Shown here: one piece after another, positions 1-64,000 of the stretch
Layout of the letters: the number at the start of each line of letters is the position of its first letter
Position numbering within the stretch: the stretch's first letter is position 1
Assembly (NCBI GenBank): GCA_043228905.1
Contig: JBHGNT010000016.1
Span: 186,001 to 250,000, forward strand
Reading direction: 5' to 3'
Source: Azolla caroliniana
Lineage: Eukaryota; Plantae; Polypodiophyta
DNA: 64,000 bases
The notes under the pieces: model-generated
What the model saw: only the letters and a program-made list of their open reading frames with translations
The model's database searches: none
What the model was told of the DNA's origin: nothing
Program-made: the position numbers and the translations under genes

Positions 1-1469
1 TTTGAACACAGAAATCCGGTATCACACGAGCCTTGTATGAACATTTCATTTACTAACGCGCTCTTCTCCACTACCTCCTCAAATTTGCTAATTTCTTAAT
101 GTCTCTCGACCTGAGTTTCAAAATTTTGATTTTTTAATTCCATAACATAGCTAGCGCTGTTAGCTTCGATTCGCATGTTTGAACACAGAAATCCGGTATC
201 ACACGAGCCTGGTATGAACATTTTAATTTACTAACGCGCTCTTCTCCACTACGTCCTCAAATTTGCTAATTTCTTCATGTCTCTCGACCTGAGTTTAAAA
301 ATCTTGATTTTTTAATTCCATAACATAGCTAGCGCTGTTAGCTTCGATTCACATGTTTGAACACAAAAATCCGATATCACACGAGCCACGGATGAACATT
401 TTAATTTACCTACTAGCGCTTGTCAACTCCTTCCTCAAATTTGCTAATTTCTTCATGTCTCTCGACCTGAGTTTCAAAATCTTGATTTTTTAATTCCATA
501 ACATAGCTAGCGTTGTTTGCTTCGATTCGCATGTTTGAACACAGAAATCCGGTATCACACAAGCCTGGTATGAACATTTCATTTACTAACGCGCTCTTCT
601 CCACTACCTCCTCAAATTTGCTAATTTCTTCATGTCTCTCGACCTGAGTTTCAAAATCTTGATTTTTTAATTCCATAACATAGCTAGCGTTGTTAGCTTC
701 GATTCGCATGTTTGAACACAGAAATCCGGTATCACACAAGCCTGGTATGAACATTTCATTTACTAACGCGCTCTTCTCCACTACCTCCTCAGATTTGCTA
801 ATTTCTTCATGTCTCTCGACCTGAGTTTCAAAATTTTGATTTTTTAATTCCATAACATAGCTAGCGCTGTTAGCTTCGATTCACATGTTTGAACACAAAA
901 ATCCGATATCACACGAGCCACGGATGAACATTTTAATTTACCTACTAGCGCTTGTCAACTCCTTCCTCAAATTTGCTAATTTCTTCATGTCTCTCGACCT
1001 GAGTTTCAAAATCTTGATTTTTGAATTCCATAACATAGCTAGCGTTGTTTGCTTCGATTCGCATGTTTGAACTCAGAAATCCGGTATCACACAAGCCTGG
1101 TATGAACATTTCATTTACTAACGCGCTCTTCTCCACTACCTCCTCAAATTTGCTAATTTCTTCATGTCTCTCGACCTGAGTTTCAAAATTTTGATTTTTT
1201 AATTCCATAACATAGCTAGCGCTGTTAGCTTCGATTCACATGTTTAAACACAAAAATCCGATATCACACGAGCCACGGATGAACATTTTAATTTACCTAC
1301 TAGCGCTTGTCAACTCCTTCCTCAAATTTGCTAATTTCTTCATGTCTCTTGACCTGAGTTTCAAAATCTTGATTTTTTAATTCCATAACATAGCTAGCAT
1401 TGTTAGCTTCGATTTGCATGTTTGAACACAGAAATCCGGTATCACACGAGCCTGGTATGAACATTTTAA

Positions 1470-1490
1470 TTTAGGGTTTAGGGTTTAGGG
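1470..1490 (+). repeat. Interstitial plant telomeric repeat (TTTAGGG)3 inside a satellite monomer
   Basis: TTTAGGG x3, flanked by a duplicated TTTAATTTA (1465-1473 and 1491-1499); the monomer is 26 bp longer than normal. Confidence 0.95.
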
Positions 1491-4400
1491 TTTAATTTAC
1501 TAACGCGCTCTTCTCCACTACGTCCTCAAATTTGCTAATTTCTTCATGTCTCTCGACCTGAGTTTCAAAATCTTGATTTTTTAATTCCATAACATAGCTA
1601 GCGCTGTTAGCTTCGATTCACATGTTTGAACACAAAAATCCGATATCACACGAGCCACGGATGAACATTTTAATTTACCTACTAGCGCTTGTCAACTCCT
1701 TCCTCAAATTTGCTAATTTCTTCATGTCTCTCGACCTGAGTTTAAAAATCTTGATTTTTTAATTCCATAACATAGCTAGCGTTGTTAGCTTCGATTCGCA
1801 TGTTTGAACACAGAAATCCGGTATCACACGAGCCTGGTATGAACATTTTAATTTACTAACGCGCTCTTCTCCACTACGTCCTCAAATTTGCTAATTTCTT
1901 CATGTCTCTCGACCTGAGTTTCAAAATCTTGATTTTTTAATTCCATAACATAGCTAGCGCTGTTAGCTTCGATTCACATGTTTGAACACAAAAATCCGAT
2001 ATCACACGAGCCACGGATGAACATTTTAATTTACCTACTAGCGCTTGTCAACTCCTTCCTCAAATTTGCTAATTTCTTCATGTCGCTCGACCTGAGTTTC
2101 AAAATCTTGATTTTTGAATTCCATAACATAGCTAGCGTTGTTAGCTTCGATTCGCATATTTGAATACAAAAATCCGATATCCCACGAGCCACGGATGAAC
2201 ATTTTAATTTACCTACTAGCGCTTGTCAACGCCCTCCTCAAATTTGCTAATTTCTTCATGTCTCTTGACCTGAGTTTCAGAATCTTGATTAATTAATTCT
2301 ATAACATAGCTAGCATTGTTAGCTTCAATTCGCATGTTTGAACACAGAAATACGATGTCACACGAGCTAGGTATGAACATTTTAATTTACTAACGTGCTC
2401 TTCTCCACTACCTCCTCAAATTTGCTAATTTCTTCATGTCTCTCAACCTAATTTTAAAAATCTTGATTTTTTAATTCCATAACATAGCTAGCGTTGTTAG
2501 CTTCAATTCGCATGTTTGAACACAGAAATCCGAAATCACACGAGCTAGGTATGAACATTTTAATTTACTAACGCGCTCTTCTCCACTACGTCCTCAAATT
2601 TGCTAATTTCTTCATGTCTCTCCACCTAAGTTTAAAAATCTTGATTTTTTAATTCCATAACATAGCTAGCATTGTTAGCTTCGATTTGCATGTTTGAACA
2701 CAGAAATCCGGTATCACACGAGCCTTGTATGAACATTTCATTTACTAACGCGCTCTTCTCCACTACCTCCTCAAATTTGCTAATTTCTTAATGTCTCTCG
2801 ACCTGAGTTTCAAAATTTTGATTTTTTAATTCCATAACATAGCTAGCGCTGTTAGCTTCGATTCGCATGTTTGAACACAGAAATCCGGTATCACACGAGC
2901 CTGGTATGAACATTTTAATTTACTAACGCGCTCTTCTCCACTACGTCCTCAAATTTGCTAATTTCTTCATGTCTCTCGACCTGAGTTTAAAAATCTTGAT
3001 TTTTTAATTCCATAACATAGCTAGCGCTGTTAGCTTCGATTCACATGTTTGAACACAAAAATCCGATATCACACGAGCCACGGATGAACATTTTAATTTA
3101 CCTACTAGCGCTTGTCAACTCCTTCCTCAAATTTGCTAATTTCTTCATGTCTCTCGACCTGAGTTTCAAAATCTTGATTTTTTAATTCCATAACATAGCT
3201 AGCGTTGTTTGCTTCGATTCGCATGTTTGAACACAGAAATCCGGTATCACACAAGCCTGGTATGAACATTTCATTTACTAACGCGCTCTTCTCCACTACC
3301 TCCTCAAATTTGCTAATTTCTTCATGTCTCTCGACCTGAGTTTCAAAATCTTGATTTTTTAATTCCATAACATAGCTAGCGTTGTTAGCTTCGATTCGCA
3401 TGTTTGAACACAGAAATCCGGTATCACACAAGCCTGGTATGAACATTTCATTTACTAACGCGCTCTTCTCCACTACCTCCTCAGATTTGCTAATTTCTTC
3501 ATGTCTCTCGACCTGAGTTTCAAAATTTTGATTTTTTAATTCCATAACATAGCTAGCGCTGTTAGCTTCGATTCACATGTTTGAACACAAAAATCCGATA
3601 TCACACGAGCCACGGATGAACATTTTAATTTACCTACTAGCGCTTGTCAACTCCTTCCTCAAATTTGCTAATTTCTTCATGTCTCTCGACCTGAGTTTCA
3701 AAATCTTGATTTTTGAATTCCATAACATAGCTAGCGTTGTTTGCTTCGATTCGCATGTTTGAACTCAGAAATCCGGTATCACACAAGCCTGGTATGAACA
3801 TTTCATTTACTAACGCGCTCTTCTCCACTACCTCCTCAAATTTGCTAATTTCTTCATGTCTCTCGACCTGAGTTTCAAAATTTTGATTTTTTAATTCCAT
3901 AACATAGCTAGCGCTGTTAGCTTCGATTCACATGTTTAAACACAAAAATCCGATATCACACGAGCCACGGATGAACATTTTAATTTACCTACTAGCGCTT
4001 GTCAACTCCTTCCTCAAATTTGCTAATTTCTTCATGTCTCTTGACCTGAGTTTCAAAATCTTGATTTTTTAATTCCATAACATAGCTAGCGTTGTTAGCT
4101 TCGATTCGCATGTTTGAACATAGAATTCCGGTATCACACGAGCCTGGTATGAACATTTTAATTTACTAACGCGCTCTTCTCCACTACGTCCTCAAATTTG
4201 CTAATTTCTTCATGTCTCTCGACCTGAGTTTCAAAATCTTGATTTTTTAATTCCATAACATAGCTAGCGTTGTTAGCTTCGATTCGCATGTTTGAATACA
4301 AAAATCCGATATCCCACGAGCCACGGATGAACATTTTAATTTACCTACTAGCGGTTGTCAACTCCTTCCTGAAATTTGCTAATTTCTTCATGTCTCTCGA

Positions 4401-7400
4401 CCTGAGTTTCAAAATCTTGATTTTTTAATTCCATATCAGAGCTAGCGTTGTTAGCTTCGATTCGCATGTTTGAACACAGAAATCTGATATCACACGAGCT
4501 AGGTATGAACATTTTAATTTACTAACGCGCTCTTCTTCACTACCTCCTCAAATTTGCTAATTTCTTCATGTCTCTCGGCCTGAGTTTCAAAATCTTGATT
4601 TTTTAATTCCATAACATAGCTAGCGTTGTTAGCTTCAATTCGCATGTTTGAACACAGAAATCCGAAATCACACGAGCTAGGTATGAACATTTTAATTTAC
4701 TAACGCGCTCTTCTCCACTACGTCCTCAAATTTGCTAATTTCTTCATGTCTCTCCACCTAAGTTTAAAAATCTTGATTTTTTAATTCCATAACATAGCTA
4801 GCATTGTTAGCTTCGATTTGCATGTTTGAACACAGAAATCCGGTATCACACGAGCCTTGTATGAACATTTCATTTACTAACGCGCTCTTCTCCACTACCT
4901 CCTCAAATTTGCTAATTTCTTAATGTCTCTCGACCTGAGTTTCAAAATTTTGATTTTTTAATTCCATAACATAGCTAGCGCTGTTAGCTTCGATTCGCAT
5001 GTTTGAACACAGAAATCCGGTATCACACGAGCCTGGTATGAACATTTTAATTTACTAACGCGCTCTTCTCCACTACGTCCTCAAATTTGCTAATTTCTTC
5101 ATGTCTCTCGACCTGAGTTTAAAAATCTTGATTTTTTAATTCCATAACATAGCTAGCGCTGTTAGCTTCGATTCACATGTTTGAACACAAAAATCCGATA
5201 TCACACGAGCCACGGATGAACATTTTAATTTACCTACTAGCGCTTGTCAACTCCTTCCTCAAATTTGCTAATTTCTTCATGTCTCTCGACCTGAGTTTCA
5301 AAATCTTGATTTTTTAATTCCATAACATAGCTAGCGTTGTTTGCTTCGATTCGCATGTTTGAACACAGAAATCCGGTATCACACAAGCCTGGTATGAACA
5401 TTTCATTTACTAACGCGCTCTTCTCCACTACCTCCTCAAATTTGCTAATTTCTTCATGTCTCTCGACCTGAGTTTCAAAATCTTGATTTTTTAATTCCAT
5501 AACATAGCTAGCGTTGTTAGCTTCGATTCGCATGTTTGAACACAGAAATCCGGTATCACACAAGCCTGGTATGAACATTTCATTTACTAACGCGCTCTTC
5601 TCCACTACCTCCTCAGATTTGCTAATTTCTTCATGTCTCTCGACCTGAGTTTCAAAATTTTGATTTTTTAATTCCATAACATAGCTAGCGCTGTTAGCTT
5701 CGATTCACATGTTTGAACACAAAAATCCGATATCACACGAGCCACGGATGAACATTTTAATTTACCTACTAGCGCTTGTCAACTCCTTCCTCAAATTTGC
5801 TAATTTCTTCATGTCTCTCGACCTGAGTTTCAAAATCTTGATTTTTGAATTCCATAACATAGCTAGCGTTGTTTGCTTCGATTCGCATGTTTGAACTCAG
5901 AAATCCGGTATCACACAAGCCTGGTATGAACATTTCATTTACTAACGCGCTCTTCTCCACTACCTCCTCAAATTTGCTAATTTCTTCATGTCTCTCGACC
6001 TGAGTTTCAAAATTTTGATTTTTTAATTCCATAACATAGCTAGCGCTGTTAGCTTCGATTCACATGTTTAAACACAAAAATCCGATATCACACGAGCCAC
6101 GGATGAACATTTTAATTTACCTACTAGCGCTTGTCAACTCCTTCCTCAAATTTGCTAATTTCTTCATGTCTCTTGACCTGAGTTTCAAAATCTTGATTTT
6201 TTAATTCCATAACATAGCTAGCGTTGTTAGCTTCGATTCGCATGTTTGAACATAGAATTCCGGTATCACACGAGCCTGGTATGAACATTTTAATTTACTA
6301 ACGCGCTCTTCTCCACTACGTCCTCAAATTTGCTAATTTCTTCATGTCTCTCGACCTGAGTTTCAAAATCTTGATTTTTTAATTCCATAACATAGCTAGC
6401 GTTGTTAGCTTCGATTCGCATGTTTGAATACAAAAATCCGATATCCCACGAGCCACGGATGAACATTTTAATTTACCTACTAGCGGTTGTCAACTCCTTC
6501 CTGAAATTTGCTAATTTCTTCATGTCTCTCGACCTGAGTTTCAAAATCTTGATTTTTTAATTCCATATCAGAGCTAGTGTTGTTAGCTTCGATTCGCATG
6601 TTTGAACACAGAAATCTGATATCACACGAGCTAGGTATGAACATTTTAATTTACTAACGCGCTCTTCTTCACTACCTCCTCAAATTTGCTAATTTCTTCA
6701 TGTCTCTCGGCCTGAGTTTCAAAATCTTGATTTTTTAATTCCATAACATAGCTAGCGTTGTTAGCTTTGATTCGCATGTTTGAACACAAAAATCCGATAT
6801 CACACGAGCTAGGTATGAACATTTTAATTTTCTAACGCGCTCTTCTCCAGTACCTCCACAAATTTGCTAATTTCTTCATGTCTCTCGACCTGAGTTTCAA
6901 AATCTTGATTTTTTAATTCCATAACATAGCTAGCGCTGTTAGCTTCGATTCACATGTTTGAACACAAAAATCCGATATCACACGAGCCACGGATGAACAT
7001 TTTAATTTACCTACTAGCGCTTGTCAACTCCCTCCTCAAATTTGCTAATTTCTACATGTCTCTCGACCTGAGTTTCAAAATCTTGATTTTTTAATTCCAT
7101 AACATAGCTAGCGCTGTTAGCTTCGATTCGCATGTTTGAACACAGAAATCCGGTATCATACGAGCCACGGATGAACATTTTAATTTAGGTACTAGCGCTT
7201 GTCAACTCCCTCCTCAAATTTGCTAATTTCTTCATGTCTCTCGACCTGAGTTTTAAAATCTTGATTTTTTAATTCCATAACATAGCTAGCGCTGTTAGCT
7301 TCGATTCACATGTTTGAACACAAAAATCCGGTATCACACGAGCCACGGATGAACATTTCAATTTACCTACTAGCGCTTGTCAACTCCTTCCTCAAATTTG

Positions 7401-7539
7401 CTAATTTCTTCATGTCTCTCCACCTAAGTTTAAAAATCTTGATTTTTTAATTCCATAACATAGCTAGCATTGTTAGCTTCGATTTGCATGTTTGAACACA
7501 GAAATCCGGTATCACACGAGCCTGGTATGAACATTTTAA

Positions 7540-7560
7540 TTTAGGGTTTAGGGTTTAGGG
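7540..7560 (+). repeat. Second copy of the interstitial (TTTAGGG)3
   Basis: Same insertion at the same monomer position, 6070 bp after the first copy. Confidence 0.95.
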
Positions 7561-8978
7561 TTTAATTTACTAACGCGCTCTTCTCCACTACCTCCTCAAA
7601 TTTGCTAATTTCTTCATGTCTCTCGACCTGAGTTTCAAAATCTTGATTTTTTAATTCCATAACATAGCTAGCGCTGTTAGCTTCGATTCACATGTTTGAA
7701 CACAAAAATCCGATATCACACGAGCCACGGATGAACATTTTAATTTACCTACTAGCGCTTGTCAACTCCTTCCTCAAATTTGCTAATTTCTTCATGTCTC
7801 TCGACCTGAGTTTAAAAATCTTGATTTTTTAATTCCATAACATAGCTAGCGTTGTTAGCTTCGATTCGCATGTTTGAACACAGAAATCCGGTATCACACG
7901 AGCCTGGTATGAACATTTTAATTTACTAACGCGCTCTTCTCCACTACGTCCTCAAATTTGCTAATTTCTTCATGTCTCTCGACCTGAGTTTCAAAATCTT
8001 GATTTTTTAATTCCATAACATAGCTAGCGCTGTTAGCTTCGATTCACATGTTTGAACACAAAAATCCGATATCACACGAGCCACGGATGAACATTTTAAT
8101 TTACCTACTAGCGCTTGTCAACTCCTTCCTCAAATTTGCTAATTTCTTCATGTCGCTCGACCTGAGTTTCAAAATCTTGATTTTTGAATTCCATAACATA
8201 GCTAGCGTTGTTAGCTTCGATTCGCATATTTGAATACAAAAATCCGATATCCCACGAGCCACGGATGAACATTTTAATTTACCTACTAGCGCTTGTCAAC
8301 TCCCTCCTCAAATTTGCTAATTTCTTCATGTCTCTTGACCTGAGTTTCAAAATCTTGATTAATTAATTCTATAACATAGCTAGCATTGTTAGCTTCAATT
8401 CGCATGTTTGAACACAGAAATACGATATCACACGAGCTAGGTATGAACATTTTAATTTACTAACGTGCTCTTCTCCACTACCTCCTCAAATTTGCTAATT
8501 TCTTCATGTCTCTCAACCTAATTTTAAAAATCTTGATTTTTTAATTCCATAACATAGCTAGCGTTGTTAGCTTCAATTCGCATGTTTGAACACAGAAATC
8601 CGAAATCACACGAGCTAGGTATGAACATTTTAATTTACTAACGCGCTCTTCTCCACTACGTCCTCAAATTTGCTAATTTCTTCATGTCTCTCCACCTAAG
8701 TTTAAAAATCTTGATTTTTTAATTCCATAACATAGCTAGCATTGTTAGCTTCGATTTGCATGTTTGAACACAGAAATCCGGTATCACACGAGCCTTGTAT
8801 GAACATTTCATTTACTAACGCGCTCTTCTCCACTACCTCCTCAAATTTGCTAATTTCTTCATGTCTCTCGACCTGAGTTTCAAAATTTTGATTTTTTAAT
8901 TCCATAACATAGCTAGCGCTGTTAGCTTCGATTCACATGTTTGAACACAAAAATCCGATATCACACGAGCCACGGATG

Positions 8979-9590
8979 TGTTGGGATTAAGGTCCCTTCG
9001 ATGGGATGGTCGGATGTCGGAGATGAATGCCGACGAGCCCGGTTTTGGTTTCGGAACCGGATGATGAAGACCCCGGCTTCGGAGCCGGATGACGAATGTA
9101 CCCAGGGAGAGATCCGGATGCAGGGACATATCCGTGAATATGTTTGCTAAGAACCCCCTGAGGCTATAGTTGTAAATAGCCCCAAAGTCATATATGTATA
9201 AATATGACTTAGGGCAATTGGTTTTATGGTTGTTGATCATTTTTCTGTTTTTCCACTCTAGAGGAGTGAAGAGAGAGCAGCCGCGAGAGAGAGAGAGGGA
9301 TAGAGCGTGAGAGAGGAAGAGGTCGACGCCTCTGTGTATTTCCGCCGCCTGTGGCGAGGACAGCGAGCTCAAGGTCGTCGCCTTGCAGCTCGCCATTGTA
9401 TACTTCTCTGTATAGTGTTGGTTTGGAGTCTTGTCCTCCCGTGGTTTTTCCCGTCTAGGGTTTTCCACGTTAATCCCTGTGTGTTCGCGTTTTTGTTTCT
9501 CTTTGTGGTTCCTATTTTCTGCTGCATCGATTCGCGCTTACTCGGTTGTGGCCGAGGGAAGAAGGTTAATCGTGTGGTTGATTCCTTACA
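8979..9590 (+). repeat. Copia 5' LTR (612 bp)
   Basis: TGTTGGGATT...TTCCTTACA; matches 13705-14316; TATA-like TATAAATA at ~9197-9204; GA-rich tract at ~9260-9320. Confidence 0.97.
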
Positions 9591-9593
9591 AAC

Positions 9594-9605
9594 TGGTATC
9601 AGAGC
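9594..9605 (+). promoter_or_regulatory. Primer-binding site (tRNA-iMet)
   Basis: TGGTATCAGAGC, 3 nt after the LTR end; this is the canonical plant iMet PBS. Confidence 0.95.
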
Positions 9606-9620
9606 GAACTGCTGCAGAAA

Positions 9621-12600
9621 ATGGAAGGCGGCGGCAGCGGGCAGCCGGCGATGATGGTGCTGAATGCGCAGAATTACGCCGACTGGAAGATCAAGATGGA
9701 GGATCTTCTGATTGTTCGGGACCTGTATGAACCGATTGACAGGTCGGAAATACCGAAGGGGGTACTTGAGTCAGAGTGGAAGCTCCTGAACCGGAAAGCC
9801 GTAGCGACGATCCGACAATATGTCGATGTAAGCGTCCTACAACATGTGGGGAATGACACCAACGCATATGAGATGTGGAAGAAGCTGTCGGGCCTCTACG
9901 AGAGGAAGAATGCGTTGAACCGGACCTCCCTGATGAGGAAAATAGTGAATCTCAAGTACCGGGACGGCGAGAGTATGGTGGAACACGTAAGCACGTTCAT
10001 GGGATTTGTGAATCAGCTTGCGGCGATCAAGTTCCCGTTGGAGGATGCAATGCAAGCCATCATCCTGATGTGTACATTGCCGGAAAGCTGGGAGAACTTG
10101 GTGGTGACTCTCAGCACCTCCTGCACCGAAGATAACTTGTCCTTACAAACGGTAAAGACAAGTATTTTGAACGAAGAAGCGCGTCGGAGAGACAAAGAAC
10201 CGGCCTCCGACTCAAAGGCGCTGCTTACCGAATCGGATCGGGGAAGACAATGGAACCGGAGTCCGCAAAGACGGGAGAAGTCGGGGACCCGGTCGCAGTC
10301 AAGAGGAAGGCCCACATGCTTCCACTGTGGGAAACCGGGGCACTTCCGAAAGAATTGTCGGCATTACCGAAAAGACAACGGAGCCGACGACACCGATTCG
10401 AAGAAGTCACCGGAGAGAAACGGTGCATACCGGGGAGCCACGGACCGGAGAGGTTCGGATCGGCGAGGGCAGGACCGGAAAGGAACAACGGCACTCGCGG
10501 CAAGTGAGGAAGAAATCATGCTCATCACCGAAGAAAGTGAAGTAAACATTGCCGGCGATGAGACGACCTGGGTGGTCGATTCCGGAGCATCGTTCCACCT
10601 GACCCCGGAGAGAAGATACTTCTCATCCTACACAGCCGGTGAGCATGGCTGTGTTCGAATGGGAAATGAAGGTACGTGCCGGATTGTCGGCATCGGAGAC
10701 GTGTGGTTGACAACCCCGACCGGATGCAAAATGCTGCTGAAGGATGTCCGACACGTTCCGGAGGTTCGATTGAACCTGATTTCGGCCGGGAGGCTAGACG
10801 ATGAAGGCTACACAGGTAGCATCCGGAACGGCGTAATGAAGTTCAGCAAGGGGAGCCTGATAGTGGCCCGGGCCCGGAAAGACAACACACTGTACCTGAT
10901 GAATGCCCGGTTATGTCCGGAAGAGCTGAATGTGGCAGCCGACACTGCCGGTGAGCTGTGGCACAAAAGACTGTGCCACATGAGTGAGAAGGGGATGAAG
11001 AGGCTTGCAGAAGACAACCTTATTCCAGTGAAGCAAGTGCACCTGGAGAAGTGCACCGATTGCCTGGCCGGTAAACAGAACCGAACCTCCTTCCATTCAA
11101 GGCCACCGACGAGACGTAGCGCACCATTGGAGTTGGTGCACACTGATGTGTGTCAGGTAGAAACGAAGTCACATGGCGGAGCCCAGTACTTCGTAACATT
11201 CGTTGATGATCACAGTCGGAAGCTGTGGACGGCACCGTTGAAGACAAAGGACCAAGTGTTGTGCGTCTTCAAAGAACTCCACGCGAGAGTGGAAAGGGAA
11301 TCCGGCAAGAAGCTGAAAGCGATACGAGCGGATAACGGAGGGGAATACCGGGGGCAGTTCCAGGAGTACTGTCGCTCGAAGGGAATCCGGCTCGAGTTTA
11401 CTGTGCCGAAGACGCCGGAACTGAACGGACTGGCCGAGAGGATGAACCGGACCATAATGGAGAGGGTCCGGAGTATGCTGGCGCATGCGAAATTACCCAA
11501 GGGGTTTTGGGCTGAGACAATGTCGACGGCGACATATGTGATAAATAGATCACCCTCAGTACCTTTGGACGGAGACACGCCGCAGAAAGTGTGGACCGGT
11601 AAGGAAGTGTCCTACCGGCACCTGAAGGTGTTCGGGTGTCTCGCATACGTGCATGTGGCAAAGGACCGGAGAGGAAAGCTAGATCCAAAGACCCGGCCAT
11701 GCATATTCCTCGGTTACGGCGACGATGAGTTCGGCTACCGAGTATGGGACCCGGTCGACAAGAAGATATTCAGGAGTCGAGATATCATCTTCATGGAGGA
11801 CAAGACACTCGCCGACTGGGAGTCGGAGAAGAAGATGAAGAGCTCCAAGTCGACCGGTGAGGATCAACTCTACAAGGAGCAGTCCCGACCGGCAAGAGAC
11901 CGGTTAGCACTCGAGGATCCGGCCGAAGACGGTGAAGAAACAGAACCGGCCGAAGAAGATGAAAATGATACCGGGACCGGCCCCGATCCCGAAATGGATT
12001 TGGATGAAGAAGAATCGGAAGAACCGGTTACCGAAGCTCCGGAACGGAGATACCCTCTAAGAGAGAGAAGGCCCCCCCGGAGATTCCCGGAACCAGAGCA
12101 CGTGTTGCTAACCGACGAGGGGGAGCCGGAGAGCTTTGAAGAAGCAAAGCATGACACCCAGAGCCGCAGGTGGTTGAGTGCCATGCAGGACGAGATGGAT
12201 TCCCTGCATGAGAACCACACATATGAACTTGTGGAGTTGCCGAAAGGAAAGCGGGCACTTCGAAACAAGTGGGTGTTCAAGCTGAAACCGGGAGATGCCG
12301 GAAACCCCCCGAGATACAAAGCCAGGATCGTGGTGAAGGGGTTCCAGCAGAAGAAGGGTGTGGACTTCGACGAGATATTTGCCCCGGTAGTGAAGATGAC
12401 CTCCATCCGAACGGTGCTGAGCATAGCGGCAAGCATGGACCTCGAGGTAGAACAGATGGACGTGAAGACGGCATTCCTTCACGGTGACCTCGATGAAGAG
12501 ATCTACATGCAGCAACCGGAAGGATTCGAGAAGAAAGGGAAGGAGCACCTGGTATGCCGGTTGAAGAAGAGCCTTTACGGACTAAAGCAGGCTCCCCGGC

Positions 12601-13694
12601 AATGGTACCGGAAGTTCGACTCCTTCATGACCGACGAAGGGTACCTCAAAACGCAGTCCGACCACTGCGTGTTTGTGAAGAAGTTCGAAGGAGGAGACTC
12701 TCTGATACTCCTCCTATACGTGGACGACATGTTGATCGTCGGACGGGACCAGGTCAAGATACGGATGCTGAAGAAGGCTCTTCACCGAACCTTCTCAATG
12801 AAGGACTTGGGTCCGGCGAGGCAAATACTAGGGATGCACATCATCCGGGACCGGAGCAAGAAGCAGTTGTGGCTGTCACAGGAGAAGTACGTGACGAAGG
12901 TGCTTCACCGGTTTAACATGTCGGAAGCAAGACCGGTCGGATCGACCCTCCCGGCAAACTGCAAGCTGTCCAGCAAGCAAAGTCCCAAGACAAAGGCTGA
13001 AAAGGAGGATATGATGAAAGTACCGTATGCCTCAGCCGTCGGAAGCTTGATGTACGCCATGGTGTGTACGAGACCGGACATCGGATATGCAGTCGGAGTG
13101 GTGAGCCGGTACATGAGCAATCCCGGCAAAGAGCATTGGAATGCGGCCAAGTGGATACTCCGATACCTGAAGGGCACGGCAAACGTGTGCCTCCGATTCG
13201 GCTCCGGTAAGCCCGAACTCGACGGCTTCACCGATTCGGATATGTCGGCTGATGCAGATACCAGCCGGTCCACATCAGGGTATGTGATGACGTATGCAGG
13301 GGGAGCCGTTTCGTGGCGGTCGAGGCTGCAGAAGACGGTTGCGTTGTCAACCACGGAGGCGGAGTACATGGCAGCTGTTGAAGCCGGTAAGGAAATAATA
13401 TGGATGAAGGACTTCATTAGAGAGCTCGGTATCCAGCAGGAGGAGTACCGACTCTACTGTGACAGTCAGAGTGCCATCCACCTTGCGAAGAACGCGGCCT
13501 ACCATTCCCGGACAAAACACATCCAGCGTAGATACCACTGGATCCGGGAAAGGATAGAAGACAAGGAGTTCGTGCTGACAAAGATCCACACGGACGAGAA
13601 CGGGTCGGATATGCTGACCAAGGTGCTCACACCCGACAAGCTGGAAGCATGCCGGAAGAGGATCGGATTGGAGAGACATCCCATGCCGAAGTGA
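9621..13694 (+). CDS. gag-pol: Copia Gag-Pol polyprotein, 1357 aa
   Basis: CCHC knuckle CFHCGKPGHFRKNC; protease WVVDSGAS; GAG-pre-integrase WHKRLCH; integrase HTD...DNGGEY...E; RT LLYVDDML; RNase H TDSD...EAEY...DSQSAI. Confidence 0.97.
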   Translation: MEGGGSGQPAMMVLNAQNYADWKIKMEDLLIVRDLYEPIDRSEIPKGVLESEWKLLNRKAVATIRQYVDVSVLQHVGNDTNAYEMWKKLSGLYERKNALNRTSLMRKIVNLKYRDGESMVEHVSTFMGFVNQLAAIKFPLEDAMQAIILMCTLPESWENLVVTLSTSCTEDNLSLQTVKTSILNEEARRRDKEPASDSKALLTESDRGRQWNRSPQRREKSGTRSQSRGRPTCFHCGKPGHFRKNCRHYRKDNGADDTDSKKSPERNGAYRGATDRRGSDRRGQDRKGTTALAASEEEIMLITEESEVNIAGDETTWVVDSGASFHLTPERRYFSSYTAGEHGCVRMGNEGTCRIVGIGDVWLTTPTGCKMLLKDVRHVPEVRLNLISAGRLDDEGYTGSIRNGVMKFSKGSLIVARARKDNTLYLMNARLCPEELNVAADTAGELWHKRLCHMSEKGMKRLAEDNLIPVKQVHLEKCTDCLAGKQNRTSFHSRPPTRRSAPLELVHTDVCQVETKSHGGAQYFVTFVDDHSRKLWTAPLKTKDQVLCVFKELHARVERESGKKLKAIRADNGGEYRGQFQEYCRSKGIRLEFTVPKTPELNGLAERMNRTIMERVRSMLAHAKLPKGFWAETMSTATYVINRSPSVPLDGDTPQKVWTGKEVSYRHLKVFGCLAYVHVAKDRRGKLDPKTRPCIFLGYGDDEFGYRVWDPVDKKIFRSRDIIFMEDKTLADWESEKKMKSSKSTGEDQLYKEQSRPARDRLALEDPAEDGEETEPAEEDENDTGTGPDPEMDLDEEESEEPVTEAPERRYPLRERRPPRRFPEPEHVLLTDEGEPESFEEAKHDTQSRRWLSAMQDEMDSLHENHTYELVELPKGKRALRNKWVFKLKPGDAGNPPRYKARIVVKGFQQKKGVDFDEIFAPVVKMTSIRTVLSIAASMDLEVEQMDVKTAFLHGDLDEEIYMQQPEGFEKKGKEHLVCRLKKSLYGLKQAPRQWYRKFDSFMTDEGYLKTQSDHCVFVKKFEGGDSLILLLYVDDMLIVGRDQVKIRMLKKALHRTFSMKDLGPARQILGMHIIRDRSKKQLWLSQEKYVTKVLHRFNMSEARPVGSTLPANCKLSSKQSPKTKAEKEDMMKVPYASAVGSLMYAMVCTRPDIGYAVGVVSRYMSNPGKEHWNAAKWILRYLKGTANVCLRFGSGKPELDGFTDSDMSADADTSRSTSGYVMTYAGGAVSWRSRLQKTVALSTTEAEYMAAVEAGKEIIWMKDFIRELGIQQEEYRLYCDSQSAIHLAKNAAYHSRTKHIQRRYHWIRERIEDKEFVLTKIHTDENGSDMLTKVLTPDKLEACRKRIGLERHPMPK

Positions 13695-13702
13695 AGGGGG
13701 AG
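13688..13702 (+). promoter_or_regulatory. Copia polypurine tract, overlapping the ORF stop codon
   Basis: GAAGTGAAGGGGGAG immediately before the 3' LTR; it contains the TGA at 13692-13694. Confidence 0.9.
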
Positions 13703-13704
13703 TT

Positions 13705-14316
13705 TGTTGGGATTAAGGTCCCTTCGATGGGATGGTCGGATGTCGGAGATGAATGCCGACGAGCCCGGTTTCGGTTTCGGAACCGGATGATGAAGACCCC
13801 GGCTTCGGAGCCGGATGACGAATGTACCCAGGGAGAGATCCGGATGCAGGGACATATCCGTGAATATGTTTGCTAAGAACCCCCTGAGGCTATAGTTGTA
13901 AATAGCCCCAAAGTCATATATGTATAAATATGACTTAGGGCAATTGGTTTTATGGTTGTTGATCATTTTTCTGTTTTTCCACTCTAGAGGAGTGAAGAGA
14001 GAGCAGCCGCGAGAGAGAGAGAGGGATAGAGCGTGAGAGAGGAAGAGGTCGACGCCTCTGTGTATTTCCGCCGCCTGTGGCGAGGACAGCGAGCTCAAGG
14101 TCGTCGCCTTGCAGCTCGCCATTGTATACTTCTCTGTATAGTGTTGGTTTGGAGTCTTGTCCTCCCGTGGTTTTTCCCGTCTAGGGTTTTCCACGTTAAT
14201 CCCTGTGTGTTCGCGTTTTTGTTTCTCTTTGTGGTTCCTATTTTCTGCTGCATCGATTCGCGCTTACTCGGTTGTGGCCGAGGGAAGAAGGTTAATCGTG
14301 TGGTTGATTCCTTACA
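13705..14316 (+). repeat. Copia 3' LTR (612 bp)
   Basis: Identical to the 5' LTR by eye except C13772 versus T9046. Confidence 0.97.
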
Positions 14317-17300
14317 GGATGAACATTTTAATTTACCTACTAGCGCTTGTCAACTCCTTCCTCAAATTTGCTAATTTCTTCATGTCTCTCGACCTGAGTT
14401 TCAAAATCTTGATTTTTTAATTCCATAACATAGCTAGCGTTGTTAGCTTCGATTCGCATGTTTGAACACAGAAATCCGGTATCACACGAGCCTGGTATGA
14501 ACATTTCATTTACTAACGCGCTCTTCTCCACTACCTCCTCAAATTTGCTAATTTCTTCATGTCTCTCGACCTGAGTTTCAAAATTTTGATTTTTTAATTA
14601 CATAACATAGCTAGCGCTGTTAGCTTCGATTCACATGTTTGAACACAAAAATCCGATATCACACGAGCCGCGGATGAACATTTTAATTTACCTACTAGCG
14701 CTTGTCAACTCCTTCCTCAAATTTGCTAATTTCTTCATGTCTCTCGACCTTAGTTTCAAAATCTTGATTTTTTAATTCCATAACATAGCTAGCGTTGTTA
14801 GCTTCGATTCGCATGTTTGAACACAGAAATCCGGTATCACACGAGCCTGGTATGAACATTTTAATTTACTAACGCGCTCTTCTCCACTACGTCCTCAAAT
14901 TTGCTAATTTCTTCATGTCTCTCGACCTGAGTTTCAAAATCTTGATTTTTTAATTCCATAACATAGCTAGCGTTGTTAGCTTCGATTCGCATGTTTGAAT
15001 ACAAAAATCCGATATCCCACGAGCCACGGATGAACATTTTAATTTACCTACTAGCGCTTGTCAACTCCTTCCTCAAATTTGCTAATTTCTTCATGTCTCT
15101 CGACCTGAGTTTTAAAATCTTGATTTTTTAATTCCATATCAGAGCTAGCGTTGTTAGCTTCGATTCGCATGTTTGAACACAGAAATCTCATATCACACGA
15201 GCTAGGTATGAACATTTTAATTTACTAACGCGCTCTTCTCCACTACCTCCTCAAATTTGCTAATTTCTTCATGTCTCTCGGCCTGAGTTTCAAAATCTTG
15301 ATTTTTTAATTCCATAACATAGCTAGCGTTGTTAGCTTCGATTCGCATGTTTGAACACAAAAATCCGATATCACACGAGCTAGGTATGAACATTTTAATT
15401 TACTAACGCGCTCTTCTCCACTACCTCCTCAAATTTGCTAATTTCTTCATGTCTCTCGACTTGAGTTTCAAAATCTTGATTTTTTAATTCCATAACATAG
15501 CTAGCGCTGTTAGCTTCGATTCACATGTTTGAACACAAAAATCCGGTATCACACGAGCCACGGATGAACATTTCAATTTACCTACTAGCGCTTGTCAACT
15601 CCATCCTCAAATTTGCTAATTTCTTCATGTCTCTCGACCTGAGTTTCAAAATCTTGATTTTTTAATTCCATAACATAGCTAGCGCTGTTAGTTTCGATTC
15701 GCACGTTTGAACACAAAAATCCGATATCACACGAGCCACGTATGAACATTTTAATTTACCTACTAGCGCTTGTCAACACCCTCCTCAAATTACTTAATTT
15801 CATCATGTCTCTCGACGTGAGTTTCAAAATCTTGATTTTTTAATTCCATATAAGAGCTAGCGTTGTGAGCTTCGATTGCCATGTTTGAAAATAAAAATCC
15901 GATATCACACGAGCCGGATATGAACATTTTAATTTACCTTCTAGCGCTTGTCAACTCCCTCCTCAAATTTGTTAATTTCTTCATGTCTCTCGACCTAAGT
16001 TTCAAAATCTTGATTTTTTAATTCCATATCAGAGCTAGCGTTGTTAGCTTCGATTCACATGTTTGAACACAAAAATCCGATATCACACTAGCCACGTATG
16101 AACATTTTAATTTACCTACTAGCGCTTGTCAACTCCCTCCTAAAATTTGCTAATTTCTTCATGTCTCTCGACCTGAGTTTCAAAATCTTGATTTTTCAAT
16201 TCCATATCAGAGCTAGCGTTGTTAGCTTCGATTCGCATGTTTGAACACTAAAATCCGATATCACAAGAGCCTGGTATGAACATTTTAATTTACTAACGCG
16301 CTCTTCTCCACTACGTCCTCAAATTTGCTAATTTCTTCTTGTCCCTCGACCTGAGTTTCAAAATCTTGATTTTTCAATTCCATATCAGAGCTAGCATTGT
16401 TAGCTTCGATTCGCATGTTTGAACACAAAAATCCGATACCACACGAGCCACGTATGAACATTTTAATTTACCTACTAGAGCTTGTCAACTCCCTCCTCAA
16501 ATTTGCTAATTTCTTCATGTCTCTCGACCTGAGTTTCAAAATCTTGATTTTTTAATTCCATATCAGAGCTAGCATTGTTAGCTTCAATTCGCATGTTTGA
16601 ACACAGAAATCCGATATCACACGAGCCTGGTATGAACATTTTAATTTACTAACGCGCTCTTCTCCACTACCTCCTAACATTTGCGAATTTCTTCATGTCT
16701 CTCGACCTCAGTTACAAAATCTTGATTTTTCAATTCCTGATCAGAGCTAGCGTTCTTAACTTCGATTCGCATGTTTGAACACAAAAATCCGATATCATAC
16801 GAGCTACGTGTAAACATTTTAATTTACCTACTAGCGCTTGTCAACACCCTCCTCAAATTTGCTAATTTCTTCATGTCTCTCGACCTGAGTTTCAAAATCT
16901 TGATTTTTCAATTCCATATCAGAGCTAGCGTTGTTAGCTTCGATTCGCATGTTTGAACACAAAAATCCGGTATCACACGAGCCACGTATGAACATTTTAA
17001 TTTACCTACTAGCTCTTGTCAACTCCCACCTGAAATTTGCTAATTTCTTCATATCTCTCGACCTGAGTTTCAAAATCTTGATTTTTTAATTCCATATCAG
17101 AGCTAGCGTTGTTAGCTTTGATTCGCATGTTTGAACACAAAAATCCGATATCACACTAGCCTTGGATGAATATTTTAATTTACTAACGCGCTCTTCTCCA
17201 CTACGTCCTCAAATTTGCTAATTTCTTCATGTCTCTTGACCTGAGTTTCAAAATCTTGATTTTTTAATTCCATAACATAGCTAGCGCTGTTAGCTTCGAT

Positions 17301-20300
17301 TCACATGTTTGAACACAAAAATCCGATATCACACGAGCCACGGATGAACATTTTAATTTACCTACTAGCGCTTGTCAACTCCCACCTGAAATTTGCTAAT
17401 TTCTTCATATCTCTCGACCTGAGTTTGAAAATCTCTTCATATCTCTTCATATCAGAGCTAGCGTTTTTAGCTTCGATTCGCATGTTTGAACACAAAAATG
17501 TGATATCACACGAGCCTTGGATGAATATTTTAATTTACTAACGCGCTCTTCTCCACTACGTCCTCAAATTTGCTAATTTCTTCATGTCTCTCGACTTGAG
17601 TTTCAAAATCTTGATTTTTCAATTCCATATCAGAGCTAGCGTTGTTAGCTTCGATTCGCAAGTTTGAACACAAAAATCCGATATCACACGAGCGTGGTAT
17701 GAACCTTTTCATTTACTAACGCGCTCTTCTCCACTACCTCCTCAAATTTGCTAATTTCTTCATGTCTCTCGACCTGAGTTTCAAAATCTTGATTTTTCAA
17801 TTCCATATTAGAGCTAGCATTGTTAGCTTCGATTCGCATGTTTGAACACAAAAATCCGATACCACACGAGCCACGTATGAACATTTTAATTTACCTACTA
17901 GCGCTTGTCAACACCGTCCTCAAATTTGCTAATTTCTTCATGTCTCTCGACCTGAGTTTCAAAATCTTGATTTTTCAATTCCATATCAGAGCTAGCGTTG
18001 TTAGCTTCGATTCGCATGTTTGAACACAAAAATCCGGTATCACACGAGCCACGTATGAACATTTTAATTTACCTACTAGCTCTTGTCAACTCCCACCTGA
18101 AATTTGCTAATTTCTTCATATCTCTCGACCTGAGTTTCAAAATCTTGATTTTTTAATTCCATATCAGAGCTAGCGTTGTTAGCTTTGATTCGCATGTTTG
18201 AACACAAAAATCCGATATCACACTAGCCTTGGATGAATATTTTAATTTACTAACGCGCTCTTCTCCACTACGTCCTCAAATTTGCTAATTTCTTCATGTC
18301 TCTTGACCTGAGTTTCAAAATCTTGATTTTTTAATTCCATAACATAGCTAGCGCTGTTAGCTTCGATTCACATGTTTGAACACAAAAATCCGATATCATA
18401 CGAGCCACGGATGAACATTTTAATTTACCTACTAGCGCTTGTCAACTCCCACCTGAAATTTGCTAATTTCTTCATATCTCTCGACCTGAGTTTGAAAATC
18501 TCTTCATATCTCTTCATATCAGAGCTAGCGTTTTTAGCTTCGATTCGCATGTTTGAACACAAAAATGTGATATCACACGAGCCTTGGATGAATATTTTAA
18601 TTTACTAACGCGCTCTTCTCCACTACGTCCTCAAATTTGCTAATTTCTTCATGTCTCTCGACTTGAGTTTCAAAATCTTGATTTTTCAATTCCATATCAG
18701 AGCTAGCGTTGTTAGCTTCGATTCGCATGTTTGAACACAAAAATCCGGTATCACACGAGCCACGTATGAACATTTTAATTTACCTACTAGCTCTTGTCAA
18801 CTCCCACCTGAAATTTGCTAATTTCTTCATATCTCTCGACCTGAGTTTCAAAATCTTGATTTTTTAATTCCATATCAGAGCTAGCGTTTTTAGCTTCGAT
18901 TCGCATGTTTGAACACAAAAATGTGATATCACACGAGCCTTGGATGAATATTTTAATTTACTAACGCGCTCTTCTCCACTACGTCCTCAAATTTGCTAAT
19001 TTCTTCATGTCTCTTGACCTGAGTTTCAAAATCTTGATTTTTTAATTCCACATTAGAGCTAGCGTTGTTAGCTTCGATTCGCATGTTTGAACACAAAAAT
19101 CCGATATCACACGAGCCACGGATGAACATTTTAATTTACCTACTAGCGCTTGTCAACTCCCTCCTCAAATTTGCTAATTTCTTCATGTCTCTCGACCTGA
19201 GTTTCAAAATCTTGATTTTTTAATTCCATAACATAGCTAGCATTGTTAGCTTCAATTCGCATGTTTGAACACAGAAATCCGATATCACACGAGCTAGGTA
19301 TGAACATTTTAATTTACTAACGTGCTCTTCTCCGCTACGTCCTCAAATTTGCTAATTTCTTCATGTCTCTCAACCTAATTTTCAAAATCTTGATTTTTTA
19401 ATTCCACATTAGAGCTAGCGTTGTTAGCTTCGATTCGCATGTTTGAACACAAAAATCCGATATCACACGAGCCTGGTATGAACATTGTAATTTACTAACG
19501 CGCTCTTCTCCACTACGTCCTAAAATTTGCTAATTTCCTCATGTCTCTCCACCTAAGTTTAAAAATCTTGATTTTTTTATTCCATATCAGTGCTAGTGTT
19601 GTTAGCTTCGATTCGCATGTTTGAACACAAAAATCCGATATCACCCAAGCCTGGTATGAACATTTTAATTTACTAACGCGCTCTTCTCCACTACCTCCAC
19701 AAATTTGCTAATTTTTCATGTCTCTCGACCTGAGTTTCAAAATCTTGATTTTTTAATTCCATAACATAGCTAGCGCTGTTAGCTTCGATTCACATGTTTG
19801 AACGCAAAAATCCGATATCACACAAACCACGGATGAACATTTTAATTTACCTACTAGCGATTGTCAACTCCCTCCTCAAATTTGCTAATTTGTTCATGTC
19901 TCTCGACCTGAGTTTTAAAATCTTGATTTTTTAAGTCCATATCAGAGCTAGCGTTGTTAGCTTCGATTCGCATGTTTGAACACAGAAATCTGATATCACA
20001 CGAGCTAGGTATGAACATTTTAATTTACTAACGCGCTCTTCTCCACTACCTCCTCAAATTTGCTAATTTCTTCATGTCTCTCGACCTGAGTTTCAAAATC
20101 TTGATTTTTTAATTCCATAACATAGCTAGCGCTGTTAGCTTCGATTCACATGTTTGAACACAAAAATCCGATATCACACGAGCTAGGTATGAACATTTTA
20201 ATTTACCTACTAGCTCTTCTCCACTACCTCCACAAATTTGCTAATTTCTTCATGTCTCTCGACCTGAGTTTCAAAATCTTGATTTTTTAATTCCATAACA

Positions 20301-23300
20301 TAGTTAGCGCTGTTAGCTTCGTTTCACATGTTTGAACACAAAAATCCGATATCACACGAGCTAGGTATGAACATTTTAATTTACTAACGCGCTCTTCTCC
20401 ACTACGTCGTCAAATTTTCTAATTTCTTCATGTCTCTCGACCTGAGTTTCAAAATCTTGATTTTTTAATTCCATAACATAGTTAGCGTTGTTAGCTTCGA
20501 TTCGCATGTTCGAATACAAAAATCCGATATCCCACGAGCCACGGATGAACATTTTAATTTACCTACTAGCGCTTGTCAACTCCCTCCACAAATTTGCTAA
20601 TTTCTTCATGTCGCTCGACCTGAGTTTAGAAATCTTGATTTTTCAATTCCATGTCACAGCTAGCGTTGTTAGCTTCGATTCACATGTTTGAACACAAAAA
20701 TCCGATATCACACGAGCCACGTATGAACATTTTAATTTACCTACTAGCGCTTGTCAACTCCCTCCCGAAATTTGCTAATTTCTTCATGTCTCTCGACCCG
20801 AGTTTCAAAATCTTGATATTTCAATTCCATATCAGAGCTAGCGTTGTTAGCTTCGATTCGCATGTTTGAACACAAAAATCCGATATCACACGAGCCACGT
20901 ATGAACATTTTAATTTACCTACTAGCGCTTGTCAACACCCTCCTCAAATTACTTAATTTCATCATGTCTCTCGACCTGAGTTTCAAAATCTTGATTTTTT
21001 AATTCCATATAAGCGCTAGCGTTGTGAGCTTCGATTGCCATGTTTGAAAATAAAAATCTGATATCACACGAGCCAGATATGAACATTTTAATTTACCTTC
21101 TAGCGCTTGTCAACTCCCTCCTCAAATTTTTTAATTTCTTCATGTCTCTCGACCTAAGTTTCAAAATCTTGATTTTTTAATTCCATATCAGAGCTAGCGT
21201 TGTTAGCTTCGATTCGCATGTTTGAACACAGAAATCCGATATCACACGAGCCTGGTATGAACATTTTAATTTACTAACGCGCTCTTCTCCACTACCTCCT
21301 AACATTTGCGAATTTCTTCATGTCTCTCGACCTCAGTTTCAAAATCTTGATTTTTCAATTCCAGATCAGAGCTAGCGTTCTTAACTTCGATTCGCATGTT
21401 TGAACACAAAAATCCGATATCATACGAGCTACGTGTAAACATTTTAATTTACCTACTAGCGCTTGTCAACACCCTCCTCAAATTTGCTAATTTCTTCATG
21501 TCTCTCGACCTGAGTTTCAAAATCTTGATTTTTCAATTCCATATCAGAGCTAGCGTTGTTAGCTTCGATTCGCATGTTTGAACACAAAAATCCGGTATCA
21601 CACGAGCCACGTATGAAAATTTTAATTTACCTACTAGCTCTTGTCAACTCCCACCTGAAATTTGCTAATTTCTTCATATCTCTCGACCTGAGTTTGAAAA
21701 TCTTGATTTTTTAATTCCATATCAGAGCTAGCGTTTTTAGCTTCGATTCGCATGTTTGAACACAAAAATCCGATATCACACGAGCCTTGGATGAATATTT
21801 TAATTTACTAACGCGCTCTTCTCCACTACGTCCTCAAATTTGCTAATTTCTTCATGTCTCTCGACTTGAGTTTCAAAATCTTGATTTTTGAATTCCATAT
21901 CAGAGCTACCGTTGTTAGCTTCGATTCGCAAGTTTGAACACAAAAATCCGATATCACACGAGCGTGGTATTAACCTTTTCATTTACTAACGCGCTCTTAT
22001 CCACTACCTCCTCAAATTTGCTAATTTCTTCATGTCTCTCGACCTGAGTTTCAAAATCTTGATTTTTGAATTCCATATCAGAGGTAGCGTTGTTAGCTTC
22101 GATTCGCATGTCTGAACACAAAAATCCGATATCACACGAGCCACGGATGAATATTTTAATTTACCTACTAGCGCTTGTCAACTCCCTCCTCAAATTTGCT
22201 AATTTCTTCATGTCTCTCGACCTGAGTTTGAAAATCTTGATTTTTTAATTCCATACCAGAGCTGGCGTTGTTAGCTTCGATTCGCATGTTTGAACACAAA
22301 AATCCGATATCACACTAGCCAAGTATGAACATTTTAATTTACCTACTAGCGCTTGTCAACTCCCTCCTAAAATTTGCTAATTTCTTCATGTCTCTCGACC
22401 TGAGTTTCAAAATCTTGATTTTTCAATTCCATATCAGAGCTAGCGTTGTTAGCTTCGATTCGCATGTTTGAACACTAAAATCCGATATCACAAGAGCCTG
22501 GTATGAACATTTTAATTTACTAACGCGCTCTTCTCCACTACGTCCTCAAATTTGCTAATTTCTTCATGTCCCTCGACCTGAGTTTCAAAATCTTGATTTT
22601 TCAATTCCATATCAGAGCTAGCGTTGTTAGCTTCGATTCGCATGTTTGAACACAAAAATCCGATACCACACGAGCCACGTATGAACATTTTAATTTACCT
22701 ACTAGCGCTTGTCAACTCCCTCCTCAAATTACTTAATTTCTTCATGTCTCTCGACCTGAGTTTCAAAATCTAGATTTTTTAATTCCATATCAGAGCTAGC
22801 GTTGTTAGCTTCGATTCGCATGTTTGAACACAAAAATCCGATATCACACTAGCCTTGGATGAATATTTTAATTTACTAACGCGCTCTTCTCCACTACGTC
22901 CTCAAATTTGCTAATTTCTTGATGTCTCTCGACCTGAGTTTCAAAATCTTGATTTTTTAATTCCATAACATAGCTAGCGCTGTTAGCTTCGATTCACATG
23001 TTTGAACACAAAAATCCGATATCACACGAGCCACGGATGAACATTTTAATTTACCTACTAGCGCTTGTCAACTCCCTCCTCAAATTTGCTAATTTCTTCA
23101 TGTCTCTCGACCTGAGTTTCAAAATCTTGATTTTTTAATTCCATAATATAGCTAGCATTGTTAGCTTCAATTCGCATGTTTGAACACAGAAATCCGATAT
23201 CACACGAGCTAGGTATGAACATTTTAATTTACTAACGTGCTCTTCTCCACTACGTCCTCAAATTTGCTAATTTCTTCATGTCTCTCAACCTAATTTTCAA

Positions 23301-24139
23301 AATCTTGATTTTTTAATTCCATATTAGAGCTAGCGTTGTTAGCTTCGATTCGCATGTTTGAACACAAAAATCCGATATCACACGAGCCTAGTATGAACAT
23401 TTTAATTTACTAACGCGCTCTTCTCCACTACGTCCTCAAATTTGCTAATTTCTTCATGTCTCTCCACCTAAGTTTAAAAATCTTGATTTATTTATTCCAT
23501 ATCAGTGCTAGTGTTGTTAGCTTCGATTCGCATGTTTGAGCACAAAAATCCGATATCACCCAAGCCTGGTATGAACATTTTAATTTACTAACGCGCTCTT
23601 CTCCACTACGTCCTCAAATTTGCTAATTTTTCATGTCTCTCGACGTGAGTTTCAAAATCTTGATTTTTTAATTCCATAACATAGCTAGCGCTGTTAGCTT
23701 CGATTCACATGTTTGAACACAAAAATCCGATATCACACGAGCTAGGTATGAACATTTTAATTTACTAACGCGCTCTTCTCCACTACCCCCACAAATTTGC
23801 TAATTTCTTCATGTCTCTCGACCTGAGTTTAAAAATTTTGATTTTTGAATTCCATATCAGAGCTAGCGTTGTTAGCTTCGATTCGCATGTCTGAACACAA
23901 AAATCCGATATCACACGAGCCACGGATGAATATTTTAATTTACCCACTAGCGCTTGTCAACTCCCTCCTCAAATTTGCTAATTTCTTCATGTCTCTCGAC
24001 CTGAGTTTCAAAATCTTGATTTTTTAATTCCATACCAGAGCTAGCGTTGTTAGCTTCGATTCGCATGTTTGAACACAAAAATCCGATATCACACTAGCCA
24101 CGTATGAACATTTTAATTTACCTACTAGCGCTTGTCAAC
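14317..24139 (+). repeat. 178-bp satellite array, segment 2 (~55 monomers; mixed subfamily zone)
   Basis: Resumes in register after the TSD; ATAACATAG and ATATCAGAG monomers are intermixed from ~15.8 kb. Confidence 0.98.
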
Positions 24140-24261
24140 TGTCATAACTAGACTCGAACCCATAACCTTTTGTTACACGGGTCGAGACTTTACCATTAGG
24201 TTATGAGTTGTAATTTGAAGGATATTATTTTCATTTAGGTTTTATTAGGAAATTGATGTAT

Positions 24262-24311
24262 ATTCCAGATTTCTCTGGAACATTCTAGAAACTTCAGGAG
24301 TATTCCTGAAG
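24262..24311 (+). promoter_or_regulatory. Heat-shock element (alternating nGAAn/nTTCn array) in U3
   Basis: TTC-ca-GAT-tt-CTC-tg-GAA-ca-TTC-ta-GAA-ac-TTC-ag-GAG-ta-TTC-ct-GAA: 10 in-phase pentamers, 7 perfect, 4 of them consecutive. Confidence 0.8.
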
Positions 24312-24315
24312 ACAC

Positions 24316-24322
24316 TATAAAA
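24316..24322 (+). promoter_or_regulatory. TATA box of the chromovirus LTR
   Basis: TATAAAA in the context CACTATAAAAGG. Confidence 0.8.
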
Positions 24323-24429
24323 GGAGGCGCAAGGCATTAGTTCGAACCAAATCGGTTCAACGCCAGTCTTAAGCCTTCTAACTACTGTTGTATATCTTCC
24401 GTCATATAATACATATATCTTTCGCACCA

Positions 24430-24433
<4 letters not shown>

Positions 24434-24465
<32 letters not shown>
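24434..24465 (+). repeat. (TC)n microsatellite in the LTR R/U5 region
   Basis: About 16 TC units. Confidence 0.9.
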
Positions 24466-24469
<4 letters not shown>

Positions 24470-24604
24470 ACTCATTCCTTCTCTCAAAGTTCGACACCTC
24501 TCATAGTACTAATCCTTCTCTGTCTTAGTACTATTCCCCAACAATAGTACTAATCCTTCTTTTAGTACTAATTCCTTCTCTGCCTTAATAGAGTTCCTGA
24601 CAGT

Positions 24605-24616
24605 TTGAACCGATTT
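24605..24616 (+). promoter_or_regulatory. Self-priming PBS (complementary to the predicted 5' end of the element's own transcript)
   Basis: TTGAACCGATTT is the exact reverse complement of AAATCGGTTCAA (24349-24360), which starts 33 nt after the TATA start. No TGG-type tRNA PBS is present. Confidence 0.8.
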
Positions 24617-24690
24617 CCCCTACTAGTCTCCCTCTTCCTTCTGTCTCTCTCCTTTCCTACTAGTCTCTTATTTCCCTTTTCCTTCATCCC

Positions 24691-25860
24691 ATGGCCACCG
24701 TTAGCGCTGAAGAGTATCAATCCGTTTTCTCGGAATTTCAATGCTTGAAAGAGAAGTTTCATGCTTTGGAACAAGAAAATCAACGCTTGTTGGGGGATCT
24801 TCAGCAAATTTCCTTAGAAAAGCAGCAAACGCAACAACAGCATGGGGAACTTGCGTTACGCGTGCAACAACTCGAAGCAACCATCGTAGCAATGCAACAA
24901 CAAGGGCACGGAGCACAAGGGATTCATAAAGAACCCAAGATTGGCCTTCCCACGAAGTTCGATGGAACGCGATCGCAGTTTAGAGGGTTTCTTAACCAGG
25001 TACGGTTAGTTATTCAAATGCATCCGTCCCAATATCCCACCGATGCATCACGAGTGGGTTTAGTAGGCACGTTGTTAAATGGCTCAGCATTAGCATGGTT
25101 CGCTCCGCTACTAGAAAAGGAATCTCCAGTACTAAATAATTTTGAAGAATTCATAAGTGAGTTTAAAGCATGTTTTGGAGATACTGACAGCATAAGGACT
25201 GCAATCAACAAAATCCGGCGATTACGCCAAGGTGACCGTCCAGCCTCCGCATATGCTGCAGATTTCCGCCTACTCGCCGCCGATATCCCCTGGGATGATC
25301 AAGCATTGATGGAGCAGTTCCGCTATGGTCTACGCAACGATGTCAAGGATTTACTCTTGACTTTCCCTGAAGAGCCAAAATCATTAACAGAAGCAATCAG
25401 TCGAGCGGTCAGATGTGACAACCGCCTCTTCGAGCGACGTTCGGAACGACAATTTCAGATGCCGAGGGCAAGATCCGAGCCTACCTATGCCTCAGTGGTA
25501 GCGAAACCTTTTCAAAGGGAGTCACATAATGCGCCTCCAGTAAGTACTCCAACTCCAATGGAAATTGACACTACACGTCGTCGTGGGCCGCTATCGGAGG
25601 AGGAAAAGCAACGACGCCGAACAAACCGATTATGCCTTTATTGCGGTGGACCAGGGCATATCGCGATAAACTGTCCCCATAGACCAAGAAGGCAGGTAAA
25701 CCAAGTCATTGTTAGTTCTGACTATACTAAACCCGAGTCTATTTCAGTAGGAATCTCTGATAATCCTCATAGTCATAATAGTCCTAATAGTACTAATAGT
25801 CCGAATCTCGCAAACAAATTTGATGTCCTTAGCCAATTAGAAGAAGAGTTAAACGACTAA
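24691..25860 (+). CDS. gag: Chromovirus Gag, 389 aa
   Basis: N-terminal coiled coil; PTKFDG...FLNQV...GSALAW capsid region (sushi/PEG10/RTL1-like); PMEID motif; CCHC knuckle CLYCGGPGHIAINC. Confidence 0.93.
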   Translation: MATVSAEEYQSVFSEFQCLKEKFHALEQENQRLLGDLQQISLEKQQTQQQHGELALRVQQLEATIVAMQQQGHGAQGIHKEPKIGLPTKFDGTRSQFRGFLNQVRLVIQMHPSQYPTDASRVGLVGTLLNGSALAWFAPLLEKESPVLNNFEEFISEFKACFGDTDSIRTAINKIRRLRQGDRPASAYAADFRLLAADIPWDDQALMEQFRYGLRNDVKDLLLTFPEEPKSLTEAISRAVRCDNRLFERRSERQFQMPRARSEPTYASVVAKPFQRESHNAPPVSTPTPMEIDTTRRRGPLSEEEKQRRRTNRLCLYCGGPGHIAINCPHRPRRQVNQVIVSSDYTKPESISVGISDNPHSHNSPNSTNSPNLANKFDVLSQLEEELND

Positions 25861-25925
25861 GTCCAGCCAAAATAGGAGCCGTTTGGTTGGACAGCCCTAG
25901 ATCTGTGCAGCCCATTAGTGGTTCC
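25848..25925 (+). promoter_or_regulatory. Putative -1 ribosomal frameshift signal
   Basis: G_TTA_AAC in gag frame (25848-25854); 6-nt spacer; 11-bp stem 25861-25871/25882-25892; loop GGAGCC can pair with GGTTCC (25920-25925). Confidence 0.7.
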
Positions 25926-28900
25926 ATTCCCTCTAAGCAAGTTAGTGATGTGTTCGTAGTCCAAGTAGCAGTTAGTACTAAAAGTACCCCTCCAGTACAT
26001 ACCTTAGCCCTTCTAGATTCCGGAGCTAATTCTTGCTTCATGGATAGGAATTTTGCCCGAGCTCATCAGATATCTCTCAGAAAGCTCCCATGTCCAGCCT
26101 CAGTAGTAGTCATTGATGGTCGTCCCATTGCTTCTGGTAATATCATAGAAGAGTCGGAACCCGTTAATATTGTCCTAGATAACTTAACATGTGTAGTATC
26201 ATTTAATATTATTAGTATTCCAGAACATCCCATAGTTTTAGGATTACCATGGTTCGAGTTACATGACCCAGACATAGATTGGAGGACAAGGGAAATCCGG
26301 TTGCGACAAACCCAAGGATCTACCCAGAAGGTTGCAACCATTTCGCTACGTCAGTTGCGTGAGGAAGGGCGCAAGGAGGAAATGTTTCTCTTTGCAATAT
26401 CAGTACAACCCTCCAGCACCACCAAAGAGGAGTCCACCGTTCAACTTCCCGAGAAGTATCGTCAGTATGCTGATGTGTTCGATAAAGTACAAGCCAACAC
26501 ACTTCCTCATCATCGGCCGTACGACTGCGCCATCGACTTACAACCGGGAAAAGAGCCGCCATGGGGGCCGATCTACAATTTGTCACCAACCGAGCTAGAA
26601 GTCCTTCGAGCCTATATAGAGGAGAATTTGGAGAACGGTTTCATTCGGCATTCGAAATCTCCAGCCGGCGCACCCATTTTCTTCGTCAAGAAAAAAGATG
26701 GCTCGCTTCGACTCGTTGTAGATTACCGTGGCTTGAATAAGGTCACAGTAAGAAATAGGTATGCTCTTCCCCTTATCTCAAGTCTTTTAGAACGGATCAA
26801 CGGTGCCAGGTTCTTCACGAAGATCGACTTACGAGGAGCCTATAACCTCGTACGGATCCGACCAGGAGATGAATGGAAGACCGCGTTTCGCACCAGATAT
26901 GGGCACTTCGAGTATACGGTCATGCCGTTCGGACTCACTAATGCGCCGGCAGTCTTCCAGCACATGGCGAATGATATATTTCGAGATCTCTTGGATGATT
27001 TTTTGATCATCTATTTGGATGATCTACTGGTTTATTCAAAGACCCAAGAAGAACATGATTCTCATGTACTATTAGTACTAAAACGACTTCGAGAACATGG
27101 TCTGTATGCAAAGTTAGAGAAATGTAGTTTCGGGTGCAACCAAGTGGAGTTTCTCGGCTATGTCATCTCCTCAGAAGGCATATCTATGGACCCAGCCAAG
27201 GTCAAAACGGTGATAGAATGGCACACTCCGCGTTCGGTGCGGGATGTGCAATGCTTCCTAGGCTTTGCAAATTTCTACCGGAAGTTCATACAAAATTACT
27301 CAAAAATTGTGCTGCCTCTCACACAGCTCACCAGGAAGGGACAATCATTCATTTGGTCTAAAGAGACGGACATGGCTTTCGAGAGTCTTAAGAAGGCGTT
27401 TACATCAGCTCCAATTTTAGGTCATGTGGATCCGGAAAAACCATTCATTATCGAAGCTGATGCATCGGATTTCGCATTGGGGAGCATTCTGTCACAACAG
27501 GGTAACGACGAGAAGCTACATCCTGTGGCTTTCCACTCCCGTAAGTTTGACGCCGCCGAAATCAACTACGAAATTCATGATAAAGAGCTATTAGCAATAG
27601 TTGATTCTTTTATGCAATGGAGGCATTTCCTGGAGGGATCTCCTCATCAGGTCACTGTATTCAGTGACCACAAGAACCTTGCCTACTTTCAAGATGCTCG
27701 TGTACTGAATCGACGTCAAGCTCGGTGGGCCCACTTCCTCACACGCTTCGACTTCAAAATTACATATCGTCCGGGGAAGCACCAAGGGAAGGCAGATGCA
27801 TTATCACGGCGTTCGTATCTAACACCACGTCCCGGTGAGCCAGCTTTCGATAACCAGAAGCAAGTAATCTTGGGTCCAGCACGACTGCAAGCAGCACAGA
27901 TCTTTGACATGCCCGTGGATTCCGACATTACCAATACTATACGTGAGGACTTGAAGACTGACGCTTTCGCCCAAGCTATACTAGCACAAATTGACCCCTC
28001 TCGAGCGTCATGTTCACAATCACAATCACCAGGTACGGATTATCGGCAATTCAAATACTGTGATGGATTACTCTTCTTTAAAGAACTTTTGTATGTTCCT
28101 AATGGTTCTTGCCGCCTTCGAGTAGTACAAAACTGCCATGACACATATACAGCAGGACATTTTGGTAGTACTAAAACATTAGATTTAGTACAACGATCAT
28201 TCTGGTGGCCCCGTATGCGACAATTTGTCGAAGATTTTGTTCGGACTTGCGATACATGCTGCAGAGCGAAAATGCCAAGACATCATCCATATGGTTTATT
28301 AGAACCATTACCAATTCCAAGCAAGCCATGGCAATCCATTGCTCTTGACTTCATTACAGATCTTCCAGTCTCTAAGGGATTCAGTGCGATTCTCACAGTG
28401 GTGGATCGATATACGAAGATGGCTCATTTCTTACCATGTACTAAAGAAATATCTAGTGAAGACACCGCCGAAATTGTCATGCGGGAAGTATGTCGGCATC
28501 ATGGACTCCCTGATAATATCATCAGCGATCGTGGACCCCAGTTTGTGTCAAAATTCTGGAAGCACCTTTTTAAAATGCTGAAGGTCACTTGTAACCTCTC
28601 CTCCGGCTACCACCCACAAACCGACGGTCAAGCCGAACGAACAAATCAAACACTGGAGCAGTATCTGCGGTGCTTTCTCAACTATCATCAGAATGACTGG
28701 GCAGATATTCTTCAGTTCGCCGAATTTGCCTATAATAACGCTATCCACGCATCGACTAAAGTCACGCCATTCTACGCTTATACGGGATATCATCCCCGGT
28801 GGTGTGTCCTTGAAACCCCAGAAGTGTCCACAAATCCTTGCGCGGAGGATCGTTTGGAGCGGTTACGCAAGATACAAGCGGATTTATCTACTCAACTCCA

Positions 28901-29444
28901 GCAAGCTCAACAATCACACAAGGACTACGCAGATCGTCATCGACTTCCATCCAGTTTTAACATTGGAGATCGGGTGTGGCTGCTACGACGACACATCAAG
29001 ACTACTCGCCCATGTGAGAAGTTGGATTATCGACGATTAGGTCCTTTCCGTATTATCGGGAAGATTAATGATGTCGCTTTTCGTCTCGAGCTACCTCCGC
29101 AACTTCGGATACACCCGGTGTTTCATAGTTCTCTCCTCGAACCCTATCACGAGAGCACTATCCCAGGACGTACTATACAACCTCCACCTCCTATCGAGCT
29201 CGAAGATGGACCTGAGTATGAGGTCGCTGCCATCCTCGATTCCAAGATTGTTCGCAACAAGCTCTACTATCTAGTCGATTGGCTAGGATATAGTCCCAGC
29301 GAGCGTACTTGGGAACCGATCGAGAATGTGACCAATGCTCGTGCTCTTCTAGAAGACTTCCATCGACGATATCCCGAGAAACCGAGTCCTCAATCCAAAA
29401 CGACTCGTGAAACTCGTCGTTTTAAAGGGGGGATAGTGTCATAA
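25887..29444 (+). CDS. pol: Chromovirus Pol (PR-RT-RH-INT-chromodomain), probably translated as a Gag-Pol fusion; frame open from 25833
   Basis: Protease LLDSGA; RT YLDD; RNase H ADASD...ELLA; integrase HHCC (H..GHFG...CDTC), DDE core and GPF motif; chromodomain EYEVAAILDSK...YLVDWLGY...TWEP. The stop codon lies inside the 3' LTR. Confidence 0.96.
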   Translation: MDSPRSVQPISGSIPSKQVSDVFVVQVAVSTKSTPPVHTLALLDSGANSCFMDRNFARAHQISLRKLPCPASVVVIDGRPIASGNIIEESEPVNIVLDNLTCVVSFNIISIPEHPIVLGLPWFELHDPDIDWRTREIRLRQTQGSTQKVATISLRQLREEGRKEEMFLFAISVQPSSTTKEESTVQLPEKYRQYADVFDKVQANTLPHHRPYDCAIDLQPGKEPPWGPIYNLSPTELEVLRAYIEENLENGFIRHSKSPAGAPIFFVKKKDGSLRLVVDYRGLNKVTVRNRYALPLISSLLERINGARFFTKIDLRGAYNLVRIRPGDEWKTAFRTRYGHFEYTVMPFGLTNAPAVFQHMANDIFRDLLDDFLIIYLDDLLVYSKTQEEHDSHVLLVLKRLREHGLYAKLEKCSFGCNQVEFLGYVISSEGISMDPAKVKTVIEWHTPRSVRDVQCFLGFANFYRKFIQNYSKIVLPLTQLTRKGQSFIWSKETDMAFESLKKAFTSAPILGHVDPEKPFIIEADASDFALGSILSQQGNDEKLHPVAFHSRKFDAAEINYEIHDKELLAIVDSFMQWRHFLEGSPHQVTVFSDHKNLAYFQDARVLNRRQARWAHFLTRFDFKITYRPGKHQGKADALSRRSYLTPRPGEPAFDNQKQVILGPARLQAAQIFDMPVDSDITNTIREDLKTDAFAQAILAQIDPSRASCSQSQSPGTDYRQFKYCDGLLFFKELLYVPNGSCRLRVVQNCHDTYTAGHFGSTKTLDLVQRSFWWPRMRQFVEDFVRTCDTCCRAKMPRHHPYGLLEPLPIPSKPWQSIALDFITDLPVSKGFSAILTVVDRYTKMAHFLPCTKEISSEDTAEIVMREVCRHHGLPDNIISDRGPQFVSKFWKHLFKMLKVTCNLSSGYHPQTDGQAERTNQTLEQYLRCFLNYHQNDWADILQFAEFAYNNAIHASTKVTPFYAYTGYHPRWCVLETPEVSTNPCAEDRLERLRKIQADLSTQLQQAQQSHKDYADRHRLPSSFNIGDRVWLLRRHIKTTRPCEKLDYRRLGPFRIIGKINDVAFRLELPPQLRIHPVFHSSLLEPYHESTIPGRTIQPPPPIELEDGPEYEVAAILDSKIVRNKLYYLVDWLGYSPSERTWEPIENVTNARALLEDFHRRYPEKPSPQSKTTRETRRFKGGIVS
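29424..29436 (+). promoter_or_regulatory. Chromovirus polypurine tract
   Basis: AAAGGGGGGATAG directly before the TGTCA of the 3' LTR. Confidence 0.9.
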
Positions 29445-29697
29445 CTAGACTCGAACCCATAACCTTTTGTTACACGGGTCGAGACTTTACCATTAGGTTA
29501 TGAGTTGTAATTTGAAGGATATTATTTTCATTTAGGTTTTATTAGGAAATTGATGTATATTCCAGATTTCTCTGGAACATTCTAGAAACTTCAGGAGTAT
29601 TCCTGAAGACACTATAAAAGGAGGCGCAAGGCATTAGTTCGAACCAAATCGGTTCAACGCCAGTCTTAAGCCTTCTAACTACTGTTGTATATCTTCC
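29437..29697 (+). repeat. Truncated chromovirus 3' LTR (261 bp)
   Basis: Identical by eye to 24140-24400; about 202 bp of R/U5 are missing. Confidence 0.93.
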
Positions 29698-29757
29698 ACT
29701 ACCTCCTAAAATTTGCTAATTTCCACTACTGTTGTATATCTTCCACTGTTGTATATC
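29698..29757. other. Templated-filler repair junction
   Basis: Patchwork of a satellite piece (29695-29723) and two LTR-end copies (29725-29744 and 29745-29757), joined through short overlaps. Confidence 0.85.
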
Positions 29758-32700
29758 ACACGAGCTAGGTATGAACATTTTAATTTACTAACGCGCTCTT
29801 CTCCACTACCTCCTAAAATTTGCTAATTTCTTCATTGTCTCTCGACCTGAGTTTCAAAATCTTGATTTTTCAATTCCATATCAGAGCTAGCGTTTTTAGC
29901 TTCGATTCGCATGTTTGAACACAAAAATCCAATATCACACGAGCCTTGGATGAATATTTTAATTTACTTACGCGCTCTTCTCCACTACGTCCTCAAATTT
30001 GCTAATTTCTTCATGTCTCTCGACTTGAGTTTCAAAATCTTGATTTTTCAATTCCATATCGGAGCTACCGTTGTTAGCTTCGATTCGCAAGTTTGAACAC
30101 AAAAATCCGATATCACACGAGCGTGGTATGAACCTTTTCATTTACTAACGCGCTCTTCTCCACTACCTCCTCAAATTTGCTAATTTCTTCATGTCTCTCG
30201 ACCTGAGTTTCAAAATCTTGATTTTTTAATTCCATATCAGAGCTAGCGTTTTTAGCTTCGATTCGCATGTTTAAACACAGAAATCCGATATCACACGAGC
30301 TAGGTATGAACATTTTAATTTACTAATGCGCTCTTCTCCACTACCTCCTCAAATTTGCTAATTTCTTCATTGTCTCTCGACCTGAGTTTCAAAATATTGA
30401 TTTTTCAATTCCATATCAGAGCTAGCGTTGTTATCTTCGATTCGCATGTTTGAACACAAAAATCCGGTATCACACGAGCCACGTATGAACATTTTAATTT
30501 ACCTACTAGCTCTTGTCAACTACCACCTGAAATTTGCTAATTTCTTCATATCTCTCGACCTGAGTTTGAAAATCTTGATTTTTTAATTCCATATCAGAGC
30601 TAGCGTTTTTAGCTTCGATTCGCATGTTTGAACACAAAAATCCGATATCACACGAGCCTTGGATGAATATTTTAATTTATAACGCGCTCTTCTCCACTAC
30701 GTCCTCAAATTTGCTAATTTCTTCATGTCTCTCGACTTGAGTTTCAAAATCTTGATTTTTCAATTCCATATCAGAGCTAGCGTTGTTAGCTTCGATTCGC
30801 AAGTTTGAACACAAAAATCCGATATCACACGAGCGTGGTATGAACCTTTTCATTTACTAACGCGCTCTTCTCTACTACCTCCTCAAATTTGCTAATTTCT
30901 TCATGTCTCTCGACCTGAGTTTCAAAATCTTGATTTTTTAATTCCATATCAGAGCTAGCGTTTTTAGCTTCGATTCGCATGTTTAAACACAAAAATCCGA
31001 TATCACACGAGCTAGGTATGAACATTTTAATTTACTAACGCGCTCTTCTCCACTACCTCCTAAAATTTGCTAATTTCTTCATTGTCTCTCGATCTGAGTT
31101 TCAAAATCGTGATTTTTCAATTCCATATCAGAGCTAGCATTGTTAGCTTCGATTCGCATGTTTGAACACAAAAATCCGATATCACACGAGCCTTGGATGA
31201 ATATTTTAATTTACTAACGCGCTCTTCTCCACTACGTCCTCAAATTTGCTAATTTCTTCATGTCTCTCGACCTGAGTTTCAAAATCTTGATTTCTCAGTT
31301 CCATATCAGAGCTACCGTTGTTAGCTTCGATTTGCAAGTTTGAACACAAAATTCCGATATCACACGAGCGTGGTATGAACCTTTTCATTTACTAACGCGC
31401 TCTTCTCCACTACCTCCTCAAATTTGCTAATTTCTTCATGTCTCTCGACCTGAGTTTCGAAATCTTGATTTTTCAATTCCATATCAGAGCTAGCGTTGTT
31501 AGCTTCGATTCGCATGTCTGAACACAAAAATCCGATATCACACGAGCCACGGATGAATATTTTAATTTACCTACTAGCGCTTGTCAACTCCCTCCTCAAA
31601 TTTGCTAATTTCTTCATGTCTCTCGACCTGAGTTTCAAAATCTTGATTTTTTAATTCCATATCAGAGCTAGCGTTGTTAGCTTCGATTCGCATTTTGAAC
31701 ACAGAAATCCGATATCACACGAGCTAGGTATGAATATTTTAATTTACTAACGCGCTCTTCTCCACTACGTCCTCAAATTTGCCTATTTCTTCATGTCTCT
31801 CGACTTGAGTTTCAAAATCTTGATTTTTCAATTCCATATCAGAGCTACCGTTGTTAGCTTCGATTCGCAAGTTTGAACACAAAAATCCGATATCACACGA
31901 GCGTGGTATGAACCTTTTCATTTACTAACGCGCTCTTCTCCACTACCTCGTAAAATTTGCTAATTTCTTCATGTCTCTCGACCTGAGTTTCAAAATCTTG
32001 ATTTTTTAATTCCATATCAGAGCTAGCATTTTTAGCTTCGATTCGCATGTTTAAACACAGAAATCCGATATCACACGAACTAGGTATGAACATTTTAATT
32101 TACTAACGCGCTCTTCTCCACTACCTCCTAAAATTTGCTAATTTCTTCATTGTCTCTCGACCTGAGTTTCAAAATCTTGATTTTTTAATTCCATATCAGA
32201 GCTAGCGTTGTTAGCTTCGATTCGCATGTTTGAACAGAGAAATCCGATATCACACGAGCTAGGTATGAATATTTTAATTTACTAACGCGCTCTTCTCCAC
32301 TACGTCCTCAAATTTGCCTATTTCTTCATGTCTCTCGACTTGAGTTTCAAAATCTTGATTTTTCAATTCCATATCAGAGCTACCGTTGTTAGCTTCGATT
32401 CGCAAGTTTGAACACAAAAATCCAATATCACACGAGCGTGGTATGAACCTTTTCATTTACTAACGCGCTCTTCTCCACTACCTCCTAAAATTTGCTAATT
32501 TCTTCATGTCTCTCGACCTGAGTTTCAAAATCTTGATTTTTTAATTCCATATCAGAGCTAGCGTTTTTAGCTTCGATTCGCATGTTTAAACACAGAAATC
32601 CGATATCACACGAGCTAGGTATGAACATTTTAATTTACTAACGCGCTCTTCTCCACTACCTCCTAAAATTTGCTAATTTCTTCATTGTCTCTCGACCTGA

Positions 32701-35700
32701 GTTTCAAAATCTTGATTTTTCAATTCCATATCAGAGCTAGCGTTTTTAGCTTCGATTCGCATGTTTGAACACAAAAATCCAATATCACACGAGCCTTGGA
32801 TGAATATTTTAATTTACTTACGCGCTCTTCTCCACTACGTCCTCAAATTTGCTAATTTCTTCATGTCTCTCGACTTGAGTTTCAAAATCTTGATTTTTCA
32901 ATTCCATATCAGAGCTACCGTTGTTAGCTTCGATTCGCAAGTTTGAACACAAAAATCCGATATCACACGAGCGTGGTATGAACCTTTTCATTTACTAACG
33001 CGCTCTTCTCCACTACCTCCTCAAATTTGCTAATTTCTTCATGTCTCTCGACCTGAGTTTCAAAATCTTGATTTTTTAATTCCATATGAGAGCTAGCGGT
33101 TTTAGCTTCGATTCGCATGTTTAAACACAGAAATCCGATATCACACGAGCTAGGTATGAACCTTTTAATTTACTAACGCGCTCTTCTCCACTACCTCCTC
33201 AAATTTGCTAATTTCTTCATTGTCTCTCGACCTGAGTTTCAAAATCTTGATTTTTCAATTCCATATCAGAGCTAGCGTTGTTATCTTCGATTCGCATGTT
33301 TGAACACAAAAATCCGGTATCACACGAGCCACGTATGCACATTTTAATTTACCTACTAGCTCTTGTCAACTCCCACCTGAAATTTGCTAATTTCTTCATA
33401 TCTCTCGACCTGAGTTTGAAAATCTTGATTTTTTAATTCCATATCAGAGCTAGCGTTGTTAGCTTCGATTCGCATGTTTGAACACAAAAATCCGATATCA
33501 AAAGAGCCTGGTATGAACATTTTAATTTACTTACGCGCTCTTCTCCACTACGTCCTCAAATTTGCTAATTTCTTCATGTCCCTCGACCTGAGTTTCAAAA
33601 TCTTGATTTTTCAATTCCATATCAGAGCTAGCGTTGTTAGCTTCGATTCGCATGTTTGAACACAAAAATACGATACCACACGAGCCACGTATGAACATTT
33701 TAATTTACCTACTAGCGCTTGTCAACTCCCTCCTCAAATTACTTATTTTCTTCATGTCTCTCGACCTGAGTTTCAAAATCTTGATTTTTTAATTCCATAC
33801 CAGAGCTAGCGTAGTTAGCTTCGATTCGCATGTTTGAACACAAAAATCCTCATTTCACACTAGCCACGTATGAACATTTTAATTTACCTACTAGCGCTTG
33901 TCAACTCCCTCCTAAAATTTGCTAATTTCTTCATGTCTCTCGACCTGAGTTTCAAAATCTTGATTTTTCAATTCCATATCAGAGCTAGCGTTGTTAGCTT
34001 CGATTCGCATGTCTGAACACAAAAATCCGATATCACACGAGCCACGTATGAATATTTTAATTTACCTACTAGCGCTTGTCAACTCCCTCCTCAAATTACT
34101 TAATTTCTTCATGTCTCTCGACCTGAGTTTCAAAATCTTGATTTTTTAATTCCATATAACAGCTAGCGTTGTTAGCTTCGATTGCCATGTTTGAACATAA
34201 AAATCCGATATCACACGAGCCAGGTATGAACATTTTAATTTACATTCTAGCGCTTGTCAACTCCCTCCTCAAATTTGTTAATTTCTTCATGTCTCTTGAC
34301 CTGAGTTTCAAAATCTTGATTTTTTTATTGCATATCAGAGCTAGCGTTGTTAGCTTCGATTCCCATGTTTGAACACAGAAATCCGATATCACACGAGCCA
34401 CGTATGAACATTTTAATTTACCCACTAGCGCTTGTCGACTCCCTCCTCAAATTTGCTAATTTCTTCATGTCTCTCGACCTGAGTTTCAAAATCTTGGTTT
34501 TTTAATTCCATAACAGAGCTAGCGTTGTTAGCTTCGATTCGCATGTTTGAACACAAAAATCCGATATCACACGAGCCACGGATGAACATTTTAATTTACC
34601 TACTAGCGCTTGTTAACTTCCTCCTCAAATTTGCTAATTTCTTCATATCTCTCGACCTGAGTTTCAAAATCTTTATTTTATAATTCCATATCAGAGCTAG
34701 CGTTTTTAGCTTCGATTCGCATGTTTAAACACAGAAGTCCAATATCACACGAGCGTGGTATGAACATTTGCTAACGCGCTCTTCTCCACTACCTCCTAAC
34801 ATTTGTGAATTTCTTCATGTCTCTCGACCTGAGTTTCAAAATCTTGATTTTTCAATTCCATATCAGAGCTAGCGTTGTTAACTTCGATTCGCATCTTTGA
34901 ACACAAAAATCCGATATCATACGAGCTACGTATGAACATTTTAATTTACCTACTAGCGCTTGTCAACACCCTCCTCAAATTTGCTAATTTCTTCATGTCT
35001 CTTGACCTGAGTTTCAAAATCTTGATTTTTTTATTGCATATCAGAGCTAGCGTTGTTAGCTTCGATTCGCATGTTTGAACACAGAAATCCGATATCACAC
35101 GAGCCTTGGATGAATATTTTAATTTACTAACGCGCTCTTCTCCACTACGTCCTCAAATTTGCTAATTTCTTCATGTCTCTCGACTTGAGTTTCAAAATCT
35201 TGATTTTTCTTTTCCATATCAGAGCTACCGTTGTTAGCTTCGATTCGCAAGTTTGAACACAAAAATCCGATATCACACGAGCGTGGTATGAACCTTTTCA
35301 TTTACTAAAGCGCTCTTCTCCACTACCTCCTCAAATTTGCTAATTTCTTCATGTCTCTCGACCTGAGTTTCAAAATCTGGATTTTTCAATTCCATAACAG
35401 AGCTAGCGCTGTTAGCTTCGATTCGCATGTTTGAACACAAAAATCCGATATCACACGAGCCTTGGATGAATATTTTAATTTACTAACGCGCTCTTCTCCA
35501 CTACGTCCTCAAATTTGCTAATTTCTTCATGTCTCTCGACTTGAGTTTCAAAATCTTGATTTTTCAATTCCATATCAGAGCTACCGTTGTTAGCTTCGAT
35601 TCGCAAGTTTGAACACAAAAATCCAATATCACACGAGCGTGGTATGAACCTTTTCATTTACTAACACGCTCTTCTCCACTACCTCCTCAAATTTGCTAAT

Positions 35701-38700
35701 TTCTTCATGTCTCTCGACCTGAGTTTCAAAATCTTGATTTTTTAATTCCATACCAGAGCTAGCGTTGTTAGCTTCGATTCGCATGTTTGAACACAAAAAT
35801 CCGATATCACACTAGCCACGTATGAACATTTTAATTTACCTACTAGCGCTTGTCAACTCCCTCCTAAAATTTGCTAATTTCTTCATGTCTCTCGACCTGA
35901 GTTTCAAAATCTTGATTTTTCAATTCCATATCAGAGCTAGCGTTGTTAGCTTCGATTCGCATGTTTGAACACAAAAATCCGATATCAAAAGAGCCTGGTA
36001 TGAACATTTTAATTTACTTACGCGCTCTTCTCCACTACGTCCTCAAATTTGCTAATTTCTTCATGTCCCTCGACCTGAGTTTCAAAATCTTGATTTTTCA
36101 ATTCCATATCAGAGCTAGCGTTGTTAGCTTCGATTCGCATGTTTGAACACAAAAATACGATACCACACGAGCCACGTATGAACATTTTAATTTAGCTACT
36201 AGCGCTTGTCAACTCCCTCCTCAAATTACTTATTTTCTTCATGTCTCTCGACCTGAGTTTCAAAATCTTGATTTTTTAATTCCATACCAGAGCTAGCGTA
36301 GTTAGCTTCGATTCGCATGTTTGAACACAAAAATCCGATTTCACACTAGCCACGTATGAACATTTTAATTTACCTACTAGCGCTTGTCAACTCCCTCCTA
36401 AAATTTGCTAATTTCTTCATGTCTCTCGACCTGAGTTTCAAAATCTTGATTTTTCAATTCCATATCAGAGCTAGCGTTGTTAGCTTCGATTCGCATGTCT
36501 GAACACAAAAATCCGATATCACACGAGCCACGTATGAATATTTTAATTTACCTACTAGCGCTTGTCAACTCCCTCCTCAAATTACTTAATTTCTTCATGT
36601 CTCTCGACCTGAGTTTCAAAATCTTGATTTTTTAATTCCATATAACAGCTAGCGTTGTTAGCTTCGATTGCCATGTTTGAACATAAAAATCCGATATCAC
36701 ACGAGCCAGGTATGAACATTTTAATTTACATTCTAGCGCTTGTCAACTCCCTCCTCAAATTTGTTAATTTCTTCATGTCTCTTGACCTGAGTTTCAAAAT
36801 CTTGATTTTTTTATTGCATATCAGAGCTAGCGTTGTTAGCTTCGATTCCCATGTTTGAACACAGAAATCCGATATCACACGAGCCACGTATGAACATTTT
36901 AATTTACCCACTAGCGCTTGTCGACTCCCTCCTCAAATTTGCTAATTTCTTCATGTCTCTCGACCTGAGTTTCAAAATCTTGGTTTTTTAATTCCATAAC
37001 AGAGCTAGCGTTGTTAGCTTCGATTCGCATGTTTGAACACAAAAATCCGATATCACACGAGCCACGGATGAACATTTTAATTTACCTACTAGCGCTTGTT
37101 AACTTCCTCCTCAAATTTGCTAATTTCTTCATATCTCTCGACCTGAGTTTCAAAATCTTTATTTTATAATTCCATATCAGAGCTAGCGTTTTTAGCTTCG
37201 ATTCGCATGTTTAAACACAGAAGTCCAATATCACACGAGCGTGGTATGAACATTTGCTAACGCGCTCTTCTCCACTACCTCCTAACATTTGTGAATTTCT
37301 TCATGTCTCTCGACCTGAGTTTCAAAATCTTGATTTTTCAATTCCATATCAGAGCTAGCGTTGTTAACTTCGATTCGCATCTTTGAACACAAAAATCCGA
37401 TATCATACGAGCTACGTATGAACATTTTAATTTACCTACTAGCGCTTGTCAACACCCTCCTCAAATTTGCTAATTTCTTCATGTCTCTTGACCTGAGTTT
37501 CAAAATCTTGATTTTTTTATTGCATATCAGAGCTAGCGTTGTTAGCTTCGATTCGCATGTTTGAACACAGAAATCCGATATCACACGAGCCTTGGATGAA
37601 TATTTTAATTTACTAACGCGCTCTTCTCCACTACGTCCTCAAATTTGCTAATTTCTTCATGTCTCTCGACTTGAGTTTCAAAATCTTGATTTTTCTTTTC
37701 CATATCAGAGCTACCGTTGTTAGCTTCGATTCGCAAGTTTGAACACAAAAATCCGATATCACACGAGCGTGGTATGAACCTTTTCATTTACTAAAGCGCT
37801 CTTCTCCACTACCTCCTCAAATTTGCTAATTTCTTCATGTCTCTCGACCTGAGTTTCAAAATCTGGATTTTTCAATTCCATAACAGAGCTAGCGCTGTTA
37901 GCTTCGATTCGCATGTTTGAACACAAAAATCCGATATCACACGAGCCTTGGATGAATATTTTAATTTACTAACGCGCTCTTCTCCACTACGTCCTCAAAT
38001 TTGCTAATTTCTTCATGTCTCTCGACTTGAGTTTCAAAATCTTGATTTTTCAATTCCATATCAGAGCTACCGTTGTTAGCTTCGATTCGCAAGTTTGAAC
38101 ACAAAAATCCAATATCACACGAGCGTGGTATGAACCTTTTCATTTACTAACACGCTCTTCTCCACTACCTCCTCAAATTTGCTAATTTCTTCATGTCTCT
38201 CGACCTGAGTTTCAAAATCTTGATTTTTTAATTCCATACCAGAGCTAGCGTTGTTAGCTTCGATTCGCATGTTTGAACACAAAAATCCGATATCACACTA
38301 GCCACGTATGAACATTTTAATTTACCTACTAGCGCTTGTCAACTCCCTCCTAAAATTTGCTAATTTCTTCATGTCTCTCGACCTGAGTTTCAAAATCTTG
38401 ATTTTTCAATTCCATATCAGAGCTAGCGTTGTTAGCTTCGATTCGCATGTTTGAACACAAAAATCCGATATCAAAAGAGCCTGGTATGAACATTTTAATT
38501 TACTTACGCGCTCTTCTCCACTACGTCCTCAAATTTGCTAATTTCTTCATGTCCCTCGACCTGAGTTTCAAAATCTTGATTTTTCAATTCCATATCAGAG
38601 CTAGCGTTGTTAGCTTCGATTCGCATGTTTGAACACAAAAATACGATACCACACGAGCCACGTATGAACATTTTAATTTAGCTACTAGCGCTTGTCAACT

Positions 38701-41700
38701 CCCTCCTCAAATTACTTATTTTCTTCATGTCTCTCGACCTGAGTTTCAAAATCTTGATTTTTTAATTCCATACCAGAGCTAGCGTAGTTAGCTTCGATTC
38801 GCATGTTTGAACACAAAAATCCGATTTCACACTAGCCACGTATGAACATTTTAATTTACCTACTAGCGCTTGTCAACTCCCTCCTAAAATTTGCTAATTT
38901 CTTCATGTCTCTCGACCTGAGTTTCAAAATCTTGATTTTTCAATTCCATATCAGAGCTAGCGTTGTTAGCTTCGATTCGCATGTCTGAACACAAAAATCC
39001 GATATCACACGAGCCACGTATGAATATTTTAATTTACCTACTAGCGCTTGTCAACTCCCTCCTCAAATTACTTAATTTCTTCATGTCTCTCGACCTGAGT
39101 TTCAAAATCTTGATTTTTTAATTCCATATAACAGCTAGCGTTGTTAGCTTCGATTGCCATGTTTGAACATAAAAATCCGATATCACACGAGCCAGGTATG
39201 AACATTTTAATTTACATTCTAGCGCTTGTCAACTCCCTCCTCAAATTTGTTAATTTCTTCATGTCTCTTGACCTGAGTTTCAAAATCTTGATTTTTTTAT
39301 TGCATATCAGAGCTAGCGTTGTTAGCTTCGATTCCCATGTTTGAACACAGAAATCCGATATCACACGAGCCACGTATGAACATTTTAATTTACCCACTAG
39401 CGCTTGTCGACTCCCTCCTCAAATTTGCTAATTTCTTCATGTCTCTCGACCTGAGTTTCAAAATCTTGGTTTTTTAATTCCATAACAGAGCTAGCGTTGT
39501 TAGCTTCGATTCGCATGTTTGAACACAAAAATCCGATATCACACGAGCCACGGATGAACATTTTAATTTACCTACTAGCGCTTGTTAACTTCCTCCTCAA
39601 ATTTGCTAATTTCTTCATATCTCTCGACCTGAGTTTCAAAATCTTTATTTTATAATTCCATATCAGAGCTAGCGTTTTTAGCTTCGATTCGCATGTTTAA
39701 ACACAGAAGTCCAATATCACACGAGCGTGGTATGAACATTTGCTAACGCGCTCTTCTCCACTACCTCCTAACATTTGTGAATTTCTTCATGTCTCTCGAC
39801 CTGAGTTTCAAAATCTTGATTTTTCAATTCCATATCAGAGCTAGCGTTGTTAACTTCGATTCGCATCTTTGAACACAAAAATCCGATATCATACGAGCTA
39901 CGTATGAACATTTTAATTTACCTACTAGCGCTTGTCAACACCCTCCTCAAATTTGCTAATTTCTTCATGTCTCTTGACCTGAGTTTCAAAATCTTGATTT
40001 TTTTATTGCATATCAGAGCTAGCGTTGTTAGCTTCGATTCGCATGTTTGAACACAGAAATCCGATATCACACGAGCCTTGGATGAATATTTTAATTTACT
40101 AACGCGCTCTTCTCCACTACGTCCTCAAATTTGCTAATTTCTTCATGTCTCTCGACTTGAGTTTCAAAATCTTGATTTTTTAATTCCATATCAGAGCTAG
40201 CGTTTTTAGCTTCGATTCGCATGTTTGAACACAAAAATCCGATATCACACGAGCGTGGTATGAACCTTTTCATTTACTAACGCGCTCTTCTCCACTACCT
40301 CCTCAAATTTGCTAATTTCTTCATGTCTCTCGACCTGAGTTTCAAAATCTTGATTTTTCAATTCCATATCAGAGCTAGCGTTGTTAGCTTCGATTCGCAT
40401 GTCTGAACACAAAAATCCGATATCACACGAGCCACGGATGAATATTTTAATTTACCTACTAGCGCTTGTCAACTCCCTCCTCAAATTTGCTAATTTCTTC
40501 ATGTCTCTCGACCTGAGTTTCAAAATCTTGATTTTTTAATTCCATACCAGAGCTAGCGTTGTTAGCTTCGATTCGCATGTTTGAACACAAAAATCCGATA
40601 TCACACTAGCCACGTATGAATATTTTAATTTACCTACTAGCGCTTGTCAACTCCCTCCTAAAATTTGCTAATTTCTTCATGTCTCTCGACCTGAGTTTCA
40701 AAATCTTGATTTTTCAATTCCATATCAGAGCTAGCGTTGTTAGCTTCGATTCGCATGTTTAAACACTAAAATCCGATATCACAAGAGCCTGGTATATGAA
40801 CATTTTAATTTACTAACGCGCTCTTCTCCACTACGTCCTCAAATTTGCTAATTTCTTCATGTCCCTCGACCTGAGTTTCAAAATCTTGATTTTTTAATTC
40901 CATACCAGAGCTAGCGTTGTTAGCTTCGATTCGCATGTTTGAACACAAAAATCTGATTTCACACTAGCCACGTATGAACATTTTAATTTACCTACTAGCG
41001 CTTGTCAACTCCCTCCTAAAATTTGCTAATTTCTTCATGTCTCTCGACCTGAGTTTCAAAATCTTGATTTTTCAATTCTATCAGAGCTAGCGTTGTTAGC
41101 TTCGATTCGCATGTTTGAACACAAAAATCCGATATCACAAGAGCCTGGTATGAACATTTTAATTTACTAACGCGCTCTTCTCCACTACGTCCTCAAATTT
41201 GCTAATTTCTTCATGTCCCTCGACCTGAGTTTCAAAATCTTGATTTTTCAATTCCATATCAGAGCTAGCGTTGTTAGCTTTGATTCGCATGTTTGAACAC
41301 AAAAATCCGATACCACACGAGCCACGTATGAACATTTTAATTTACCTACTAGCGCTTGTCAACTCCCTCCTCAAATTTGCTAATTTCTTCATGTCTCTCG
41401 ACCTGAGTTTCAAAATCTTGATTTTTGAATTCCATATCAGAGCTAGCGTTGTTAGCTTCGATTCGCATGTCTGAACACAAAAATCCGATATCACACGAGC
41501 CACGGATGAATATTTTAATTTACCTACTAGCGCTTGTCAACTCCCTCCTCAAATTTGCTAATTTCTTCATGTCTGTCGACCTGAGTTTCAAAATCTTGAT
41601 TTTTTAATTCCAGACCAAAGCTAGCGTTGTTAGCTTCGATTCGCATGTTTGAACACAAAAATCCGACATCACACTAGCCACGTATGAACATTTTAATTTA

Positions 41701-44700
41701 CCTACTAGCGCTTGTCAACTCCCTCCTAAAATTTGCTAATTTCTTCATGTCTCTCGACCTGAGTTTCAAAATCTTGATTTTTGAATTCCATATCAGAGCT
41801 AGCGTTGTTAGCTTCGATTCGCATGTTTGAACACAAAAATCCGATACCACACGAGCCACGTATGAACATTTTAATTTACCTACTAGCGCTTGTCAACTCC
41901 CTCCTCAAAATTACTTAATTTCTTCATGTCTCTCGACCTGAGTTTCAAAATCTTGATTTTTTAATTCCATACCAGAGCTAGCGTTGTTAGCTTCGATTCG
42001 CATGTTTGAACACAAAAATCCGATTTCACACTAGCCACGTATGAACATTTTAATTTACCTACTAGCGCTTGTCAACTCCCTCCTAAAAATTGCTAATTTC
42101 TTCATGTCTCTCGACCTGAGTTTCAAAATCTTCATTTTTCAATTCCATATCAGAGCTAGCGTTGTTAGCTTCGATTCGCATGATTGAACACAAAAATCCG
42201 ATACCACACGAGCCACGTATGAACATTTTAATTTACCTACTAGCGCTTGTCAACTCCCTCCTCAAATTACTTAATTTCTTCATGTCTCTCGACCTGAGTT
42301 TCAAAATCTTGATTTTTTAATTCCGTATAAGAGCTAGCGTTGTTAGCTTCGATTGCCATGTTTGAACATAAAAATCCGATATCACACGAGCCACGTATGA
42401 ACATTTTAATTTACCTAATAGCGCTTGTCAACTCCCTCCTCAAATTTGTTAATTTCTTCATGTCTCTCGACCTGAGTTTCAAAATCTTGATTTTTCAATT
42501 CCATATCAGAGCTAGCGTTGTTAGCTTCGATTCGCATGTTTGAACACAAAAATCCGATATCATACGAGCTACGTATGAACATTTTAATTTACCTACTAGC
42601 GCTTGTCAACACCCTCCTCAAATTTGCTAATTTCTTCATGTCTCTTGACCTGAGTTTCAAAATCTTGATTTTTTTATTGCATATCAGAGCTAGCGTTGTT
42701 AGCTTCGATTCGCATGTTTGAACACAAAAATCCGATATCACACGAGCCTTGGATGAATATTTTAATTTACTAACGCGCTCTTCTCCACTACGTCCTCAAA
42801 TTTGCTAATTTCTTCATGTCTCTCGACTTGAGTTTCAAAATCTTGATTTTTCAATTCCATATCAGAGCTACCGTTGTTAGCTTCGATTCGCAAGTTTGAA
42901 CACAAAAATCCGATATCACACGAGCGTGGTATGAACCTTTTCATTTACTAACGCGCTCTTCTCCACTACCTCCTCAAATTTGCTAATTTCTTCATGTCTC
43001 TCGACCTGAGTTTCAAAATCTTGATTTTTCAATTCCATATCAGAGCTAGCGTTGTTAGCTTCGATTCGCATGTCTGAACACAAAAATCCGATACCACACG
43101 AGCCACGTATGAACATTTTAATTTACCTACTAGCGCTTGTCAACTCCCTCCTCAAATTTGCTAATTTCTTCATGTCTCTCGACCTGAGTTTCAAAATCTT
43201 GATTTTTGAATTCCATATCAGAGCTAGCGTTGTTAGCTTCGATTCGCATGTCTGAACACAAAAATCCGATATCACACGAGCCACGGATGAATATTTTAAT
43301 TTACCTACTAGCGCTTGTCAACTCCCTCCTCAAATTTGCTAATTTCTTCATGTCTCTCGACCTGAGTTTCAAAATCTTGATTTTTTAATTCCAGACCAGA
43401 GCTAGCGTTGTTAGCTTCGATTCGCATGTTTGAACACAAAAATCCGATACCACACGAGCCACGTATGAACATTTTAATTTACCTACTAGCGCTTGTCAAC
43501 TCCCTCCTCAAAATTACTTAATTTCTTCATGTCTCTCGACCTGAGTTTCAAAATCTTGATTTTTTAATTCCATACCAGAGCTAGTGTTGTTAGCTTCGAT
43601 TCGAATGTTTGAACACAAAAATCCGATTTCACACTAGCCACGTATGAACATTTTAATTTACCTACTAGCGCTTGTCAACTCCCTCCTAAAAATTGCTAAT
43701 TTCTTCATGTCTCTCGACCTGAGTTTCAAAATCTTGAATTTTCAATTCCATATCAGAGCTAGCGTTGTTAGCATCGATTCGCATGTTTGAACACAAAAAT
43801 CCGATACCACACGAGCCACGTATGAACATTTTAATTTACCTACTAGCGCTTGTCAACTCCCTCCTCAAAATTACTTAATTTCTTCATGTCTCTCGACCTG
43901 AGTTTCAAAATCTTGATTTTTTAATTCCATACCAGAGCTAGTGTTGTTAGCTTCGATTCGAATGTTTGAACACAAAAATCCGATTTCACACTAGCCACGT
44001 ATGAACATTTTAATTTACCTACTAGCGCTTGTCAACTCCCTCCTAAAAATTGCTAATTTCTTCATGTCTCTCGACCTGAGTTTCAAAATCTTGAATTTTC
44101 AATTCCATATCAGAGCTAGCGTTGTTAGCATCGATTCGCATGTTTGAACACAAAAATCCGATACCACACGAGCCACGTATGAACATTTTAATTTACCTAC
44201 TAGCGCTTGTCAACTCCCTCCTCAAATTACTTAATTTCTTCATGTCTCTGGACCTGAGTTTCAAAATCTTGATTTTTTAATTCCATTTAAGAGCTAGCGT
44301 TGTTAGCTTCGATTGCCATGTTTGAACATAAAAATCCGATATCACACGAGCCAGGTATGAACATTTTAATTTACATTCTAGCGCTTGTCAACTCCCTCCT
44401 CAAATTTGTTAATTTCTTCATGTCTCTTGACCTGAGTTTCAAAATCTTGATTTTTTTATTGCATATCAGAGCTAGCGTTGTTAGCTTCGATTCGCATGTT
44501 TGAACACAGAAATCCGATATCACACGAGCCACGTATAAACATTTTAATTTACCCACTAGTGCTTGTCAACTCCATAACAGAGCTAGCGTTGTTAGCTTCG
44601 ATTCGGATGTTTGAACACAAAAATCCGATATCGCACGAGCCACGTATGAACATTTTTATTTACCTACTAGCGCTTGTTAACTTCCTCCTCAAATTTGCTA

Positions 44701-47700
44701 ATTTCTTCATATCTCTCGACCTGAGTTTCAAAATCTTTATTTTATAATTCCATATCAGAGCTAGCGTTTTTAGCTTCGATTCGCATGTTTAAACACAGAA
44801 ATCCAATATCACACGAGCGTGGTATGAACATTTGCTAACGCGCTCTTCTCCACTACCTCCTAACATTTGCGAATTTCTTCATGTCTCTCGACCTGAGTTT
44901 CAAAATCTTGATTTTTCAATTCCATATCAGAGCTAGCGTTGTTAACTTCGATTCGCATCTTTGAACACAAAAATCCGATATCATACGAGCTACGTATGAA
45001 CATTTTAATTTACCTACTAGCGCTTGTCAACACCCTCCTCAAATTTGCTAATTTCTTCATGTCTCTCGACCTGAGTTTCAAAATCTTGATTTTTCAATTC
45101 CATATCAGAGCTAGCGTTGTTAGCTTCGATTCGCATGTTTGAACACAAACATCCGATATCACACGAGCCACGTATGAACATTTTAATTTACCTACTAGCT
45201 CTTGTCAACTACCTCCTCAAATTTGCTAATTTCTTCATGTCTCTCGACCTGAGTTTCAAAATCTTGATTTTTTAATTTCCATATCAGAGCTAGCGTTGTT
45301 AGCTTCGATTCGCATTTTTGAACACAAAAATCCGATATCACACGAGCCACGTATGAACATTTTAATTTACCTACTAGCGCTTGTCAACTCCCTCATGAAA
45401 TTTGCTAATTTTTTCATGTCTCTCGAGCTGAGTTTCAAAATCTTGATTTTTCTAATGCATATCAGAGCTAGCATTTTTAGTTTCGATTCGCATGTTTGAA
45501 CACAAAAATCCGATATCACACGATCCACGTATGAACATTTTAATTTACCTACTAGCTCTTCTCCACTACCTCCTCAAATTTGCTAATTTCTTCATGTCTC
45601 TCAACCTAAGTTTAAAAATCTTGATTTTTCTATTCCATATCAGAGCTAGCGTTTTTAGCCTGAATTCGCATGTTTGCACACAGAAATCCGATATCACACG
45701 AGCTAGGTATGAACATTTTAATTTACTAACACGCTCTTCTCCACTACCTCCTAAAATTTTCTAATTTCTTCATGTCTCTCTACCTGAGTTTCAAAATCTT
45801 GATTTTTTAATTCCATATCAGAGCTAGCGTAGTTAGCTTCGATTCACATGTTTGAACACAGAAATCCGATATCACAAGAGCCTAGTATGAACATTTTAAT
45901 TTACTAACGCGCTCTTCTCCACTACGTCCTCAAATTTGCTAATTTTTTCATGTCCCTCGACCTGAGTTTCAAAATCTTGATTTTTCGATTCCATATCAGA
46001 GCTAACGTTGTTAGCTTCGATTCGCATGTTTGAACACAAAAATCCGATACCACACGAGCCACGTATGAACATTTTAATTTACCTACTAGCGCTTGTCAAC
46101 TCCCTCCTCAAATTACTTAATTTCTTCATGTCTCTCGACCTGAGTTTCAAAATCTTGATTTTTTTATTGCATATCAGAGCTAGCGTTGTTAGCTTCGATT
46201 CGCATGTTTGAACACAGAAATCCGATATCACACGAGCCTTGGATGAATATTTTAATTTACTAACGCGCTCTTCTCCACTACGTCCTCAAATTTGCTAATT
46301 TCTTCATGTCTCTCGACTTGAGTTTCAAAATCTTGATTTTTCAATTCCATATCAGAGCTACCGTTGTTAGCTTCGATTCGCAAGTTTGAACACAAAAATC
46401 CGATATCACACGAGCGTGGTATGAACCTTTTCATTTACTAACGCGCTCTTCTCCACTACCTCCTCAAATTTGCTAATTTCTTCATGTCTCTCGACCTGAG
46501 TTTCAAAATCTTGATTTTTTAATTCCATATCAGAGCTAGTGTTGTTAGCTTCGATTCGCATGTTTGAACACCAAAATTCATTATCACACGAGCCAGGTAT
46601 GAACATTTTAATTTACTAACGCGCTCTTCTCCACTACCTCCTGAAATTTGCTAATTTCTTCATGTCTCTCGGCCTGAGTTTGAAAATCTTGATTTTTTAA
46701 TTCTATATCAGAGCCAGCGTTGTTAGCTTCGATTCGCATGTTTGAACATAAAAATCCGATATCACACGAGCCAGGTATGAACATTTTAATTTACCTACTA
46801 GCGCTTGTCAACTCCCTCCTAAAATTTGCTAATTTCTTCATGTCTCTCGACCTGAGTTTCAACATCTTGATTTTTCGATTCCATATCAGAGTTAACGTTG
46901 TTAGCTTCGATTCGCATGTTTGAACACAAAAATCCGATACCACACGAGCCACGTATGAACATTTTAATTTACCTACTAGCGCTTGTCAACTCCCTCCTCA
47001 AATTACTTAATTTCTTCATGTCTCTCGGCCTGAGTTTGAAAATCTTGATTTTTTAATTCTATATCAGAGCCAGCGTTGTTAGCTTCGATTCGCATGTTTG
47101 AACATAAAAATCCGATATCACACGAGCCAGGTATGAACATTTTAATTTACCTTCTAGCGCTTGTCAACTCCCTCCTCAAATTTGCTAATTTCTTCATGTC
47201 TCTCGACCTGAGTTTCAAAATCTTGATTTTTTAATACCATATCAGAGCTAGCGTTGTTAGCTTCGACTCGCAAGTTTGAACACAAAATTCCGATATCACA
47301 CGAGCCAGGTATGAACATTTTAATATACTAACGCGCTCTTCTCCACTACCTCCTAAAATTTGCTAATTTCTTCATGTCTCTCGACCTGAGTTTCAACATC
47401 TTGATTTTTCGATTCCATATCAGAGTTAACGTTGTTAGCTTCGATTCGCATGTTTGAACACAAAAATCCGATACCACACGAGCCACGTATGAACATTTTA
47501 ATTTACCTACTAGCGCTTGTCAACTCCCTCCTCAAATTACTTAATTTCTTCATGTCTCTCGGCCTGAGTTTGAAAATCTTGATTTTTTAATTCTATATCA
47601 GAGCCAGCGTTGTTAGCTTCGATTCGCATGTTTGAACATAAAAATCCGATATCACACGAGCCAGGTATGAACATTTTAATTTACCTTCTAGCGCTTGTCA

Positions 47701-50700
47701 ACTCCCTCCTCAAATTTGCTAATTTCTTCATGTCTCTCGACCTGAGTTTCAAAATCTTGATTTTTTAATACCATATCAGAGCTAGCGTTGTTAGCTTCGA
47801 CTCGCAAGTTTGAACACAAAATTCCGATATCACACGAGCCAGGTATGAACATTTTAATATACTAACGCGCTCTTCTCCACTACCTCCTAAAATTTGCTAA
47901 TTCTTTCTTGTCTCTCAACCTGAGTTTCAAAATCTTGATTTTTTTATTCCATATCGGAGCTAGCGTTGTTAGCTTCGATTCGCATGTTTGAACACAAAAA
48001 TCCGATACCACACGAGCCACGTATGAACATTTTAATTTACCTACTAGCGCTTGTCAACTCCCTCCTCAAATTACTTAATTTCTTCATGTCTCTCGACCTG
48101 AGTTTCAAAATCTTGATTTTTTAATTCCATATAAGAGCTAGCGTTGTTAGCTTCGATTGCCATGTTTGAACATAAAAATCCGATATCACACGAGCCAGGT
48201 ATGAACATTTTAATTTACATTCTAGCGCTTGTCAACTCCCTCCTCAAATTTGTTAATTTCTTCATGTCTCTTGACCTGAGTTTCAAAATCTTGATTTTTT
48301 TATTGCATATCAGAGCTAGCGTTGTTAGCTTCGATTCGCATGTTTGAACACAGAAATCCGATATCACACGAGCCACGTATGAACATTTTAATTTACCCAC
48401 TAGCGCTTGTCGACTCCCTCCTCAAATTTGCTAATTTCTTCATGTCTCTCGACCTGAGTTTCAAAATCTTGGTTTTTTAATTCCATAACAGAGCTAGTGC
48501 TGTTAGCTTCGATTCGCATGTTTGAACACAAAAATCCGATATCACACGAGCCACGTATGAACATTTTAATTTACCTACTAGCGCTTGTTAACTTCCTCCT
48601 CAAATTTGCTAATTTCTTCATATCTCTCGACCTGAGTTTCAAAATCTTTATTTTATAATTCCATATCAGAGCTAGCGTTTTTAGCTTCGATTCGCATGTT
48701 TAAACACAGAAATCCAATATCACACGAGCGTGGTATGAAGATTTGCTAACGCGCTCTTCTCCACTACGTCCTAACATTTGCGAATTTCTTCATGTCTCTC
48801 GACCTGAGTTTCAAAATCTTGATTTTTCAATTCCATATCAGAGCTAGCGTTGTTAACTTCGATTCGCATCTTTGAACACAAACATCCGATATCATACGAG
48901 CTACGTATGAACATTTTAATTTACCTACTAGCGCTTGTCAACACCCTCCTCAAATTTGCTAATTTCTTCATGTCTCTCGACCTGAGTTTCAAAATCTTGA
49001 TTTTTCAATTCCATATCAGAGCTAGCGTTGTTAGCTTCGATTCGCATGTTTGAACACAAACATCCGATATCACACGAGCCACGTATGAACATTTTAATTT
49101 ACCTACTAGCTCTTGTCAACTACCTCCTGAAATTTGCTAATTTCTTCATGTCTCTCGACCTGAGTTTCAAAATCTTGATTTTTTAATTCCATATCAGAGC
49201 TAGCGTTGTTAGCTTCGATTCGCATTTTTGAACAAAAAAATCCGATATCACACGAGCCACGTATGAACATTTTAATTTACCTACTAGCTCTTGTCAACTC
49301 CCACTTGAAATTTGCTAATTTCTTCATGTCTTTCGACCTGAGTTTCAAAATCTGGATTTTTCAATTCCATATCAGAGCTAGCGTTGTTAACTTTGATTCG
49401 CATCTTTGAACACAAAAATCCGATATCATACGAGCTACGTATGAACATTTTAATTTACCTACTAGCGCTTGTCAACACCCTCCTCAAATTTGCTAATTTC
49501 TTCATGTCTCTCGACCTGAGTTTCAAAATCTTGATTTTTCAATTCCATATCAGAGCTAGCGTTGTTAGCTTCGATTCGCATGTTTGAACACAAACATCCG
49601 ATATCACACGAGCCACGTATGAACATTTTAATTTACCTACTAGCTCTTGTCAACTACCTCCTCAAATTTGCTAATTTCTTCATGTCTCTCGACCTGAGTT
49701 TCAAAATCTTGATTTTTTAATTCCATATCAGAGCTAGCGTTGTTAGCTTCGATTCGCATTTTTGAACACAAAAATCCGATATCACACGAGCCACGTATGA
49801 ACATTTTAATTTACCTACTAGCGCTTGTCAACTCCCTCATGAAATTTGCTAATTTTTTCATGTCTCTCGAGCTGAGTTTCAAAATCTTGATTTTTCTAAT
49901 GCATATCAGAGCTAGCATTTTTAGTTTCGATTCGCATGTTTGAACACAAAAATCCGATATCACACGAGCCACGTATGAACATTTTAATTTACCTACTAGC
50001 TCTTCTCCACTACCTCCTCAAATTTGCTAATTTCTTCATGTCTCTCAACCTAAGTTTAAAAATCTTGATTTTTCTATTCCATATCAGAGCTAGCGTTTTT
50101 AGCCTGGATTCGCATGTTTGCACACAGAAATCCGATATCACACGAGCTAGGTATGAACATTTTAATTTACTAACACGCTCTTCTCCACTACCTCCTAAAA
50201 TTTTCTAATTTCTTCATGTCTCTCTACCTGAGTTTCAAAATCTTGATTTTTTAATTCCATATCAGAGCTAGCGTAGTTAGCTTCGATTCACATGTTTGAA
50301 CACAGAAATCCGATATCACAAGAGCCTAGTATGAACATTTTAATTTACTAACGCGCTCTTCTCCACTACGTCCTCAAATTTGCTAATTTCTTCATGTCCC
50401 TCGACCTGAGTTTCAAAATCTTGATTTTTTAATTCCATACCAGAGCTAGCGTTGTTAGCTTCGATTCGAGTGTTTGAACACAAAAATCCGATTTCACACT
50501 AGCCACGTATGAACATTTTAATTTACCTACTAGCGCTTGTCAACTCCCTCCTAAAATTTGCTAATTTCTTCATGTCTCTCGACCTGAGTTTCAACATCTT
50601 GATTTTTCGATTCCATATCAGAGTTAACGTTGTTAGCTTCGATTCGCATGTTTGAACACAAAAATCCGATACCACACGAGCCACGTATGAACATTTTAAT

Positions 50701-53700
50701 TTACCTACTAGCGCTTCTCAACTCCCTCCTCAAATTACTTAATTTCTTCATGTCTCTCGACCTGAGTTTCAAAATCTTGATTTTTTAATTCCATATAAGA
50801 GCTAGCGTTGTTAGCTTCGATTGCCATGTTTGAACATAAAAATCCGATATCACACGAGCAAGGTATGAACATTTTAATTTACATTCTAGCGCTTGTCAAC
50901 TCCCTCCTCAAATTTGTTAATTTCTTCATGTCTCTCGACCTGAGTTTCAAAATCTTGATTTTTCAATTCCATATCAGAGCTATCGTTGTTAGCTTCGATT
51001 CGCATGTTTGAACACAAAAATCCGATATCACAAGAGCCTGGTATGAACATTTTAATTTACTAACGCGCTCTTCTCCACTACGTCCTAAATCCGATACCAC
51101 ACGAGCCACGTATGAACATTTTAATTTACCTACTAGCGCTTGTCAACTCCCTCCTCAAATTACTTAATTTCTTCATGTCTCTCGACCTGAGTTTCAAAAT
51201 CTTGATTTTTTTATTGCATATCAGAGCTAGCGTTGTTAGCTTCGATTCGCATGTTTGAACACAGAAATCCGATATCACACGAGCCTTGGATGAATATTTT
51301 AATTTACTAACGCGCTCTTCTCCACTACGTCCTCAAATTTGCTAATTTCTTCATGTCTCTCGACTTGAGTTTCAAAATCTTGATTTTTCAATTCCATATC
51401 AGAGCTACCGTTGTTAGCTTCGATTCGCAAGTTTGAACACAAAAATCCGATATCACACGAGCGTGGTATGAACCTTTTCATTTACTAACGCGCTCTTCTC
51501 CACTACCTCCTCAAATTTGCTAATTTCTTCATGTCTCTCGACCTGAGTTTCAAAATCTTGATTTTTTAATTCCATATCAGAGCTAGTGTTGTTAGCTTCG
51601 ATTCGCATGTTTGAACACCAAAATTCATTATCACACGAGCCAGGTATGAACATTTTAATTTACTAACGCGCTCTTCTCCACTACCTCCTGAAATTTGCTA
51701 ATTTCTTCATGTCTCTCGGCCTGAGTTTGAAAATCTTGATTTTTTAATTCTATATCAGAGCCAGCGTTGTTAGCTTCGATTCGCATGTTTGAACATAAAA
51801 ATCCGATATCACACGAGCCAGGTATGAACATTTTAATTTACCTACTAGCGCTTGTCAACTCCCTCCTAAAATTTGCTAATTTCTTCATGTCTCTCGACCT
51901 GAGTTTCAACATCTTGATTTTTCGATTCCATATCAGAGTTAACGTTGTTAGCTTCGATTCGCATGTTTGAACACAAAAATCCGATACCACACGAGCCACG
52001 TATGAACATTTTAATTTACCTACTAGCGCTTGTCAACTCCCTCCTCAAATTACTTAATTTCTTCATGTCTCTCGGCCTGAGTTTGAAAATCTTGATTTTT
52101 TAATTCTATATCAGAGCCAGCGTTGTTAGCTTCGATTCGCATGTTTGAACATAAAAATCCGATATCACACGAGCCAGGTATGAACATTTTAATTTACCTT
52201 CTAGCGCTTGTCAACTCCCTCCTCAAATTTGCTAATTTCTTCATGTCTCTCGACCTGAGTTTCAAAATCTTGATTTTTTAATACCATATCAGAGCTAGCG
52301 TTGTTAGCTTCGATTCGCATGTTTGAACACAGAAATCCGATATCACACGAGCCTTGGATGAATATTTTAATTTACTAACGCGCTCTTCTCCACTACGTCC
52401 TCAAATTTGCTAATTTCTTCATGTCTCTCGACTTGAGTTTCAAAATCTTGATTTTTCAATTCCATATCAGAGCTACCGTTGTTAGCTTCGATTCGCAAGT
52501 TTGAACACAAAAATCCGATATCACACGAGCGTGGTATGAACCTTTTCATTTACTAACGCGCTCTTCTCCACTACCTCCTCAAATTTGCTAATTTCTTCAT
52601 GTCTCTCGACCTGAGTTTCAAAATCTTGATTTTTTAATTCCATATCAGAGCTAGTGTTGTTAGCTTCGATTCGCATGTTTGAACACCAAAATTCATTATC
52701 ACACGAGCCAGGTATGAACATTTTAATTTACTAACGCGCTCTTCTCCACTACCTCCTGAAATTTGCTAATTTCTTCATGTCTCTCGGCCTGAGTTTGAAA
52801 ATCTTGATTTTTTAATTCTATATCAGAGCCAGCGTTGTTAGCTTCGATTCGCATGTTTGAACATAAAAATCCGATATCACACGAGCCAGGTATGAACATT
52901 TTAATTTACCTACTAGCGCTTGTCAACTCCCTCCTAAAATTTGCTAATTTCTTCATGTCTCTCGACCTGAGTTTCAACATCTTGATTTTTCGATTCCATA
53001 TCAGAGTTAACGTTGTTAGCTTCGATTCGCATGTTTGAACACAAAAATCCGATACCACACGAGCCACGTATGAACATTTTAATTTACCTACTAGCGCTTG
53101 TCAACTCCCTCCTCAAATTACTTAATTTCTTCATGTCTCTCGGCCTGAGTTTGAAAATCTTGATTTTTTAATTCTATATCAGAGCCAGCGTTGTTAGCTT
53201 CGATTCGCATGTTTGAACATAAAAATCCGATATCACACGAGCCAGGTATGAACATTTTAATTTACCTTCTAGCGCTTGTCAACTCCCTCCTCAAATTTGC
53301 TAATTTCTTCATGTCTCTCGACCTGAGTTTCAAAATCTTGATTTTTTAATACCATATCAGAGCTAGCGTTGTTAGCTTCGACTCGCAAGTTTGAACACAA
53401 AATTCCGATATCACACGAGCCAGGTATGAACATTTTAATATACTAACGCGCTCTTCTCCACTACCTCCTAAAATTTGCTAATTTCTTCATGTCTCTCGAC
53501 CTGAGTTTCAACATCTTGATTTTTCGATTCCATATCAGAGTTAACGTTGTTAGCTTCGATTCGCATGTTTGAACACAAAAATCCGATACCACACGAGCCA
53601 CGTATGAACATTTTAATTTACCTACTAGCGCTTGTCAACTCCCTCCTCAAATTACTTAATTTCTTCATGTCTCTCGGCCTGAGTTTGAAAATCTTGATTT

Positions 53701-56700
53701 TTTAATTCTATATCAGAGCCAGCGTTGTTAGCTTCGATTCGCATGTTTGAACATAAAAATCCGATATCACACGAGCCAGGTATGAACATTTTAATTTACC
53801 TTCTAGCGCTTGTCAACTCCCTCCTCAAATTTGCTAATTTCTTCATGTCTCTCGACCTGAGTTTCAAAATCTTGATTTTTTAATACCATATCAGAGCTAG
53901 CGTTGTTAGCTTCGACTCGCAAGTTTGAACACAAAATTCCGATATCACACGAGCCAGGTATGAACATTTTAATATACTAACGCGCTCTTCTCCACTACCT
54001 CCTAAAATTTGCTAATTTTTTCTTGTCTCTCAACCTGAGTTTCAAAATCTTGATTTTTTTATTCCATATCGGAGCTAGCGTTGTTAGCTTCGATTCGCAT
54101 GTTTGAACACAAAAATCCGATACCACACGAGCCACGTATGAACATTTTAATTTACCTACTAGCGCTTGTCAACTCCCTCCTCAAATTACTTAATTTCTTC
54201 ATGTCTCTCGACCTGAGTTTCAAAATCTTGATTTTTTAATTCCATATAAGAGCTAGCGTTGTTAGCTTCGATTGCCATGTTTGAACATAAAAATCCGATA
54301 TCACACGAGCCAGGTATGAACATTTTAATTTACATTCTAGCGCTTGTCAACTCCCTCCTCAAATTTGTTAATTTCTTCATGTCTCTTGACCTGAGTTTCA
54401 AAATCTTGATTTTTTTATTGCATATCAGAGCTAGCGTTGTTAGCTTCGATTCGCATGTTTGAACACAGAAATCCGATATCACACGAGCCACGTATGAACA
54501 TTTTAATTTACCCACTAGCGCTTGTCGACTCCCTCCTCAAATTTGCTAATTTCTTCATGTCTCTCGACCTGAGTTTCAAAATCTTGGTTTTTTAATTCCA
54601 TAACAGAGCTAGTGCTGTTAGCTTCGATTCGCATGTTTGAACACAAAAATCCGATATCACACGAGCCACGTATGAACATTTTAATTTACCTACTAGCGCT
54701 TGTTAACTTCCTCCTCAAATTTGCTAATTTCTTCATATCTCTCGACCTGAGTTTCAAAATCTTTATTTTATAATTCCATATCAGAGCTAGCGTTTTTAGC
54801 TTCGATTCGCATGTTTAAACACAGAAATCCAATATCACACGAGCGTGGTATGAAGATTTGCTAACGCGCTCTTCTCCACTACGTCCTAACATTTGCGAAT
54901 TTCTTCATGTCTCTCGACCTGAGTTTCAAAATCTTGATTTTTCAATTCCATATCAGAGCTAGCGTTGTTAACTTCGATTCGCATCTTTGAACACAAAAAT
55001 CCGATATCATACGAGCTACGTATGAACATTTTAATTTACCTACTAGCGCTTGTCAACACCCTCCTCAAATTTGCTAATTTCTTCATGTCTCTCGACCTGA
55101 GTTTCAAAATCTTGATTTTTCAATTCCATATCAGAGCTAGCGTTGTTAGCTTCGATTCGCATGTTTGAACACAAACATCCGATATCACACGAGCCACGTA
55201 TGAACATTTTAATTTACCTACTAGCTCTTGTCAACTACCTCCTGAAATTTGCTAATTTCTTCATGTCTCTCGACCTGAGTTTCAAAATCTTGATTTTTTA
55301 ATTCCATATCAGAGCTAGCGTTGTTAGCTTCGATTCGCATTTTTGAACAAAAAAATCCGATATCACACGAGCCACGTATGAACATTTTAATTTACCTACT
55401 AGCTCTTGTCAACTCCCACTTGAAATTTGCTAATTTCTTCATGTCTTTCGACCTGAGTTTCAAAATCTGGATTTTTTAATTCCATATCAGAGCTAGTGTT
55501 GTTAGCTTCGATTCGCATGTTTGAACACAAAAATTCATTATCACACGAGCCAAGTATGAACATTTTAATTTACTAACGCGCTCTTCTCCACTACCTCCTG
55601 AAAGTTGCTAATTTCTTCATGTCTCTCGGCCTGAGTGTGAAAATCTTGATTTTTTAATTCTATATCAGAGCCAGCGTTGTTAGCTTCGATTCGCATGTTT
55701 GAACATAAAAATCCGATATCACACGAGCCAGGTATGAACATTTTAATTTACCTTCTAGCGCTAGCGTTTTTAATACCATATCAGAGCTAGCGTTGTTAGC
55801 TTCGATTCGCAAGTTTGAACACAAAAATCCGATATCACACGAGCCAGGTATGAACATTTTAATATACTAACGCGCTCTTCTCCACTACCTCCTAAAATTT
55901 GCTAATTTTTTCTTGTCTCTCAACCTGAGTTTCAAAATCTTGATTATTTTATTCCATATCAGAGCTAGCGTTGTTAGCTTCGATTCGCATGTTTGAACAC
56001 AAAAATCCGATATCACACGAGCCTGGTATGAACATTTTAATTTACGAACGCGCTCTTCTCCACTACGTCCTCAAATTTGCTAATTTCTTCATGTCTCTCG
56101 ACCTGAGTTTCAAAATGTTGATTTTTTAATTCCATATCAGAGCTAGCGTTGTTAGCTTCGATTCGCATGTTTGAACACAAAAATCCGATATCACACGACC
56201 GTGGTATGAACATTTTAATTTACTAACGGGCTCTTCTCCACTACCTACTCAAATTTGCTAATTTTTCATGTCTCTCGACTTGAGTTTCAAAATCTTGATT
56301 TTTCAATTCCATATCAGAGCTAGCGTTGTTAGCTTCGATTCGCATGTTTGAACACAAAAATCCGATATCACACGAGCCACGGATTAATATTTTAATTTAC
56401 CTACTAGCATTTGTGAACTCCCTCCTCAAATTTGCTAATTTCTTCATGTCTCTCGACCTGAGTTTCAAAATCTTGATTTTTCAATTCCATATTAGAGCTA
56501 GCGTTGTTAGCTTTGATTCGCATGTTTGAACACAAAAATCCGATATCACACGAGCCACGCATGAATATTTTAATTTACCTACTAGCGCTTGTCAACTCCC
56601 TCCTCAAATTTGCTAATTTCTTCATGTCTCTCGACCTGAGTTTCAAAATCTTGATTTTTTAATTCCATAACATAGCTAGTGCTGTTAGCTTCGATTCGCA

Positions 56701-59700
56701 TGTTTGAACACAAAAATCCGATATCACACGAGCCACGTATGAACATTTTAATTTCTTCATGTCTCTAGACGTGAGTTTCAAAATCTTCTCAACTACCTCC
56801 TGAAATTTGCTAATTTCTTCATGTCTCTAGACCTGAGTTTCAAAATCTTGATCTTTTAATTCCAAATCAGAGCTAGCGTTGTTAGCTTCAATTCACATGT
56901 TTGAACACAAAAATCCGATATCACACGAGCCTGGTATGAACATTTTAATTTACCTACTAGCTCTTGTCAACTGCCTCCTCAAATTTGCTAATTTATTCAT
57001 GTCGCACGACCTGAGTTTCAAAATCTTGATTTTTCAATTCCATATCAGAGCTAGCGTTGTTAGCTTCGATTCGCATGTTTGAACACAAAAATCCGATACC
57101 ACACGAGCCACGTATGAACATTTTAATTTACCTACTAGCGCTTGTCAACTCCCTCCTCAAATTACTTAATTTCTTCATGTCTCTCGACCTGAGTTTCAAA
57201 ATCTTGATTTTTTAATTCCATATAAGAGCTAGCGTTGTTAGCTTCGATTGCCATGTTTGAACATAAAAATCCGATATCACACGAGCCAGGTATGAACATT
57301 TTAATTTACCTTCTAGCGCTTGTCAACTCCCTCCTCAAATTTGTTAATTTCTTCATGTCTCTTGACCTGAGTTTCAAAATCTTGATTTTTTTATTGCATA
57401 TCAGAGCTAGCGTTGTTAGCTTCGATTCGCATGTTTGAACACAGAAATCCGATATCATACGAGCCACGTATAAACATTTTAATTTACCCACTAGCGCTTG
57501 TCGACTCCCTCCTCAAATTTGCTAATTTCTTCATGTCTCTCGACCTGAGTTTCAAAATCTTGGTTTTTTAATTCCATAACAGAGCTAGCGTTGTTAGCTT
57601 CGATTCGCATGTTTGAACACAAAAATCCGATATCACACGAGCCACGGATGAACATTTTAATTTACCTACTAGCGCTTGTTAACTTCCTCCTCAAATTTGC
57701 TAATTGTTCATATCTCTCGACCTGAGTCTCAAAATCTTTATTTTATAATTCCATATCAGAGCTAGCGTTTTTAGCTTCTATTCGCATGTTTAAACACAGA
57801 AATCCGATATCACACGAGCGTGGTATGAACATTTGCTAACGCGCTCTTCTCCACTACCTCCTAACATTTGCGAATTTCTTCATGTCTCTCGACCTGAGTT
57901 TCAAAATCTTGATTTTTCAATTCCATATCAGAGCTAGCGTTGTTAACTTCGATTCGCATCTTTGAACACAAAAATCCGATATGATACGAGCTACGTATGA
58001 ACATTTTAATTTACCTACTAGCGCTTGTCAACACCCTCCTCAAATTTGCTAATTTCTTCATGTCTCTCGACCTGAGTTTCAAAATCTTGATTTTTCAATT
58101 CCATATCAGAGCTAGCGTTGTTAGCTTCGATTCGCATGTTTGAACACAAACATCCGATATCACACGAGCCACGTATGAACATTTTAATTTACCTACTAGC
58201 TCTTGTCAACTACCTCCTGAAATTTGCTAATTTCTTCATGTCTCTCGACCTGAGTTTCAAAATCTTGATTTTTTAATTCCATATCAGAGCTAGCGTTGTT
58301 AGCTTCGATTCGCATTTTTGAACAAAAAAATCCGATATCACACGAGCCACGTATGAACATTTTAATTTACCCACTAGCGCTTGTCGACTCCCTCCTCAAA
58401 TTTGCTAATTTCTTCATGTCTCTCGACCTGAGTTTCAAAATCTTGGTTTTTTAATTCCATAACAGAGCTAGCATTTTTAGTTTCGATTCGCATGTTTGAA
58501 CACAAAAATCCGATATCACATGAGCCACGTATGAACATTTTAATTTACCTACTAGCTCTTCTCCACTACCTCCTCAAATTTGCTAATTTCTTCATGTCTC
58601 TCAACCTAAGTTTAAAAATCTTGATTTTTCTATTCCATATCAGAGCTAGCGTTTTTAGCCTGGATTCGCACGAGCTAGGTATGAACATTTTAATTTACTA
58701 ACGCGCTCTTCTCCACTACCTCCTAAAATTTTCTAATTTCTTCATGTCTCTCGACCTGAGTTTCAAAATCTTGATTTTTTAATTCCATATCAGAGCTAGC
58801 GTAGTTAGCTTCGATTCACATGTTTGAACACAGAAATCCGATATCACACGAGCCACGTATGAACATTTTAATTTACCTACTAGCATTTGTCAACTCCCTC
58901 CTCAAATTTGCTAATTTCTTCATGTCTCTCGACCTGAGTTTCAAAATCTTGATTTTTCAATTCCATATTAGAGCTTCGATTCGCATGTTTGAACATAAAA
59001 ATCCGATATCATACGAGCCAGGTATGAACCTTTTAATTTACCTACTAGCGCTTGTCAACTCCCTCCTCAAATTTGCTAATTTCTTCATGTCTCTCGACCT
59101 GAGCTACAAAATCTTGATTTTTTAATTCCGTAACATAGCTAGCGCTGTTAGCTTCGATTCACATGTTTGAACACAAAAATCCGATATCACACGAGCCACG
59201 GATGAACATTTTAATTTCCCTACTAGCGCTTGTCAACTCCCTCCTCAAATTTGGTAATTTCTTCATGTCTCTCGACCTGAGTTTCAACATCTTGATTTTT
59301 TAATACCATATCAGAGGTAGCGTTGTTAGCTTCGATTCACATGTTTGAACACAAAAATCTGATATCACACGAGCCTGGTATGAACATTTTAATTTACCTA
59401 CTAGCTCTTGTCAACTCCCACCTGAAATTTGCTAATTTCTTCACGTCTCTCGACCTGACTGTCAAAATCTTGATTTTTTAATTCCATATCAGAGCTAGCG
59501 TTGTTAGCTTCGATTCGCATGTTTGAACACAGAAATCCGATATCACACGAGCCTGGTATGAATATTTTAATTTACTAACGCGCTCTTCTCCACTACCTCC
59601 TAACATTTGCGAATTTCTTCATGTCTCTCGACCTCAGTTTCAAAATCATGATTTTTCAATTCCATATCAGTGCTAGCGTTGTTAGCTTCGATTCGCATGG

Positions 59701-60760
59701 TTGAACACAAAAATCCGATATCACACGAGCCTTGTATGAACATTTTAATTTACTAACGCGCTCTTATCCACTACGTCCTCATATTTGCTAATTTCTTCAT
59801 GTCTCTCGACCTGAGTTTCAAAATCTTGATTTTTCAATTCCATATCAGTGCTAGCGTTGTTAGCTTCGATTCGCAAGTTTGAACACAAAAATCCGATATC
59901 ACACGACCGTGGTATGAACATTTTAATTTACTAACGGGCTCTTCTCCACTACCTCCTCAAATTTGCTAATTTTTCATGTCTCTCGACTTGAGTTTCAAAA
60001 TCTTGATTTTTCAATTCCATATCAGAGCTAGCGTTGTTAGCTTCGATTCGCATGTTTGAACACAGAAATCCGATATCACACGAGCCACGTATTAATATTT
60101 TAATTTACCTACTAGCATTTGTCAACTCCCTCCTCAAATTTGCTAATTTCGTCATGTCTCTCGACCTGAGTTTCAAAATCTTGATTTTTCAATTCCATAT
60201 TAGAGCTTCGATTCGCATGTTTGAACATAAAAATCCGATATCATACGAGCCAGGTATGAACCTTTTAATTTACCTACTAGCGCTTGTCAACTCCCTCCTC
60301 AAATTTGCTAATTTCTTCATGTCTCTCGACCTGAGCTACAAAATCTTGATTTTTTAATTCCGTAACATAGCTAGCGTTGTTAGCTTCGATTCACATGTTT
60401 GAACACAAAAATCCGATATCACACGAGCCACGGATGAACATTTTAATTTACCTACTAGCGCTTGTCAACTCCCTCCTCAAATTTGCTAATTTCTTCATGT
60501 CTCTCGACCCGAGTTTCAAAATCTTGATTTTTTAATACCATATCAGAGCTAGCGTTGTTAGATTCGATTCCCATGTTTGAACACAAAAATCTGATATCAC
60601 ACGAGCCTGGTATGAACATTTTAATTTACCTACTAGCTCTTGTCAACTCCCACCTGACATTTGCTAATTTCTTCACGTCTCTCGACCTGACTTTCAAAAT
60701 CTTGATTTTTTAATTCCATATCAGAGCTAACGTTGTTAGCTTCGATTCGCATGTTTGAAC
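29753..60760 (+). repeat. 178-bp satellite array, segment 3 (~174 monomers; ATATCAGAG subfamily, more heterogeneous)
   Basis: Continuous 178-bp period in the same orientation as segments 1 and 2. Confidence 0.98.
33436..40180 (+). repeat. 14-monomer higher-order repeat (2486 bp), ~2.7 tandem copies
   Basis: Identical ORF-track peptides at 34169/36655/39141 and 34875/37361/39847; 14x178-6=2486. Boundaries are approximate. Confidence 0.9.
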
Positions 60761-61180
60761 TGTTACCGGCCGGCAAGGAGTCCAAAATACGGAGTGAAGG
60801 AATTAATTAGATATGGTTGTAAATGAGCATAGTGTGGACGGACGGACTAGAAACGGTATGCCGTTCCAGATCCGGACGGATCCCGAATAGGTGCGAGAGG
60901 CACCGTTTTGTACTACGGGCCGGAAACCTATTTAAAGGCCCGGACCCCATTGTAATGACAGCGGATAATTAATAGAGCTTATGATGTTTATACTTCTGTC
61001 TTGATTTCCGTTCTGTAATCACTGTTCTATCTTACGCGTGTAATTAACCAAAGCAATCTAATCGTGTAACCTACGTAAGTCGGTGTAATCGTTGAATCTT
61101 AATCCTATGCCGTAATCACCCTTTGGTGAAGTGTCTCCGTGACACCTTGTGTTAGGCCTTGTCCGGCTAAGAGAATAACA
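60761..61180 (+). repeat. 5' LTR of the third element (~420 bp; end could be 61182)
   Basis: TGTTA...TAACA terminal inverted repeat; TATTTAAA at 60929-60936; PBS follows. Confidence 0.78.
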
Positions 61181-61186
61181 CAGTTT

Positions 61187-61198
61187 TGGCGACCACGA
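61187..61198 (+). promoter_or_regulatory. Primer-binding site, probably tRNA-Arg
   Basis: TGGCGACCACGA, complementary to a ...GTGGTCG-CCA tRNA-Arg(UCG)-type 3' end. Confidence 0.72.
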
Positions 61199-61231
61199 TT
61201 CCTGCTTTCTCGCAGCGAACGACGGTAATGG

Positions 61232-64000
61232 ATGACTAGACCAACGCACGACTTGGTTACAGACCGAGCTCGACGCCTCGCCGAACGGCAAAGACGGCGT
61301 GAGACTTTCCAGCAAGCAGCGCAGGAAATTCGCTCGGATCGTTCGTTCTCCAACGAGATCCGGAGAGTCGCGGAGGAATCTCTCCGGTTACGGCAAACTC
61401 GCGACCAGGACGACGGAAGCAGTCTAAGTAGTCTCCGGGAAACCGAACGCCTCCTGGAGGCACTGGCAAGCGGAGAAAACGAAGCAGAAGCCTTTTCAGC
61501 CTACGAATCGGATTCCGAAGGGGGATACAGCGTGCACACGAACTACCGAAGCAGCAACGATACCCCTGGCGGCCCGGAGGACGACGGGTCGGATACCGTG
61601 CCGACTCCAGAACCGGAACCGCTCAACCAGGGCTATCCGGAACCGCAAACGGAAGGCGTCAACCCACCAACACCGGAAGTGGAAGAACCAAAGCCACCAA
61701 CACCAACGAAAGAGCCGGCAAAAGTACCGGAAGAGGAGCCGGTGAAGGAACCGGAAAAAGAACCGGAAAAAGTACCGGAAGTGGAACCGGAGAGAAAACC
61801 GGAAAGATATCAACGAATGCCACTAAACCGCGGCCTAATACTGGACGACGACATGCCGTTCCAATACTCAAAGTATCGCGATGATCCGGACGCGGAAGCG
61901 CATGTTGATGACTTCGAGCAGACATGGGAAGCAAATCACACGTCCCAGCGAATGACACCGGAGGAAGAAGAACGCTCGAAGATAGCGGAATTCGGAGTCA
62001 CGTTGGAGGGACCAGCGACACGATGGCGGCGGTCGCAGGACCCGGCGACCATCACAACATTTGCAGAATTAAAAGCAAAATTCTTGCATTTTTTCCACAA
62101 GGAGGTCGACCAGACGACAATGGTGGGCCTGTTTTATACGATCCGACAGGAGGCAGGGGAAAGCATTCCCCAATTCGTCATCCGTTTCCAACGAATGCAT
62201 AGCCAGCTTGCCCGTGCACCCCCGGAGGAGGAATTACGGACGATATTTTTAAACGCACTCCGGGAACCGTTACGCACGGTGTGTACGGTAATCGACTTTC
62301 GAGGATGCACCATCGACCAGGTCATTGACCGGGTCAGAGAAATGGAAAAGACAAGCTCATGGCTTACGCTGGGAACACTGCAACGGGCGTTACCCACCGA
62401 GGAAGATCTCCGGTTCCGGCAGGCAATTCAATGCACAATCTGCTTGAATGCCGGACACTCGGCAGTAGAGTGCACCATGCGCACTCAGTGTGTGATTTGT
62501 CAATCCAAGAGTCATACAACGGACCGGTGCGAGTACAACCTGTTAAATCGACAAGCACCACCCGTCCGACGGATCGAGCCAAGAAACAGCCAAGACGAAG
62601 ATGAAGATCGTTGGCAAAGAATGAACCGGTACCGACCGGCACAGGATGTCCGGTACGGAGACAGGCAAGAGAATGATGGCCGGTACGGGAATCGGCGGGA
62701 TAACTACGACCGGTATGAGCGATCGGACCGTTATCGAGAGCCCAACAGGCGACACGAGCAATACGACAGAGACCATTCCCCTGGTTACCGAAGGCACCAG
62801 GAGGACTACGGCCGATTTTACGATCCACCACGACCGGACTACCGAAATAAACATAAGAATAATAAGAAACGTAATTTCAAGAAAGGTGGTCACCCTAGGG
62901 ACCCGGAACATGGAACCCCAAGGAGCCAACCGGCACAGAACGCACCACTCGCTACGGGACCGACTCCGGCTACCAGCAATGCTGAATCCAGCAATACCCG
63001 TAAAGAGTACTGCTACTACTGCAGGCAGGAAGGCCACTACAGTAACCAGTGCCCGGTAAAGAGCTACGAGAAACGACCAGCAGTTAATATGGTGGTTCCG
63101 GAAGTGGCGGATTTACAGCAAGTAACCACACGGTCGAAAGGCATGGCTAAAGAATGGGAAACACAAGAGGCCATACGAAAACAGGCGACGGAATGGGTGA
63201 AGGAAGCCAATGAAAGGAACGTCGCGGACGCGGAACGGCAAAAGACGAATACCATAGGGAGTGCCGGCGGTAGCCACCCAGAAAACGAGACATGGCAAGC
63301 ACTGCAGGAATGTCAGATCACGTTGTCGTTAGGACGACTCTTGCAACTCGTGCCGCGATTTACGGAAGGACTAAAAACGGGCATGACAGACGGTATAGCT
63401 CCACCGGCACCAGTCCTTTTCTCGAATCCGGAGGAGGGACCGACGGTGGTGGACACTAGCAGTCCGGCGATTACAGCTATTGTCAAAGGACACGAACTTC
63501 CCGGCACCGTAATCGATGGAGGTTCCGGGGTGAACGTAATAAGCCTCCGTACGTGTGATGCCTTGGGTATACATGAATGGGAGCCATGCCCGTTCTGGCT
63601 ACGGATGGCGGATACGAGCTCGGTACGGCCGACGGGCTTAATACGGAAATTGGAGGTCACCATAGGAGGTCACACATTCCACATCTCGGCTGTAGTGCTC
63701 CAACTACAGGCGCAAGGCGCGTATCCACTGTTGCTGGGCAGACCATGGTTGAAAACAGCACACATCAAGCAAAATTGGCGGAAAAATATGATTACCTTCC
63801 GGCGCGGAAAAGCCAAGGTCCGGGTGCCGACACAACCACGGACGAGCAACGGTAAGGAATGCACACCGTTGTATGCGGAATGCGTGAACATGCTTGAAGG
63901 ATTGGCAGACGACGAAGAGGCCCAGTACTTGGACGAACACCCGAAGATCGTACCATTGTTCGAGATTGACGTAGCTGAAGCCGTAGCGCCATACTTGCCG
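61232..64000 (+). CDS. gag-pol: Gag-protease(-Pol) polyprotein, partial (>920 aa), absent from the ORF track
   Basis: Hand translation from ATG 61232 (MTRPTHDLV...): Pro/Glu-rich region; retrotransposon gag (LEGPATRW...FAELKAKF...IRQEAGESI); three CCHC knuckles; protease VIDGGSGVNV at ~63510 and YPLLLGRPWL. No stop was seen. Confidence 0.9.
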   Translation, partial: MTRPTHDLVTDRARRLAERQRRRETFQQAAQEIRSDRSFSNEIRRVAEESLRLRQTRDQDDGSSLSSLRETERLLEALASGENEAEAFSAYESDSEGGYSVHTNYRSSNDTPGGPEDDGSDTVPTPEPEPLNQGYPEPQTEGVNPPTPEVEEPKPPTPTKEPAKVPEEEPVKEPEKEPEKVPEVEPERKPERYQRMPLNRGLILDDDMPFQYSKYRDDPDAEAHVDDFEQTWEANHTSQRMTPEEEERSKIAEFGVTLEGPATRWRRSQDPATITTFAELKAKFLHFFHKEVDQTTMVGLFYTIRQEAGESIPQFVIRFQRMHSQLARAPPEEELRTIFLNALREPLRTVCTVIDFRGCTIDQVIDRVREMEKTSSWLTLGTLQRALPTEEDLRFRQAIQCTICLNAGHSAVECTMRTQCVICQSKSHTTDRCEYNLLNRQAPPVRRIEPRNSQDEDEDRWQRMNRYRPAQDVRYGDRQENDGRYGNRRDNYDRYERSDRYREPNRRHEQYDRDHSPGYRRHQEDYGRFYDPPRPDYRNKHKNNKKRNFKKGGHPRDPEHGTPRSQPAQNAPLATGPTPATSNAESSNTRKEYCYYCRQEGHYSNQCPVKSYEKRPAVNMVVPEVADLQQVTTRSKGMAKEWETQEAIRKQATEWVKEANERNVADAERQKTNTIGSAGGSHPENETWQALQECQITLSLGRLLQLVPRFTEGLKTGMTDGIAPPAPVLFSNPEEGPTVVDTSSPAITAIVKGHELPGTVIDGGSGVNVISLRTCDALGIHEWEPCPFWLRMADTSSVRPTGLIRKLEVTIGGHTFHISAVVLQLQAQGAYPLLLGRPWLKTAHIKQNWRKNMITFRRGKAKVRVPTQPRTSNGKECTPLYAECVNMLEGLADDEEAQYLDEHPKIVPLFEIDVAEAVAPYLP

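Follow-up and report, generated by a model that had tools for sequence, protein, structure and literature searches.

The LTRs of a young chromovirus in Azolla caroliniana join three parts in a conserved layout, namely tRNA-type promoter boxes that lie antisense to the element, a swappable stress module that is here a heat-shock element (HSE), and a TATA box with a self-primer, and this three-part LTR is the novel part of what we report. The design likely reads as a Pol III/TFIIIC site, then the stress module, then TATA. The window, by which we mean the whole 64,000-nt stretch of DNA that was analysed, holds one such element at 24140-29697, which is 5.56 kb long, has gag and pol open and is embedded in a 178-bp satellite. 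Taken as a whole, the sequence makes it likely in our view that the promoter belongs to a young Tcn1-type chromovirus that primes itself, would be driven by HSF on heating and has TFIIIC boxes that perhaps shield it. The parts of the element and its flanks are as follows.

24140-24602, plus strand: 5' LTR, 463 bp, TGTCA...TGACA (30 of 30 genome LTR matches have these starts and ends)
24151-24160, minus strand: tRNA-type B box, antisense to the element
24193-24203, minus strand: tRNA-type A box, antisense, with 34 nt separating its GG from the TTC of the B box, a distance also seen in host tRNA genes
24210-24261, no strand: AT-rich spacer from A box to HSE, 21% divergent among sister LTRs, presumed TFIIIB seat
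24262-24311, no strand: HSE array, 10 units, 7 perfect, with a conserved 4-unit core at 24278-24295
24316-24322, plus strand: TATA box; in four primer types the self-primer follows it by 32-33 nt
24349-24360, plus strand: predicted RNA 5' end and 12-nt self-primer, an exact PBS complement that covaries with the PBS across families
24408-24413, plus strand: AATACA, a likely near-upstream signal for poly(A) addition (2 of 5 sister LTRs have AATAAA), missing from the shortened 3' LTR
24605-24616, plus strand: self-priming PBS, not a tRNA PBS, complement of the self-primer
24691-25860, plus strand: gag ORF, with capsid and CCHC knuckle
25833-29444, plus strand: pol ORF in the -1 frame, PR-RT-RH-INT-SH3-chromodomain, its stop codon inside the 3' LTR
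29205-29387, plus strand: chromodomain, with aromatic residues at three presumed cage positions
29424-29436, plus strand: polypurine tract, from sequence
29437-29697, plus strand: 3' LTR, shortened to 261 bp and identical to the 5' LTR over its length
Within the 3' LTR: B box 29448-29457, A box 29490-29500, HSE 29559-29608, TATA 29613-29619, predicted start 29646
29698-29760, no strand: junction patchwork, satellite mixed with short re-copied stretches of LTR; the target-site duplication is lost
14319-24139, plus strand: 178-bp satellite, 5' flank
29753-44573, plus strand: 178-bp satellite, 3' flank

On a pentamer grid, 24262-24311 resolves into ten alternating units (aTTCc, aGATt, tCTCt, gGAAc, aTTCt, aGAAa, cTTCa, gGAGt, aTTCc and tGAAg), seven of them perfect, with 27 of 30 core bases matching and a longest perfect run of four units at 24278-24295. 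TATAAAA starts at 24316, 5 nt past the last GAA and 4 nt past the last full pentamer, and an identical HSE block stands in the 3' LTR at 29559-29608, offset by 5297 from the 5' LTR copy. We shuffled the 261 nt common to both LTRs 3000 times, preserving dinucleotides: no 10-unit grid then exceeded five perfect units and one shuffle reached five, while any perfect 3-unit HSE arose in 15; the HSE of 24262-24322 is an above-chance array. The sequence-only reading had claimed ten in-phase units with seven perfect, an end 5 nt before TATAAAA and a further copy in the 3' LTR, all of which hold, and had allowed room for about three HSF trimers, which stands as an upper bound only, the core that is conserved across families being four units long.

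That core emerges from 18 distinct sister LTRs (72-86% identical), in which 10 of 216 core bases differ in the four central units, as compared with divergences of 21% for the AT spacer, 22% for the TATA-to-start stretch and 24% for the middle part of the tRNA piece. When all seven perfect units are set against the spacers, the difference is 50/378 (13%) vs 72/360 (20%; Fisher p=0.017). This contrast is modest, units 9 and 10 being imperfect in most sisters, and the common ancestry of the sisters means that neither the counts nor the p value come from independent sequences. None of the 18 sister LTRs has a perfect unit 9, all 18 having C at 24303, and the last base of unit 10 (A, 24310) is kept in only 3 of 18. 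Since it is the four central units that are conserved, the conserved element is a 4P HSE, to which the HSE-chromovirus family has added TATA-proximal units. In Brassicaceae copias a 4P HSE is described as accommodating two trimers and goes with the strongest induction by heat, and an HSE is no guarantee of activity against silencing (PMC5059998). We infer that two HSF trimers would sit on the core here, perhaps three.

The host genome has 10 HSF-domain (PF00447) matches, and its own heat-shock promoters offer a yardstick for the LTR. Upstream regions of 700 nt, available for 25 of 33 host HSP20 matches and perhaps shorter than some of the promoters, gave a best HSE grid of 6/10 and have the word TTCTAGAAAC in common with the LTR array, which is as strong as the best among these 25 small-HSP regions. 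Host small-HSP promoters with 5-6 perfect units and a TATA found place the HSE 20-49 nt from TATA; the last LTR unit, at 4 nt, is closer than this and so may clash with TFIID. Genome-wide, perfect 5-unit HSEs numbered 1066 matches (some overlapping) vs 3 in the control, and clade LTR marks were present at 23 of 24 sampled non-overlapping loci, all from contig C1. We judge heat induction of the LTR through HSF, as predicted from these motifs, to be quite probable.

How the element primes itself bears on where its RNA begins. The 12-nt stretch two bases after the LTR is the exact complement of LTR 24349-24360, and a primer/PBS complement of at least 11 nt, in four main covarying types, was found in 72 of 92 junction rows (redundant copies included), with 5 of the remaining rows matching over 9 nt and 15 showing none. 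Nearly all self-primers in these rows lie 32-33 nt downstream of a TATA box, and because primer/PBS covariation fixes the start site, the TATA at 24316 is very likely the working one. The self-primer predicts starts at 24349 and 29646, in agreement with an earlier guess of a start near 29646. At the integrase C-terminus lies a chromodomain (PF00385, E 2e-14, pol 1129-1179) whose Y, W and Y align with F/Y, W and Y of CDY chromodomains, presumably the aromatic-cage positions; together with the order of the pol domains this bears out the earlier call of a gypsy chromovirus. A quick RT-RH tree (23 rows) places the element in a 17-row group with fungal and vertebrate Tf1-sushi elements (SH-aLRT 100), outside which Closterium and Tanacetum (seed-plant) rows fall; none of the 120 matches listed is a named Tcn1 reference. 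The element is a self-priming Tcn1-type chromovirus, and Tf1-type self-priming has been predicted for the Tcn1 clade (PMC6317226). Membership of the ONSEN/COPIA78 family was rejected, the domains (RVT_1, in the order RT-RH-INT) not following the Ty1/copia order. A relative that is 76% identical in RT-RH (P0032) has a dUTPase domain listed in pol. At three further loci (L031, L036 and L042, around 1500-1560) U3, TATA and self-primer run directly into the reverse complement of the LTR U5 end, and in L031 the primer-to-PBS stretch is inverted; these rearrangements are likely by-products of the primer/PBS inverted repeat.

The 523-Mb genome contains 543 exact copies of the 47-base HSE-TATA stretch (control 0), and the family consists of about 270 very young, near-identical, dispersed elements. 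We examined 21 whole elements, in which LTR pairs differ at 10 of 9639 bases; 20 of them lie on C1-C4 and were chosen among the first 100 places listed, and one was known to sit in the satellite. Among these, 5-bp TSDs flank 19, the HSE-TATA block is unchanged in both LTRs of 19, and both reading frames are full length in 12. With a substitution rate of 1.3e-8, the LTR pairs would date the insertions to some tens of thousands of years. The 5' flanks contain TE-protein matches in 12 of 21 elements and repeats matching other loci in 19 of 21, and such repeat-rich flanks would fit chromodomain-guided insertion into heterochromatin. Haplotig duplication of the 24140-29697 copy was rejected, the LTR-identical copy on C8 having other flanks and its own TSD. 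On C2, at 12.246-12.278 Mb, HSE-chromovirus copies form a tandem and nested array with about 3190-bp spacing.

A metagenome-contig search with the integrase-chromodomain protein, which is blind to the LTR, returned 76 loci, of which 36 had enough protein, LTR and primer motif (40 were dropped) and, with the 24140-29697 element, made up a module tree of 37 rows. Their LTRs carried an HSE in 28 cases, a G-box/RY module in 6 and neither in 3. The HSE label needs four changes on the tree, at least three of them forced by well-supported branches, and one HSE group is nested among G-box/RY rows on the integrase tree; this tree is built on a 169-aa fragment with near-identical rows included, recombination is possible, and gains are not distinguishable from losses. 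Because HSE arrays are clade-wide, the array is not a one-off ONSEN-like gain, and the earlier proposal of an independent ONSEN-like case, as a single-family event, finds no support.

HSE-less families fill the same slot before TATA with repeats of GCCA(CG/AG/AA)TGGC and with CATGCA, a G-box/ABRE-like plus RY layout that we take to be that of ABA- and ABI3-driven LEA promoters. The two kinds of array are mostly mutually exclusive in the slot, L190 having both, and 30 genome loci selected on the primer motif alone contained a 3-unit HSE in none, G-box-like words in 29 and RY words in 30. The ABA reading is weaker because the sister module is mostly GCCA(AG/AA)TGGC and not canonical ACGTGGC, and we lean only slightly towards a response of this module to ABA or desiccation. 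An 18-base piece of it has 646 exact matches in the genome and is common, letter for letter, to the chromovirus G-box families and to L322, a 6.8-kb non-chromovirus Ty3 element whose pol is 23% identical. L322 (683-8611; C1, about 906-914 kb) has 1099-bp LTRs that are 99.9% identical, a tRNA-type PBS, antisense A/B boxes as two tandem units and, ahead of TATA, a G-box/RY array, a likeness that suggests promoter exchange or convergence between distant lineages. Three other loci (L262, L268 and L277) combine A/B boxes and an HSE-like array with no gag/pol match nearby, two of them (L262 and L268) having a TATA; they may derive from another family, as non-autonomous elements or solo copies. As controls, 31 LTR stretches of other lineages (few families; PF24626 matches, the best 30 being mostly other Ty3 lineages) yielded no 3-unit HSE and no A/B geometry.

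Upstream of this slot, the first 65 LTR bases resemble, on the minus strand, the D-loop to T-loop part of a tRNA gene, with the A box at 24203-24193 and the B box at 24160-24151. The GG-to-TTC distance is 34 in the LTR and 34-35 in 24 of 30 scored host tRNAs (39 distinct sequences). We scored this antisense geometry (34-35 nt) in 39 LTR types, consisting of 38 from metagenome loci after removal of near-copies and stretches <130 nt, plus the 24140-29697 element, and found it in 23 vs 58 of 11700 shuffles, with 1 of 39 on the sense strand; the other 16 types fail this strict test. The same pattern has 4604 matches genome-wide vs 0 in the control, and among those listed most of 30 sampled are LTRs of the Tcn1-type clade. 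Both HSE families and G-box/RY families keep the boxes. Of the other Ty3/copia LTRs sampled, which come from no more than a handful of families, most thrive without them. A source tRNA is not pinned down, best local scores against an incomplete set of 39 host tRNAs scattering over Arg, Lys, Asn, Ile, Gln and His. A conserved short antisense Pol III RNA was considered as a product and not adopted, the first T4 lying outside the LTR and depending on the flank. On the strength of the boxes and their spacing, TFIIIC binding seems to us rather likely. Many Repbase LTRs hold tRNA-like pieces that were not pursued there, and autonomous Helenus partners are expected to use ordinary Pol II LTRs, according to the cited passages (PMC10886601). 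A literature search, with subscription papers and Repbase entries lying outside it, turned up no account of autonomous LTRs with antisense tRNA boxes and none of an HSE/G-box-RY swap.

In the mechanism that we propose, heat-activated host HSF trimers would likely bind the HSE array and RNA polymerase II would fire from the adjacent TATA with a start at 24349, after which the element RNA would fold back and prime itself and the chromodomain integrase would place new copies in heterochromatin. The promoter would have to stay reachable there; TFIIIC bound to the A/B boxes and TFIIIB seated on the AT-rich sequence beside the HSE would together set up a barrier of the tDNA kind that separates the promoter from the flank. 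In S. pombe tDNA barriers need TFIIIC and Pol III and are orientation-independent (PMC2040200), and the cited part of a plant barrier review names tDNA/TFIIIC barriers only for yeast and animals (PMC9540200). We put forward a barrier, anti-silencing function of the A/B boxes as a tentative suggestion. Just as tentative is the wider idea that heterochromatin-inserting chromoviruses carry their own tRNA-derived barrier together with a plug-in slot for heat (HSF) or ABA-desiccation (bZIP plus B3) modules, which would be swapped between families, shared with a non-chromovirus lineage and used to divide stress niches.

A reading that we place just short of an even balance keeps a working HSE and takes the tRNA-like piece for an old SINE or tRNA relic, a weak antisense Pol III promoter or a nucleosome-free signal, with no barrier. 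The cloverleaf is indeed eroded, its anticodon stem being 40% paired vs 92% in host tRNAs and its T stem 73% vs 97%; ARAGORN called no tRNA gene in 25 loci and Rfam (E<=10) gave no tRNA in 8 loci, only chance miRNA-type matches on the palindromic arrays, so that a functional tRNA gene in the LTR was rejected; the LTR has no fixed T-run terminator, and LTR ends are constrained by integrase and RT in any case. A mere relic is harder to square with boxes and spacing that are kept while the intervening 30 nt diverge (11% in the B box vs 24% in the middle), with the persistence of the boxes in families whose stress module has changed, or with their recurrence, twice over, in the LTR of the non-chromovirus Ty3 element L322. 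We regard it as unlikely, by comparison, that the TTCTAGAA array is a slippage-amplified palindromic repeat that HSF does not bind or that is permanently silenced, with amplification in a developmental window unrelated to heat. Arrays in sister families do grow by 10-nt duplications, out-of-phase blocks included, and LTRs in repeats are normally methylated, yet the strict 5-nt alternation with conserved cores, the use of the same word in host small-HSP promoters, the fixed place just upstream of TATA and the exchange of the slot for another recognisable stress module all speak against this reading.

That the LTR promoters drive heat-induced transcription of centromeric satellite and so affect centromere chromatin strikes us as very improbable. 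In its favour, the 3' LTR of the 24140-29697 copy, which stops 52 nt past the start site, keeps HSE, TATA and start, whereas all sequence beyond +52 is gone and with it the likely poly(A) signal, and a second copy lies about 90 kb off in the same array. Against a centromeric role, the arrays lie near contig starts (C2, C3, C6 and C16) and on C16 beside telomere repeats, where the array occupies roughly 10 kb to 500 kb and adjoins the telomere repeats of the contig end. The satellite has 13240 matches, and among those listed the ones on C2, C3 and C6 are mostly near contig starts and none is on C1 or C4; it may be a subtelomere or a telocentric centromere. Satellite flanks were found at 0 of 20 further elements on C1-C4 and at 2 of 30 best LTR matches, these being the 24140-29697 copy and the one about 90 kb away, and because of these counts satellite location is not a family trait. 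The earlier link between element and satellite is accordingly incidental, and centromere targeting, as a CRM-like concentration of copies in centromeric satellite, was rejected on the same counts. Because the 3' LTR has lost its likely poly(A) signal, read-through from LTR into satellite is plausible for this one copy only.

Several other features were observed in and around the satellite. The junction at 29698-29760 consists of microhomology and short templated LTR/satellite copies, with the satellite resuming almost in register, and looks like end-joining repair that trimmed an insertion out of the array. Short TTTAGGG tracts at window positions 1470-1494 and 7540-7564, within a larger repeated block, fit a telomere-adjacent array. 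At the C16 start (L282:100-135), the telomere repeats contain a stretch that we take to be a putative library adaptor, which marks the extreme contig end as of low quality. A Ty1/copia element at 8979-14316 in the satellite has one 1370-aa stop-to-stop frame, a tRNA-Met-type PBS and a 5-bp TSD, and its LTR has no HSE and no A/B boxes. The start of a third, GC-rich LTR element, likely Ty3 and non-chromovirus, occupies 60761-64000.

Elements with related features are described, in the passages cited here, from several other lineages. ONSEN/COPIA78, TERESTRA and COPIA37 of Brassicaceae likewise carry a 4P-type HSE in the LTR upstream of the start, and their HSE strength evolves by small changes, as here (PMC5059998); the ONSEN-type hallmark of at least four adjacent nGAAn units in U3 is present in our element as a perfect run of four. 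The ONSEN group is Ty1/copia with measured heat induction, whereas the element here is a self-priming Ty3 chromovirus with a predicted response and a clade-wide HSE that is interchangeable with G-box/RY. Ty3 elements of the Mag/CsRN1/Gmr1 groups in Macrostomum lignano share a canonical LTR HSE and repeated gains, although they are animal, non-chromovirus families with reporter-validated HSE dependence and, in the cited passages, no tRNA boxes are described (PMC12801592). Cryptococcus TCN3 and TCN12 show heat-dependent mobility and one or two putative LTR HSEs, with an HSF link proposed (PMC12810828); Tcn1 of the same fungus names the plant clade. The Tcn1 clade (Tf1/sushi group, SM-Tcn1) matches our element in its two ORFs, size of ~5.5 kb, ~450-bp LTR, 5-bp TSD, aromatic-cage chromodomain and self-priming; it has been described from mosses and club-mosses, and the cited passages mention no HSE, tRNA box or module swap (PMC2864245, PMC6317226). 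RLG2 of Physcomitrium is a gypsy element of a seed-free plant induced by heat and ABA, for which the cited passages give no cis-element (PMC7466625). Helenus/Cassandra TRIMp3 elements have conserved tRNA-derived A/B boxes in the LTR and no functional tRNA, as here, but are short and non-autonomous (under about 1.3 kb vs a 5.56-kb autonomous element), and in the entries examined, including the Selaginella one, the tRNA part lies in sense as judged by eye and is a likely promoter, whereas here it is antisense and upstream of the Pol II promoter (PMC10886601). Membership of Helenus/TRIMp3 was rejected on strand (antisense 23 of 39, sense 1 of 39) and on size.

Because HSF capture by LTR elements is already known, the HSE taken alone would make this one more member of that set. 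What matters more is that a plant Ty3 clade with widespread HSE arrays supplies most of the sampled strong HSEs of one genome, and that its sister families with another stress module in the same slot constitute a natural swap experiment. The tRNA promoter boxes, conserved in antisense in these autonomous LTRs, could protect the elements in cis against silencing. Yeast and animals are known to have barriers of the tDNA/TFIIIC type, which seem to have received few tests in plants, and if the barrier reading is true, the thousands of copies in this genome would provide a ready-made test of tDNA-type barriers in plants.

What the first reader, a model, noticed from the sequence alone, without database searches (positions are those of the whole stretch)
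24349..24616. tRNA-independent self-priming reverse transcription signal
Seen: 2 nt after the LTR end lies TTGAACCGATTT, a perfect 12-nt complement of AAATCGGTTCAA at 24349-24360, where transcription should start (33 nt from the TATA start). No TGG tRNA PBS is present. Known: S. pombe Tf1 primes with the first 11 nt of its own RNA after RNase H cleavage, and this is proposed for the Tf1/sushi group. Inference: this plant element uses the fungal-type mechanism with a ~245-nt loop.
Basis: partly seen in the sequence, partly recalled or inferred. Interest (0 to 1): 0.75.

Follow-up and report, generated by a model that had tools for sequence, protein, structure and literature searches.

The report
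Self-priming chromovirus retrotransposon in a fern
A young jumping gene in a fern genome has no tRNA docking site, and the 12 bases after its left repeat instead pair perfectly with the predicted start of its own RNA, a match that related families keep with different letters, so it likely primes its own copying as yeast Tf1 does, a mechanism already predicted for its relatives in mosses.

Summary
Observation confirmed. The 12-nt match (24349-24360 with 24605-24616) begins 2 nt after the true LTR end and 33 nt after the TATA start; 0 of 5000 shuffles reach it. The element is a young Ty3/gypsy chromovirus of fungal/vertebrate (Tf1/sushi) type in a 178-bp satellite array; the host's LEAFY genes group with leptosporangiate ferns. 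Five different primer/PBS words occur in related families of this genome, each matching its own LTR at the same spacing, so self-priming is likely. No RNA data tested the start site or the cleavage. The mechanism is not new: Neumann 2019 predicts it for 83% of 1500 moss/clubmoss Tcn1 elements, and this scan noted it before in two moss genomes. Additions not found in my limited searches: a fern host; a hypervariable scar starting at the first base after the PBS (45 alleles in 81 copies), likely where plus-strand DNA runs off the primer's 5' end; a U3 arm complementary to the primer in most lineages; a tRNA-like B box at the LTR's outer edge. Against: Tf1's three-duplex fold is incomplete here, and a second self-primed family shows only a weak scar.

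The parts
24140..24602 (+). 5' LTR, 463 nt, TGTCA...TGACA
   Evidence: end fixed by 3' LTRs of 8 other copies
24140..24206 (-). degenerate tRNA-like segment pointing out of the element: B box 24150-24160, A-box-like 24193-24203
   Evidence: ARAGORN and Rfam negative for this copy; a relative, L141, gives a sub-threshold Rfam tRNA match
24316..24322 (+). TATA box
   Evidence: sequence; 33 nt before the primer in 111 of 112 copies
24340..24348 (+). U3 arm complementary to the primer (hairpin across the predicted U3/R border; weak in this family)
24349..24360 (+). predicted self-primer, the predicted first 12 nt of the RNA
   Evidence: intact in 79 of 82 copies
24362..24368 (+). short inner duplex partner of the LTR end (2+3 pairs with 24599-24604)
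   Evidence: minimum-energy fold
24603..24604 (+). 2-nt spacer between LTR end and PBS
   Evidence: same offset in 12 of 12 intact distant elements
24605..24616 (+). primer-binding site complementary to the element's own R start
   Evidence: intact in 81 of 82 copies
24617..24620 (+). hypervariable junction directly 3' of the PBS (this copy's allele)
24691..25860 (+). gag, 389 aa (Retrotrans_gag, Ty3_capsid, CCHC)
25833..29444 (+). pol, 1203 aa stop to stop, overlapping the gag end in another frame: PR-RT-RH-IN-SH3-chromodomain
29424..29436 (+). polypurine tract
   Evidence: sequence
29437..29697 (+). truncated 3' LTR, 261 of 261 nt identical to the 5' LTR, holding a second copy of the primer word

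Best explanation
This is a young fern chromovirus with no tRNA primer site whose PBS matches bases 24349-24360 of its own LTR, and it likely primes reverse transcription with its own RNA: transcription is predicted to start at 24349, the first 12 nt would pair with the PBS across a 244-nt loop, and the element's RT/RNase H would cut after them to free a 3' end. Shown: the match, its spacing, its conservation and its covariation across families. Inferred from Tf1: the start site, the cut, and extension into minus-strand strong-stop DNA. Further inferred: the primer stays on the minus strand and is copied into the plus strand, so each daughter's PBS can be rewritten from the primer (which keeps the two matched), and RT runs off the primer's capped 5' end, adding C (cap), G (start one base earlier) or extra T (slippage on the AAA start); mis-annealing of that end at the second strand transfer leaves the substitutions, insertions and nested deletions that begin at 24617. 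The U3 arm would hide the second copy of the primer word at the RNA's 3' end so that it does not compete for the PBS (speculative).
For: Chance: 0 of 5000 shuffles. Conservation: PBS intact in 81 of 82 and R word in 79 of 82 copies. Single-site covariation over 112 copies: R C with PBS G 81, R T with PBS A 27, R C with PBS A 3, R T with PBS G 0, 1 unreadable; copy L056/L121 carries the R change in both LTRs, identical outside a CT repeat, plus the matching PBS change. Distant families (RT 52-83% identical): 12 of 15 elements with a called LTR pair, out of 20 fetched, have an 11-12-nt perfect match at offset 2 and 31-32 nt from a TATA; five different words in all, each matching its own LTR in full (11-12 nt) and LTRs with another word by only 3-7 nt. 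Predicted primer:PBS pairing probability 0.91-0.96 in 8 of 8 folds. Scar: the 3 bases after the PBS are the most diverse of 627 positions tested (3.88 bits, 21 types; median 0); 45 alleles in 81 copies; 10 alleles among 14 copies otherwise identical in LTR and leader apart from the CT repeat; a nearby T/C run shows 4 alleles, 69 of 81 identical, no length change. The added letters are mixed (first base T 41, C 29, G 8, A 2 of 80), where a tRNA template would give fixed ones. Tf1 cDNA keeps single-stranded PBS at its 3' end and Tf1 RT adds non-templated bases (PMC11042837 passages). Tree: window outside the seed-plant plus Closterium clade (100/99), among fungal and vertebrate rows.
Against: No RNA evidence for the start site or the cut. 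The single-site change is a CpG-type transition on both sides and arose few times, so the 112 copies are not independent events; 3 copies break it. Tf1's three-duplex fold is incomplete: the inner duplex is about 8 bp in families B, D and E but only 2+3 bp here and in family C, and no outer duplex appears in the window's fold. The scar is not general: self-primed family B keeps one junction in 89 of 100 listed copies, though all 11 variants lie in the first 3 bases (hand count). It is also not exclusive: the tRNA-primed Copia of this window shows 13 alleles in 100 listed copies, the commonest 63 (hand count). The U3 arm is weak in the window (z -2.2; 4 of 48 other U3 windows pair as well) and absent in family C. 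The host's tRNA set was not searched in full.
Confidence: 0.88

Rival explanations
1. A host tRNA fragment ending in the T loop primes instead; the GGTTCAA part of the primer word resembles a tRNA T-loop motif (recalled).
For: The motif resemblance; half-tRNA priming exists in plant Copia lineages (PMC6317226).
Against: A T-arm pattern holding the 12-mer (1 mismatch allowed) gave 12 matches against 9 for the reversed control; none of the 5 loci fetched is a tRNA by ARAGORN. The PBS words of families B, C, D and E have no such motif yet match their own LTRs. It leaves the LTR match unexplained.
Confidence: 0.03
2. The R/PBS helix is real but structural (packaging, dimerisation or translation control) and priming is by something else.
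For: Covariation shows pairing, not priming; the supporting duplexes of Tf1 are weak here.
Against: Fixed 2-nt offset from the LTR end and fixed TATA distance in all lineages; no other primer site; variation starts exactly where the predicted primer's 5' end pairs.
Confidence: 0.06
3. Self-priming is right but the junction variation has another cause: slippage in the T/C-rich leader, or generic errors of plus-strand transfer that any primer would give.
For: The leader is low in complexity; the tRNA-primed Copia also varies there; family B hardly varies.
Against: A control run in the same leader is stable; G and A alleles are not slippage products (base after the T run: C 48, G 30, A 3 of 81); otherwise identical copies differ there.
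Confidence: 0.3

Closest known systems
Plant Tcn1 chromoviruses (REXdb; Neumann et al. 2019, PMC6317226, passages and supplementary file 5 read)
   Same: No tRNA PBS, LTR-complementary site within 0-5 nt of the LTR end (their rule: at least 10 nt; 83% of 1500 elements), overlapping gag and pol frames (their commonest layout, 60%), chromodomain with aromatic-cage residues, affinity to fungal and vertebrate elements.
   Different: Reported there for mosses and clubmosses only; a PCR survey of 26 ferns and horsetails did not list ferns as hosts (PMC2864245 passages). This host is a fern. At about 5.76 kb if complete, it is near the short end of their range (5466-9444). No Tcn1 reference sequence was in my tree.
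Tf1/Tf2 of Schizosaccharomyces pombe, Tj1, Tosmo1-3 (Tf1/sushi group; passages of 10.1101/2022.12.06.519325, PMC5341516, PMC11042837)
   Same: Self-primer at the RNA start pairing with a PBS after the LTR; chromodomain integrase; 11-12-nt primer (Tf1's 11 nt is recalled).
   Different: Tf1 needs a three-duplex 'pretzel'; here only the central duplex is strong. Tf1 is proven by experiment, this one is not. Tf1 has a single ORF.
TAR/Houba Copia lineage (PMC6317226)
   Same: Predicted self-priming in plants (89% of 203).
   Different: Ty1/copia, unrelated domain order.
Helenus TRIMs (Kojima 2024, PMC10886601 passages), for the tRNA-like LTR segment only
   Same: tRNA-derived A and B boxes inside an LTR.
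   Different: Helenus is non-autonomous; here the segment is antisense, at the outer edge of the LTR of a coding element that has a TATA promoter.

Membership tests
Ty3/gypsy chromovirus | PR-RT-RH-IN order with C-terminal chromodomain | tested here: met
   Pfam, (Chromo 2e-14)
Tcn1 clade (REXdb) | RT/RH/INT phylogeny within Tcn1 reference elements | tested here: inconclusive
   No named Tcn1 sequence among hits. The tree excludes it from the seed-plant plus Closterium clade and leaves it in an unresolved group with fungal and vertebrate rows; 45 of 121 rows were used, chosen by me.
Tcn1 clade (REXdb) | no tRNA PBS; at least 10-nt LTR complement 0-5 nt after the 5' LTR | tested here: met
   12 nt at offset 2; rule
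Tcn1 clade (REXdb) | group I chromodomain with aromatic cage | tested here: met
   Y, W and Y present by eye in the domain printed, against the cage described in PMC3350952; no formal alignment
Tcn1 clade (REXdb) | gag and pol in overlapping frames; 5-bp TSD | tested here: met
   28-nt overlap; 5-bp TSDs visible in copies L121, L122, L125 and L129; none in the truncated window copy
Tcn1 clade (REXdb) | host range mosses and clubmosses (descriptive, not defining) | tested here: not met
   host LEAFY groups with Anemia and Ceratopteris, 96/88
Tf1-type self-priming | primer begins at the transcription start | not testable with these tools
   no raw RNA reads offered; indirect support from TATA spacing and the scar
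Tf1-type self-priming | three-duplex pretzel | tested here: not met
   central duplex yes, inner duplex 2+3 bp, outer duplex not seen in the window's fold; inner duplex about 8 bp in three related families
Tf1-type self-priming | cleavage by the element's RT/RNase H and extension from the cut | not testable with these tools
   needs biochemistry
tRNA-primed plant chromoviruses (Tekay, Reina, Galadriel, CRM) | TGG-starting PBS complementary to a tRNA 3' end | tested here: not met

The most novel reading that the evidence does not exclude
Ferns host an active radiation of fungal-type self-priming chromoviruses that work without the full Tf1 pretzel, and their genomes record the mechanism: every replication copies the RNA's own capped 5' end into the PBS, so primer and PBS evolve together by direct templating and each copy carries a scar that maps the transcription start and acts as a per-insertion barcode. 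A U3 anti-primer hairpin masks the competing 3' copy of the primer, and the same LTRs carry an outward-facing tRNA-derived Pol III element.
Probability: 0.35. Interest if true: 0.6.

Novelty: new member of a known kind. Interest (0 to 1): 0.38.

Why it matters
In the papers I saw, self-priming in plants rests on a complementarity rule applied to mosses and clubmosses. This genome adds covariation across five primer words, a case of apparent primer-to-PBS inheritance, and hundreds of near-identical intact copies in a vascular plant, so the mechanism can be tested directly outside fission yeast. If the scar is what it seems, self-priming and the start site of a family could be read from DNA copies alone. 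A fern host would also widen the range that bears on the proposed fungus-to-plant transfer of this clade.

Tried and rejected
Expression and start site: no RNA holder listed; four contig runs laid cannot show starts, and the one with a change in the R word did not cover the PBS, so no use was made of them; one read-laying run left unused. RT search of the own genome returned only this family (150 of 150 identical), so distant families were reached with protease queries. Of 20 distant elements fetched, 5 gave no LTR pair, L136 was a false pair, L128 had an interrupted 3' LTR and L132 was degraded. The LTR's tRNA-like segment as primer: rejected by eye, at most 7 pairs with the PBS and none in families B and D. 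tRNA calls on that segment: Rfam and ARAGORN negative for the window and Rfam negative for 4 of 4 sister loci. Named Tcn1 references: none found. The Fisher p-value is not used, as copies are related. The papers of Atwood-Moore 2006 and Lin and Levin 1997 were not held; only their titles were seen in a reference list. Additional files 1 and 3 of PMC6317226 (per-element table, sequences) were too large to read and bear on Tcn1 membership and on whether junction variation was visible there. No structure or complex prediction was run; none was needed.

Full report
Setting. The window is a 178-bp satellite array broken by three inserts at 8979-14316, 24141-29752 and 60761-64000. The middle one holds the finding: a Ty3/gypsy element with a 463-nt 5' LTR (24140-24602), gag (24691-25860), an overlapping pol with PR-RT-RH-IN-SH3-chromodomain (25833-29444), a polypurine tract and a 3' LTR cut off after 261 identical bases. 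The family is young and large: 267 exact matches to the LTR-end/PBS junction, and 150 of 150 scored RT hits identical to the query.

Observation. The LTR end is confirmed by 8 of 8 3' LTRs of other copies. None of 5000 dinucleotide shuffles of the LTR gives 12 nt.

Host and kin. The genome has two LEAFY genes. Their last exon is 91-92% identical to the five best named proteins, all from ferns and a horsetail, against 86% for a lycophyte, 84% for liverworts, 75-82% for mosses and 71-76% for angiosperms, and groups with Anemia and Ceratopteris at 96/88 (105 columns, one gene). The host is therefore most likely a leptosporangiate fern. The element's RT-RH is 50-60% identical to named fungal and vertebrate elements and 44-50% to seed-plant and Closterium ones; the latter form a clade (100/99) that excludes it (45 rows chosen from the 120 hits). 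The only hit with an organism name among the 120 listed gag hits is from a mycorrhizal fungus. This fits the Tf1/sushi group, but no Tcn1 reference was available, so clade membership is open.

Covariation. Of 82 copies fetched (22, 60 of the first 100 places), the PBS is intact in 81 and the R word in 79; the copies were picked by a pattern that includes the first 7 PBS bases, so only the last 5 were free to vary. The one PBS change (L056) comes with the matching R change, and both LTRs of that element carry it, so it was inherited through replication rather than acquired after insertion. A search for that PBS variant found 658 places, mostly sister families; of the first 30, 23 have a perfect match of 12-13 nt to their own LTR. 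Over all 112 copies the two sites agree in 108, disagree in 3, and 1 was unreadable. Both changes are CpG-type and arose few times, so this alone is modest evidence. Distant families are stronger: 12 of the 15 elements with a called LTR pair (20 fetched) show 11-12-nt matches at offset 2 and 31-32 nt from a TATA, with the words AAGGTGAACAA (families B and E), AATTCGAATCAA (C) and AAGGAGATCAA (D). Each PBS matches LTRs with its own word in full and LTRs with another word by 3-7 nt. All words start with AA and end in CAA. The helix has probability 0.91-0.96 in 8 of 8 folds.

A scar at the PBS edge. The bases right after the PBS are the most variable of 627 positions in LTR and leader: 21 different 3-mers in 80 copies, 45 junction alleles in 81 copies, and 10 alleles among 14 copies that are otherwise identical apart from the CT repeat. 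The alleles include extra T (run of 3 in 40, 4 in 27, 5 in 12, 6 in 2), then C, G or A, and nested deletions of the leader that start at this edge. A T/C run further on is stable, which argues against sequencing error. Tf1 cDNA is reported to keep single-stranded PBS at its 3' end and to gain non-templated bases (PMC11042837, passages), and a title in a reference list states that the Tf1 self-primer is not removed (text not held). My inference is that plus-strand strong-stop DNA runs off the 5' end of the primer, which would place the RNA start at 24349 give or take a base. Controls temper this. The tRNA-Met-type Copia in this window has 13 alleles in 100 listed copies with one at 63 (hand count), so some variation there is generic. 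Self-primed family B has one allele in 89 of 100 listed copies, with all 11 variants in the first three bases and four of them G at the first base (hand count). A reading that fits both: a cap-templated C is silent where C already follows, and an AAA start slips where an AA start does not. This is untested.

Differences from Tf1. Tf1 needs three duplexes (10.1101/2022.12.06.519325, passages). Here the inner one is about 8 bp in families B, D and E but 2+3 bp in the window and family C, and no outer one appears in the window's fold. Instead, U3 just upstream of the predicted start holds an arm complementary to the primer: z -6.3 (B), -6.2 (D), -4.3 (E), -1.6 to -4.1 (three sisters), -2.2 (window), +0.8 (C) (window chosen after seeing the motif). 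In B, D and E the arm pairs best with its own primer word. U3 is transcribed only at the RNA's 3' end, where the arm could mask the second copy of the primer word; this is speculation.

tRNA rival. A T-arm pattern holding the 12-mer matched 12 places against 9 for the control; 0 of 5 fetched are tRNAs. The host's tRNA set was not searched in full, but five unrelated words each matching their own LTR make this rival weak.

What is known. Neumann et al. 2019 (PMC6317226; passages and supplementary file 5) predict self-priming for 83% of 1500 Tcn1 elements and say the clade occurred only in mosses and clubmosses. Novikova et al. 2010 (PMC2864245; passages) found no primer site in SM-Tcn1 and name mosses and Selaginella as hosts after screening 26 ferns and horsetails. 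This scan has noted the same layout in two moss genomes. I found no description of the scar or the U3 arm in searches (listings only, open-access library), nor of Tcn1 in ferns in the listings of searches (20 of 27 and 40 of 251 listed; the second did not require the term) and passages of four papers; fern genome supplements were not seen and may hold such calls. One search found no paper; searches concerned the tRNA-like segment and LEAFY. PMC5341516 and PMC3601003 were seen as passages.

Verdict. A real feature, likely self-priming (0.88), a new member of a kind already predicted in plants. The fern host, the covariation series and the scar make it a good system to test, not a new mechanism. 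Interest 0.38.

Noticed in passing
window 24140-24206, minus strand; L141:2056-2127: Degenerate tRNA-like segment at the outer edge of the LTR, pointing out of the element. A B box lies 5-33 nt from the LTR start in 4 of 5 lineages (window and sisters, B, C, E; not D), in 28 of 31 LTRs scanned and in neither of 2 control LTRs; the pattern was adjusted after seeing the sequences. L141 matches Rfam tRNA over the whole model at 22 bits, E 0.028, below the 29-bit cut-off. Possibly an LTR-borne Pol III or TFIIIC site in a coding element.
   Followed up: partly
window 29698-29760: The 3' LTR breaks off into satellite through a junction with two short re-copied LTR pieces mixed with satellite pieces, as after repair with templated insertions; no TSD in this copy.
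   Followed up: no
window 8979-14316: Young Ty1/copia element (612-nt LTRs 99.8% identical, single 1370-aa frame) with a TGG-starting PBS of the tRNA-Met type (type recalled); at least 127 copies; used as control.
   Followed up: partly
window 60761-64000: Start of a third LTR element with a TGG-starting PBS about 5 nt after an LTR of about 420 nt; not classified. It may belong to the PPT-less lineage noted elsewhere in this genome.
   Followed up: no
window 1-64000: 178-bp satellite array, about 280 monomer-spaced matches, likely centromeric; not identified with any known satellite.
   Followed up: no
L006, L022: L006 shows an LTR pair in tandem; L022 has LTR plus PBS followed directly by unrelated sequence, as expected if a cDNA end with its PBS tail were inserted or the internal part lost.
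   Followed up: no
window 24361-24368 and the same place in L122, L129, L135, L141: The bases after the primer are conserved across all lineages (C-purine-C-pyrimidine-AGT), a candidate signal around the predicted cut.
   Followed up: no
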